Positions 1-48,549 of a stretch of DNA of 48,549 nucleotides are shown in pieces. The DNA comes from an uncultured Enterobacteriaceae bacterium (GTDB taxonomy: Bacteria > Pseudomonadota > Gammaproteobacteria > Burkholderiales > SG8-39): contig CAZIXQ010000002.1 in the NCBI GenBank assembly GCA_964543155.1, positions 1-48,549 on the forward strand. Reading direction: 5' to 3'. Position numbers and translations under genes: made by a program. Below the pieces are notes generated by a model. It did not search any database and was not told the DNA's origin. It saw only the letters and a list, made by a program, of their open reading frames with translations. Position 1 is the first letter of the stretch; every line of letters begins with the position of its first letter.

Positions 1-2
1 AC

Positions 3-494
<492 letters not shown>

Positions 495-504
495 GCCCGC
501 GTTC

Positions 505-533
505 GAGCGTCACCGCCCGAGGCAGTGACGCTC
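505..533 (+). other. Intergenic 9-bp stem hairpin (GAGCGTCAC-N11-GTGACGCTC) between ahcY and metF
   Basis: The perfect inverted repeat was read directly. No T-tract follows, so it is more likely an RNA-stability or attenuation element than an intrinsic terminator. Confidence 0.3.
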
Positions 534-571
534 AACGCGCGATGCGCTGATTCTCGAGCGCAGGAGGCTCG

Positions 572-1417
572 ATGGAACGCCAGAAGAGATTTCCCCGCAG
601 CATCAGCTTCGAGTTCTTTCCGCCGAAGACGCCGGAAGGGGTGGAGAAGCTGCGCGCCGCGCGCCGCCAGCTCGAGCAGCTCAAGCCGCGGTTCTTCTCG
701 GTCACCTACGGGGCGGGCGGCTCGACGCGCGACCGGACGCTCGAGACCGTGCTCGAGACCCGGGCCGAAGGCCACGAAGCCGCGCCGCATCTGTCGTGCA
801 TCGGGTCGACGCGCGCCGACATCGCGCAGACGCTGGAGCTCTACAAGTCGCACGGGATCCGGCACATCGTCGCGCTGCGCGGCGACCTGCCCTCCGGCGC
901 GGCGAGCGCCGGCGAGCTGCGCCACGCCAATGAGCTCGTGGAGTTCATCCGCGCCACCACGGGCGACTGGTTCAGCATCGAGGTCGCCTGCTATCCGGAG
1001 TTCCACCCCCAGGCGCGCACCGCCGGCGAGGACCTGCGCAACTTCAAGCGCAAGGTCGACGCCGGCGCGAACGGCGCGATCACGCAGTATTTCTACAACG
1101 CCGACGCCTATTTCCGCTTCGTCGACGAGTGCGAGGCGCTCGGGATCGACGTCCCGATCGTCCCCGGCATCATGCCGATCGCCAATTTCAGCCAGCTCGC
1201 GCGCTTCTCCGATGCGTGCGGCGCCGAGATCCCGCGCTGGCTGCGGCTCAAGCTCCAGGGCTACGCCGACGACACCGCCTCGATCCGGAGCCTCGGCCTG
1301 GACGTGGTGACCGACCTGTGCGACCGGCTGCTCGCTGCCGGCGCGCCCGGCCTGCACTTCTACACGATGAACCAGGCCGGCCTCACCACGACGATCTGGC
1401 AGCGGCTCGGGCTCTAG
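572..1417 (+). CDS. metF: 5,10-methylenetetrahydrofolate reductase
   Basis: AGGAGG lies upstream of ATG 572. The 281-aa product has the MetF-type motifs ISFEFFPPKT, FFSVTYGAGGSTR, HLSCIG and VALRGD. Confidence 0.93.
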   Translation: MERQKRFPRSISFEFFPPKTPEGVEKLRAARRQLEQLKPRFFSVTYGAGGSTRDRTLETVLETRAEGHEAAPHLSCIGSTRADIAQTLELYKSHGIRHIVALRGDLPSGAASAGELRHANELVEFIRATTGDWFSIEVACYPEFHPQARTAGEDLRNFKRKVDAGANGAITQYFYNADAYFRFVDECEALGIDVPIVPGIMPIANFSQLARFSDACGAEIPRWLRLKLQGYADDTASIRSLGLDVVTDLCDRLLAAGAPGLHFYTMNQAGLTTTIWQRLGL

Positions 1418-1561
1418 CGCCGTCCCCAGGCGCGCCGGCCCGGGCCGGCGGCCGCATGGCGTCCTCCCCTGCGGCGCACATCCGCTTGGCGCACGTGCGG
1501 ATGCAATGACCCGGTGCTACCATCGAGCGAACACCAACAACATCGGTAGCGAAAGAGACGC

Positions 1562-2263
1562 GTGAAGATCCTGGTGGTCGACGACCATCCGCTGATCCTC
1601 GAGGCGTTGCACCACGTGCTCCGGCAGCTCGACCGCGAGGTCGAGGTGTTCGACGCGCGCGACGCGGCCACCGGTCGTGCGCTGGTCGCCGCGCATCCGG
1701 ACGCCGGCCTTCTGCTGCTCGATCTCTCGCTGCCCGACGCCGACGGGTTCGCGGTGCTCGAGGCGCTGCGCAACGCGTTCCCCGCCGTGCCGGTCGTCGT
1801 GCTCTCGGCCTCCGACCGGCGCGAGGAGGTCGTGCGCGCGATCGATCTCGGCGCGATGGGCTTCATCCCCAAGACCTCGTCGAGCCCGCTCATGCTGCAA
1901 GCCCTGCGCCTGGTGCTCTCGGGCGGCCTCTACGTTCCGCCCGCCGCGCTCGGGTCGAGCGAGGACGCGGCGCTCGATACCCAAGCGCCCGCCGTGCCGC
2001 GGTCGGCCGGCGCCGCGCCGCTGACCGCCGATGCGCTCGGCCTCACCGGACGCCAGGCCCAGGTGCTCGCGCTCATTCTTCAAGGCAAGCCGAACAAGGC
2101 GATCTGCCGCGAGCTCGGACTGGCGGAGGGCACGGTCAAGATCCACGTGGCCGCAATCCTGCGCGCGCTGAATGTCAGCACGCGTACCCAGGCCGTCGTC
2201 CAGGCGGGCCGGCTCGGTCTGCACCTGGACGACGACGCGACTGCCGCGCAGCCACGCCCCTGA
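1562..2263 (+). CDS. Two-component response regulator, NarL/FixJ (LuxR-type HTH) family
   Basis: GTG start. The receiver domain reads KILVVDDHPLI...LLLLDLSLPDADG...VVVLSA...GFIPK. The C-terminal HTH reads LTGRQAQVLALILQGKPNKAICRELGLAEGTVKIHVAAILRALNV. No histidine kinase gene is adjacent. Confidence 0.9.
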   Translation: MKILVVDDHPLILEALHHVLRQLDREVEVFDARDAATGRALVAAHPDAGLLLLDLSLPDADGFAVLEALRNAFPAVPVVVLSASDRREEVVRAIDLGAMGFIPKTSSSPLMLQALRLVLSGGLYVPPAALGSSEDAALDTQAPAVPRSAGAAPLTADALGLTGRQAQVLALILQGKPNKAICRELGLAEGTVKIHVAAILRALNVSTRTQAVVQAGRLGLHLDDDATAAQPRP

Positions 2264-2323
2264 CGCATCGCGGAAGAAATCTCCCGGCGCCGCGCGAGGG
2301 CCGCGCGACGCCGGGAACAAACG

Positions 2324-2362
2324 CGATCGCGGGGTTGCGAGGAGCGGGAGGCCCCGCGATCG
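2324..2362. terminator. Strong GC hairpin (11-bp perfect stem CGATCGCGGGG / CCCCGCGATCG, 17-nt loop) between convergent genes
   Basis: Read directly from the sequence. It lies between the response-regulator stop (2263) and the stop of a small minus-strand ORF (2376). It has no U-tract, so terminator function is only inferred. Confidence 0.3.
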
Positions 2363-2375
2363 ACGAGGAAGCGGG

Positions 2376-2567
2376 CTACCCGGCGCCCGCCGCCACTGCG
2401 GCGACCGTCGCCCCGGGCAGAGCGCCAGCGTCCGCCACGCCCGCCCATGCGAGAAGAAGCACGATGGCGACGAACCACAGCGTGGCGCGCATCGCCGTGT
2501 TGATGCTGCGTTCCTCTTCGTCCTGGATGCGGCGCGCGCTGGCACCGTAGGTTCGAGCGTCGATCAT
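2376..2567 (-). CDS. Small hypothetical protein with a C-terminal hydrophobic helix (63 aa, from the internal ATG of ORF 2376..2831)
   Basis: MIDARTYGASARRIQDEEERSINTAMRATLWFVAIVLLLAWAGVADAG... has mostly G/C-ending codons. No clear Shine-Dalgarno is present. The upstream part of the longer ORF is Pro/Arg-rich and not protein-like. Confidence 0.25.
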   Translation of the reverse strand: MIDARTYGASARRIQDEEERSINTAMRATLWFVAIVLLLAWAGVADAGALPGATVAAVAAGAG

Positions 2568-2984
2568 GGGATAGGCGTCGGGGTTGCGGGCATCGTGAAG
2601 TCGTTCACGGAATCTCAGACCATTCGGGCTTCCCGGACAAGGCGCTTCATGGTCTAGGCCGATCGGTCTATCGATCCCGGGCTCGGAAGGCGGGAGTGCG
2701 CCGGGCGGCGCGGCAATCGTGGTGGTGCGGCGACACCTGAGGGTCGCCTCGAGTCGCTGTTCCGGCAGGCGGCTCGCGTGCGGGGCAGGCGCTGGGGGCC
2801 AGGGGACTGGGGACCGATGCCCGCCGGGCATCGCGTCGCAACTGCGATGATCACGCTTCGAGTCGCGCGGCAGACCCTGCGATCGCTGACGGCGCCGGGC
2901 GCGACGCCGCCGTGCGCATTCGCTCGCGCGACTCTTGCCCCAGCCACCGGCCCGCAGCGCCCGCTCGGGCGCGCCGGCGGCGGG

Positions 2985-3137
2985 TCAGCCGGCGAGTCGC
3001 GCGAGTCCGAGAACGATCGCGGCCGCGACGACGCTCGCGGCGAATCCGCCGGCGAGCGCCTTGACGAACACGAGCGAGAAATCCGCGAGCACGACCCGAC
3101 CGAGGCGCGCGGTGGGCTGAGGTTTGGTGGCGTCCAC
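2985..3137 (-). CDS. Small hydrophobic (membrane) protein, 50 aa; too short for the ORF track
   Basis: A GTG start is preceded by GGAAGGAGA (revcomp of 3140-3150). The translation is VDATKPQPTARLGRVVLADFSLVFVKALAGGFAASVVAAAIVLGLARLAG*. GC3 is strongly biased, as in real genes of this window. Confidence 0.4.
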   Translation of the reverse strand: MDATKPQPTARLGRVVLADFSLVFVKALAGGFAASVVAAAIVLGLARLAG

Positions 3138-3250
3138 TCCAGTCTCCTTCCGTCTTTGCGGTCCGAACCCCGGGGCCGCGACGGTTGTATTCGAGACGAC
3201 CTTCGTGTCGGGGGCGAGTCGTCAGGGTGGAAGGCTAACGCCGGATTCTG

Positions 3251-3279
3251 GCAAGAAAATGGCGGCGTCGGCCGCCAGG
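3251..3279 (-). terminator. Rho-independent terminator downstream of the CitE-like gene
   Basis: The minus strand reads TGGCGGC-cgac-GCCGCCA followed by TTTTCTTGC, about 40 nt after the stop at 3317. Confidence 0.65.
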
Positions 3280-3316
3280 TGACGGATTGCCTGCGCGCTG
3301 TCCGGTGGAGAGCGCC

Positions 3317-4237
3317 TCAGCGCTTGGGGGCGTGTGCGCCGTGGACGCCGCGCAGCGCCTCGTCGCGCGCGATAAGCCGCTTCGCGTTCAGGTAGGTCGG
3401 CACCTCGACGAGATTCCCGTCAACTTCGGCGCGGTCGCGCCCGGCCGCGCGCGCGGCATCGAAGGCGTCCACGATGCGGCGCGCCCGCGCGATCGCTTCG
3501 GCGTCGGGCGTCAGCACGGCGTTGATCACCGCCACGTGCGCGGGAACCACCGCGCTCTTCGCACGGTAGCCGAGCCGGCGGGCGTGACGCGCTTCGGCGC
3601 CCGCGCCCTCCGCGTCGCTGAACGTGTAGGGGGCATCGATGGCGACCACCCCGGCCGCGACGCACTCGACCAGGAACCGCTGGCGCACGTACGCGAGCTC
3701 GACCCCGTCCGGTCCGCGCTCGGCGCCCAGGTCGGCGGCCATGTCCTCCGCGGCGACCAGGCAGGCCTTCACGCGCGCGCTCGCGCGGACGATGGCGCCG
3801 GTCGCGACGAGCCCCGCCGCCGTCTCGATGTTGGGCACGATCTCGGTGCTGCCGGTCGGAATCGCGAGCCGGCGCTCGTGGTCGGTGATCGCGCGGTCGA
3901 GCTCGACGATCTGCTCGGGCGCATTCGTCTTGGGCAGCAACACCGCCGCCGGTCGGGCCTGCATCACGACCCCGAGGTCGTTGCGGCCTTCGGCGGCGAG
4001 CGGGTTCACCCGCACCGCGCCAACGAGGCCCGCCTTGCGGCACTTCTCCAGCAGCGCGAGGATCATCTCGCGCCCGCGGGGCCGGAGCGCGGGCGGCGTG
4101 AAGTCCTCGAGGTCGGGAATCAGCACGTCCGGCGCCGCGTCCAGCGCCGCGGCCTGCGCGGCCGCATCGGCGCCAGGGCAGAAGAGCCACGAGCGGCGCA
4201 GGTGCGGCGGGCGTCGCTTGGCGGCGGAGTAGGGCAT
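3317..4237 (-). CDS. HpcH/HpaI aldolase / citrate lyase beta subunit (CitE)-like lyase
   Basis: I start at the internal ATG (MPYSAAKRRPPHLRRSWLFCPG...). CitE/malyl-CoA-lyase-like motifs are LIPDLEDF, VRVNP, LLPKT, IETAAG, AEDMAADLG and AIDAPY. Confidence 0.85.
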   Translation of the reverse strand: MPYSAAKRRPPHLRRSWLFCPGADAAAQAAALDAAPDVLIPDLEDFTPPALRPRGREMILALLEKCRKAGLVGAVRVNPLAAEGRNDLGVVMQARPAAVLLPKTNAPEQIVELDRAITDHERRLAIPTGSTEIVPNIETAAGLVATGAIVRASARVKACLVAAEDMAADLGAERGPDGVELAYVRQRFLVECVAAGVVAIDAPYTFSDAEGAGAEARHARRLGYRAKSAVVPAHVAVINAVLTPDAEAIARARRIVDAFDAARAAGRDRAEVDGNLVEVPTYLNAKRLIARDEALRGVHGAHAPKR

Positions 4238-4328
4238 GCGCAAATGCTCCCGGGCTCGCGCGGCCGGCACGGCGCAGCAGGCCGGCCGGCGCGCGCGTCT
4301 ATCATAGACAGGTCCGCCTGCTACGACC

Positions 4329-4691
4329 ATGAAACCGCCGGCAGAGTTCGCGACTCATGCAGCCGATCTGCTGTCGTCGGTCGGCAGCGTCGTCGCGCGG
4401 CGGATGTTCGGCGGCCATGGCCTGTATTGCGACGGCACGATGTTCGCCCTGATCGCCGACGGAGTCCTTTATCTGAAAGTGGACGATGAGAATCGGAGCG
4501 ATTTCGAGCGTGCGGGCACGACGCCATTCGTCTACGGGGCGCGCGGACGACGTGTCGTGATGTCCTATTTCCGTGCGCCCGACGAGGTACTGGAGTCGCG
4601 CACGCTCGCTGCGCCGTGGGCGCGCAGCGCCTACGCCGCGGCGCTGCGCTCGCGCGCCTCCAGGCGCACGCCGCTCAAGCGCAGGAAGTAG
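4329..4691 (+). CDS. TfoX/Sxy N-terminal domain-only protein
   Basis: The 120-aa product reads VARRMFGGHGLYCDGTMFALIADGVLYLKVDDENRSDFE...PFVY...YFRAPDEVLES, typical of the TfoX N-terminal domain. Confidence 0.8.
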   Translation: MKPPAEFATHAADLLSSVGSVVARRMFGGHGLYCDGTMFALIADGVLYLKVDDENRSDFERAGTTPFVYGARGRRVVMSYFRAPDEVLESRTLAAPWARSAYAAALRSRASRRTPLKRRK

Positions 4692-4829
4692 GCGGTCACC
4701 AGCGCCGCGGCCGGGTCCATCCCGGCCAGCGCGGCAAGCCGGAACCCGCGCGCGCCGCGCGGGCAGGCGGGAGGAAGAGCGGGATTCTACGCGGGCGGCC
4801 GGACGCGCCTGACGGCGCCCGCGGCGCGC

Positions 4830-6083
4830 TCAGGCCGGCGCGAGCGTGACCACGCGTTGGCGCCGCTTGCGCCGTGCACGATCCTCGCCGCGCAGGATGC
4901 GCCGGAGCATGCGCTCCCTGCGACGGCGCTTCTTGCGCCACAGGCGCGCCGTCTTGAGCGGCATCCACACCCACGCCGCGAATGCGAGCACGAGCGCGGT
5001 CGCGAACCAGGGCCAGTGCTCGCCGACGAGGCGCCCCAGCGCGCGCTGCAGGTAACGATCTTCCGCGGGTGGCGCCAAACCGCCGAGCTCTGAGGCACCG
5101 GCCGCGCCCGGCCCGGGCGGCACCGCGTTCCCGCTCGCGACCTGCTGGAGGCGCGAGATCTGGCGGTTCTGCAGCTCCGCCAGTTTGTGGAGGCTCTCGA
5201 TACTGCGCTCGAGCATCGCGAGGCGCTCCTGCGCCTCGTTGGACGCGCGGCGGGCCGCTGCGCCATCGTCCGCCCCGGCGGTACCCGCGTCCGCGCGGGA
5301 GAGGTGCAGCCGATCGGCCGCGGCAAGCGTCCTTTGGGCGGCGGCACGGTGCCCGGCCACCACGCGGCGGGCTTCGTCGGGCGGGACGGCGCGTACCGCG
5401 GCTTCGTCGGGCACCGTCAGCACCTGCCCCGCGGACAGCTGGTTCATGTTCCCGTCGACGAACGCGCCGGGGTTCGCGCGCACGAAGGCCACCAGCGCCT
5501 GTTCGAGCGTTGCACCGGGCACCCTGAGGGCACTTGCGATCGTCGCGAGCGTCTCGCCCGGCCGTACGCGGTGCTCGCCGTTGCCCGCGGCGAGCGCGGT
5601 CGGCCCGGCCGGCACGAGCGCCGGTTCGCTGGGCGCGGGCTCAGGCTGCGCGGGCGCGAGCTCGGGGAGCACGGGCGCGGGGCGCGCCTCGCGGGTGCGG
5701 CGCTCCTCGAGCAGCACGGGGTATTCGCGTATCGACTGCCGGGACGGGGAGCCGAGCTGCACCAGCAGGCTCATGAACGGCTCTTCGATCGGCTGGCTCG
5801 AGGTGAGCGTCACCACGGTGCGACCCTTCGCCCCGCGCGTGATGGCCGCACCGAGTGCCCCGAGGAACGTCGGCGGCTCGATGCCTGCGCGCCAGAACTC
5901 CTCGGTCGTGGCGAGGCGCACGCTGAGCGCGCGCGCTTCGTTCGCACCCACGTCCACGACGTCGATCTCCGCGCGCAGGGTCTCGCCGACAGCCGAAAAC
6001 ACGGTCAGACGGCCGAGCTCGGCCGCCGCCGCTGGTAGCGCCGCGAGCGCGAAGGCGACTCCAAGTGCGACGAGCCGGACGAT
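4830..6083 (-). CDS. FimV-like protein (signal peptide, FimV N-terminal motif, LysM-like segment, coiled coil, C-terminal TM and basic tail)
   Basis: ELGRLTVFSAVGETLRAEIDV resembles the FimV N-terminal motif. The LysM-like segment is HRVRPGETLATIASALRV...QLSAGQVLTVP, and the TM is WPWFATALVLAFAAWVWMPL. The first canonical start is GTG 6002, but the in-frame upstream sequence encodes the signal peptide. I therefore extend to a candidate ATC start at 6083 behind GGAAGGAGG (see finding). Confidence 0.75.
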   Translation of the reverse strand: MVRLVALGVAFALAALPAAAAELGRLTVFSAVGETLRAEIDVVDVGANEARALSVRLATTEEFWRAGIEPPTFLGALGAAITRGAKGRTVVTLTSSQPIEEPFMSLLVQLGSPSRQSIREYPVLLEERRTREARPAPVLPELAPAQPEPAPSEPALVPAGPTALAAGNGEHRVRPGETLATIASALRVPGATLEQALVAFVRANPGAFVDGNMNQLSAGQVLTVPDEAAVRAVPPDEARRVVAGHRAAAQRTLAAADRLHLSRADAGTAGADDGAAARRASNEAQERLAMLERSIESLHKLAELQNRQISRLQQVASGNAVPPGPGAAGASELGGLAPPAEDRYLQRALGRLVGEHWPWFATALVLAFAAWVWMPLKTARLWRKKRRRRERMLRRILRGEDRARRKRRQRVVTLAPA

Positions 6084-6263
6084 GGGCGCCTCCTTCCAGG
6101 GATCGCGCCACCCGCGCAGGGTGACGCCGCCATTATGCCATCAGCATAGAAAATCGCCATCCCCCCGCAGCCCGGGAGGGCGTGGTTATCATCCGGCCGG
6201 CCGGCGGGGGACCGTCGCCGCGTGCCGACGCTGTCGGCCTCTCGACGCCAGGAGCAAGGATCG

Positions 6264-6974
6264 ATGCGCAAGCGTTTCGCCCGACGCGAGGATCTCGGCC
6301 TCACGCGCGCGGAGTTTCGCGTCCTTCAGCGGCTTGACTCGCCGCAGAAGATCCAGGCGTTCCTCGACCGCATCCCGCAGAACTTCGAGCCTGACGGCGA
6401 CACGGCGCTGTCGATCCGCGAGGTGCTGCGCCAGCAGCGGGCGCATTGCATCGAGGGCGCGATGCTCGCCGCAGCGGCGCTCTGGGTCCATGGCGAGCGG
6501 CCGCTGCTGCTCGATCTCTCCGCGGTGCACGACTACGACCACGTCGTCGCGCTCTTCCGGCGCAACGGCTGCTGGGGCGCCCTCTCCAAGACCAACCACT
6601 ACCCGCTGCGCTACCGGGACCCGATCTACCGCAGCCTGCGCGAGCTCGCGCTCAGCTACTTCCACGAGTACGCGAACAAGCGCGGCCACAAGACCCTGCG
6701 CCGCTACTCGCGCCCGCTCGACCTGCGCACGATCGACCCCAAGCTGTGGGCGACGAACGGCAAGAATTGCTGGGAGGTCACCGAGCGGCTCGAGGCGCTC
6801 CCGCACTACCGCCTGGTGAGCGGCCGGCAGGTCCGCGCGCTGCGCCGGAACGACGAGATCGAGCGCCGCGCCTACGCCCTGCGCGATCACCCGCCGCCGG
6901 CGAGCGTGCGGCGGCGCTGGGCCGAGAAGGCGGCCAGGCGCCGGGCGTGGCGCGAGCGCAAGCACGCCCGATGA
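6264..6974 (+). CDS. Hypothetical protein with a transglutaminase/papain-like Cys-His pattern and a basic C-terminal tail
   Basis: ATG 6264 is preceded by AGGAGCAAGGA. The sequence reads REVLRQQRAHCIEGAMLAAAALWVHG...DHVVALFRRNGCWGALSKTN. The stop overlaps the next start (ATGA at 6971-6974). Confidence 0.75.
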   Translation: MRKRFARREDLGLTRAEFRVLQRLDSPQKIQAFLDRIPQNFEPDGDTALSIREVLRQQRAHCIEGAMLAAAALWVHGERPLLLDLSAVHDYDHVVALFRRNGCWGALSKTNHYPLRYRDPIYRSLRELALSYFHEYANKRGHKTLRRYSRPLDLRTIDPKLWATNGKNCWEVTERLEALPHYRLVSGRQVRALRRNDEIERRAYALRDHPPPASVRRRWAEKAARRRAWRERKHAR

Positions 6975-7378
6975 TCCGCGTCGTCGACATCGACCACGTC
7001 GTCCTGCGCGTGCGGGACCTCGAACGCATGATCGCCTTCTACCGCGACGTGCTCGGGTGCCCGGTCGAGTGGCGCCGCGACGATCTCGGGCTGGTGCATC
7101 TGCGCGCCGGACGCGCGCTGATCGACCTCGTCCCGGTCGACGGCCCGCTCGGGCGCAAGGGCGGCGCGCCGCCGGGCCCGGAGGGGCGCAACGTCGACCA
7201 CGTGTGCCTGCGCGTCGCGCCGTTCGACCCGGCGGCGATCGCGGCGCATCTCGCCGCTCGCGGCGTGCGCGTCGGGGAGGCCCGCCCGCGGTTCGGTGCG
7301 CAGGGCGAAGGCGTCTCGATCTACCTCTGGGACCCCGAGGACAACCTCGTCGAGCTGAAGGGCGAGCTCGCCGCCTGA
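6971..7378 (+). CDS. VOC (glyoxalase/bleomycin-resistance/dioxygenase) family protein
   Basis: MIRVVDIDHVVLRVRDLERMIAFYRDVLGC...VDHVCLRV...SIYLWDPEDNLVELK is a typical VOC fold signature. The gene is translationally coupled to the upstream gene. Confidence 0.88.
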   Translation: MIRVVDIDHVVLRVRDLERMIAFYRDVLGCPVEWRRDDLGLVHLRAGRALIDLVPVDGPLGRKGGAPPGPEGRNVDHVCLRVAPFDPAAIAAHLAARGVRVGEARPRFGAQGEGVSIYLWDPEDNLVELKGELAA

Positions 7379-7393
7379 GGTGGTGCCGCGGCG

Positions 7394-8146
7394 CTACCTG
7401 GCGGTGCCGCCGACCTCGCGCTGAAGCGCCTCGATCTCGCGGTTGCGCGCATCGATTCGCTCCTGCAGGTCGCGCATCGTCCGCTCGAGATCCTTGACCC
7501 GGTTCTCGGCGGCCTCGACATCGGCCCCCTTCGGGGCAGCGCTCGCGCGCGGCCGCGCGGCGGCGGCCTTTTCCGGCGGCGGCGGCTTGGCGGCGACCTT
7601 CTCTTTCGGCTTGGGTGCGGGCCTTGATGCCGCGGGCGGTTTCGCCGGCACGGCCTGCGCCGCGGCCGCCGGCGCAACCTGCGGCGCGCGCTGCGGTTCA
7701 ACCTGGGGCGCGGGCGCTGGCGCCCCGGCCTTCGCGACGCCCCGGTCCGGCGGATCGACGTTGAACGCGTACTGCCGCACCATGCGACCGCCGTTCCAGG
7801 CGAGCTCGATGATGACGTTGACCGCGGGGCGCTCGACCGGAACGGTCGATCTGAGGCGCACCACCGGGCTGCCGTCGCCGCCGCTCGCAACCGCGGCGCG
7901 CAGCACCTCGAGCGGTGGAGAGGGGGTCACCCCGAAGCGCTCGAATACGCCGATCGGAACGATCTGCGCGGAAAGCGAATCGCGCGCCTGGGCAGGCACG
8001 CCGGTGACCTCGATCTCGGCGTCGAGCGGCTCGCCGAGCCGGGAGAGCAGCGCGAGCCGCCCGAGGTTCTGCGCGCTCGCCGCGAGCGGCGCGAGCAGGA
8101 GCACGGTTGCGACGGCGCCCAGTGCGAGACGGAGGACGGGGCTCAT
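7394..8146 (-). CDS. FimV N-terminal-domain paralog (signal peptide, FimV-type N-domain, Ala/Pro linker, C-terminal coiled coil; no TM)
   Basis: The N-terminus MSPVLRLALGAVATVLLLAPLAASAQNLGRLALLSRLGEPLDAEIEVTGVPA parallels that of the 4830-6083 product. The C-terminus reads ENRVKDLERTMRDLQERIDARNREIEALQREV. Confidence 0.8.
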   Translation of the reverse strand: MSPVLRLALGAVATVLLLAPLAASAQNLGRLALLSRLGEPLDAEIEVTGVPAQARDSLSAQIVPIGVFERFGVTPSPPLEVLRAAVASGGDGSPVVRLRSTVPVERPAVNVIIELAWNGGRMVRQYAFNVDPPDRGVAKAGAPAPAPQVEPQRAPQVAPAAAAQAVPAKPPAASRPAPKPKEKVAAKPPPPEKAAAARPRASAAPKGADVEAAENRVKDLERTMRDLQERIDARNREIEALQREVGGTAR

Positions 8147-8155
8147 CGGGCGCGA

Positions 8156-9190
8156 TTATTTCAGAACCGCCGCCGCGTGTTCACGGAAAAATGCACCGAA
8201 CGCGGCAATCGCCCGGTCGATGCCCGGCGCGTCGACATCCAGGTGCGTGACCAGACGCATGCGCGTGCCCGGAAGCACGCTCACGCCGGCAGTCCTCAGA
8301 CGGACGACGAGAGCGCCCACGCGCGCGGCGGGCACGTGGACGAACACCATGTTGGTCTGCGGCGGCTCGACCCGCAGGCCGTCGATCCGGCCGAGACCGG
8401 CGGCGAGGCGCTCCGCGTTCGAGTGGTCCTGCGCGAGCCGGTCGACGTTGTGCTCGAGGGCATAGAGCCCGGCGGCGGCGAGCACGCCGGCCTGCCGCAT
8501 CGCCCCGCCGAGGATCTTCCGGCAGCGGTGAGCGCGCGCGATGAGATCCCGGCTGCCGACGAGGACCGTTCCCGCGGGCGCACCCAGGCCCTTCGAGAGG
8601 CAGACCGACACCGTGTCGAAGCCGCGGCAGAGTGCGGCAACCGGGACGCCGAGCTTCACGGCCGCATTGAAGATCCGCGCGCCGTCGAGATGCGTGGCGA
8701 GGCCGCGGCGGGCGGCCAGCGCGAGTGCTTCGTTGAAGTAGCCCCGCGGGATCGCGCGTCCGCCGATCGTATTCTCGAGCGCGAGCAGGCGCGTGCGCGC
8801 GTAGTGCGCGTCGTCGGGCTTGATCGCGGCCTCGACCTCCGCGAGATCGAGCGTGCCGTCGGGCCTGTTGGCGAGCGGCTGCGGTTGCACGCTCCCGAGC
8901 ACCGCGGCACCGCCCGCCTCGGAGCGATAGGTGTGCGCCTCCTGGCCGACGACGTACTCGTCGCCGCGTTGGCAGTGGCTCATTATCGCGGCGAGGTTCG
9001 ACTGGGTCCCGGACGGGAAGAACAGCGCCGCGTCGAATCCCAGCATCGACGCCACGTGCGCCTGCAGCCGGTTCACGGTCGGATCGTCGGCGAACACGTC
9101 GTCCCCGACCTCGGCCGCCGCCATCGCCGCGCGCATCTCGGGTGAGGGCCGCGTGACGGTGTCGCTGCGCAGATCGACGATCTCGGGCAT
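8156..9190 (-). CDS. ltaE: Low-specificity L-threonine aldolase
   Basis: I start at the internal ATG behind GGAGA (MPEIVDLRSDTVTRPSPEMRAAM...). The motifs DDVFADDPTVNRLQ, FPSGTQSNL and VCLSKGLGAP (PLP-binding Lys) are present. Confidence 0.9.
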   Translation of the reverse strand: MPEIVDLRSDTVTRPSPEMRAAMAAAEVGDDVFADDPTVNRLQAHVASMLGFDAALFFPSGTQSNLAAIMSHCQRGDEYVVGQEAHTYRSEAGGAAVLGSVQPQPLANRPDGTLDLAEVEAAIKPDDAHYARTRLLALENTIGGRAIPRGYFNEALALAARRGLATHLDGARIFNAAVKLGVPVAALCRGFDTVSVCLSKGLGAPAGTVLVGSRDLIARAHRCRKILGGAMRQAGVLAAAGLYALEHNVDRLAQDHSNAERLAAGLGRIDGLRVEPPQTNMVFVHVPAARVGALVVRLRTAGVSVLPGTRMRLVTHLDVDAPGIDRAIAAFGAFFREHAAAVLK

Positions 9191-9242
9191 CGCGCGTTCT
9201 CCAGCCTTGCTCGGCCGCAAGGGTACCGCGATCGTGCCGGCG

Positions 9243-10115
9243 CTAGCGCTTGCCGGTGAGCTGGAAGAGCATCACGGCCCCCACGACCACGGTCGCCCCG
9301 AGGATCTGGGTGGCGGTGAGCGCTTCGCCGAGGGCCGCCCACGCGAGGGCCGCGACGACCACCGGCTCCAGGTTGAGGACCACCGCCGTCTGCACCGGAC
9401 CGAGCAGGGGCAGGAGCAGGAAGAGGCCGATGATGCCGGCGGCGTAGAAGACCGCGAGGCCGGCGAGCCCGAAGAGCCCGGTGGCGCCGGGGGGCAGCCG
9501 GAGGTCGGCCGTCACCGCGGCGGTCGCGACGAAGATCGCGGCCGCCGTCGCAAGCATGAAGAAGGTTCGTAGCGGCGCGCCGACGTTCGGGGCGAGGCGC
9601 TGCGTGAGGACGACCGCCGCGGTGAACGCCGCCGACGCACCGAGCGCCGCCGCGACGCCAAGCGGATTGACGGGCTGGAGACTCACCCCGAGCACGAGGG
9701 CGAGCCCGAGGAAGGCGGCAAGGAGCGTCGTCGCGAGCCGCCATGAAAAGCGCTCGCTCCCGAGCAGGATCGACGCGAGCCCGGTGAAGAAGGGATAGGT
9801 GTAGAAGACGAGCAGCGCGATCGTGACCGGCAGCAGCGCGACCGCGACCTGGATCATCACCGTCTGCCCGGCGATGAGCAGGCCGAGCAGGAGCGTGCCC
9901 TTGAACTCGCGCGGGAGCGGGAGGACCCGCGTGCGGCGCAGCTGCAGCAGCGCGAGCAGGAGGGCGGCGGCGAGCAGCGAGCGCACGGTCGCGGCCGTCA
10001 GCACGCCCACGCCGTGGGTGAACGCGACCCGCGCGCACACGTGGCCCGCGCCGAGGCTCACTGCGACGCCGAACAGGCCAAGAAGCGGGAGGACCGCGCG
10101 GTGGGGAGCGGACAC
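9243..10115 (-). CDS. DMT superfamily (EamA-like) transporter
   Basis: The 290-aa product is highly hydrophobic with about 10 predicted helices in two similar halves, typical of EamA-family permeases. Confidence 0.85.
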   Translation of the reverse strand: MSAPHRAVLPLLGLFGVAVSLGAGHVCARVAFTHGVGVLTAATVRSLLAAALLLALLQLRRTRVLPLPREFKGTLLLGLLIAGQTVMIQVAVALLPVTIALLVFYTYPFFTGLASILLGSERFSWRLATTLLAAFLGLALVLGVSLQPVNPLGVAAALGASAAFTAAVVLTQRLAPNVGAPLRTFFMLATAAAIFVATAAVTADLRLPPGATGLFGLAGLAVFYAAGIIGLFLLLPLLGPVQTAVVLNLEPVVVAALAWAALGEALTATQILGATVVVGAVMLFQLTGKR

Positions 10116-10186
10116 GCGGGACGGCGACGAGCGGGGCGGCGAAGCGCGCGATTATGCCGCAGGCCGACCGGCGCGCATGTCCGCGC

Positions 10187-10750
10187 CTAGGCCTTCGCGT
10201 CCTTCGGGATGAACTTCAGGGCGATGCCGTTGTTGCACCAGCGCTTGCCGGTCGGCCGCGGACCGTCGTCGAACACGTGCCCGTGGTGGCCGCCGCAGCG
10301 CACGCAGTGGTACTCGGTGCGCGGCAGGAGCAGCTTGTAGTCGGTCTTGGTCCCGAAGACGCCGGGGATGGTGGTGAAGAAGCTCGGCCAGCCGGTGTGG
10401 CTCTCGTACTTCATCGCCGAGGTGAAGAGCGGCAGCCCGCAACCGGCGCACGCGAAGATCCCCGCCCGCGACTCGCCGTTGAGCGGGCTCGTCCCGGCGG
10501 CCTCCGTCCCCTCCTCGCGCAGGACGTGGAACTGTGCCCGGTCCAGGCGCTTGCGCCACTCCTCGCCGGACAGCTTGAGCGCATCGGTCGGCGCCGGCAC
10601 CGCGACGCCCTTCGCCAGGAACTCGCGCCAGCCCTGCTGGAGCGCTTCGACCGCCTTCATGTCCGCGGGAAGGGTCTTCTGCGCGCGCGCCGGCAGCGCC
10701 ACGGCCAGACCCGATGCCAGGATGCCGTGCAGCAAGCCACGTCGATTCAT
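10187..10750 (-). CDS. msrB: Peptide-methionine (R)-S-oxide reductase MsrB with an N-terminal twin-arginine signal peptide
   Basis: The signal peptide is MNRRGLLHGILASGLAVALPARAQ. The SelR core has two CxxC zinc motifs (CAGCGLPLF, CVRCGGHHGHVF) and the catalytic RWCNNG. Confidence 0.9.
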   Translation of the reverse strand: MNRRGLLHGILASGLAVALPARAQKTLPADMKAVEALQQGWREFLAKGVAVPAPTDALKLSGEEWRKRLDRAQFHVLREEGTEAAGTSPLNGESRAGIFACAGCGLPLFTSAMKYESHTGWPSFFTTIPGVFGTKTDYKLLLPRTEYHCVRCGGHHGHVFDDGPRPTGKRWCNNGIALKFIPKDAKA

Positions 10751-10913
10751 CGTCGCATCTCCTGATGGTGTGAACCGCAGACCGCGCCGCGCCGCGCGAG
10801 TTCCTCGCCGGCCGGCCCCGGGTCGTCGGTCGCGTTTCCGGGTCCGACGCGTGCGGCGAGGCTAGAATGACCGTGACAGGATACGCGCGCACCGCGCCGA
10901 TGGAAGGTCTGGC

Positions 10914-11201
10914 ATGAGCACCACGCAACCCGGCAAGAGCAACGTCGACCTGGACGAGGTCGCCCGGCTCGTCGCCGCCCTGGAGCGCGACCTCGCGAAG
11001 GTCCGCGCCGGCTCCGGCGACGTCGATACGCTGCGCGGCGAGGTCGCGCAGCTGCGTCAGGCGCTCGCCGCGCCGGAAACGGCGCACGGCGAGGTCCACG
11101 AGGGACTGCACGGCATCCGCGCGCTGCTGCAGAAGGCCGAGGGCGAACTCCTCACCGACGCCGACTACGTCGCGCGCATCGGGCGCATGCTGGGCATGTA
11201 G
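10914..11201 (+). CDS. Small coiled-coil protein, tentatively DUF4404-like
   Basis: The 95-aa product has heptad-like Leu/Ala spacing and ends ...DYVARIGRMLGM. The family name is assigned from memory only. Confidence 0.65.
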   Translation: MSTTQPGKSNVDLDEVARLVAALERDLAKVRAGSGDVDTLRGEVAQLRQALAAPETAHGEVHEGLHGIRALLQKAEGELLTDADYVARIGRMLGM

Positions 11202-11211
11202 CGCAGCGCGC

Positions 11212-13830
11212 TCAGCCGAGCGCGCCGAGCGCCGCAGCGGCGATCGCGTCCCGGTCGACGGCGAAGTATGCGCGCAGGCTCGCGCGCGTGTCGCTGCGCC
11301 CGAAGCCGTCGGTCCCGAGCGCGACGTAGCGTCGCCCTGGGGGCGCGAACGGCCGGACGAGATCGGCCACGGCGCTCACGTAGTCGCTCGCGGCGACGAT
11401 CGGCCCTTCGGTCGCGTCCAGGCAGTGCGCGACCCAGCTCCGCCCGGCTTCGCCGCCGCGCGCCTCGCGCACCGCGCGCGAGGCGCCGCCGGCGACGAGT
11501 CCGTCCCAGCGCAGCTCCGTCCAGCTCGTGACGCTCCACACGTCCGCCGCGACGCCGTGCCCGGCCTCGAGCGCCTCCGCCGCCGAGAGCACCTCGCGCA
11601 GGATCGCCCCCGAACCGAGCAGCTGCACGCGCCGACGCGCGTCTCGCCGCGGGGAGGCGCGCAGCAGGTACATCCCGCGCCGGATCCCCTCCTCCGCATC
11701 CGGCGGCATCTCGGGATGCGCGTAGTTCTCGTTCATCACCGTCACGTAGTAGAAGACGTCCTCCTGCGCCTCGAGCATGCGGCGCATACCATCCTGCAGG
11801 ATCACGACGAGCTCGTGCTTGAAGCAAGGGTCGTAGGCCTTGCAGGTCGGAATCGTGGAGGCGAACAGGTGGCTCGCGCCGTCCTGGTGCTGCAGCCCCT
11901 CGCCCGAGAGCGTCGTGCGGCCCGCCGTCGCGCCGAGGAGGAAACCGCGCGCGCGCGAGTCCGCCGCGGCCCAGGCGATGTCGCCGATGCGCTGGAAACC
12001 GAACATCGAGTAGAAGATGTAAAAGGGCAGCATCGGGGTGCCGTGCGCGCTGTAGCTCGTCGCCGCGGCGAGCCAGGAGGAAATCGCGCCCGCCTCGGTG
12101 ATGCCCTCCTCGAGGATCTGGCCGTCCTTCGCCTCCTTGTAGTACAGGAGCTCGTCGCGGTCCTCGGGCTCGTAGAGCTGCCCGACCGACGAGTAGATGC
12201 CGACCTGCCGGAACAGGTTCTGCATCCCGAACGTGCGCGCCTCGTCGGCCACGATCGGCACGATGCGCTTGCCCACCGCCGGGTCGCGCAGCAGCTGGCC
12301 GAGCATCTGCACGAACACCATCGTGGTGGACTTCTCGCGCCCGTCCGCGCCCGCGAGCAGCGCGGCGAATGCGTCGAGCTTCGGCGCCTCGACGCGCGGC
12401 GCCTGCGCCGATCGCGCCGGCAGGTACCCGCCGAGCGCGTGGCGCCGCGCGTGCAGGTAGCGCATCTCCGGCGACTCGTCGGAGGGCTTGTGGAAGCGCA
12501 GGTGCTCGACGTCCTCGTCGGACAGCGGGAGCGCGAAGCGGTCGCGGAACGCGCGCAGCGCCTCGTCGTCGAGCTTCTTCTGCTGGTGGGTGGTCATCTT
12601 GCCCTGCCCCCAGTGCCCCATGCCGTAGCCCTTCTTCGTCTGCGCGAGGATGACCGTCGGCTGGCCGCGGTGCCGCGTGGCGACGTGGTAGGCCGCGTAG
12701 ATCTTCACCGGGTCGTGGCCGCCGCGGCGCAGCCGGTCGATGTCCTCGTCGGACATCTCGGCGACGAGCGCCCGCAGCTCGGGATACTTGTTGAAGAAGT
12801 GCTCGCGGTTGAACCGGCCGTCGGTCGCGGCGTACTTCTGGAACTCGCCGTCCACCGTCTCGTGCAGCCGCCGCAGGATGACTTCGTCGTGGTCGCGCGC
12901 GAAGAGCGGATCCCAGTCCGAGCCCCACAGCAGCTTGACCACGTTCCAGCCGGCGCCGGCGTACAGGCCCTCGAGCTCCTGGATGACCGATCCGTTGCCG
13001 CGCACCGGGCCGTCGAGCCGCTGGAGGTTGCAGTTGACCACCATGATCAGGTTGTCGAGCCCTTCGCGCGCGGCGAGCGACAGGCCGGCGAGCGACTCCG
13101 GCTCGTCCATCTCGCCGTCGCCCACGAAGCACCAGACCTTGCGTCCGGCGGTGGCGAGCATTCCGCGGTTCTCCAGGTAGCGCATGAAGCGCGCCTGGTA
13201 GATGGCGTTGATCGGCCCGAGGCCCATCGAACCGGTCGGGAACTGCCAGAACGCCGGCATCAGCCACGGGTGGCAGTAGGAGGAGAGCCCCTGTCCCCCG
13301 ACTTCGCGCCGGTAGTTCGCCAGGTGGGCCTCCGTGAGTCGGCCCTCGAGGAACGCGCGCGCATAGACGCCCGGCGCCGAGTGCGGCTGGAAGTACACGA
13401 GGTCGCCGGCCTGGCCCGCCCGGAAGAAATGGTTGAAGCCGACCTCGAAGAGATCCGCGGCCGACGCGTAGCTCGAGATGTGGCCCCCGAGCTCCGGGTG
13501 CGCGCGGTTCGCGCGCACCACCATGGCGAGCGCGTTCCAGCGGATGATCGACGCGAGACGGTGCTCGATCTCGAGGCTGCCCGGGAACTGCGGCTGGTCG
13601 GCGAGCGCGATCGTGTTGCAGTACGGCGTGTTGAGAACCGGCGGCATGCGCACGCGCTTCGCCCGCGCGCGATCGAGCAGCCTGCGCAGCAGGAACGTGG
13701 CGCGCTCCGGACCCTCTTGCTCGACCAGCGCGTCGAACGCATCGAGCCACTCGCGCGTCTCGGCCGGATCGATGTCGGGCGCGGCCACGCGCCAGTAGCC
13801 GGAGAAGGGGGAGTCGGCGAGGTCGGTCAT
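11212..13830 (-). CDS. aceE: Pyruvate dehydrogenase (acetyl-transferring) E1 component, homodimeric type
   Basis: I start at MTDLADSPFSGYW... inside the long ORF 11212..14580. The 872-aa product carries ETREWLDAFDALV, NTPYCNTI, GGHISSYASAADLFEVGFNHFFR, FVGDGEMDEPES and PMLPFYIFYSMFGFQR. Confidence 0.93.
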   Translation of the reverse strand: MTDLADSPFSGYWRVAAPDIDPAETREWLDAFDALVEQEGPERATFLLRRLLDRARAKRVRMPPVLNTPYCNTIALADQPQFPGSLEIEHRLASIIRWNALAMVVRANRAHPELGGHISSYASAADLFEVGFNHFFRAGQAGDLVYFQPHSAPGVYARAFLEGRLTEAHLANYRREVGGQGLSSYCHPWLMPAFWQFPTGSMGLGPINAIYQARFMRYLENRGMLATAGRKVWCFVGDGEMDEPESLAGLSLAAREGLDNLIMVVNCNLQRLDGPVRGNGSVIQELEGLYAGAGWNVVKLLWGSDWDPLFARDHDEVILRRLHETVDGEFQKYAATDGRFNREHFFNKYPELRALVAEMSDEDIDRLRRGGHDPVKIYAAYHVATRHRGQPTVILAQTKKGYGMGHWGQGKMTTHQQKKLDDEALRAFRDRFALPLSDEDVEHLRFHKPSDESPEMRYLHARRHALGGYLPARSAQAPRVEAPKLDAFAALLAGADGREKSTTMVFVQMLGQLLRDPAVGKRIVPIVADEARTFGMQNLFRQVGIYSSVGQLYEPEDRDELLYYKEAKDGQILEEGITEAGAISSWLAAATSYSAHGTPMLPFYIFYSMFGFQRIGDIAWAAADSRARGFLLGATAGRTTLSGEGLQHQDGASHLFASTIPTCKAYDPCFKHELVVILQDGMRRMLEAQEDVFYYVTVMNENYAHPEMPPDAEEGIRRGMYLLRASPRRDARRRVQLLGSGAILREVLSAAEALEAGHGVAADVWSVTSWTELRWDGLVAGGASRAVREARGGEAGRSWVAHCLDATEGPIVAASDYVSAVADLVRPFAPPGRRYVALGTDGFGRSDTRASLRAYFAVDRDAIAAAALGALG

Positions 13831-14004
13831 GCGCGGGATCCTCGAATCGGGCCGGGAAATGGTACGCGGCTTCGCCCCCCGCCGGGACCGCGGGCGGCAC
13901 CGTCCGGAATCCCCGGCGTGTCGCGCTGCCGCCGTGCCGCGCGCACGCGCTTGCGGCGATCGGTCGCGCGGCATATGGTGGCGGTCCAGCCTCCGGAGGC
14001 ACCC

Positions 14005-14526
14005 GTGCGCGCGCTGCCGATCCTGCTCCTCGCCATCCCCCTCGCCGCCCTCGGCCAGATCCCCCAGCCCGTGATCCCGCAAACGGTGGTTCCCGGCGCC
14101 GGCGCGCCGGTGGCGCCACAGGGCTATGGCGGCACGGCGATCCTGGCGCCGACGCACGACGGCGGCGGGGTGATCCTGACCCCCGGCCACCCGCCCGCGT
14201 ACGTTGTGCCGCCGGGGCCGAGCGGAGCGGGCGCAGTGATCGCGCCGGGCTACGGGCCAACCTACATCGTGCCGGGCCAGGGCGGCGGCACGACGCTCAT
14301 CACGCCGAACCAGGGCACGACGGTGATCCGCCCGAACCCGATGGGCGGCACCACGATCGTCGGGCCCGGACAGCCGACGACCCTCGTCAACCCCATCCCG
14401 GGCCGCCCCGGCGGCGCCATGATCATCGGTCCGAGCGGTGCCCCCGGGTACGTGGTCCCGACCCCGCATGGCACGGTGGTGCAGCCGTCTGGCGAGATCC
14501 CGCCCACCTACATCTACCGCCCCTGA
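14005..14526 (+). CDS. Secreted Pro/Gly-rich protein composed of about 15 short beta-strand/turn repeats
   Basis: GTG 14005 lies 5 nt after GGAGG (an alternative in-frame ATG is at 13975). The signal peptide is (M)RALPILLLAIPLAALGQ. The rest consists of units such as TAILAPTHDGGG, VILTPGHPPA, TYIVPGQGGG, TTLITPNQG, TTVIRPNPMGG and TTIVGPGQP. It forms the 3' tail of shadow ORF 11425..14526. Confidence 0.65.
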   Translation: MRALPILLLAIPLAALGQIPQPVIPQTVVPGAGAPVAPQGYGGTAILAPTHDGGGVILTPGHPPAYVVPPGPSGAGAVIAPGYGPTYIVPGQGGGTTLITPNQGTTVIRPNPMGGTTIVGPGQPTTLVNPIPGRPGGAMIIGPSGAPGYVVPTPHGTVVQPSGEIPPTYIYRP

Positions 14527-14532
14527 TTCGCG

Positions 14533-14558
14533 CCGCTGTCGACTCGTCGACGCAGCGG
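14533..14558 (+). terminator. GC-rich hairpin just after the repeat-protein stop (CCGCTGTCGAC-tc-GTCGACgcAGCGG)
   Basis: The inverted repeat was read directly, 7 nt after the TGA at 14524-14526. No clear U-tract follows. Confidence 0.4.
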
Positions 14559-14732
14559 TGTGGCGTAGGTCTCGCCGCACACGCGAGTTGACAGTCCGTC
14601 AGGTGGCGCGATCGCGCGGCGCGCCGCACCATCCTGCATCACCGGATGCGCGCTCCGGGGCGGTCTAAGACGACGCGGTGATGGAAGGGCGCGCGACGTT
14701 GTACTAGAGTGGCTGTCCGGCGGAGAACACCG

Positions 14733-15440
14733 ATGGCAACGAATGTCCGGATTGCGGTCCTGCGGCGGGTCGGCGTGATGCTGTGCGCGGTTGCGCTCTG
14801 GCCGTCCGCGGCGCTCGCGCAGGGCTTCAAGTTCGAGAAGGATCCCGGCGCCCAGCAGCGGGCCGCCGAGGAGACGGCGCGCAGGGCACGCGTCGCCGAG
14901 AACCTCTCCACGCCGTGCAAGGAGGCGATCAGGAACAAGAAGATCGCCGTCATCATCGGCGAGGAGCAGTCGAACGGGGTCGTGCTCGCGCGGCAGGAGA
15001 ACTACGGCCCGCACTTCCAGTTGATCAACGGTCGCCTGCAGGCGCTCGGCCTGCGCACCTACACCCCGGACGAGATCCGCAAGCAGATCGCCCAGGCAGA
15101 GATCGACGCCTATTTCAGGAACAACCCGGATGCGGCGCTCTCGGCGTCGAAGCGTCTCGGCGCGAATTTCGTCCTGCGCGGCCTGATCACGTCGCAGGCG
15201 ACCTACAACGCGATCGTGCGCGTGAACCAGGTGTCGGTCGGCATGGGCTTCACGCTTGCGGCCGCCGACGGCCGCACCGTTGCGAACGCGGCGGCGAGCG
15301 CGGCCTCGTACGCCGGCCCGGACGTGCGCGCCATGGCGGTCACCCTGCTCAACGAGCAGGCGGACGAAGTGGTGTCGCGGCTCTACAGCGAGTACTGCCG
15401 GAACGCCGAGGTCGCGGCGCCGGCAAAGGCGCGGAAGTAG
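14733..15440 (+). CDS. Exported alpha/beta protein with an LpoB/CsgG-like pattern (hypothetical)
   Basis: ATG 14733 follows GGAGAA (the ORF track starts at GTG 14709). The signal peptide is MATNVRIAVLRRVGVMLCAVALWPSAALA. The pattern KKIAVIIGEE...LINGRLQALGLRTYTPDE...ANFVLRGLITSQ...VSVGMGFTL recalls small periplasmic CsgG/LpoB-type folds. Two Cys residues could form a disulfide. Confidence 0.75.
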   Translation: MATNVRIAVLRRVGVMLCAVALWPSAALAQGFKFEKDPGAQQRAAEETARRARVAENLSTPCKEAIRNKKIAVIIGEEQSNGVVLARQENYGPHFQLINGRLQALGLRTYTPDEIRKQIAQAEIDAYFRNNPDAALSASKRLGANFVLRGLITSQATYNAIVRVNQVSVGMGFTLAAADGRTVANAAASAASYAGPDVRAMAVTLLNEQADEVVSRLYSEYCRNAEVAAPAKARK

Positions 15441-15497
15441 GCGCCCCGCACCCGGGCGCCTGGCGGCAACGGCTGGACTACTAGCGGAGAGACTGAG

Positions 15498-16319
15498 ATG
15501 AGCCTGTTCAAGCACGGTGTGTTCATGACGGCGGCGCTGTGCGTGTGCGGCGCCACGAGCGCGCAGCCCACATTCCAGAGCGCGTCCCCGACAGCGGGCA
15601 CGGCGACCTCGGAGAAGGCGAACGCGAACGCCGACAAGGCGATGTACCAGGCGATCCAGTACCAGAACGCCGGCAAGCAGGGCCCGGCGCTCGTGGTGAT
15701 CCCGGGAGAGATCAAGAGCAGCAACGCCACCTTCACGCAGAAGTTCGGGCCGACGAACATCGCCGACTTCGCCGAGATCGAGCTGAGCCGCGCGAACTTC
15801 CAGGTCCTCGAGCGCACGAACCTCGGGCCGCTGCTCAACGAGTTCACGCTCGCCTACAACCTCGGCGACCCGAACAAGGCGCGCAACTACCTCGGCATGG
15901 GCAAGCTCCGCTCCACGAAGTACGTGGTCAAGTTCGACATCCTCAAGACCGAACAGGTCGCCGCCGCGCAGCAGGGCTTCGACGGCGCGGCGGTCGGGCG
16001 GGTGATCGGCATCCTCGGTGCGTTCAGCGGGTCGCGCGGCGGCGCACAGGCGGGCGCGATCGGCGACACCGCAGTGGGATCGGTGAAGGTCGGCGACTCG
16101 ACCGGCATCTGGGTCATCGGCATGCGCTACAAGATCATGGACGCCGAGACCACGGAGCAGGTCGCGCAGGGCTACACCGAGGAGAAGATGGAGATCGGCG
16201 CCACCGGGACCTCGGTGATGGGCTTCTCGCAGTCGCAGCAGGGCGGCGTCGGGCTCGACACCATGGTGCAGCGGCTGGTGCAGAAGTCGGTCTGGGAGAT
16301 CGACAGCAAGTACAAGTAG
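15498..16319 (+). CDS. CsgG-family-like exported protein (curli-type secretion channel family, divergent)
   Basis: ATG follows GGAGAG. The N-terminal signal is MTAALCVCGATSA (not a canonical lipobox). PALVVIPGEIKSSN...IADFAEIELSRANFQVLERTNLGPLLNEFTLAY...KYVVKFDILK matches the CsgG-family pattern (AV.PF...l.d.L...L...g.f.vlER..l..ll.E). Confidence 0.75.
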   Translation: MSLFKHGVFMTAALCVCGATSAQPTFQSASPTAGTATSEKANANADKAMYQAIQYQNAGKQGPALVVIPGEIKSSNATFTQKFGPTNIADFAEIELSRANFQVLERTNLGPLLNEFTLAYNLGDPNKARNYLGMGKLRSTKYVVKFDILKTEQVAAAQQGFDGAAVGRVIGILGAFSGSRGGAQAGAIGDTAVGSVKVGDSTGIWVIGMRYKIMDAETTEQVAQGYTEEKMEIGATGTSVMGFSQSQQGGVGLDTMVQRLVQKSVWEIDSKYK

Positions 16320-16343
16320 CCCCCTCACGACCGGCCCCGGCGC

Positions 16344-18746
16344 ATGAGCGAGATCACCAAGCTCGGAAAATTCCAGGTCCGCCGCGAGCTCGGCAAGGGC
16401 GCGATGGGGATCGTCTACGAGGGCCACGACCCGATGATCGACCGGGTCGTGGCGCTGAAGACGATCCGCGCCGAGAACCTGCAGGGCGAGGACGCGCAGG
16501 AGCAGCTGGCGCGCTTCCGCCGCGAGGCCCAGGCGGCCGGCCGGCTCACCCACCCGAACATCGTCGGGATCTACGACTTCGGCGAGGACGCCGGGACCTA
16601 TTACATCGCGATGGAGTTCGTGAAGGGCCGCGAGCTCCAGAGCTACCTGGAGGCAAACGAGCGCTTCGCGCTGCACGACATCGTGCGCATCATGGGCCAG
16701 CTGCTCGAGGCGCTCGACTACTCGCACCGGCAGGGCGTCGTGCATCGCGACATCAAGCCCTCCAACATCATCATCCTCGGCGACGGGACCGCAAAGGTCG
16801 CCGACTTCGGGATCGCGCGGCTGGAGTCGTCGAACCTCACGCAGGCCGGCATGGTGCTCGGCACGCCGAGCTACATGTCGCCCGAGCAGTTCATGGGCCA
16901 GACGGTCGACGGGCGCTCGGACATCTTCTCGGCGGGCGTGATCCTCTACCAGATGCTGACCGGCGAGAAGCCGTTCACCGGTTCGCTCACCACGATCATG
17001 CACAAGGTGCTGCAGGAGGAGCCGCTCCCGCCGTCCAAGCTCAACGTGCAGGTGCCGCGCGGCTTCGACGCGGTGATCCGCAAGGCGCTCGCGAAGCGCC
17101 CGGACGAGCGCTACCAGACCGCGCGCGAGTTCCTCGACGCGGTCCGGCAGGCGGCCACCCAGACCGCGGCGGCCGCCGAGCCGACAATGATCAATCTCGA
17201 CGCGACACTCCCGCCGGGCCATGCAACCGTCGTGCAGAAGCCCGCGCCAGCGGCGACCGAGCGCACGCAGCGCACCGAGCGAATCGCTCCTGCGCCCGCC
17301 GCAACCGTGACGCCGCCCGCCCGCAAGTCGCAGTTCCCGGCGGCCGTGCTCGCGGGCGCCGTGGTCGTGATCGGGGCGGCGGTTGCCGGCGGCTGGTTCA
17401 TGCTGAATCGCGGCGGCGACCGCCCATCGCCGGTCGCCTCACCGCCGAGCGCCACCCCTGCTGCGGCGGCGCAGCCGAGTGCCGCCGCCGCGACGCCTGC
17501 AGCCGCGCCCGCGCCGGCGGCCCCTGCACCTGTGTCAGCGGCGAAGCCGGCCGTCCAGACCGCGCCCGGCACGATCCTCGTCTCCGCGCTCGGCCTCGCC
17601 GACCCCACCGACCCGCGCTACCAGGGCAACCAGGCCGCGCTCGCCGCCGATCTGCGCGCCGACTCGCACGCCCAGGCGGTGGAGAAGGCGATCGGGCTCT
17701 ACCTGCAGCAGCCGTCGCTCTCGCAGCACTACGACCGGCTGCGCGAGAAGCTGCTCGCGCGGAGCGGCGACTACATCTCGACCGTGGTCCAGGAGTCGGA
17801 GCCGAAACTCGGCAAGGACGGGCTCGCGTATCTCACCACGCAGGCGGTCGTGAAGACGCGCGAGGTGCAGAAGTCGCTGAACGAGATGTCGCGCGACGAT
17901 CGCATCAGCTTCATCCGCAACAACGGCGACCCGAAGGTCGCCGTGCGGGTGACCACGCGCGACGCGGACCGCGCGGACGCGCCCGCGCAGGCCTCGCCGA
18001 TCGCGGAGAACCTGCTCAAGGAGCGCATCAAGTCGTTCGGCTTCCGCACCTGGTCCGAGGAAGGCGGCGCGGACAAGACCGCGGACTTCCTGGTCTCGGG
18101 CGAGGCGCGCATCAAGCGGCTGTCGGCGAAGCTCCAGGCATCCGGCCTCACGATCACCAAGTACACCCTCACATCCTGGACGGTGAAGGCCACCGACCGG
18201 GCCACCGGCGAGGAGATCTACTTCAACAACACGCTGCCCAAGAACGTCGGCAGCTGGGCGACGGAGGAGGAGGCGCTGGCGGCGATCGGCACCAAGATCG
18301 CCGAGGAGTTCAACCGGGACTTCTTCCTCCAGCACTTCGGCATGACCGGGCAGAAGGTGGTGCTGAAGGTGACCGGGCTCGACGACCCGGGGTCGGCAGA
18401 GTTGCTCGGCCGCGAGCTGATCGGGCTCGCTTCCGTGGTGTCGAGCACGCCGCGGCCGGGCGCATCGCCACGGGCCTACGACGTGGTGCTGGCCGGAAGC
18501 GGCCTCGCCCAGGACATCGTCGCGAACGGCATCCTCAAGCCGCTCAATGCCAAGCTCGGCGCGGCGTGCTTCACGCTTGGCGCGAGCACCGGCGAAGAGG
18601 TGAACGTGGCGCTCGCGCCGACCTGCGACAAGTCGGTGATGAGCCGGCTCGAGACCGCGCCGCCGGCGGGGCTCTACGCGGCACCGCAGTCGCGCCAGCG
18701 CTCGGTGGTGAAGAACCCCGAGACGCTGAAAAAGATAATGATCTAG
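16344..18746 (+). CDS. Transmembrane Hanks-type Ser/Thr protein kinase with a large periplasmic C-terminal region
   Basis: Kinase motifs are GKGAMGIVYEG, VALK, HRDIKPSNIII, VADFGIAR and YMSPEQ. A single TM (FPAAVLAGAVVVIGAAVAGGWFML) spans about nt 17334-17405. An Ala/Pro linker and a ~445-aa extracytoplasmic region follow. Confidence 0.92.
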   Translation: MSEITKLGKFQVRRELGKGAMGIVYEGHDPMIDRVVALKTIRAENLQGEDAQEQLARFRREAQAAGRLTHPNIVGIYDFGEDAGTYYIAMEFVKGRELQSYLEANERFALHDIVRIMGQLLEALDYSHRQGVVHRDIKPSNIIILGDGTAKVADFGIARLESSNLTQAGMVLGTPSYMSPEQFMGQTVDGRSDIFSAGVILYQMLTGEKPFTGSLTTIMHKVLQEEPLPPSKLNVQVPRGFDAVIRKALAKRPDERYQTAREFLDAVRQAATQTAAAAEPTMINLDATLPPGHATVVQKPAPAATERTQRTERIAPAPAATVTPPARKSQFPAAVLAGAVVVIGAAVAGGWFMLNRGGDRPSPVASPPSATPAAAAQPSAAAATPAAAPAPAAPAPVSAAKPAVQTAPGTILVSALGLADPTDPRYQGNQAALAADLRADSHAQAVEKAIGLYLQQPSLSQHYDRLREKLLARSGDYISTVVQESEPKLGKDGLAYLTTQAVVKTREVQKSLNEMSRDDRISFIRNNGDPKVAVRVTTRDADRADAPAQASPIAENLLKERIKSFGFRTWSEEGGADKTADFLVSGEARIKRLSAKLQASGLTITKYTLTSWTVKATDRATGEEIYFNNTLPKNVGSWATEEEALAAIGTKIAEEFNRDFFLQHFGMTGQKVVLKVTGLDDPGSAELLGRELIGLASVVSSTPRPGASPRAYDVVLAGSGLAQDIVANGILKPLNAKLGAACFTLGASTGEEVNVALAPTCDKSVMSRLETAPPAGLYAAPQSRQRSVVKNPETLKKIMI

Positions 18747-18837
18747 GACCGCGCGGCTGCCGAAGGACGGGGCGCCGCATCGCGAACCCGCGCGTCGCCC
18801 TGCAACAACGCGGCACCCGGGCGCCGCGCCGACCCCC

Positions 18838-19743
18838 TCAGGCCGACCTCGGCCGGTACTCGCAGACGAACTGCACGAGCTCCGCGCCGGGGTCGGACGC
18901 GGAGTGCCCGAAGCTCAGCGTGCCGCGACCGCGCAGCATCGCCTGGTCGCGGCGCAGGACCGTCTCGACGTCGCCCTCGATCGTGATGTACGTCCCGTTG
19001 GTGCTGAGGTCGACGTAGTAGAACTTGTCCCCGCGGCGCTCGATGCGGCCGTGCAGCCGGGAGGCCATCTTGTCGCTGATCGGGATCTGGTGCGCCACGT
19101 CGCGCCCGATCTGGACGCTCGCCAGATCGCCGTCCATCAGCAGCGTGCGCCCGCCGTGGGCGAGGCGCAGCACCGCCTCGGTGGAGGCCTGGGCGCCTTT
19201 CGAGGCGAGCATCGTGACGTCCTCGCCGCTCTGCCACAGGACCTCGCACACCTGCACCTCGGCCTGCTTGCCCTTGACCGCGAGCGCCGCGACCTCGCGC
19301 GTGCCCTCGCGCAGGAGCGGCGACACGCTCGCCACGGTCGCGGCGGTCGTGATGATCTGCCCGCCCTTCGCCAGCCCGGCCATGCGCGCGGCGGTGTTGA
19401 CCGCGTCGCCGAAGTAGTCGCCGTTCTCCTCGAGCGCCGGGCCGTAGTGGAACCCGACGCGGATCGCGAGGCGCGCGTCCGCGAAGGTCGGGAGCGCCGC
19501 AACCCGGGTCTGCATGTCGCTCGCCGCCTGCAGCGCGCTGTCCGCGTCCTTGAAGACCGCCATCACCTCGTCGCCGATGGTCTTCACGACGCGGCCGTGG
19601 TAGGTGGCCACCGCTCGGCGCAGGAGATCGAGCACCTGCTCGACCGCGCGCAGCGCCTGCCGGTCGCCGAGCCGCTCGTACAGCGTCGTGCTGCCGCTCA
19701 CGTCGGCAAAGAGAATGGCAACGGGGCGCGAGCTCGAGGTCAT
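18838..19743 (-). CDS. Class III adenylate/guanylate cyclase domain fused to a C-terminal FHA domain
   Basis: Cyclase motifs are AILFADVSGST, VKTIGDEVMAVF and GDYFGDAVNTAARM. FHA motifs are VQIGRD...ASRLHGRIE...YYVDLSTNGTYI. The gene is convergent with the kinase gene, with 91 nt between the stops. Confidence 0.9.
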   Translation of the reverse strand: MTSSSRPVAILFADVSGSTTLYERLGDRQALRAVEQVLDLLRRAVATYHGRVVKTIGDEVMAVFKDADSALQAASDMQTRVAALPTFADARLAIRVGFHYGPALEENGDYFGDAVNTAARMAGLAKGGQIITTAATVASVSPLLREGTREVAALAVKGKQAEVQVCEVLWQSGEDVTMLASKGAQASTEAVLRLAHGGRTLLMDGDLASVQIGRDVAHQIPISDKMASRLHGRIERRGDKFYYVDLSTNGTYITIEGDVETVLRRDQAMLRGRGTLSFGHSASDPGAELVQFVCEYRPRSA

Positions 19744-19812
19744 GCGTCGGGCGGTCGGCTGTTCACCCCTGCGACTATAGGGTAGCGCCCGCCCGCGCGT
19801 CGACCCCCGCGG

Positions 19813-20172
19813 CTAGAAGCCGAGCGAGGCGACCTCGTCCCGCACGGCGAAGTAGCGCCGCGTGAAGTCGATCGCCGCGGCTTCGTCGAAGCGTCGACAG
19901 GTGTAGAGAATCGCCGAGAAGAAGCGCGCGGAGGACCAGACGTACAGCGAGATGCCCGAATCGATCAGCGGGAGGAACGCGTCGTACCCCTGGTTCTCGG
20001 CTTTCCCCTCGCCCCCGGGCGAGAAGATCGTGGCCTCACCGTAGGCGCGCAGGCCGAGGTGCGCGGCGACGCCGTGGAGATAGCGGTCGACCGCGGCGCG
20101 GTCGACCTCGATCGCGTAGTACCCCTCGACCAGCAGCCGCTGGCGCGTGATCTGCGGCGCGAGGTCCTTCAC
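19813..20172 (-). CDS. S-adenosylmethionine decarboxylase (SpeH/class 1 AdoMetDC)-like pyruvoyl-enzyme family protein, divergent
   Basis: In the 119-aa product, GYDAFLPLIDSGISLYVWSSARFFSAILYTC aligns by eye with the SpeH segment [31 protein letters not shown]. It lies 6 nt downstream of the aminotransferase gene. Confidence 0.75.
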   Translation of the reverse strand: MKDLAPQITRQRLLVEGYYAIEVDRAAVDRYLHGVAAHLGLRAYGEATIFSPGGEGKAENQGYDAFLPLIDSGISLYVWSSARFFSAILYTCRRFDEAAAIDFTRRYFAVRDEVASLGF

Positions 20173-20178
20173 CGTCGG

Positions 20179-21702
20179 TCAGGCGGCGACCGGCGCTTTC
20201 GCCTTCTTCAGTTTCTGCTGCGCGGCCTTCTGGTGCATCTGCGCGTAGGCGCTGTGGGCCGCCGCTTCCGCATCCCCGACGTGCACCGGGTAGCCCATGT
20301 CGGAGAGCACCGAACCGAGCGCGGACAGGCAGAGCATCACGTTGTCGGGGCGGCACGAGTAGCCCATGATGCCGAAGCGCCAGATCTTCCCGGCGAGCGG
20401 TCCGAGGCCCGCGCCGATCTCGAGGCTGAACTCGCTGAGCAGGCGCTTGCGGACTTCGGCCTCCTGCACGCCTTCGGGGCAGCGCACCGCGTTCATCTGC
20501 GGGATCTGGTAGGGCTCCTTCACCAGGAACTTGAGCCCCATCGCCTCGAGCCCGGCCTTGAGCGCGACGTGATGGCGGTGATGGCGGGCCCAGCAGTTCT
20601 CGAGGCCCTCCTCGCGGATCAGCAGCAGCGCCTCGTGCAGCGCGAACAGCGAGTTGGTCGGCGCGGTGTGATGGTAGGTGCGCGTCGTTGCGCCCCAGTA
20701 GCCGAGCAGCAGGTTCATGTCCATGAACCAGCTGTGGATCTTGTCCTTGCGCGCCTTGACGTAGTCGACGACGCGCTCGGAGAAGGACACCGGCGAGAGC
20801 CCGGGCGTGCACGACAGGCACTTCTGGCTCGCGGAGTAGATCGCGTCGACGCCCCACTCGTCCACGAGGACCGGGCAGCCGCCGAGCGAGGTGACGGCGT
20901 CGACGATCGCGAGCGCGTCGTACTTGTGCGCGAGCGCCACCAGCGCCTTCGCGTCGGAGAGCGCGCCGGTGGAGGTCTCGGCGTGCACGAACGCGACGAG
21001 GCGCGCGTCGCGGTTCTGCTTGAGCGCGTCCTCGACCTTGTGCGGATCGACCGGCTCGCCCCACTCGTGCTCGACGACGACGGCCTCGCCGCCGCAGCGC
21101 TCGACGTTCTCGATCATGCGTCCGCCGAACACGCCGTTGCGCGCGACGATCACCTTGTCGCCCGGCCGCACCAGGTTGACGAAGCAGTACTCCATCCCCA
21201 CCGAGCCGGGGCCGGACACCGGGAACGTCAGCGGGTTCTTGGTCTGGTAGACGTAGCGGAGCAGGGACTTCAGCTCCTCCATCATCTCCACGAAGACCGG
21301 ATCCAGATAGCCGATCGCGGGCTGGCTCATCGTCGTGAGCACGCGCGGATGGATCTCGGTCGGACCCGGGCCCATCAGCGTGCGCTGCGGAGGATGGAAC
21401 GAGGAGATGCGCTTCGCCGGGGCGTACGGGTTCATGTTGTCAGTTCCTGCAATGGGAGATCCGAATGGGGATTCGTCTTCGCCGCGCGACTTCACCCGGA
21501 TGGGCTTTGCCGCGTAGGCTTCGTTGAGGATGTCGGTCGCCGCGACCTGGCCGCCGGTGAGGTGCTCCACCTCGACCGCCCAGCGCGACGGGATGTAGCC
21601 GGACTTGACCCAGTGGCTGACCACCGCGCGGTCGAGCTTCATCCGGCGGGCGACCTCGGCCTGGCTGCCGAAGATCGAGACGAGGCGCTCGGCGCAGTTC
21701 AT
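20179..21702 (-). CDS. Class V (AGXT/serine-pyruvate type) aminotransferase with an in-frame N-terminal Cro/YdaS-like HTH extension (aminotransferase alone = 20179..21435)
   Basis: The aminotransferase core has LMGPGPTEIHPRVL, AFVHAETSTG and YSASQKCLSCTPG (PLP-binding Lys). The upstream 89 codons in the same frame have no stop and encode MNCAERLVSIFGSQAEVARRMKLDRAVVSHWVKSGYIPSRWAVEVEHLTGG. An internal ATG at 21435 sits behind AGGAA. Confidence 0.7.
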   Translation of the reverse strand: MNCAERLVSIFGSQAEVARRMKLDRAVVSHWVKSGYIPSRWAVEVEHLTGGQVAATDILNEAYAAKPIRVKSRGEDESPFGSPIAGTDNMNPYAPAKRISSFHPPQRTLMGPGPTEIHPRVLTTMSQPAIGYLDPVFVEMMEELKSLLRYVYQTKNPLTFPVSGPGSVGMEYCFVNLVRPGDKVIVARNGVFGGRMIENVERCGGEAVVVEHEWGEPVDPHKVEDALKQNRDARLVAFVHAETSTGALSDAKALVALAHKYDALAIVDAVTSLGGCPVLVDEWGVDAIYSASQKCLSCTPGLSPVSFSERVVDYVKARKDKIHSWFMDMNLLLGYWGATTRTYHHTAPTNSLFALHEALLLIREEGLENCWARHHRHHVALKAGLEAMGLKFLVKEPYQIPQMNAVRCPEGVQEAEVRKRLLSEFSLEIGAGLGPLAGKIWRFGIMGYSCRPDNVMLCLSALGSVLSDMGYPVHVGDAEAAAHSAYAQMHQKAAQQKLKKAKAPVAA

Positions 21703-21748
21703 CGCGCCGAATCTGCCATGACAAACTCAGTTTGACAAGCCTGGATCG

Positions 21749-22639
21749 CTAAGCGTCGGTCGTCGGATCGGGCCGGGTCCCGGAATCCGCTTCCGAATCA
21801 ATCGCCTTGTCCCCATCGAGCGTGGCCACGCCCGTCGCTGTAACCGCCCCGAAATCGAACAACCCGCGATCGAGCAGGTGGGAAGGCACCGCCCGGGTCA
21901 GCGCATTGAAGATCGACTCGATCCGCCCGGGAAAGCGCTTCTCCCAGTCGCGGAGCATCGCCTTGGCCTGGGCACGCTGCAGGGTTTCCTGGGAGCCGCA
22001 CAGGTTGCAGGGAATGATCGGGAAGCGGCGCGCGTCCGCCCAGGCGGCGAGGTCCGCCTCGGCCACGTAGGCGAGCGGGCGGATGACGACGTGATGGCCG
22101 TCGTCGGAGACGAGCTTCGGCGGCATCGCCTTGAGCTTTCCGCCGAAGAAGAGGTTCAGGAAGAACGTCTCCAGGATGTCGTCGCGGTGATGCCCGAGCG
22201 CGATCTTCGTCGCGCCCAGCTCCTTCGCCACGCGGTAGAGGACGCCGCGCCGCAGCCGCGAGCACAGCCCGCACATCGTCTTGCCCTCCGGGACGACGCG
22301 CTTGACGACCGAGTAGGTGTCCTGCCGCTCGATGCGGAACGGGACGCCGAGCCGGCCGAGGTACTCGGGCAGGACGTGCTCGGGATAGCCGGGGTGGCGC
22401 TGGTCGAGGTTCACCGCGACGACCTCGAAGTCGAGCGGCGCGGCGTCGCGGAGCTTGAGCAGGATGTCGAGCAGGCCATAGCTGTCCTTGCCGCCCGACA
22501 GGCACGCCATGACGCGGTCGCCGGCGCGGATCATGTCGAAGTCGGCGATCGCCTGGCCGACCTGGCGGCGCAGCCGCTTCCCGAGCTTGTTGGTCTCGAA
22601 GGCGGCCTTGCGGACCTGCTTTGCAGTCGGGGCGTTCAT
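21749..22639 (-). CDS. ttcA: tRNA 2-thiocytidine(32) synthetase
   Basis: The PP-loop is [14 protein letters not shown], and the Cys clusters are [10 protein letters not shown] and PCNLCGSQ. The 296-aa product is typical of TtcA. Confidence 0.93.
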
Positions 22640-22643
22640 GGCG

Positions 22644-23396
22644 TCAGAGATTCACGCTCCGCCCGCCGTCCACCGCGATGATCTGGCCAGTCACGTAAGG
22701 CGCGTCAACCACCAGGTAGTGGACCGCGGCGGCCACGTCCTCCGGCTCGCCGGCGCGCTTGAGCAGCGTGTGCGAGATCACCCGCTGCCGCGCCAGCTCG
22801 TCGAAGGAGTCGTCCTCGGGCCAGAGCACCGGGCCGGGCGCCACGCCGTTCACGCGCACCTCCGGCCCCAGCTCGCGCGCGAGTGAGCGGGTGAGCGCCG
22901 CCAGGCCGGCCTTCGCAACGCTGTACACGACGTAGTTCTTGAGCGGGCGGTCGGCGTGGATGTCGGTGATGTTGACGATGCAGCCGCCGTTCTTCTTCAG
23001 GTGCGGCGCCGCGGCCTGCGCGATCAGGAGCGGCGCGCGCAGGTTCGTGCCCATGAGGTCGTCCCAATCGGAGAGCTTGATCTCGCCGAGCGGCGTCGGA
23101 TGGAAGCTCGAGGCGTTGTTCACCAGCGCGTCGAGGCGCCCGAAGCGCGTGACGGCGGTGCGGACGAGCTCCGGCAGCTCCGCCGCGTTGAGCAGATTCG
23201 CCTGCACCGTCGCCACGGAGTTCGCGCGCGCCGCGTTCAGCGCTGCGGCGAGCTGCTGCGCCTCGGCCTTCGCCGAGTGGTGATGCAGCACGATCGTCGC
23301 GCCTGCCGCGTGCAGCCGGCGCGAGATCGCCGCACCGACGCGCTTCGCGCCGCCGGTGACGAGCACCACCTTTCCGCTGAGCGCCAGCTCCGTCAT
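22644..23396 (-). CDS. Short-chain dehydrogenase/reductase, pteridine reductase (FolM/PTR1)-like
   Basis: The cofactor motif is [14 protein letters not shown]. The catalytic YSVAK and NNAS motifs and an overall similarity to pteridine reductases are present. Confidence 0.85.
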
Positions 23397-23488
23397 GGGT
23401 CGACCGCGCCAAGCGCGGGCTCGAGGACGACATTGCGGATTCTAGCGGATGCGCGCACCATGACCGCCCCGCGCCGCATGCCTCCAGC

Positions 23489-24646
23489 ATGATCGACCTG
23501 CCCCGCCCCGCCCCGGACGCCGCTGCGCACAGCGCGCGCGTGGCGACCCACATCCGCGACGAGATCGAACGCGCAGGCGGCTGGATCTCCTTCGCGCGGT
23601 ACATGGCGCTCGCGCTCTACGCACCGGGCCTCGGCTACTACATGGCCGGGGCGCGCAAGCTCGGGCCGGACGGGGACTTCGTGACCGCCCCCGAGCTCGG
23701 ACCGCTCTTCGGCCACACCGTCGCGCGCCAGGTCGCGCAGGGCCTGGAGGCCGCCGCCGGCGGCGACGTCCTGGAGATCGGCGCGGGCAGCGGTGCACTG
23801 GCGGCCTCGGTGCTCGAGGCGCTCGAGCAGGCCGATCGGCTTCCGGCGAACTACCTCATCCTCGAGCTCTCGCCGGAGCTGCGCGCGCGCAGCCGCGACA
23901 CGCTCGCCGTGCGCGTTCCCCATCTGCTCGAGCGCGTCGCGTGGCTGAACGGCCTGCCACCGGCGCTCACCGGCGTCGTGCTCGGCAACGAAGTGCTCGA
24001 CGCGATGCCGGTGCACGTCGTGCGGTCGCATGCGGGCGCGATCGAGGAGGCCGGGGTCACGCTCGCATCCGACGGCGTCCGGTTCGAGTGGGCGCACCGC
24101 CCTGCACCCGCCGAGGTCGCCGACGCCGCGCGCGCGCTCGAACTTCCCGACGGCTACACGACCGAGATCGGGCTCGTCGCGCTCGGGTTCGTCGCCAGCG
24201 TCGGAGCAATGCTCGAGCGCGGCCTGGCACTGTTCATCGACTACGGCTTCCCGCGCGCCGAGTACTACCACCCGCAGCGACGCAGCGGCACGCTGATGTG
24301 CCACTACCGCCACCGCGCGCACGGCGACCCGTTCTTCCTGCCGGGCCTCCAGGACATCACCGCGCACGTCGACTTCACGGGGATCGCCGGGGCGGCGCAC
24401 GGCGCGGGCGCGGATGTGCTCGGCTACGCGACGCAGGCGCAGTTCCTGATCAATTGCGGGCTGACCGACGTGGTGGGGCGCGTGCCGCCGGAGGACACGC
24501 GTCGCTACGCGCCTCTGGCCGGCACCGCGAACCGCCTCACCAGTCCCGCCGAGATGGGCGAGCTCTTCAAGGCGATCGCCTTCGGACGCGGCATCGACGC
24601 GCCGCTCGTCGGGTTTCGCGCCGGCGACCGGCGGCACACGCTCTAG
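23489..24646 (+). CDS. SAM-dependent methyltransferase, MidA/NDUFAF7 (DUF185) family
   Basis: [17 protein letters not shown]...[13 protein letters not shown]...[12 protein letters not shown]...[11 protein letters not shown]...DITAHVDFT is characteristic of the MidA family. Confidence 0.88.
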
Positions 24647-26025
24647 TCGAGCGTGGCGAACAGGTTGTTCAGCGCCTCGGCCAGCGTCGGATGCGCGAAG
24701 ATCGCGTCGCGCAGTCGCGGGTAGGGCAGAGCGCCCATCATGGCGATCTGCAGCATCGACATGATCTCCCCGCCCTCGATCCCGAGCACCGTGGCCCCGA
24801 GGATCTGCTTCGTGTCCGCGTCGACGAGCGCCTTCATGAACCCGCGCGTCTCGCTCGTCTCGATCGCGCGTGCGACGCTCGTCATCGGGAGCTTCGCGAC
24901 CCGGAAGCTCAATCCGCGCCGCTTCGCTTCGGTCTCGTTCACGCCGACCGTCGCGAGCTGCGGATCGATGAACATCGTGTTGGGGACGTACCGGCCGTCG
25001 ATCGTCGCTTCTGCGCCTTCGAGCCAGTTCGCCCGCAGCACGCGGTAGTCGTCGTACGAGATGTGCGTGAACGCGGGGCCGCCTTTAACGTCGCCGATCG
25101 CGTAGATGCCCGGAACGTTGGTCTCCAGGCGGTTGTTCACCGGAATGTAGCCCGCCTTGTCGGTCGCGACGCCAGCCGACGCCAGGTTCAGGCGTTCGGA
25201 GTTCGGTGTGCGCCCGATCGCGACGAGAAGATGGCTCCCCGCGATCTCGCGCGGACCCTCCGGCGTCTCCACCAGGACCTGCACGCCGCCGCGCCCTTCG
25301 ACGCGCAGGGTGTTCGCGTTCTTCACGATCCCGATGCCGTCCTCGACCAGGATCCTCTCGACCTCGGCGGAGACGTCGGGGTCCTCGCGCGGGATCAGCC
25401 GGTCGTCACGCGTGATGACGGTGACCCGGGCGCCGAAGCGCCGGAACATCTGGCTGAACTCGAGCCCGATGTAGCCGCCGCCGAGCACCACCAGGTGCGC
25501 CGGCAGGTCCTTCAGCTCCATGACGCTCGACGAGTCGAGGTAGTCGACGTCGGCGAGGCCGGCGACGGCGGGCACCGCCGGCCGGCCGCCGGTATTGATC
25601 ACGATGCGCTCGGCGCTGAGCAGGCGCTCCCCGCCGGCGTTCAGCGTCACGCGCACCGTGCGCGCGTCGGCGAAGCTGCCCTCGCCGAACACGAGATCGA
25701 TCGCCGGCACGTTCTCGAGGCCGCGCTGACCGCCGCGCCGGAACTGCTCGACGACGCGCTGCTTGCGCGCCCACACCGCGGCGAGGTCGATCCGCGGCAC
25801 GCCGGCGTGCACGCCATAATCGGCGCTGCGTCGCGCGAGATAGGCGACGCGTGCGGAGGCGACCATTGTCTTGGTCGGCGTGCACCCGACGTTGATGCAC
25901 GTCCCGCCCACGTGCTTCGCCTCGACCACCGCCGTCTTGCGGCCCGCCCGTCCCAGCGCGAGTGCAAGCGGCTTCCCGGACTGGCCGGTGCCGATGACGA
26001 TCGTGTCGAACTTCTCCGGAGCCAT
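24643..26025 (-). CDS. Class I pyridine nucleotide-disulfide oxidoreductase (Lpd/GR/MerA-like FAD enzyme)
   Basis: I start at [18 protein letters not shown] inside ORF 24643..26457. The redox-active disulfide is [13 protein letters not shown], with a second Rossmann motif [12 protein letters not shown] and a C-terminal FAHPTLAE. The stop overlaps the midA stop. Confidence 0.88.
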
Positions 26026-26115
26026 GGCCGCCTCGCCGATTGAGGGTGCATTTCTTGCTGGGACCAGGCCCTTCGTCGGAGGATTCGCCGCGGGCTTACA
26101 CGCGGGCCCGGCCGC

Positions 26116-26121
26116 TATAAT
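26116..26121 (+). promoter_or_regulatory. Candidate -10 hexamer TATAAT (context GCTATAATCCCC), 10 nt upstream of the cytochrome c start codon
   Basis: This is a perfect sigma70 -10 consensus in an otherwise GC-rich spacer. The same GCTATAATCCC context recurs upstream of leuS. The -35 is weak (CTTACA with a short spacer). Confidence 0.35.
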
Positions 26122-26131
26122 CCCCGGCGCC

Positions 26132-26809
26132 ATGACGCGCCCGATGTCGACTCTTGCGATCGCCCTCTTCGCGTGCGCGAGCGTCGCCGCCGCGGCGTCG
26201 GTTGCCGAGTACGAGCGCAGCGTGAACGACGCGCGCAACCGCTGGGCGGACAGCCCGCACGGTCCGATGCTCGAGCGCATCCTGCCGCCGACCTTCGAGC
26301 CCGCCCAGCTGCCGCAGCCGGCCTCCCGCGGCGCGGCGCTCGTGGTGCAGTACTGCGTGCAGTGCCACAACCTGCCCAATCCCGCCATGCACGATGCGGC
26401 GAAGTGGCCGAAGGTGGTCGAGCGCATGGTGCTCCGCATGCGCGGCCGGGGCAACATGGGCGAGCTGATGAAGGAGATGATGGCCGGCGTGCAGGCGCCT
26501 ACCGACGAGGAGGCGCGGCAGTTGCTTGCCTACCTGGAGCAGAACAGCCAGCGTCCGCTCGATCCGCGGAAGTACCCCGACGTCGAGAGCCCGGCCGCGC
26601 AGTCGTTCCGGCTCGCCTGCAACCAGTGCCACGTGCTGCCCGACCCGCGACGGCATACCGCGGGCGAGTGGCCGCGCGTCGTGGCGCGCATGGAGCGCAA
26701 CATGCAGTGGATGAACCGCGTGGTCGGCTCGCAGCGCGACCCGCGCGAGCCGCAGCTGCGCATCGACGAGATCGTCCGCTTCCTGCAGCGCCACGCTCGC
26801 GGCAACTGA
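26132..26809 (+). CDS. Dihaem c-type cytochrome (two CXXCH motifs, internally duplicated), exported
   Basis: I start at [23 protein letters not shown] (signal peptide) inside ORF 25871..26809. [25 protein letters not shown] and [25 protein letters not shown] form an evident repeat. Confidence 0.82.
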
Positions 26810-26824
26810 GGCCGCGCCGGCCGC

Positions 26825-27649
26825 TCAGGTCGGCAGCTGTTCCCCGAGCCAGCCGACGACGCGGTCGGCCGCCTGCCGCCAGCCGCGATCGAGCATCACC
26901 GCGTGGCCCGTGTCCTCGATGACCTCGGTGCGCACGCCGATCGCGGTGAATCCCGCGCGCGAGGACTCGAGCGGGAAGAGCGTGTCGCGCTCGGCGAGGA
27001 GCGCGATCATCGGCGGCCGGTGCATGCGCCACGCGAGCGGGAGGTCGAAGAGCGTCATGTCCCAGATCGCGCGCTGCGACTCGCGCTGGAACCGGCCGTA
27101 GTAGTCGAGCAGCTGCTCGACCGGCAGCGGCCCGGAGAAGAGCGCGCTCTGCATCGCCTCGACCGACGCGGTGCCGCGCGACATCAGGCTGTTCAGCTCC
27201 GCGAAGAGCCCCGGGCGCCCGAGCGCGAGCATGAGCGACGACGGGAAGAGCCCGTGCGGCGGAACCGGCGCGATCAGCGCCGCGGCCGGCGCGGTCTCGC
27301 GCTCGAGGTGCTTCATGACGACCATCGCGCCCATCGAGTGGCCCACGAGCACCGGCGGGACGTCGAGCGCGTCGATCGCCTCGCCGAGGTCCTCCACGTA
27401 GTCGGCGAGGCTCGCCCATGCGAGCGCCTCGCGGCCGGCGCTCGCGCCGTGCCCGCGCAGGCTCACCGCGTAAGTCGGAAAGCCGCGCGCGGCGAAATGC
27501 GGCATGAAGTGCTCCGCCCAGGTCCAGGCCGCGGCGTACGCGCCGTGCACGAACAGCACCGGTGGCCGCGGCGACTCGATCTGCGGCTGGCACTCGAGGA
27601 TCTCGAGGCGCGACGAGAGGCTGGAGCGGAGGACCTCCATCGTCCGCAT
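26825..27649 (-). CDS. Alpha/beta hydrolase fold protein
   Basis: I start at MRTMEV..., just after the upstream GST stop. PPVLFVHG and the nucleophile elbow VGHSMG are present, and the C-terminal GHAVMLD supplies the likely catalytic His. Confidence 0.85.
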   Translation of the reverse strand: MRTMEVLRSSLSSRLEILECQPQIESPRPPVLFVHGAYAAAWTWAEHFMPHFAARGFPTYAVSLRGHGASAGREALAWASLADYVEDLGEAIDALDVPPVLVGHSMGAMVVMKHLERETAPAAALIAPVPPHGLFPSSLMLALGRPGLFAELNSLMSRGTASVEAMQSALFSGPLPVEQLLDYYGRFQRESQRAIWDMTLFDLPLAWRMHRPPMIALLAERDTLFPLESSRAGFTAIGVRTEVIEDTGHAVMLDRGWRQAADRVVGWLGEQLPT

Positions 27650-27654
27650 GCGGC

Positions 27655-28275
27655 TCAGCCCGGCACCTTCATGCCCCGTTGCACCGCGGGACGCAGGGAG
27701 ATCGCGTCGAACCAGCGCTTCACGTTGGGAAACTGACCGAGGTCGGTCTTGTGCCACTCATAGCGCGCCACCCAGGGATAGGTGGCGATGTCGGCGATCG
27801 TGTACTCGTCGCCCGCGAGATAGCTCGCCTCGCCGAGCCGCCGGTCGAGCACGCCGTAGAGCCGGTCCTTCTCCTTGACGTAGCGCTCGATCGCATAGGG
27901 CACCTCGACCTTCGCCGCGCGCAGGAAATGGTGCACCTGGCCGAAGAAGGGTCCGACGCCACCCATCTGGAACATGAGCCACTGCAGCGCCACGTACTTC
28001 CCGCTCGTGGTGGCGGGCAGAAACCTGCCCGTCTTGCCGGACAGGTAGACGAGGATCGCGCCCGACTCGAAGAGCGGGAACGGCCTGCCCTCCGGCCCTT
28101 CGCTGTCGACGATCGCCGGAATCTTGCTGTTCGGGTCGATCGCGACGAACTCCGGCTTGAACTGGTCCCCTTTGCCGATGTCGATCGGGTGGACGTTGTA
28201 GGGGAGCCCGCACTCCTCCAGCATGATCGACACCTTGCGCCCGTTGGGCGTGCCCCACGTGTAGAGCTCGATCAC
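27655..28275 (-). CDS. Glutathione S-transferase, YfcG/Nu-class-like
   Basis: GTG start (VIELYTWGTPNGRKVSIMLEE). The motifs NPNSKIPAIVD, ESGAILVYL and TIADIATYPW are present. The upstream part of ORF 27655..28335 is not protein-like. Confidence 0.87.
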   Translation of the reverse strand: MIELYTWGTPNGRKVSIMLEECGLPYNVHPIDIGKGDQFKPEFVAIDPNSKIPAIVDSEGPEGRPFPLFESGAILVYLSGKTGRFLPATTSGKYVALQWLMFQMGGVGPFFGQVHHFLRAAKVEVPYAIERYVKEKDRLYGVLDRRLGEASYLAGDEYTIADIATYPWVARYEWHKTDLGQFPNVKRWFDAISLRPAVQRGMKVPG

Positions 28276-28367
28276 TTCCCCTTCTCCCTGTCTGCCTGCG
28301 CAACGCGCCCGTCGCGGGCCGCGCGAAGTGTACACTCGGCCCGGCCGGGAAAAGAAGGAACTGTGCA

Positions 28368-28565
28368 GTGCTGAAATGGCTGTTGACGCTGGCGGTCGCG
28401 CTCGTGGTGCTGAGCGCCGTCTCGCCCTGGCTCGCGCGGCGTTTCGGCCTCGGCCGCCTGCCGGGCGACCTCGTCGTGCGCATCCGCGGGCGCGAGGTCT
28501 ACGTGCCGTTCACCACGACCCTCCTGCTCTCGCTCGCGCTGACGGCGCTGTCGAGGTTGATCTAG
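28368..28565 (+). CDS. DUF2905-family small membrane protein
   Basis: GTG follows GAAGGAA. The 65-aa product reads MLKWLLTLAVALVVLS...LGRLPGDLVVRIRGREVYVPFTTTLLLSLALTALSRLI. Confidence 0.75.
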   Translation: MLKWLLTLAVALVVLSAVSPWLARRFGLGRLPGDLVVRIRGREVYVPFTTTLLLSLALTALSRLI

Positions 28566-28573
28566 GGCGCGCG

Positions 28574-29056
28574 GTGCGCCGCGCGATTGCGATTCTCGTG
28601 GCGGTGGCGGCGATCGTCGTCGCGGGCGTACTCGGAGGCTGCGCGATGGGACTGTTCGCCGGACGACCCCCCACGAACCTGGGCGCGAAGGACGGGCGCC
28701 TCGCACCCTGCCCGTCCTCGCCGAACTGCGTGGCGAGCCAGGCCGATCCCGGGGATGCGACCCACCACGTCGCGCCGATAGCATTCAAGGGCGACGCGCG
28801 CGCCGCCTGGCGCGCGCTGCAGGAGGCGGTCGCCGCTTCCGAGCGCGCGAAGATCGTCGTCGCGCGGGACGACTATCTGCGCGCGGAGTTCACCTCGAAG
28901 GTCATGGGCTTCGTCGACGACGTCGAGTTCCTGCTGGACCCGGGTGCGCGCGTGATCCACGTGCGCTCGGCGTCGCGACTCGGCTACCGCGACTTCGGCG
29001 TCAACCGGGCGCGCATCGAAGCGCTCCGTGCGGCGCTCGCTGCCCGCGACGTCTGA
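28574..29056 (+). CDS. DUF1499-family lipoprotein
   Basis: I start at a GTG inside ORF 28328..29056. The lipobox is VLGGC. LAPCPSSPNCVASQ and the ...FVDDVEF...SASRLGYRDFGVNRARIE pattern are typical of DUF1499. Confidence 0.78.
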   Translation: MRRAIAILVAVAAIVVAGVLGGCAMGLFAGRPPTNLGAKDGRLAPCPSSPNCVASQADPGDATHHVAPIAFKGDARAAWRALQEAVAASERAKIVVARDDYLRAEFTSKVMGFVDDVEFLLDPGARVIHVRSASRLGYRDFGVNRARIEALRAALAARDV

Positions 29057-29092
29057 GTCGCGCCGTCGACCGATCCGAGCTGCGCTGCGCGA

Positions 29093-30184
29093 CTATCGCA
29101 ACCGCGCGACGGCCCCGACGCGGGCGGCCCGGATCGCGCCTGCGATGTCCTCCGGCTGCGCTGCGGCGATCGCGGCGGCATCCACCGCGCGCGCGGCGTC
29201 CGCCGCCCGCCGCAGGCGCAGCAGACCGGTCGGGTCGGCCCGGCCTGCGGCGATCGCATCGCACTCGTGCACCGCGAGCAGCGCCTCGAAGCGCTCCGGA
29301 CGCCGGAACGCGTCGAGCTGCTGCAGGAGTTCCACGACCTCGACGGGAGGCAGCGCCGTCGCGCGCGCGACGGCATCCCGTGCGCGGGCCGCGGTGACGG
29401 CCAGGTCGCGACACTCGCCCGTCGCGCGCAGGCGAGCGGACGCGCGGTCCGCGACCTCCTCCGCCGCGCCTGCGAAGATCGCGGCATAGCGCACCGGAAG
29501 CGCCGCGCCGCGTGCGGCCGCCGCATCGAGCGCGGCGAGCGCGCGCGCGCCGTCGAGCTCGCGCCATTCCGGCAGGACGCGCTCGAGCGCGCCGCACTCG
29601 TCGAGCGCCTCGAGCATCCGGCGCGGCGCGGCTTCCATCAGGCCCCTCGAGAACTCCTGCCACACGCGCTCGGAGACGAGCGCGTCGACCTCGCCGCTTG
29701 CCGCCATCGTGCGCATCAGCGCGAGGGTCTCCGGCGCGATGGCGAAGCCGAAGCGCGCGGCGAAGCGCGCGACGCGCAGCACGCGCACCGGGTCCTCGGC
29801 GAAGGCCGGGCTCACGTGCCGAAGGAGGCGCGCGCGCAGGTCGCGCACGCCGCCGAACGGATCGATCACGTTGCCGTGCTCGTCCTTGGCGATCGCGTTG
29901 ATCGTCAGGTCGCGGCGCGCGAGGTCCTCCTCGAGCGTGACGTCGGGCGCGGCGTGGACGATGAAGCCCTTGTAGCCGCGGCCGGACTTGCGCTCGGTGC
30001 GCGCGAGCGCGTGCTCCTCGCGCGTGACGGGATGGAGAAAGACGGGGAAATCCCTGCCGACCGGCTTGAAGCCGAGGCGCACCATCTCCTCCGGGGTCGC
30101 CCCGACGACGACGTAATCGCGGTCCTTGACCGCAAGCCCGAGGAGCTCGTCGCGGACGGCGCCACCGACCTGGTAGACCTTCAT
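29093..30184 (-). CDS. cca: CCA-adding tRNA nucleotidyltransferase (class II), short form without a recognisable HD motif
   Basis: [16 protein letters not shown]...DRDYVVVG...RDLTINAIA...[15 protein letters not shown] is present. The product is 363 aa. Confidence 0.9.
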
Positions 30185-30260
30185 CGCGGCGCGCTAGACC
30201 CGCGGCTCGATGGCGATCGACCGGCACGCCGGCCAACGCGGCCCCCGGCCCGTCCGCGGG

Positions 30261-30932
30261 TCACCGATAGTGGTGCGCGTACGGCTCTTCCTCGGCGATG
30301 ACCTCGGGTTCCGCCCGGGCCGCCGCGCTCCATTCGCGGATGGCCGGCAACGCGAGCACCGCGTCGACGTACCGCTGCGCAGCGGCCGGAACGCGCACGC
30401 CGTAGGTGACGAAGCGCGTCGCAACCGGCGCGTAGAAGGCGTCCGCAATGCTGAAGCCGCCGAACAGCAGCTCGCCGCCGGCGCCGAAGCGCTCCCGGCA
30501 CGCGGTCCAGGCGGCGACGATGCGGTCGATGTCCTGCGCGACCTCGGGGCCCATGCCCCGGCCGGGGTACGAGCCGCGAATGTTCATCGGCATCGCCTGG
30601 CGCAGCGCGTGGAAGCCGGCGTGCATCTCGGCGCACATCGCCCGCGCCACCGCCCGTGCGCGCGCGTCCGCCGGCCAGGCCTGCCGCTCCGGCCAGCGCT
30701 CCGCGACGGTCTCGGCGATCGCGAGCGTGTCCCACACCGGCTCGGCGTCGAGCCACAACACCGGCACGCGCCCGCTCGGCGACCAGCGGCCGATGTCGCG
30801 CTTCCAGCCCTCGCTGTGGAACTTGAGCTGCACTTCCTCGAAGTCGATGCCGAGCGCGCGCAGCAGTACCCAGGCCCGCATCGACCACGACGAGTAGTTC
30901 TTGTTGCCGATGACCAGCCGTGGCCGGCTCAT
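30261..30932 (-). CDS. Glutathione S-transferase family protein
   Basis: I start at MSRPRLVIGNKNYSSWSMRAWVLLRALGIDFEEV inside ORF 30261..31388. GRVPVLW is present and the C-terminal half is helical. The start overlaps the upstream gene's stop (ATGA). Confidence 0.85.
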   Translation of the reverse strand: MSRPRLVIGNKNYSSWSMRAWVLLRALGIDFEEVQLKFHSEGWKRDIGRWSPSGRVPVLWLDAEPVWDTLAIAETVAERWPERQAWPADARARAVARAMCAEMHAGFHALRQAMPMNIRGSYPGRGMGPEVAQDIDRIVAAWTACRERFGAGGELLFGGFSIADAFYAPVATRFVTYGVRVPAAAQRYVDAVLALPAIREWSAAARAEPEVIAEEEPYAHHYR

Positions 30933-31891
30933 ACTTCTCTCGTCTTGCGGCCGGCGTGATAGCGGAACTCGCTGTAGCGCGAGCGCGGCGAGAGGCCCTT
31001 GAGGTAGACCGGGGCGATCGCCTCGAGCGCGGTGGGATGGATGCCGAAGGGCAGGCGCTCCGCCGAGGTGTTCGGCAGCTTCATCGAGTGGTAGTTGTCG
31101 CGGCTCATCAGCTTGCCGGGCGCGAGCTCCATGAGCCACGCCTGCAGGTATGAGAGCCGGTCGCCGAGCCCGACGATCGGCCGCGCGTGGCCGGACACCT
31201 CGCCCGCATAGGCCACGAGCTCCCGCAGGCTGTAGACCTTCGGCCCGACGAGGTCGTAGGCCCTGCCGTGGCTCTCGCTCTCGTCGAGCGCGCGCACGAA
31301 GGCCTCCGCGACGTCGCCCACGAACACCGGCTGAAACCGGGCGTCGGGGCTCGCGAGGAACACGACCGGCAGCAACTTCTGCAGCCACGCGAAGAGGTTG
31401 AGGAACTGGTCCTCGGGACCGAACACGACCGAAGGCCGGAAGATCGTGGTGGCGAGCTGAGCGCGCGCGGCGACGATCGCGGCCTCCCCGTCGGCCTTGG
31501 AACGCAGGTACTGGCTCGGCGCGTCGGCGGCAGCCCGGAGCGCGCTCATGTGCACGAGCCGCGGCACCTGCGCCGCGACGCAGGCCGCGACGAGACGCCG
31601 CGGCAGCTCCACGTGCGCGCGCGCGAAATCGGGTCCGTAGGGCTGCCCGTTGCGGCTCTGCAGGACGCCGACCAGGTTGATCGCCGCGTCGCAGCGCTCG
31701 AGCGCTCGCTCGAGCGCCGGCGGCTCGTGCACGTTCGCTTCCACCACCTCGACGGTGGGCAGCATGATGAGATGTCGCGCGCGCTCGCGTCGTCGCGTCG
31801 GGACGACGATGCGATCGCCGCGGGCCGCGAGCCTGGCGACGATGTGGCGGCCGACGAATCCGGAGCCGCCGAGGACGCAGATCCTGGCCAT
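30929..31891 (-). CDS. NAD(P)-binding NDUFA9/NmrA-like epimerase-dehydratase family protein
   Basis: I start at MARICVLGGSGFVGRHIVARL inside ORF 30929..33532. YLRSKADGE supplies the YxxxK motif. The product is 320 aa. Confidence 0.87.
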   Translation of the reverse strand: MARICVLGGSGFVGRHIVARLAARGDRIVVPTRRRERARHLIMLPTVEVVEANVHEPPALERALERCDAAINLVGVLQSRNGQPYGPDFARAHVELPRRLVAACVAAQVPRLVHMSALRAAADAPSQYLRSKADGEAAIVAARAQLATTIFRPSVVFGPEDQFLNLFAWLQKLLPVVFLASPDARFQPVFVGDVAEAFVRALDESESHGRAYDLVGPKVYSLRELVAYAGEVSGHARPIVGLGDRLSYLQAWLMELAPGKLMSRDNYHSMKLPNTSAERLPFGIHPTALEAIAPVYLKGLSPRSRYSEFRYHAGRKTREV

Positions 31892-31941
31892 GGCGAGACG
31901 AGAAGGAAAGCCCCGGCGCGGGGATCGCGCCGCGAGCCCGG

Positions 31942-33963
31942 CTATTCTAGCGCTGCCTGCCCGGTGATCGTCGCCGCGTAGCCCTCGCCGCTGCGGCGCG
32001 GGCCAACGGTGCCGAGCCGGACCTTGAGCGGCTTCGCCGCGCCGCCGCCATAGAGCGCCGCGTAGTACATCGTGTTGCTCAGCACCTTCTTCACGTAGTC
32101 GCGGGTCTCGTTGAAGGGGATGGTCTCGGCGTAGATCGCGCCCTCCAGCGGTCGGTCCGCCTTCCACTTGCGAGCGCGCCCCGGCCCGGCGTTGTACGCG
32201 GCCGCGGCGAGGACCGGGCTGCCGTCGAGCTCGTCCAGCACGTACTTGAGGTAGCTCGTGCCGAGCGCGATATTCACTTCCACGTCGGTGACGCGCGCCG
32301 GCGTGTAGTCCTTCATGCCCGTCTGGCGGGCCACCCAGCGCGCGGTGGCCGGCATGAGCTGCATCAGGCCGGAGGCGCCCGCGACCGACCGCACGTCGGG
32401 AATGAACCGGCTCTCCTGGCGCACGAGGCCGAGCACGTACGGCTCCTCGAGGCCCTGGTCGCGCGCGCGCTGCGCGAAGACCTCGCGGTAGGGCGCGAGG
32501 AAGCGCACGCCGAAGTCGTGCGTGCCCACGGTGCGGTCGGCGGTGTTGATCGCGCGGTCCCACACCTCGGCGCGGCGCGCAAGCTCGGCCGCCGCGAGGA
32601 GCTGCTCGTCGTCCATGCCGCGCAGCGCCCAGTTCCATTCGCGCACGCCCTCGACGCGCTGCTGCAGGCGCAGCAGCGCAAGACCGCGCTGGAGCGCCGG
32701 ATCTGCCGCCATCCGGGTCACCGCCTCCTCGCTGGGCGCGTAGCCCCGGGGCGGGATCGAGAAGGGCTGGCCCAGCTCCTCGCGCGCGAGCTTGCCGTAG
32801 AAGTGGTGCTCGCCCGCGAGCCGCGTGAAGAGCGCCGTGGCGGCCTCCCGATCGCCGGCCGCGCGCAGCGCGCGCGCCCGCCAGTACGTCCAGGTCGGCT
32901 CGGTCCGCTGCAGCGGGCCCATCCGCTCGATGACCACGCGGACCGTCGCCCAGTTTTCCTCGCGCAGCGCGGCGCGCACCCACCACTCGAGCTGCTCCTC
33001 GGACAGCGCGGCCCCTTCGGCCTTGGCGTACCAGTCGAGCGCCGCGGGCAGGTGCCGCTTCGCGCCCTGCGTGGCGATCTGGCCCCAGATCCAGGCCTGG
33101 TCCTCCGCCGGCAACCGCTCCTGGAGCTTGCGCGACAGGTGGCTTGGCGCAGCCTCGGGATCGCTGCGCGCGACGCGGGCGAACGCGAAGAGCAGGAGCT
33201 CGCGGTTCGCGCGCTTCTTCAGGTCGAGCTTTTCGGCCTGCTCGATGAAACCGACCGGCGCGCGCCGGATGCGGTCGAGCGTGCGCTCGTCGGGGGCCTC
33301 GCCCGCCGGCAGGTACTGGAGCGTGCGCTTCGCGGACGACATCTGCCCCGCCTCGAGCAGCCCCCGAACGCGATTCCAGACATGGCGCGCGGTGAGCGTT
33401 CCCGCGGCGATCTCGGCCTCCGCGAGCGGCACGCACCCGTCCGGAAGCTCGCGCGGCGCCGTCCACAAGGGCCGGAGCTCCTCCAGCGCCGAGGCGTCGC
33501 CGCGCTTCCAGCGGGCCAGCAGCGCGAAGCACGTGAGCTCCGGGTCTTCGCCCACGAGCGCCGGAAACTCGGCCTCGAACCTCTCCCAGTCCTGGCGCTT
33601 GCCGAGGCTCTTCAACCAGTCGCGGCGCAGCTGGTCGGCGATGTAGGTGCCTTGATGTCGCAGCAGGAATTCGCGCGCTTGCGCGGCGGACGCTTCCTCG
33701 AGCTTCATCCGCAGGAGGTAGTACTCGACGTACGGCTCGAGCACGTAGCCGCGCAGATGCGGCGCCTGCTCGGCGACTCGTGCGTACTGGCCGACGCGAA
33801 AGGCCTCGCGCGCCGCGAGGAACCGATCATCCTGCGAGACCGCAGCCGCGCGCGCCTTGCCGTTCGTCTGGGCGTGCAGCGGCAGCGCGGGCGCGGCGAG
33901 CGCGACGAGGAGCACGAGGCTGCAAACCGGAAGGCGTACCATGCGCGGGAGGCTACTTTGCAT
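31942..33963 (-). CDS. slt: Soluble lytic murein transglycosylase (Slt70-like)
   Basis: A signal peptide and a long superhelical N-terminal region are present. The C-terminal catalytic motifs are GLVRQESRF, SVAGASGLMQLMPATA and AAAYNAGPGR. The start may be ATG 33942 instead of 33963. Confidence 0.9.
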   Translation of the reverse strand: MQSSLPRMVRLPVCSLVLLVALAAPALPLHAQTNGKARAAAVSQDDRFLAAREAFRVGQYARVAEQAPHLRGYVLEPYVEYYLLRMKLEEASAAQAREFLLRHQGTYIADQLRRDWLKSLGKRQDWERFEAEFPALVGEDPELTCFALLARWKRGDASALEELRPLWTAPRELPDGCVPLAEAEIAAGTLTARHVWNRVRGLLEAGQMSSAKRTLQYLPAGEAPDERTLDRIRRAPVGFIEQAEKLDLKKRANRELLLFAFARVARSDPEAAPSHLSRKLQERLPAEDQAWIWGQIATQGAKRHLPAALDWYAKAEGAALSEEQLEWWVRAALREENWATVRVVIERMGPLQRTEPTWTYWRARALRAAGDREAATALFTRLAGEHHFYGKLAREELGQPFSIPPRGYAPSEEAVTRMAADPALQRGLALLRLQQRVEGVREWNWALRGMDDEQLLAAAELARRAEVWDRAINTADRTVGTHDFGVRFLAPYREVFAQRARDQGLEEPYVLGLVRQESRFIPDVRSVAGASGLMQLMPATARWVARQTGMKDYTPARVTDVEVNIALGTSYLKYVLDELDGSPVLAAAAYNAGPGRARKWKADRPLEGAIYAETIPFNETRDYVKKVLSNTMYYAALYGGGAAKPLKVRLGTVGPRRSGEGYAATITGQAALE

Positions 33964-34028
33964 AACTCCATGAAGCGTATGAAGAATAGCACAGCCCTGC
34001 CCGAATTTCGCCAGAATTCACGATCCGC

Positions 34029-34709
34029 ATGACGCCCGACGAGGTCAAGACTTGGCGCACGGCGCTCCGCGCGCAGCTGATCGAAGCGCGCAACGCGCTG
34101 GACGCCGAGACGCTGAGGCGCCATCGCGAGCGAATCGACCGGCATCTCGAGCGCGGGTTCCCCGGCCTCGCGCGCGGCGTGTTCGCGTTCTGCTGGCCCT
34201 ACAAGGGGGAGTACGACGCGCGCTTCCTCGCGCGCGGCCTGCGCGCGCGCGGCGCGACTACTGCGCTGCCGGTCGTGGTCGCTCCCAGGTCGCCGCTCGT
34301 CTTCCGCGAGTGGCATCCGGGCGTGACGCTCGTCGCGGGCGTCCTCGGGATTCCCTATCCGGCCGACAGCCGCGAGGTCGCGCCCGACGCGGTCGTGGTG
34401 CCGCTGGTCGGCTTCGATGATGCGGGCTATCGGCTTGGCTACGGCGGCGGTTACTTCGACCGCACGCTTGCAGCGCTCGCCCGCAAGCCGGTGGTGATCG
34501 GCGTCGCGTACGAGGGCGCGCATCTCGAGACGATTCATCCGCAGCCCCACGACATCCCGATGGACTGGATCGTCACCGAGCGCGGCGTGTACCGCCGCGA
34601 CGGCGGAAAGCTCGAATTCCTTGGCGCACCGCTGGCGGGCGAGCCGAGCGCGCTCAGCTCGCCGGCGTGCAACGCCGGCGAGCTCGAGCCGAAGTACTTC
34701 GGGAGCTGA
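34029..34709 (+). CDS. 5-formyltetrahydrofolate cyclo-ligase with a ~40-aa C-terminal extension
   Basis: WR..LRAQLIEAR, VVVPLVGFDDAGYRLGYGGGYFDRTL and HDIPMDWIVTE match the 5-FCL family. Confidence 0.87.
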   Translation: MTPDEVKTWRTALRAQLIEARNALDAETLRRHRERIDRHLERGFPGLARGVFAFCWPYKGEYDARFLARGLRARGATTALPVVVAPRSPLVFREWHPGVTLVAGVLGIPYPADSREVAPDAVVVPLVGFDDAGYRLGYGGGYFDRTLAALARKPVVIGVAYEGAHLETIHPQPHDIPMDWIVTERGVYRRDGGKLEFLGAPLAGEPSALSSPACNAGELEPKYFGS

Positions 34710-34716
34710 CCCGGCG

Positions 34717-36228
34717 CTAACCGAGGAACAGGCGGTAGGACGGGTTGCGCGACTCGTCGACGTACGGGTAGCCGAGCTTGCGCAGGAAGCCGCGGAACTC
34801 GCGCATCTCCTGCGGCGGCACCTGCATGCCCACGAGCACGCGCCCGTAGTCGGCCCCCTGGTTGCGGTAGTGGAACAGGCTGATGTTCCAGTCCGAGCGC
34901 ATGTTCGACAGGAAGCGCATCAGTGCGCCCGGGCGCTCGGGGAACTCGAAGCGATAGAGGAGCTCGTTGTGAGCGCGCGCCGAGTGGCCGCCGACGAGGT
35001 GGCGCACGTGCTCCTTCGCCATCTCGTTGTCCGACAGGTCGAGCGTGCGCAGCCCGTGCCGGTCGAGGTTGCGCACGATGCGCGCGGTTTCCTCGCGGTT
35101 GTGCACCTCGACGCCGACGAAGATGTGCGCGTCCTTCGAATCGGCGATGCGGTAGTTGAACTCGGTGATGTTGCGCGCCCCGAGCGTGGCGCAGAACTTC
35201 TTGAAGCTGCCGGGGCGCTCGGGGATCGTCACCGCGAGGATCGCCTCGCGGTGCTCCCCGACCTCGGCGCGCTCGGCGACGAAGCGCAGGCGGTCGAAGT
35301 TGGTGTTCGCGCCGCAGGCGATCGCCACGAGCTTGCGGTCGCGCAGGTGCGTGCGCTCCACGTAGCGCTTCGCGCCGGCGATCGAGAGCGCGCCCGCCGG
35401 CTCGAGGATCGAGCGCGTGTCCTCGAACACGTCCTTGATCGCCGCGCAGATCTCGTCGGTGCCGACGACGATGATGTCGTCGACGAGCTCGCGCGCGAGG
35501 CGGAAGGTCTCCTTGCCCACCTGCTTCACCGCAACCCCGTCGGCGAAAAGACCCACGTGCGGCAGGACGACGCGCCGGCCGCTCTCGATCGAGCGCTTCA
35601 TCGCGTCGGAGTCCACCGGCTGCACGCCGATCACCTTGATCCCGGGCTGAAGGCGCTTCACGTACGAGGCGATTCCGGACACCAGGCCGCCGCCGCCGAT
35701 CGCGACGAAGATGGCGTGGATCGGCCGCGTCGACTGGCGCAGGATCTCCATGCCGATCGTGCCCTGCCCGGCGATGACGTCGGGGTCGTCGAACGGATGG
35801 ACGAACGCGAGCTTCAGGCGCCGCTCGAGCCTGCGCGCGTGCTCGCGCGCATCGCTGTAGGAATCGCCCTGGAGCACGACTTCCGCGCCGCGGGCGGCGA
35901 CCGCCTCGACCTTGATGCGCGGCGTGGTCACGGGCATCACGATGACCGCGCGGCAGCCGAGCTTCTGCGCCGCGAGTGCCACGCCCTGCGCGTGGTTGCC
36001 GGCGGACGCCGCGATCACCCCCCGCCGGAGCGCGAGCGCCGGCAGGTTCGCCATCTTGTTGTACGCCCCCCGCAGCTTGAAGGAGAACACCGGCTGCATG
36101 TCCTCGCGCTTGAGCATGACCCGGTTTCCGAGCCGCGCCGACAAATTCGGCGCGAGCTCGAGCGGCGTCTCGATCGCGACGTCGTAGACGCGGGAGTTGA
36201 GGATGCGCGGGAGGTAGTCTATCGGCAC
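34717..36228 (-). CDS. ilvA: Threonine ammonia-lyase, biosynthetic
   Basis: The 503-aa product has KREDMQPVFSFKLRGAYNKM (PLP-binding Lys) and SAGNHAQGVALAA, with two C-terminal ACT-like regulatory repeats. Confidence 0.94.
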   Translation of the reverse strand: MPIDYLPRILNSRVYDVAIETPLELAPNLSARLGNRVMLKREDMQPVFSFKLRGAYNKMANLPALALRRGVIAASAGNHAQGVALAAQKLGCRAVIVMPVTTPRIKVEAVAARGAEVVLQGDSYSDAREHARRLERRLKLAFVHPFDDPDVIAGQGTIGMEILRQSTRPIHAIFVAIGGGGLVSGIASYVKRLQPGIKVIGVQPVDSDAMKRSIESGRRVVLPHVGLFADGVAVKQVGKETFRLARELVDDIIVVGTDEICAAIKDVFEDTRSILEPAGALSIAGAKRYVERTHLRDRKLVAIACGANTNFDRLRFVAERAEVGEHREAILAVTIPERPGSFKKFCATLGARNITEFNYRIADSKDAHIFVGVEVHNREETARIVRNLDRHGLRTLDLSDNEMAKEHVRHLVGGHSARAHNELLYRFEFPERPGALMRFLSNMRSDWNISLFHYRNQGADYGRVLVGMQVPPQEMREFRGFLRKLGYPYVDESRNPSYRLFLG

Positions 36229-36383
36229 GGCGGAGCGCTTATCGCAGCGCAGGAAGGGCGCTACTCTAAGCTGAAACGTTTCCCCGAGGCAAAGTCGGCG
36301 CGTTCGAAACGCGTTGGACAGGCGGGCGCCTTGCGCTGCGCCTTCGGCGCCGGTAGCGTGGCGGGCTTTCCGCCCCGCCCCCC

Positions 36384-36800
36384 GTGGATCCCGCCAGCCT
36401 GATCGGCCCCGAAGCGAGCCTCTGGTCGCTCGCGGCCGCCGCCTTCCTCGCGGCGACGCTGCTGCCGATGAGCTCGGAGGTCGCGCTGTTCGCCGTGCTC
36501 AAGGTGCATCCGCACCTCTTCTGGCCGGCGATCGGCGTTGCGACGACGGCGAACACGCTCGGCGGGATGACCTCCTACCTCGTCGGGCGCTTCCTCGCGA
36601 CGCGCAGGCCGTTGAGGCACGTCGAGGCACTGGAGCGCTGGGGCCCTGCCGCGCTGCTCCTCGCGTGGGCGCCGCTCGTCGGCGACGCGCTCTGCGTCGC
36701 CGCCGGCTGGCTCAAGCTGAACTGGATTGCCGCAGCCGCGTTCCAGGCGCTCGGCCGCGCCGCGCGCTACGTGCTCGTCGCGCAGGGCGCGGCACTGTAG
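36384..36800 (+). CDS. YqaA/DedA-related small membrane protein
   Basis: GTG start. The 138-aa hydrophobic product carries LLPMSSEVALFAVL and PLVGDALCVAAGWL. Confidence 0.78.
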   Translation: MDPASLIGPEASLWSLAAAAFLAATLLPMSSEVALFAVLKVHPHLFWPAIGVATTANTLGGMTSYLVGRFLATRRPLRHVEALERWGPAALLLAWAPLVGDALCVAAGWLKLNWIAAAAFQALGRAARYVLVAQGAAL

Positions 36801-36813
36801 GCCGCGCGCCGCG

Positions 36814-37689
36814 TCAGGACGCGCGCGTCCGCGCCGCGGTCCAGTTGACCTTCGCGCCGCCCTGCGTGGCGGTCGTGCCGTCCATCCTGTCCCCCGCCGC
36901 GCGCCCGGTGAACTGACGCTTCACCCCGTTGCCGTCGACGAACGCGAACGCGACATCGGCGCCGCGCAGCCGGGTCTCGGTGAGGGGGTAGGACTTGCCG
37001 TCGAGCCGCGCGGTACCCGAGAGCTTCTGGAAGGTCTGCTTGAGCGAGACCTGCCACTTCTGATCGCCGTTGCCCGCCGGCACCGACAGCGCCCAGTCGC
37101 CCTGCACCTTCGCGGGGACGATCCAGAGGAAGGCGTCGCGCCCCTCGACGGTCGCGGTCTGGTCGGGCTCCCAATCCTCCATCGTGAATGCGTGCGACAC
37201 GATCCGCGTGCCCGGGCGCAGGTCGAGGATCTTCGGCCGCAGCTTGATGTTCAGCGCCGGCAGCAGGTACATCGTGATGACGGTCGCCTTGCTGAAGTCG
37301 GTCTCGAAGATGTCCGCCTTGATGAACTTCGCCTTGTCCGAGACGCCGGCCTTCTCGGCGGCCTTCACCGAGATCGCGACCATGTCGGGGTTGTACTCGA
37401 TGCCCAGGGCGGTCGCGCCGAACTTCTGCGCCGCCGCGATGACGGTGCGGCCGTCGCCCGAGCCGAGGTCGATGACGTAGTCGCGCGAAGTCACGTTCGC
37501 CATCCGCAGCATGCGCTCGACCAGCGCCTCCGGCGTCGGCACCCAGACCACGTCCTTGCCGGCCTGCCCCACCTGCGGCTGGTACTCGTCCTTCTTGTCC
37601 GCCGCGGCCTGCGCAGCCGCCGGGCCCTGCACAGCGATCAACGACACTGCGGCGGCGAACGCGGCCGCTGCCTTCCACCGACTTCTCAC
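36814..37689 (-). CDS. Class I SAM-dependent methyltransferase with an N-terminal signal peptide/anchor and a C-terminal beta-rich domain
   Basis: GTG follows AAAGGAGA. The hydrophobic N-terminus is RSRWKAAAAFAAAVSLIAVQGPAAAQA. SAM motif I is YVIDLGSGDGRTVIAAA, followed by GIEYNPDMV and KADIFETD. The gene occupies the 3' part of ORF 36814..39000. Confidence 0.82.
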   Translation of the reverse strand: MRSRWKAAAAFAAAVSLIAVQGPAAAQAAADKKDEYQPQVGQAGKDVVWVPTPEALVERMLRMANVTSRDYVIDLGSGDGRTVIAAAQKFGATALGIEYNPDMVAISVKAAEKAGVSDKAKFIKADIFETDFSKATVITMYLLPALNIKLRPKILDLRPGTRIVSHAFTMEDWEPDQTATVEGRDAFLWIVPAKVQGDWALSVPAGNGDQKWQVSLKQTFQKLSGTARLDGKSYPLTETRLRGADVAFAFVDGNGVKRQFTGRAAGDRMDGTTATQGGAKVNWTAARTRAS

Positions 37690-37712
37690 GGGACGATCTC
37701 CTTTGCTGGTGA

Positions 37713-39914
37713 CTACGCCGCCTGCAGCTTGGCGTACTCGAGCTGCAGCCACTTCATGCCCTGCGGCCCGAAGTTGATCTGCACGCGCGCGTCGGTGCCG
37801 CTGCCTTCGGCATTGACGATGACGCCCTGACCGAACTTCGCGTGCACGACGCTCTGGCCGATGCGGAACGGGAGGTTCGGCGCGCCCCCGCCCGAGTCCT
37901 TGCGGTAGCGCGCCGGCGCCGGTGCCGCAGCCCACGCGCTGTCCGGGACGACCGGCCGGCCGCGCGGCGTGAGCCATTTCATCACGCCGGCGGGAATCTC
38001 GTCGAGAAACCGGCTCGAGACGTTGTAGCGCGTCTGGCCGTGCAGGAGGCGCGTCTGCGCGAAGCTCAGGTACAGGCGCGTGCGCGCGCGCGTGATCGCC
38101 ACGTACATGAGCCGGCGTTCCTCCTCGAGACCGTCCTGCTCGGCGACGCTCTGCTCGTGCGGGAAGAGCCCCTCTTCCAGGCCGGTGATGAACACGGCGT
38201 GGAACTCGAGGCCTTTCGCCGAATGGACGGTCATGAGCTGGATCGCGTCGGTGCCCTCGGCCGCCTGATTCTCGCCCGACTCGAGTGCGGCGTGCGCGAG
38301 GAACTGGCCGAGCGGATCGGGGGCGGGCGACTGCGCGGGATCGGCCGCGACGGTCGCAGCGAGCGATGCAGCATCGCCCTCTTCCTGCGTGAAGGCGGCG
38401 GCCGCGTTCACGAGCTCCTCGAGGTTCTCGACGCGGTCGGCGCCGTCGCGCTCGGCCTTGTAGTGCTCGACGAGCCCGCTCGCCTGCAGCATGTGCTCCA
38501 CGATCTCGGGCAGCGGCAACCCTCGCGTTCCGGCGCGCAGCGTCTCGATCAGCTTCACGAAGGCGCCGACGGCCGTGCCCGCCTTGCCCGCCAACCGGGG
38601 AACCGCCTGCCAGAGGCTCGTGCCGAGCGCCGCCGCCGCGTCCTGCAGCGCCTCGACCGAGCGCGCGCCGATGCCGCGCGCCGGGAAGTTGACGACGCGC
38701 AGCAGCGCACCGTCGTCCTCGGGGTTGGCGAGCAGGCGCAGGTACGCGAGCGCGTGCTTGATCTCCTGGCGCTCGAAGAAGCGCAGGCCCCCGTACACGC
38801 GATACGGGATCCCCTGGGTGAAGAGCGCGTGCTCGATCACGCGCGACTGCGCGTTCGAGCGGTACAGGATCGCGATGTCGCGCCGCGCGAAGCCCTCGCG
38901 CACGAGGCTCTGCACCTCCTCGGCGAGAAAACTTGCCTCGTACCCGTCGGAGGCGGCCTCGTAGACGCGCAGCGGCTCGCCCTCGCCCGCCGCGGTCCAC
39001 AGGTTCTTCCCCAGGCGCTTGCGATTGTGCGAGATGAGCGCGTTCGCCGCGTCGAGGATGTTGCCGTGCGAGCGGTAGTTCTGCTCGAGCCGGATCACGT
39101 TCTGCACGCGGTACTCGCGCTCGAGGTCGGCCATGTTGCCGACGTTCGCGCCGCGAAAGGCGTAGATCGACTGGTCGTCATCGCCGACCGCGAAGATCGC
39201 GTTCTCCTTCCCCGCGAGCAGCTTGAGCCAGCGGTACTGGAGGCGGTTCGTGTCCTGGAACTCGTCGACCAGGATGTGGCGGAAACGGCCCTGGTAGTGC
39301 GCGCGCAGCAGCTCGTTGCGCTGGAGCAGCTCGAAGCAGCGCAGGAGCAGCTCCGGGAAATCGACCGCGCCCTCCCGCTGGCACTGCTCGTCGTAGGCGG
39401 CGTAGAGCTCGGCGTGGCGCCGGCTCGTCTCGTCGTGCACCGCGACGTCCTTCGCCCGCAGGCCTTCCTCCTTGCGGTCGTTGATGAACCACTGGACCTG
39501 CTTCGGCGGGTAGCGGTCCTCGTCGACGTTGAGGCTCTTAAGCACCCGCTTCACCGCGCCGAGCTGATCCTGCGAATCGAGGATCTGGAACAGCGGCGGC
39601 AGCCCCGCGTCGCGGTGGTGCGCGCGCAGCATCCGGTTGCACAGGCCGTGGAACGTGCCGATCCACATGCCGCGCGTGCTGATCGGCAGCATCGCCGAGA
39701 TGCGCGCGAGCATCTCGCGCGCCGCCTTGTTCGTGAAGGTGACCGCGAGGAGGTTCGCGGGCGTCGCGTTGCCCGTCTGGATCAGCCACGCGATGCGCGT
39801 CGTGAGGACCCGCGTCTTGCCCGACCCCGCGCCCGCGAGGATCAGCGCATGCTGCTTCGGAAGGGTGACCGCCTGGAGCTGCTCGGGATTGAGGTGGTCG
39901 AGAAGGCTGGACAT
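37713..39914 (-). CDS. uvrD: DNA helicase II (UvrD)
   Basis: The 733-aa product has LNPEQLQAV, Walker A AGAGSGKTRVLT, FTNKAAREM, ILVDEFQDTN, NYRS, TVHSAKGLEF and VAITRAR. Confidence 0.95.
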   Translation of the reverse strand: MSSLLDHLNPEQLQAVTLPKQHALILAGAGSGKTRVLTTRIAWLIQTGNATPANLLAVTFTNKAAREMLARISAMLPISTRGMWIGTFHGLCNRMLRAHHRDAGLPPLFQILDSQDQLGAVKRVLKSLNVDEDRYPPKQVQWFINDRKEEGLRAKDVAVHDETSRRHAELYAAYDEQCQREGAVDFPELLLRCFELLQRNELLRAHYQGRFRHILVDEFQDTNRLQYRWLKLLAGKENAIFAVGDDDQSIYAFRGANVGNMADLEREYRVQNVIRLEQNYRSHGNILDAANALISHNRKRLGKNLWTAAGEGEPLRVYEAASDGYEASFLAEEVQSLVREGFARRDIAILYRSNAQSRVIEHALFTQGIPYRVYGGLRFFERQEIKHALAYLRLLANPEDDGALLRVVNFPARGIGARSVEALQDAAAALGTSLWQAVPRLAGKAGTAVGAFVKLIETLRAGTRGLPLPEIVEHMLQASGLVEHYKAERDGADRVENLEELVNAAAAFTQEEGDAASLAATVAADPAQSPAPDPLGQFLAHAALESGENQAAEGTDAIQLMTVHSAKGLEFHAVFITGLEEGLFPHEQSVAEQDGLEEERRLMYVAITRARTRLYLSFAQTRLLHGQTRYNVSSRFLDEIPAGVMKWLTPRGRPVVPDSAWAAAPAPARYRKDSGGGAPNLPFRIGQSVVHAKFGQGVIVNAEGSGTDARVQINFGPQGMKWLQLEYAKLQAA

Positions 39915-40029
39915 GCCGCGGCGGCGAATCGAGGCGGCGAGTATAGCAGCCGCCCCTCGGGGGGCCCGCCGTGCCCCGGGAGGGCGCCGGGCCGACCCAG
40001 AAAAGTGTCGGGCTGCTGCGACACAGCAG

Positions 40030-40102
40030 ATAGAGGAACTTTTCTACATCAATTAGTTACGTTATGGTTGACGCGTAATATGGTGCGTCGCAGTATAGCG
40101 TC
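40030..40102. promoter_or_regulatory. AT-rich intergenic island (divergent promoter/operator region between uvrD and a hypothetical gene)
   Basis: The stretch ATAGAGGAACTTTTCTACATCAATTAGTTACGTTATGGTTGACGCGTAATATGGTG stands out against the GC-rich background. It contains TTGACG, TAATAT and TATAGC hexamers and an imperfect inverted repeat GTTACG...CGTAAT. The exact -35/-10 pairing is unresolved. Confidence 0.4.
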
Positions 40103-40546
40103 ATGAAGAAGCCATTCCCGATCCCGAACAGGCCTCCGGCAGGGCGCGCCGGCCGCGCCCCGGGCGAGGGCAAGCCTTTGCCGCGGCTGAAGATCCTGCC
40201 CTGGTTCGCCCGCCGTCACGCCGTCCCGCTGGAGCGCGCCGAGGAACTGTGGCGCCAGTCGCTCGCGCTCGCCGATTTCGAGCACGGGGCGGACGCGCGC
40301 ACGCCGGAGTACTGGGCCCACGCGATCCGCGTCCTGCAGCGGCTCCTGCGCTGCGAAGGCGTCGCGCTCGTCGGGGCCGACGAGTTCGAGCAGCCGCTCG
40401 CGCCGCCCGCTGCGCGCTCCGCGGTGCCGCTGATCGACTCGCAGCGCCGCCTCGGCGCCGCGGCATTCGACGCGGCCGAGGCGTTCGTGCACGCCGCGAA
40501 CGAGTACTGGAGCCGCGCGCTGCAGGTCGTCAACGCGCGACGCTGA
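40103..40546 (+). CDS. Hypothetical protein (147 aa)
   Basis: The ATG lies directly after the AT-rich island, and GC3 is high throughout. I recognised no family. Confidence 0.55.
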   Translation: MKKPFPIPNRPPAGRAGRAPGEGKPLPRLKILPWFARRHAVPLERAEELWRQSLALADFEHGADARTPEYWAHAIRVLQRLLRCEGVALVGADEFEQPLAPPAARSAVPLIDSQRRLGAAAFDAAEAFVHAANEYWSRALQVVNARR

Positions 40547-40561
40547 ACGGGCGGCGCGCCG

Positions 40562-41446
40562 CTACTGCGTCACTCGCGGCGCGGAGACGCCGTGCTTGCC
40601 CGCGAGGCTCGCGGCGAGCGCCTCGGCTTCCGCCCGCGAGGGAAGCTGCGCGATGCGAACGTCGTACGCGCGCCGGCCGTCCACCCGCCTGGGTGCGAGC
40701 TCTGCGGCGTAGCCGGCGGCGCGCACGTCCTGGTACACGCGCAGCACTTCGTTCTCCGACTCTGCGCTCGCGAGCACGACTTTCCAGCGGCCGCCGCGGC
40801 GCGCCGCACCCGCACCGGCCGCGATCTCCGTCTCCGTCGCCCACTGCTGGAGCTGCTCGGGCTTGACCGGCTGCACCGGCAGCGGGGGCTGGCCGCGCGG
40901 CGCGATGAAGAACGAGAGCGGCTGGTCCATCGTCAGGGGCGGATCGCCCGCACGGGCCACCTCGATCCGGCCCTCGATCAGGCACACGATGTCGCGGTCG
41001 GCGGCGGCCTTGCCCCAGAGGTCGGTGCCGCGGATGCCGGCGGTGACCGTGGCGACGCTGATGCTCACCTCGCGCCGGCGCGCCTTGGCCAGGGCGTCGG
41101 TCGTGAAGCGGAACGCGCCGGCGAGCAGGTTCAGGGTCGAGGCGAACACGTTGTCCCTGCGCAGCTGCGCCTGCGCGATCCTGAGCTGCGCGTTCTCGCC
41201 GAGCTTCACGCTGCTCCCTTCGGCGAGCTTGAGGAGCAGGCGCGCGTTCGCGCCGGTGCGCAGGTCGTCGTCCGGCGCGAGCGCCATGCCGGGCGCAAGC
41301 GGCACGCGGCTGCCGCCGCGCTCGACCCACGCGGGCATCTGCACCGCCTCGACCACCGCGGGCGGCGCGGCGCGCCTGGGTTCGTCTGCGGCGTGCACCG
41401 CGGCCGCGGCGGTCGCCAGGACGGCGACGGCGATCAAGCGCTTCAT
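40562..41446 (-). CDS. FecR-domain protein with a C-terminal SPOR (peptidoglycan-binding) domain, exported
   Basis: The signal peptide is MKRLIAVAVLATAAAAVHA. The FecR-like segment is LRTGANARLLLKLAEGSSVKLGENAQL. The SPOR-like tail is WKVVLASAESENEVLRVYQDVRAAGYAAEL...YDVRIAQLPSRAEAEALAASL. Confidence 0.8.
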   Translation of the reverse strand: MKRLIAVAVLATAAAAVHAADEPRRAAPPAVVEAVQMPAWVERGGSRVPLAPGMALAPDDDLRTGANARLLLKLAEGSSVKLGENAQLRIAQAQLRRDNVFASTLNLLAGAFRFTTDALAKARRREVSISVATVTAGIRGTDLWGKAAADRDIVCLIEGRIEVARAGDPPLTMDQPLSFFIAPRGQPPLPVQPVKPEQLQQWATETEIAAGAGAARRGGRWKVVLASAESENEVLRVYQDVRAAGYAAELAPRRVDGRRAYDVRIAQLPSRAEAEALAASLAGKHGVSAPRVTQ

Positions 41447-41529
41447 GCGGGTCTCCTCCCCGGGCTGTCCGGCGATTCTACGAGCGCTCTCCCGCTCCGG
41501 ATGAGGGCGGAGCGGAACTAGTGCACGGC

Positions 41530-41535
41530 TATAAT
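41530..41535 (+). promoter_or_regulatory. Candidate -10 hexamer TATAAT (context GGCTATAATCCCGG) upstream of leuS
   Basis: A perfect -10 consensus lies 20 nt before ATG 41556. A small hairpin GGCCTTtccgAAGGCC follows. Confidence 0.35.
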
Positions 41536-41555
41536 CCCGGCCTTTCCGAAGGCCA

Positions 41556-44213
41556 ATGATCGACGCAATGGAGCCGGTCTACCACCCGGGACGGGTCGAG
41601 CGCGACGCGCAGGCGTTCTGGGACGAGACGCGCGCCTTCCGCGCCGTCGAGGACGCGGACCGGCCGAAGTACTACTGCCTGTCGATGTTCCCCTACCCGT
41701 CGGGCAAGCTCCACATGGGGCACGTGCGCAACTACACGATCGGCGACGTGCTCACGCGCTACTACCGGATGCGCGGGCGCAATGTGCTGCAGCCGATGGG
41801 CTGGGACGCGTTCGGGCTGCCGGCGGAGAACGCCGCGATCGCGAACGGCGTGCCGCCGGCGCAGTGGACCTACGAGAACATCGCCTACATGAAGTCGCAG
41901 CTGCGGTCGCTCGGATTCGCGATCGACTGGGACCGCGAGCTCGCGACCTGCAAGCCGGACTACTACCGCTGGAACCAGTGGCTGTTCCTGCGCATGCTCG
42001 AGAAGGGTATCGCGTACAAGCACACCGGGGTGGTGAACTGGGACCCGGTCGACCAGACCGTGCTCGCCAACGAGCAGGTGATCGACGGCCGCGGCTGGCG
42101 CACCGGCGCGGTGGTCGAGAAGCGCGAGATCCCGATGTACTACCTGCGCATCACGCAGTACGCGGAGGAGCTGCTCGCGGCCCTCGAGCGGCTCCCCGGC
42201 TGGCCCGAGCGCGTGAAGCTGATGCAGGCGAACTGGATCGGCCGCAGCGAGGGCGTCAACTTCGGCTTTCCCTACGAGATCGACGGCGAACGCAAGCTGC
42301 TGCGCGTCTTCACGACGCGCGCCGACACGATCATGGGCGTGACGTTCAACGCGATCGCCGCAGAGCATCCGCTCGCGACCCGGCTCGCGCGCGACGACCC
42401 GAAGCTCGCGGCCTTCATCGCCGAGTGCAAGGCGGGCTCGGTCATGGAGGCCGACCTCGCGACGATGGAGAAGAAGGGCGTTCCCACCGGCTTCTTCTGC
42501 ACGCACCCGCTGACCGGCGAGCCGGTCGAGATCTGGGTCGGCAACTACGTGCTGATGGGCTACGGCGAGGGTGCCGTGATGGGCGTTCCGGCGCACGACG
42601 AGCGCGATTTCGCGTTCGCCAAGAAATACGGGCTTCCGATCAAGCCGGTGATCGCGCTCCCCGGCAAGGTCTACAGCACCGACGAATGGCAGGAGTGGTA
42701 CGCGGACAAGGAGCACGGCACCTGCGTCGGCTCGGGGAAGTACGACGGCCTCAACTACAAGGGCGCGACCGACGCGATCGCCGCCGACCTGAAGGCCAAG
42801 GGCCTGGGAGACAAGCAGGTGCAGTGGCGGCTGCGCGACTGGGGCATCTCGCGCCAGCGCTACTGGGGCACGCCGGTGCCGATCGTGCACTGCGCGGCCT
42901 GCGGGGACGTGCCCGTGCCGGACCGGGATCTGCCCGTGGTGCTGCCCGAGGACTGCGTGCCCGACGGCAGCGGCAATCCGCTCGCCAGGCGCGCCGAGTT
43001 CGTGTCCACGCCGTGCCCGAAGTGCGCCGGCCCCGCGCGGCGCGAGACCGACACGATGGACACGTTCGTCGACTCGTCGTGGTATTTCAGCCGCTTCGCC
43101 AGCGCGGACGCCGCGGGCGCGATGGTGGACGCGCGGGTGAACTACTGGCTGCCGGTCGACCAGTACATCGGCGGCATCGAGCACGCGATCCTGCACCTGC
43201 TCTACGCGCGCTTCTGGTCGAAGGTGATGCGCGATCTCGGCCTGGTGAGCTTCGACGAGCCGTTCGCGAACCTGCTCACGCAGGGGATGGTGCTGAACGA
43301 CATCTTCCAGAGGAAGGGCGACAAGGGCGCAATCACCTACTTCGCGCCCGAGGAGGTCGAGGTTCAGCGCGACGCGGAAGGCCGGATCGTCGGCGCGCGC
43401 GCGCGCTCGGACGGCCAGCCAGTCGAGTACGCCGGCATCGGCACGATGTCGAAATCGAAGAGGAACGGCGTCGATCCCCAGGCGCTGATCGAGAAGTACG
43501 GCGCCGACACCGCGCGCTTCTTCATCATCTTCGCGAGCCCGCCCGAGCAGACGCTGGAGTGGAACGACGCCGGCGTCGAGGGCGCCTCGCGCTTCCTGCG
43601 CCGCGTGTGGGGGCTCGCCTACGAGCTCTGCGCCCTCCTCGGCGCGGAGTCGCAGCGGCGCGCGGGCGCGTACGCGCAGTACCTCTATCCGGCCGATTGG
43701 CCCAGCCGTCACCCCCAGCTCGCCGCCGTGCGCCGCGAGATCCACGCCAACGTGAGGCAGGCGACCTACGACATCGAGCGCCAGCAGTTCAACACCGTCG
43801 CCTCGGCGGCGATGAAGATCTACAACGCGCTGGCGACCGTGCCCCGCGGTCCGGACGCGGCGCCGGCCGCCGCGACCCTGCTGCACGAGGGCTTCTCGAT
43901 CCTTCTGCGCGTGCTCTACCCGATCGCGCCGCACATCGCGCACGCCCTGTGGCGCGGCCTCGGCTATGCCGGCGACCCGATGGGCGCGAGCTGGCCGGAG
44001 GCCGACCCGGCCGCGCTCGAGGCCGACGAGATCGAGCTCGTGCTCCAGGTGAACGGGAAGCTGCGCGGCCACCTGCGCGTCGCCAAGGACGCCGACAGGG
44101 CGGCGATCGAGAAGCTCGCGCTCGGGCACGACGCGGTCGCGAAGCACGCCGAGGGGCGGCCACCGAAGAAGGTGGTCGTGGTGCCGGGACGGCTGGTGAA
44201 CGTGGTAGTCTGA
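41556..44213 (+). CDS. leuS: Leucine--tRNA ligase
   Basis: The HIGH-type motif is [15 protein letters not shown] and the KMSKS motif is [10 protein letters not shown]. The product is 885 aa. The second ATG at 41568 (MEPVYHPG...) matches the usual LeuS N-terminal length and may be the true start. Confidence 0.95.
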
Positions 44214-44217
44214 GCGC

Positions 44218-44724
44218 GTGATTGGAGCCGTGACGCGATTCGCGCTGATCCTCGCGCTGTGCGCGACGACGGCGGCGTGCGGCTTCAAGCTCCGCGGCCA
44301 GCAGACCTTCCCGTTCGACGCGATCAGCGTGCCGCTCAACACGCCGCTCGGGTTCGAGCTCAAGCGCAACATCGCCGCGGCCAACGAGCAGGTCAAGCTG
44401 GTCGACAGCAGCGCCGACGCGGACGCCGTGCTGTCGATCCTGAGCGAGGCGCAGGAGAAGGTGATCCTCTCCCTCAACACCCAGGGCCGCGTGCGCGAGT
44501 ACCAGCTGCGCTATCGGGTGGTGTACCGGGTCGCGAGCCCCAAGGGCGCCGACTTCATCGCGCCCACCGCGGTCGTCCTCACGCGCGACATCACCTTCAA
44601 CGACCAGGTGCTCGCGAAGGAGACCGAGGAGGCGCAGCTCTACCGCGAGATGCGCTCCGACCTCGTGCAGCAGATCGTCCGGCGGCTCGGGGCGGCGAGG
44701 CCGGTGGTCGCGGACGCCGAGTAG
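44218..44724 (+). CDS. lptE: LPS-assembly lipoprotein LptE
   Basis: GTG start. The lipoprotein signal ends ...TTAACGFKLRG (the CGF.LRG hallmark). The position after leuS and before holA is conserved. Confidence 0.88.
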   Translation: MIGAVTRFALILALCATTAACGFKLRGQQTFPFDAISVPLNTPLGFELKRNIAAANEQVKLVDSSADADAVLSILSEAQEKVILSLNTQGRVREYQLRYRVVYRVASPKGADFIAPTAVVLTRDITFNDQVLAKETEEAQLYREMRSDLVQQIVRRLGAARPVVADAE

Positions 44725-44735
44725 ACCCCGCCGCG

Positions 44736-45740
44736 GTGCCGCAAGTCAGAGCCGACCAGCTCGAGGCCCAGCTCTCACGCACCCTCGCGCCGCTGTACGT
44801 GGTGCACGGCGACGAGCCGCTGCTCGCGATGGAGGCCGCCGACGCGATCCGGGCGAAGGCGCGCGCGGAGGGCTGCTCGGAGCGCGAGGTCCATCTCGTC
44901 GAGCGAAGCTACGACTGGGGCCGCCTCGCCGCGGCCGCCGCGTCGCTGTCGCTCTTCGCAACGCGCAGGCTGATCGAGCTCCGCATCCCCTCGGGCAAGC
45001 CCGGCACCGAGGGCGGCGCGGCGATCGCCGCCTACTGCGCCGCGCTCCCGCCCGACGTCGTCACGCTCGTCACGCTGCCGCGGCTCGACCGCGCCGGCCA
45101 GAACTCGGCCTGGTTCGGCGCCCTCGCCGGCGCGGGTGTCGTGGTGAACGTGTTCCCGATCGAGCGGCGGACGCTGCCGCTGTGGATCGGCGCCCGCCTC
45201 GCGCGCCAGAAGCAGCGCGCGGCCGAGGACGCGCTCGCGTTCGTCGCCGACTGCGTCGAGGGGAACCTGCTCGCGGCGCACCAGGAGATCCAGAAGCTCG
45301 GCCTGCTCTACCCGCCCGGCGAGCTCTCCTTCGAGCAGGTGCGCGACGCGGTGCTCGACGTTGCGCGCTTCGAGATCTCGCAGCTCTCGGAGGCGATGCT
45401 CGCGGGCGACCGCGGCCGCCTCGCGCGGGTGCTCGACGGGCTCGCGGGCGAAGGCGAGGCCCCGCCGCGCGTGCTCTGGGTCATGTCCGACGACGTGCGC
45501 GCGGTGGCGCGCCTGCAGCAGGGGCTCGCCGCGGGACGCAACGCCGCCGACCTCTTTCGCGAGCACCGCGTCTGGGGCGAGGCGCGCCAGCGCCTCGTGG
45601 CCGCCGCCGCGCGCCGCATGGGGCGCGCGGCGCTCGACGCCGCGCTCGCGCAGGCGGCCGCGGTGGACCGGACGATCAAGGGTCTCGCGAAGGGCGACCC
45701 GTGGGACGAGCTGCTGCAGCTCGGTTTGCGCTTCGCGTAG
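44736..45740 (+). CDS. holA: DNA polymerase III subunit delta
   Basis: I start at a GTG inside ORF 44259..45740. [26 protein letters not shown] and [12 protein letters not shown] are present. The product is 334 aa, and leuS-lptE-holA synteny is conserved. Confidence 0.88.
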
Positions 45741-45777
45741 CGGCGCTGCGCCCGCTCCGCTGGGCTACACTTGCCGC

Positions 45778-47058
45778 ATGGACGTGAAGGCCTACATGCA
45801 GGACCTCGGGCGCCGCGCGCGCGCGGCGTCGCGTGTCGTCGCGAAGGCCGACACCGACACGAAGAACCGCGCGCTGCGCGCGATGGCCGCGGCAGTGCGC
45901 CGCCGCCGCGCGGAGATCCTCGCGGCGAACGCCGAGGACGTCGCGCAGGCGCGCGCCGCCGGCCTCGACCCGGCGCTCGTCGACCGGCTCACGCTTTCGG
46001 ACCGTTCGGTCGAGACGATGGCCGAGGGTCTCGAGCAGGTTGCGGCGCTGCCCGATCCGGTGGGCGCGATCACCGAGCTCGTCGAGCGTCCGACCGGCAT
46101 CAAGGTCGGCCGGATGCGCGTGCCCCTCGGCGTGATCGGGATCGTGTACGAATCGCGTCCGAACGTCACGGCGGACGCCGCTGCGCTGTGCCTCAAGTCG
46201 GGCAATGCCTGCATCCTGCGTGGGGGCTCCGAGGCGATCCGCGCCAACCTGGCGATCGCCGAGTGCGTGCACGAGGGCCTGCGCGCCGCGGGCCTGCCCG
46301 CCGACGCGGTGCTCGTCGTGAACACGCCCGACCGCGCCGCCGTCGGCGAGCTGCTGCGGATGCACGACAACGTCGACATCATCGTGCCGCGCGGCGGGAA
46401 GTCGCTCGTCGAGCGCGTGATCGCCGAGTCGCGCATCCCGATGATCAAGCACCTCGACGGCGTGTGCCACGTGTACATCGACGAGCGCGCCGACGTGGAC
46501 AAGGCGGTGCGCATCGCCGACAACGCGAAGACGCAGCGCTACGGCACCTGCAACACGATGGAGACGCTGCTCGTGCACGAGTCGATCGCGCCGCGGGTGC
46601 TGCCGGCGCTCGCGCGCATCTACGCCGAGAAGGGCGTGGAGCTGCACTGCGACGAGGCCGCCGCGCAGCTCATCCGCACGGCGCTCGACGGCGCCGCGCC
46701 GGCGATCAGGCCGGCCACCGAGCAGGACTGGCGCACCGAGTGGCTGGCCCCGGTCCTCGGCGTGCACATCGTGAAGAGCCTCGACGAGGCGATGGCGCAC
46801 ATCGCCGAGTACGGTTCGCAGCACACCGACGCGATCGTGACCGAGGACGAGGCGCACGCGCGCCGGTTCCTGCGCGAGGTCGACTCGAGCTCGGTCATGG
46901 TGAACGCCTCGACGCGGTTCGCCGACGGGTTCGAGTACGGCCTCGGCGCCGAGATCGGCATCTCCACCGACAAGTTGCACGCCCGCGGGCCGGTCGGTCT
47001 CGAGGGCCTCACCTCGCAGAAGTACGTCGTACTCGGCACCGGGCAGGTCCGCACCTGA
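45778..47058 (+). CDS. proA: Glutamate-5-semialdehyde dehydrogenase (gamma-glutamyl phosphate reductase)
   Basis: I start at [15 protein letters not shown] inside ORF 45361..47058. [38 protein letters not shown] and HTDAIVTED are present. Confidence 0.94.
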
Positions 47059-47076
47059 CGGGGCGAAGGAGATCGC

Positions 47077-47703
47077 GTGGCGCGACTGCAGTGGTACTTC
47101 GACTTCCTCTCGCCGTATGCCTACCTGCAGTTCTCCACCGAGCCGGAGCTCTTCCAGCGCTCCGACGTCGACCTGAAGCCGCTCGTGCTCGCGGCGCTGC
47201 TCGACCACTGGGGCCAGAAGGCCCCGGCGGAGATCGAGTCGAAGCGCCTGCACACCTACCGCCACGTGACCTGGATCGGCGCGAAGCGCGGCGTTGCGGT
47301 GCGCGTGCCGCCGGCCCATCCCTTCAACCCCATCCACGCGCTGCGTCTCGCGGCTGCGTTCGGCGCGACCTACGAGACGGTGAAGGCGATCTTCGACTTC
47401 GTCTGGCGCGACGGGCGCTCGCCGAACGACGAGTGGAAGGCGCTCTGCGACACGCTCGGCGTGCCGGGCGCGGAGGTGCTGGCGGCAAGCGAGGGCATCA
47501 AGGCGCAGCTGCGCGAGAACGGCGAGGAGGCGATCCGCGCCGGGGTCTTCGGCGTGCCGACGTTCGTCGTCGACGGCCACCTCTTCTGGGGCCTCGACGC
47601 CACCGACATGCTGCGCGACTACCTCGGCAATCCCCGGCTCTTCGAGTCCCCCGAGATGCAGCGGCTTGCGTCGATCCAGGTCGCCGCGACCCGCAAGACC
47701 TGA
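47077..47703 (+). CDS. 2-hydroxychromene-2-carboxylate isomerase / DsbA-like thioredoxin-fold protein
   Basis: GTG start. WYFDFLSPYAYL and GVFGVPTFVVDGHLFWGLD match the HCCA isomerase family. Confidence 0.85.
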   Translation: MARLQWYFDFLSPYAYLQFSTEPELFQRSDVDLKPLVLAALLDHWGQKAPAEIESKRLHTYRHVTWIGAKRGVAVRVPPAHPFNPIHALRLAAAFGATYETVKAIFDFVWRDGRSPNDEWKALCDTLGVPGAEVLAASEGIKAQLRENGEEAIRAGVFGVPTFVVDGHLFWGLDATDMLRDYLGNPRLFESPEMQRLASIQVAATRKT

Positions 47704-47726
47704 CCGCGCCGGCACGCGAACCCTGC

Positions 47727-48395
47727 ATGGCGCACCCCCCGCTGCTCGGGCTCCTGGGCGGCACCTTCGACCCGGTCCACTACGCTCATCTGCGCCTCGC
47801 CGACGAGGCCGCGGAGCACCTGGGCCTCGCCCGCGTGCGCTGGATCCCGTCGGGCAGCCCGGGCCATCGCGCGACGCCGCGCACGGCCGGCCGCCACCGG
47901 CTCGAGATGGTGCGCATCGCGGTGCGCGCGGACCCGCGCTTCGAGGTCGACGACGCGGAAGCCGAGGGCGCGGCGCCGACCTTCACGATCGACACGCTCA
48001 AGCGCCTGCGGGCCGAGCTCGGTCCGGACGTGCCGCTCGTCTTCCTGATCGGCGCCGACCAGCTGCACGCGCTCCACACCTGGCGCGCGTGGCGGGAGCT
48101 GTTTGCGCTCGCGCACTTCGCCGTCGGACAGCGCCCCGGGTTCGCGCTCGACCGCGAGGCGCTCCCCGTGGAGGTCGGCGCGGAGTACGCGCAGCGCGCG
48201 GGCTCGCCTGCGGCGCTCTCTGCCGCCCCGGCGGGGCACATCGTCACCTTTCCGATGACCGCTCTCGGCATCTCGGCCTCCGAGCTCCGCCGCCGGCTCG
48301 CGTCCGGGCGCAGCGTGCGCTATTTGCTCCCGCCCGAAGTTCTCGCATATATTCGAGCGAACGGCCTTTACCGAGAGGACAAGCCCGCCACCTGA
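47727..48395 (+). CDS. nadD: Nicotinate-nucleotide adenylyltransferase
   Basis: LLGGTFDPVHYAHL supplies the (T/H)xGH motif. TFTIDTLK, ISASELRRRL and VRYLLPPEV are also present. Confidence 0.92.
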   Translation: MAHPPLLGLLGGTFDPVHYAHLRLADEAAEHLGLARVRWIPSGSPGHRATPRTAGRHRLEMVRIAVRADPRFEVDDAEAEGAAPTFTIDTLKRLRAELGPDVPLVFLIGADQLHALHTWRAWRELFALAHFAVGQRPGFALDREALPVEVGAEYAQRAGSPAALSAAPAGHIVTFPMTALGISASELRRRLASGRSVRYLLPPEVLAYIRANGLYREDKPAT

Positions 48396-48549
48396 TGGAC
48401 ATCCGGAAGAAGCAGAAGGCGATCGTCGCCGCGCTCGAGGACATCAAGGCGCGCGACATCGCGGCGTTCAACGTCACGCACCTGACCAGTCTCTTCGACC
48501 GGGTGATCATCGCCACCGCCGACTCGGCGCGGCAGACCAAGGCGCTCGC
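48395..48549 (+). CDS. rsfS: Ribosome silencing factor RsfS, N-terminal part (3' end lies outside the window)
   Basis: The ATG overlaps the nadD stop (TGATG). MDIRKKQKAIVAALEDIKARDIAAFNVTHLTSLFDRVIIATADSARQTKALA matches RsfS, and nadD-rsfS synteny is conserved. Confidence 0.88.
   Translation, partial: MDIRKKQKAIVAALEDIKARDIAAFNVTHLTSLFDRVIIATADSARQTKAL

Follow-up and report, generated by a model that had tools for sequence, protein, structure and literature searches.

Five neighbouring genes (i-v) on contig CAZIXQ010000002.1 of an uncultured Enterobacteriaceae bacterium (assembly GCA_964543155.1) raise the question of whether a set of exported proteins, a transmembrane Ser/Thr kinase and a nucleotidyl cyclase could work as one signalling system, and what such a system would sense. 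The whole stretch of DNA analysed, called the window from here on, is 48,549 nt long. The five genes are genuine at the coordinates given in Table 1, the JGI contig from which the window derives gave identical calls, and gene calling reproduced the predicted spacing of 57 nt between ii and iii, 24 nt between iii and iv, and 91 nt between the convergent genes iv and v. The start of gene i is placed at 13975 by JGI; its orthologues have an ATG aligned exactly with the GTG at 14005 in the window, which supports the start given in the original prediction. Gene i is coding in the plus frame, with a GC3 of 0.91 and five stops in the wobble-sharing antisense frame.

Table 1. Genes, protein regions and the hairpin of the five-gene block (window coordinates)
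Feature	Position	Strand	Description
Gene i	14005 (GTG) or 13975 (ATG) to 14526	+	exported Pro/Gly-rich repeat protein
GC-rich hairpin	14529..14562	+	just 3' of the gene i stop codon; not distinguishable from background
Gene ii	14733-15440	+	235 aa, periplasmic alpha/beta protein
Gene iii	15498-16319	+	273 aa, CsgG-fold protein
Gene iv	16344-18746	+	800 aa, Hanks-type Ser/Thr kinase with extracytoplasmic module
Gene iv, kinase domain, aa 10-261	16371..17126	+	Hanks-type Ser/Thr kinase, Pfam Pkinase 3e-54, cytoplasmic
Gene iv, juxtamembrane region, aa 262-330	17127..17333	+	conserved [DE][AP]T[LVIM][LIV] motif
Gene iv, single TM helix, ~aa 331-353	17334..17402	+	hydrophobic FPAAVLAGAVVVIGAAVAGGWFML, read off the sequence
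Gene iv, periplasmic linker, 57 aa	17409..17579	+	Ala/Pro-rich, 21 Ala and 13 Pro
Gene iv, extracytoplasmic three-domain module, aa 413-800	17580..18743	+	FlgT_N/LipL46-like, ~390 aa
Gene v	18838-19743	-	301 aa, class III nucleotidyl cyclase with FHA
Gene v, cyclase domain, aa 4-160	19264..19734	-	class III nucleotidyl cyclase, Pfam Guanylate_cyc 6e-19
Gene v, FHA core, aa 211-254	18982..19113	-	Pfam FHA 9e-9, phosphothreonine reader

The block had been described as looking accessory, which it is not: relatives were found at 325 places in a species-representative genome collection. Its GC content (0.67-0.74) is like that of the remainder of the window and therefore carries no mark of an acquired island, and the window gene list, where translations were identified by eye, shows the cluster free of flanking mobile-element genes. 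The same list, checked by eye only, contained no PP2C phosphatase or cNMP-binding receptor. The hairpin noticed behind gene i exists, but its folding does not stand out from that of shuffled sequences (z = -1.2; 22 of 200 shuffles fold equally well or better); it has no T-run, and no terminator was called at that site.

As predicted, gene iv is a Hanks kinase with one TM helix, and its kinase motifs are intact (K39, HRD134, DFG154, SPE179). Among the juxtamembrane segments of 67 kinase-type loci, most orthologues have one or two copies of the Thr motif, represented in the window by T281 and, in the variant form DATLP, by T289; both threonines are candidate sites of autophosphorylation or FHA docking. 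An Ala/Pro-type linker of varying length follows in all orthologues and could, if extended, cross much of the periplasm. The module behind it contains only two cysteines, C742 and C761, an invariant pair, and was modelled by AF2 with a pLDDT of 85.9 and a pTM of 0.77; its Foldseek matches to HpaA, PelC and LptE are weak (E 1.7e-4 to 2e-3, TM 0.2-0.5). Segments of this ectodomain had been thought to resemble genes ii and iii, but no sequence or profile similarity to either was found. The module family, which comprises only 278 representative clusters among 1.84 billion proteins, aligns instead with a FlgT_N/LipL46-like paralogue (hhalign probability 98.2%, E 5e-14).

The product of gene ii carries a signal peptidase I signal and an invariant Cys62/Cys222 pair; none of its 2751 homologues has a Pfam domain. 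It is weakly LpoB-like, with sub-threshold LpoB matches in 15 of 56 homologues, and has no Pfam match to LPP20 (FlgP family); neither gene ii nor gene iii matched the Pfam GNA1162-like or CsgG models at threshold. Gene iii was predicted to be CsgG-like, which holds for its fold: the top 12 Foldseek matches are all CsgG 4uv2 (best E 1.6e-7), with further matches to CT253, GNA1162, FlgT (3w1e, 8z5n), TraT and PelC, using an AF2 model of medium quality only (mean pLDDT 59; core 70-85, insertions < 50). Sub-threshold Pfam CsgG matches in 37 of 61 homologues point the same way. Gene iii of the window, however, scores 14.5 bits with this model, under its 20.8 cut-off, and the likeness does not extend to the lipobox. 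Behind the signal peptide, the window's clade has AxA|QPTF where distant homologues have an LxGC lipobox, and the gene iii product of kinase-free loci is a lipoprotein, whereas that of the window's clade, judging by this motif, is not. Two Gly-rich, poorly modelled insertions (aa 156-202 and aa 234-251) presumably coincide with the positions of the CsgG membrane hairpins. The signal peptides, the gene iii lipobox in kinase-free loci and the Cys pairs in gene ii and the module support an extracytoplasmic site.

A survey of gene neighbourhoods, proposed with the original prediction, confirmed that genes ii and iii travel with the orthologous kinases: both adjoin the kinase in 71/71 kinase-type loci with sufficient flank, while the outer flanks vary. 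Gene ii was also present in 34 of 49 further loci (L083-L131), kinase-free ones included, and gene iii is 59% identical to a deltaproteobacterial homologue. In L091-L097, L099-L106 and L108, with GC contents of 36-71%, the order ii-module-iii forms an operon without any kinase; these loci lie on Deltaproteobacteria-type and other metagenomic contigs, one of them in a Deltaproteobacteria MAG, and LPP20-like genes accompany kinase-free trios. One locus (L088) has the permuted order iii-kinase::module-ii with the trio retained (hmmsearch E 1e-97 and 2e-64), its kinase domain being 31% and its module 40% identical to those of the window. Elsewhere the module is secreted on its own or, in L084, is fused to a Peptidase_C14 (caspase) domain behind GNA1162-like and bona fide CsgG genes; in L086 the gene beside the module gene encodes a FlgO as well as a CsgG domain. 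Genes ii, iii and the module are thus an old, conserved and widespread trio of uncharacterised envelope families, and the kinase-free operons together with the caspase-fused module show that the kinase::module fusion is derived.

Gene v proved to be a class III cyclase with an FHA domain, as expected. Its cyclase residues D14, D58, K54, D109, N116 and R120, as well as the FHA residues R214, S228, H231 and N249, are each retained by at least 97% of 37 orthologues; we take D14 and D58 to be the metal ligands and K54 and D109 the adenine pair of class III cyclases, and the enzyme is predicted to be an adenylate cyclase. The FHA-cyclase is convergent and adjacent to the kinase in 32 of 76 genome loci and in 8/8 kinase-type metagenome loci. 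It is the most frequent neighbour in kinase-type loci, and the predicted co-occurrence was found in about half of them: 38 have it beside the kinase and 46 do not, and in three further loci with gene v the kinase region is cut off. The adjacency is ancestral, being present already in basal lineages of the kinase-type clade, and past gene v the gene content varies between loci. Cyclase-only paralogues occur near the cluster in 14 loci and class III cyclases are common in such genomes, so the background of chance adjacency is higher for gene v. Genes iv and v are convergent, hence not co-transcribed, which was counted against a coupling of kinase and cyclase. The invariance of its catalytic and phosphothreonine-binding residues makes gene v a plausible but unproven downstream partner of the gene iv kinase.

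Building on this linkage, the fold classes, the derived fusion and the intact catalytic and binding residues, we lean towards the reading that genes ii, iii and the module make up one extracytoplasmic assembly, which in the window is fused to a kinase and feeds the FHA-cyclase. Gene iii contributes a fold of the CsgG/TolB-N/PelC type, which typically builds oligomeric rings beneath the outer membrane, gene ii would be a disulfide-bonded periplasmic partner, and the FlgT_N/LipL46-like three-domain module would be the third component of the physical complex that we infer. Many bacteria encode these as three separate exported proteins in the order ii-module-iii, and in a Casimicrobiaceae-like Burkholderiales lineage of soil bacteria the module has been joined to a cytoplasmic Hanks kinase via the Ala/Pro linker and the TM helix, which would turn the trio into a transmembrane sensor. 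The cue would be the state of the periplasmic assembly, that is, how it engages ii and iii and, through them, the cell wall or outer membrane, which may set self-association and autophosphorylation of the kinase; juxtamembrane phosphothreonines in the D/E-A/P-T-h-h motifs could then recruit the FHA domain of gene v, whose adenylate cyclase would convert envelope state into a cAMP signal. Against this reading stand the 46 kinase-type loci without gene v beside the kinase, the lack of a PP2C phosphatase and a cNMP-binding receptor in the window gene list, the medium quality of the gene iii model, the weakness of the module's fold matches and, for the trio as one assembly, the absence of mutual sequence similarity among ii, iii and the module.

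The original prediction read the locus differently, with gene iii as a CsgG-like outer-membrane secretion channel, gene i as its cargo and the kinase as monitor of either, which we now consider improbable. The product of gene i is exported, rich in Pro and Gly, and built of ~10-residue strand/turn repeats (GGTT-hhh-x-P) without any Pfam, NCBIfam or PADLOC match. Its gene lies directly upstream and is kept in the window's subclade despite differing outer flanks, as a cargo gene might be, but in the survey of kinase-type loci only L001-L018 and L031 carried it ahead of ii; most kinase-type loci lack it, and no copy was detected at the kinase-free trio loci. Gene i accompanies the trio in the window's subclade only, lies outside the conserved core and, being so restricted, is not a general cargo. 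The CsgG-type fold of gene iii, with insertions at the presumed hairpin sites, would suit a channel; yet the fold also occurs in the non-channel proteins LpoB, TolB-N, LptE, FlgT and GNA1162, gene iii stays under the Pfam CsgG cut-off, and in this clade it lacks the lipobox of its kinase-free homologues, lipidation being what delivers CsgG to the outer membrane. Moreover, CsgE/F/A/B-like genes were not found nearby (Pfam, window gene list). A secretion-channel role of gene iii is not supported.

Alternatively, trio and kinase could be a real envelope sensor and the FHA-cyclase only a syntenic neighbour, with the kinase acting on other substrates, e.g., factors of cell-wall or outer-membrane biogenesis, so that the system would be the Gram-negative equivalent of PASTA kinases or of LpoB-type regulation. 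In NCBIfam the kinase domain matches a PknB/PASTA kinase model best, although below its cut-off; this and the weakly LpoB-like character of gene ii would fit, as would a gene iii paralogue fused to a peptidoglycan-binding domain (L105), OmpA-domain genes near the trios in 11 loci, the 46 kinase-type loci lacking gene v beside the kinase and, among these, L082, where a PP2C phosphatase and further FHA proteins are encoded within 8 kb. We nevertheless hold this to be rather unlikely, as the adjacency of gene v is found at basal branches and outlasts changes in the genes beyond, the phosphothreonine-binding residues of its FHA domain are strictly conserved, and no alternative substrate is conserved beside the cluster. 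An anti-phage defence module, made of a Ser/Thr kinase resembling PD-T4-6 and a cyclase resembling that of Pycsar systems, is highly improbable: the PADLOC matches that suggest it (kinase against PD-T4-6 models, E 2e-109; cyclase against PycC, a weak 7e-9) rest on domains common to Hanks kinases and class III cyclases in general, and the best PD-T4-6 alignment reaches aa 407, ending before the module. Besides the uniform GC and the lack of flanking mobile-element genes in the window, the housekeeping-type stability of the cluster over hundreds of genomes, the exported envelope proteins as conserved kinase partners, and a cyclase with the K/D adenine pair and an FHA domain but no Pycsar-type effector gene nearby all speak against defence.

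Overall, the preferred reading, an envelope assembly feeding the FHA-cyclase through the kinase, applies an established signalling logic to an envelope trio that is uncharacterised. The same logic, from envelope proteins via a single-pass Hanks kinase to an FHA reader of phosphothreonine, is seen in TagQRST-PpkA-Fha1 of the Pseudomonas aeruginosa H1-T6SS. The two sensors are built from unrelated parts: the periplasmic domain of PpkA is of the vWA type, that of the window FlgT_N/LipL46-like and itself a trio family. In P. aeruginosa, the outer-membrane lipoprotein TagQ and the periplasmic TagR act ahead of PpkA and Fha1 in a pathway that signals perturbation of the envelope (PMC7817224). The window contains no T6SS genes, TagS/T-type transporter or PppA-type phosphatase, and its FHA protein, unlike Fha1, is a predicted adenylate cyclase and not a T6SS scaffold.

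With the CsgG/HfaB family, gene iii shares the alpha/beta fold, and its distant homologues share the lipoprotein nature; it differs in the Pfam score and lipobox given above and in having no curli partner genes nearby. A widespread three-gene operon without assigned function, studied in Acinetobacter baumannii, encodes a CsgG-family protein and two lipoproteins, one of them homologous to GNA1162 (bioRxiv 10.1101/2021.05.19.444899). It resembles our loci in having three exported envelope proteins around a CsgG-family member, and the gene pair preceding the module gene in L084 is of the same kind, but the cluster as described includes neither a FlgT_N/LipL46-like module nor a fusion to a kinase. 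Vibrio FlgT, FlgO and FlgP are alike in their families, as the module family is homologous to a protein passing Pfam FlgT_N and gene iii matches FlgT structures; the FlgO- and CsgG-domain gene of L086 and the LPP20-like genes near kinase-free trios add to this likeness, whereas gene ii has no LPP20 match. These three form periplasmic rings beneath the outer membrane; unlike in Vibrio, no flagellar genes were found near any locus examined. The module family and its paralogue match the NCBIfam model of Leptospira LipL46 over 200-300 residues (E 1e-5 to 8e-12; 0.003 for the window's gene iv), with scores of 24-45 bits, far under the cut-off of 400, and we know of no function for LipL46 itself. 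Finally, FHA-containing class III adenylate cyclases, such as the cyanobacterial Cya1-type enzymes, likewise combine FHA and cyclase domains in one protein; gene v differs from these enzymes in its C-terminal FHA domain and in being conserved convergently beside a specific receptor kinase.

The comparative survey showed that genes ii and iii and the module, i.e., the extracytoplasmic C-terminal ~390 residues of the gene iv kinase, belong to a conserved three-part genetic unit encoding extracytoplasmic proteins (the trio). Fusion of the module to the kinase is derived and specific to one lineage, and other fusions also occur. A one-genome-per-species scan found 325 places encoding a module relative, and the 80 that were retrieved all came from Burkholderiales, Casimicrobiaceae or Betaproteobacteria MAGs. 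Genes ii and iii preceded the kinase in every locus with sufficient flank (71/71), in agreement with the linkage proposed in the original prediction; the repeat protein encoded by gene i, which had been counted as part of the same block, was confined among kinase-type loci (module fused to kinase) to the window's subclade, and aceE, the aminotransferase and ttcA were found beside the kinase block in the closest relatives only. When 1.84 billion representative proteins were searched exhaustively, only 278 module clusters were recovered, among which were free-standing modules (~390–480 aa, with signal peptide, without kinase), a single version with a membrane anchor at the C-terminus, and one fused to a caspase (Peptidase_C14) domain. 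The kinase-free loci, taken from the contigs of those module clusters and from 42 further loci of a metagenome scan, carried an operon of the same three families in the order ii-module-iii, at GC contents of 36–71%. One kinase-free trio locus originated from a Deltaproteobacteria MAG, and across this distance identity to the window proteins was 59% for iii, 46% for ii and 41% for the module. In locus L088 the order was iii-kinase::module-ii with a kinase domain just 31% identical to that of the window, which may represent an independent kinase fusion.

Coordinates of the five genes of the block in the window, with the gene calls on which they rest
Feature	Position	Strand	Source
Gene i	13975 or 14005 to 14526	+	ORF list and gene calls on source contig, JGI sample 3300043177
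Gene ii	14733-15440	+	ORF list and JGI gene calls agree
Gene iii	15498-16319	+	ORF list and JGI gene calls agree
Gene iv	16344-18746	+	ORF list and JGI gene calls agree
Gene v	18838-19743	-	ORF list and JGI gene calls agree

The gene coordinates reproduced the previously reported intergenic gaps of 57, 24, and 91 nt, and GC content was ~71% across the whole window with no compositional break at the block. A simple gene caller based on GC3 minus GC2 missed gene i because of its richness in Pro and Gly and also over-extended aceE; the frame of gene i was checked separately. Its GC3 was 0.91, the sole frame with an equally high value being antisense, wobble-sharing and interrupted by five stops, and its orthologues have an ATG at the exact position of the window GTG at 14005. 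An antisense ORF picked up within gene i by a GC3-based caller (14262-14474, minus strand, 70–81 aa, GC3 0.94) was rejected as a frame artefact of the Pro/Gly-rich gene i. The GC hairpin said to separate gene i from the downstream genes is present 3' of it, but is unremarkable at such GC (z = -1.2 vs. shuffled sequence). As a terminator it was discarded, being not above shuffled sequence, devoid of a T-tract, and uncalled by the terminator scan.

The kinase, cyclase, and FHA assignments made earlier were all recovered with Pfam. Gene iv (Pkinase, 3e-54; catalytic Lys K39, HRD134, DFG154, and the APE-type SPE179 present) is, by domain and catalytic motifs, a Hanks-type Ser/Thr kinase, laid out as a kinase domain, a single TM helix, a 57-residue Ala/Pro linker, and the 390-residue extracytoplasmic module. 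Gene v combines Guanylate_cyc (PF00211, 6e-19) with FHA (PF00498, 9e-9) and, by domain and canonical residues, is a class III nucleotidyl cyclase: the metal-binding D14 and D58, the substrate-specifying pair K54 and D109, and the transition-state N116 and R120 were kept in at least 97% of 37 orthologues, and the Lys/Asp pair presumably specifies ATP. At the same level of conservation (at least 97% of the 37 orthologues), R214, S228, H231, and N249 supply the Arg, Ser-x-x-His, and Asn of a predicted phosphothreonine binder. Most kinase orthologues also bear one or two [DE][AP]T[LVIM][LIV] motifs in the juxtamembrane region (T281 in the window), which are reasonable candidates for autophosphorylation or docking sites.

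The proteins of the trio were harder to place by profile: neither gene ii, gene iii nor the module passed any Pfam or NCBIfam model, gene i likewise had no match in Pfam or NCBIfam, and searches of PDB sequence profiles with ii, iii, and the module returned no significant relative. LpoB (PF13036) did not match gene ii of the window, and 15 of 56 homologues matched it below threshold (best E 0.044); an invariant Cys pair is present in gene ii. The only recurrent PDB match, between gene ii residues 113–164 and a motif at the N-terminus of SAM synthetase (E 0.02), was judged fortuitous. The module likewise has two cysteines only, C742 and C761, both invariant across the family. It had no direct Pfam match, but its structural model (pLDDT 85.9, pTM 0.77) resembled, weakly but consistently, the folds of HpaA, PelC, and LptE, outer-membrane lipoproteins of the alpha/beta class. 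Comparison with hhalign of the module alignment (A4) against a 403-aa protein of locus L100 reached 98.2% probability (E 5e-14, 338 columns), and as this protein passes Pfam FlgT_N (30.3 vs. 28.8 bits) and matches LipL46 (8e-12), the kinase ectodomain is placed by homology in a FlgT_N/LipL46-like family. The earlier suggestion that segments of the ectodomain resemble ii and iii was dropped, because these three had no mutual similarity in pairwise BLASTP or profile-profile comparison. A standard, lipobox-bearing LptE is encoded elsewhere in the window (44218-44724), within a canonical leuS-lptE-holA order recognized by eye (41556-45740), and is thus present besides the LptE/PelC-like domain of the kinase module; a FecR/SPOR-like protein, also judged by eye, lies at 40562-41446.

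Gene iii had been described as CsgG-like and exported, and as regards the fold the likeness to CsgG stood. Against CsgG (PF03783) it scored 14.5 bits (E 0.022), below the gathering cut-off of 20.8, and sub-threshold matches were obtained for 37 of 61 homologues (best E 2.7e-4). Foldseek searches with its model returned CsgG (4uv2) as the top 12 matches (best E 1.6e-7, probability 1.0, TM 0.36–0.49), followed by CT253, GNA1162, FlgT, TraT, PelC, HpaA, and TolB; the model thus points to a CsgG-type alpha/beta fold. Its core is confident (pLDDT 70–85), and two disordered, low-confidence Gly-rich insertions (aa 156–202 and 234–251) look, topologically, to sit where the CsgG membrane hairpins would be. 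In the window clade a signal peptidase I site (AxA|QPTF) replaces the lipobox and there is no conserved Cys; a canonical LxGC lipobox occurs in the kinase-free homologues and in L088. None of csgA, csgB, csgE, and csgF was found among the neighbours of the block, nor by eye in the remainder of the window. JGI names the gene iii homologues (L100 9402-10163 cluster, P0513-P0518) either 'CsgG' or 'transposase-like protein', the latter name looking spurious.

The L100 trio belongs to a larger envelope operon, which also encodes an HtrA-like protease, an LPP20-like protein and a further pair, one member of CsgG and the other of FlgT_N/LipL46-like type; the latter is the 403-aa protein compared with the module above. 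In L084 (3372-5543), outside the kinase lineage, the caspase-fused module comes after two genes, one GNA1162-like and the other a true CsgG gene. Direct profile matching of these two to ii and iii was not significant, and this locus is therefore taken as an analogous context and not as proof of orthology. In L086 (10231-13167) the module adjoins WD40-caspase, Gly-zipper, TPR-OmpA-FlgO-CsgG, and alpha-2-macroglobulin proteins, and the caspase contexts of these two loci suggest that the module may also feed periplasmic protease outputs. A second gene iii copy in L105 (10415-11431) is a lipoprotein fused to a C-terminal PG_binding_1 domain (4e-15), a fusion that hints at contact between the trio and peptidoglycan.

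The association of the FHA-cyclase with the kinase, also put forward in the original prediction, was found widely but not universally: gene v was convergent and adjacent to the kinase in 32 of 76 genome loci and in all 8 kinase-type metagenome loci. On the neighbour-joining tree of the module, v-adjacent loci occupied basal and many derived branches, and loci lacking an adjacent v formed derived subclades. Since the adjacency is basal and the genes beyond v vary between lineages, it is old and selectively retained. Points of caution are that convergent genes share no transcript and that these genomes often encode class III cyclases; in 14 loci, 'v-like' matches lying ~3 kb before ii were rejected as cyclase-only paralogues without FHA. 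A membrane-bound class III cyclase (Guanylate_cyc, 8.5e-31) is convergent to the kinase-free trio directly after iii in L094 (4172-5620, minus strand) and L104 (10237-11685, minus strand), echoing the cyclase association of the kinase-type loci; the two matches are identical and by appearance from the same organism, and therefore count effectively as one observation. No PP2C phosphatase or cNMP receptor was detected in the window (middle part by gene calls, the rest by eye). Locus L082 does encode, within 8 kb, FHA/T6SS_FHA_C proteins, a PP2C phosphatase, and a SulP transporter that carries a cNMP-binding domain; in this ENA long-contig assembly the kinase and module are separate ORFs with a 4-nt overlap (8781-11176), probably an assembly frameshift.

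In the favoured reading, the products of ii and iii and the module would make up a single assembly, located at the outer membrane or beneath it, which in the fused form the inner-membrane kinase would read through its Ala/Pro tether; phosphothreonines would then recruit the FHA-cyclase, with cAMP as output. In a further, tentative reading, to which we assign a rather low probability, the trio might be a non-flagellar relative of the sub-outer-membrane ring or scaffold assemblies of the CsgG, PelC, and FlgT types, acting in this lineage as a trans-envelope integrity or distance sensor. Protein iii as ring component, together with its partner ii, would then keep the module at the end of the periplasm-spanning tether or let it go, and this would switch the Hanks kinase, which would recruit the FHA-adenylate cyclase. 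If true, mechanical changes of the outer envelope would be passed on directly to cAMP, by a kind of pathway that is not known to have been described in bacteria. The secretion channel with cargo envisaged earlier for iii and i, which the CsgG-type fold had recommended, is weakened by the narrow distribution of gene i, the loss of the lipobox from iii in the window clade, and the sub-threshold CsgG score.

In a serious rival to the sensor-to-cyclase reading, gene v would be only a bystander and envelope biogenesis the target of the kinase, with which the peptidoglycan-binding fusion of the iii paralogue and the OmpA-domain neighbours near trios are consistent; on the other side stands the retained adjacency of v. 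The kinase and cyclase could also be read as anti-phage defence (PD-T4-6 or Pycsar), a proposal drawing only on generic domain matches: the PADLOC matches are due to the generic domains of the kinase and cyclase, an effector gene is lacking, and the cluster has a stable place on the chromosome. Gene iv scored E 2e-109 against the PADLOC PD-T4-6 models; as an ordinary receptor-type Hanks kinase gives such a match, these models evidently catch generic Ser/Thr kinases, and a lone PD-T4-6 match is not evidence of a defence gene.

Neither the fold classes nor the signalling logic from kinase to FHA is new, but the trio, the joining of its module to a receptor kinase, and a cyclase as output are not known to have been described. 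A literature search for a Hanks kinase associated with CsgG-like partners found no paper, and one for FHA-cyclase precedents nothing useful. The closest precedent for the signalling logic is TagQ/TagR-PpkA-Fha1 of Pseudomonas (PMC7817224), and the likeness of the block to TagQRST-PpkA-Fha1 is in this logic only; no T6SS genes, TagQ/R/S/T or PppA were present in the gene lists of the window, part of which was checked by eye. In Acinetobacter baumannii, PNAG, pili, and biofilm are affected by an uncharacterised, widespread three-gene cluster in which a CsgG/HfaB-family protein is accompanied by two lipoproteins, one of them homologous to GNA1162 (bioRxiv 10.1101/2021.05.19.444899); its families differ from those of the trio, although the theme is related. 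No function has been assigned to the trio, an envelope system of three proteins with a wide distribution, from Betaproteobacteria to Deltaproteobacteria-type genomes, and the module fusions to a Hanks kinase and elsewhere to a caspase-like protease argue for sensor or adaptor use. To our knowledge, Gram-negative receptor kinases are poorly understood and few have known periplasmic partners; the candidate partners of the gene iv kinase, being named by comparative genomics, are directly testable. Should the FHA-cyclase link prove correct, Ser/Thr phosphorylation would here act directly on the synthesis of a cyclic nucleotide, for which examples are rare, and this possible new cAMP route would apply to abundant, uncultured soil bacteria (Casimicrobiaceae-like Burkholderiales).

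Some minor observations concern labels and neighbouring genes. Locus L006 is titled 'uncultured Enterobacteriaceae bacterium' among retrieved loci otherwise titled betaproteobacterial, with proteins 56–86% identical to those of the window, and this title is probably a binning or label error. Between gene v and the aminotransferase, a 119-aa protein (19813-20172, minus strand) with a sub-threshold AdoMet_dc match (SAM decarboxylase, E 3.6e-4) occurs in the closest relatives only (L001-L004, L014). The aminotransferase itself (20179-21702, minus strand; class V, AGXT/BhcA-like) has an N-terminal extension of ~65 aa that matches Cro/YdaS-type HTH models (YdaS_toxin 7e-9, P22_Cro 2e-5), an unusual fusion that is 94–96% conserved across most of the closest relatives.
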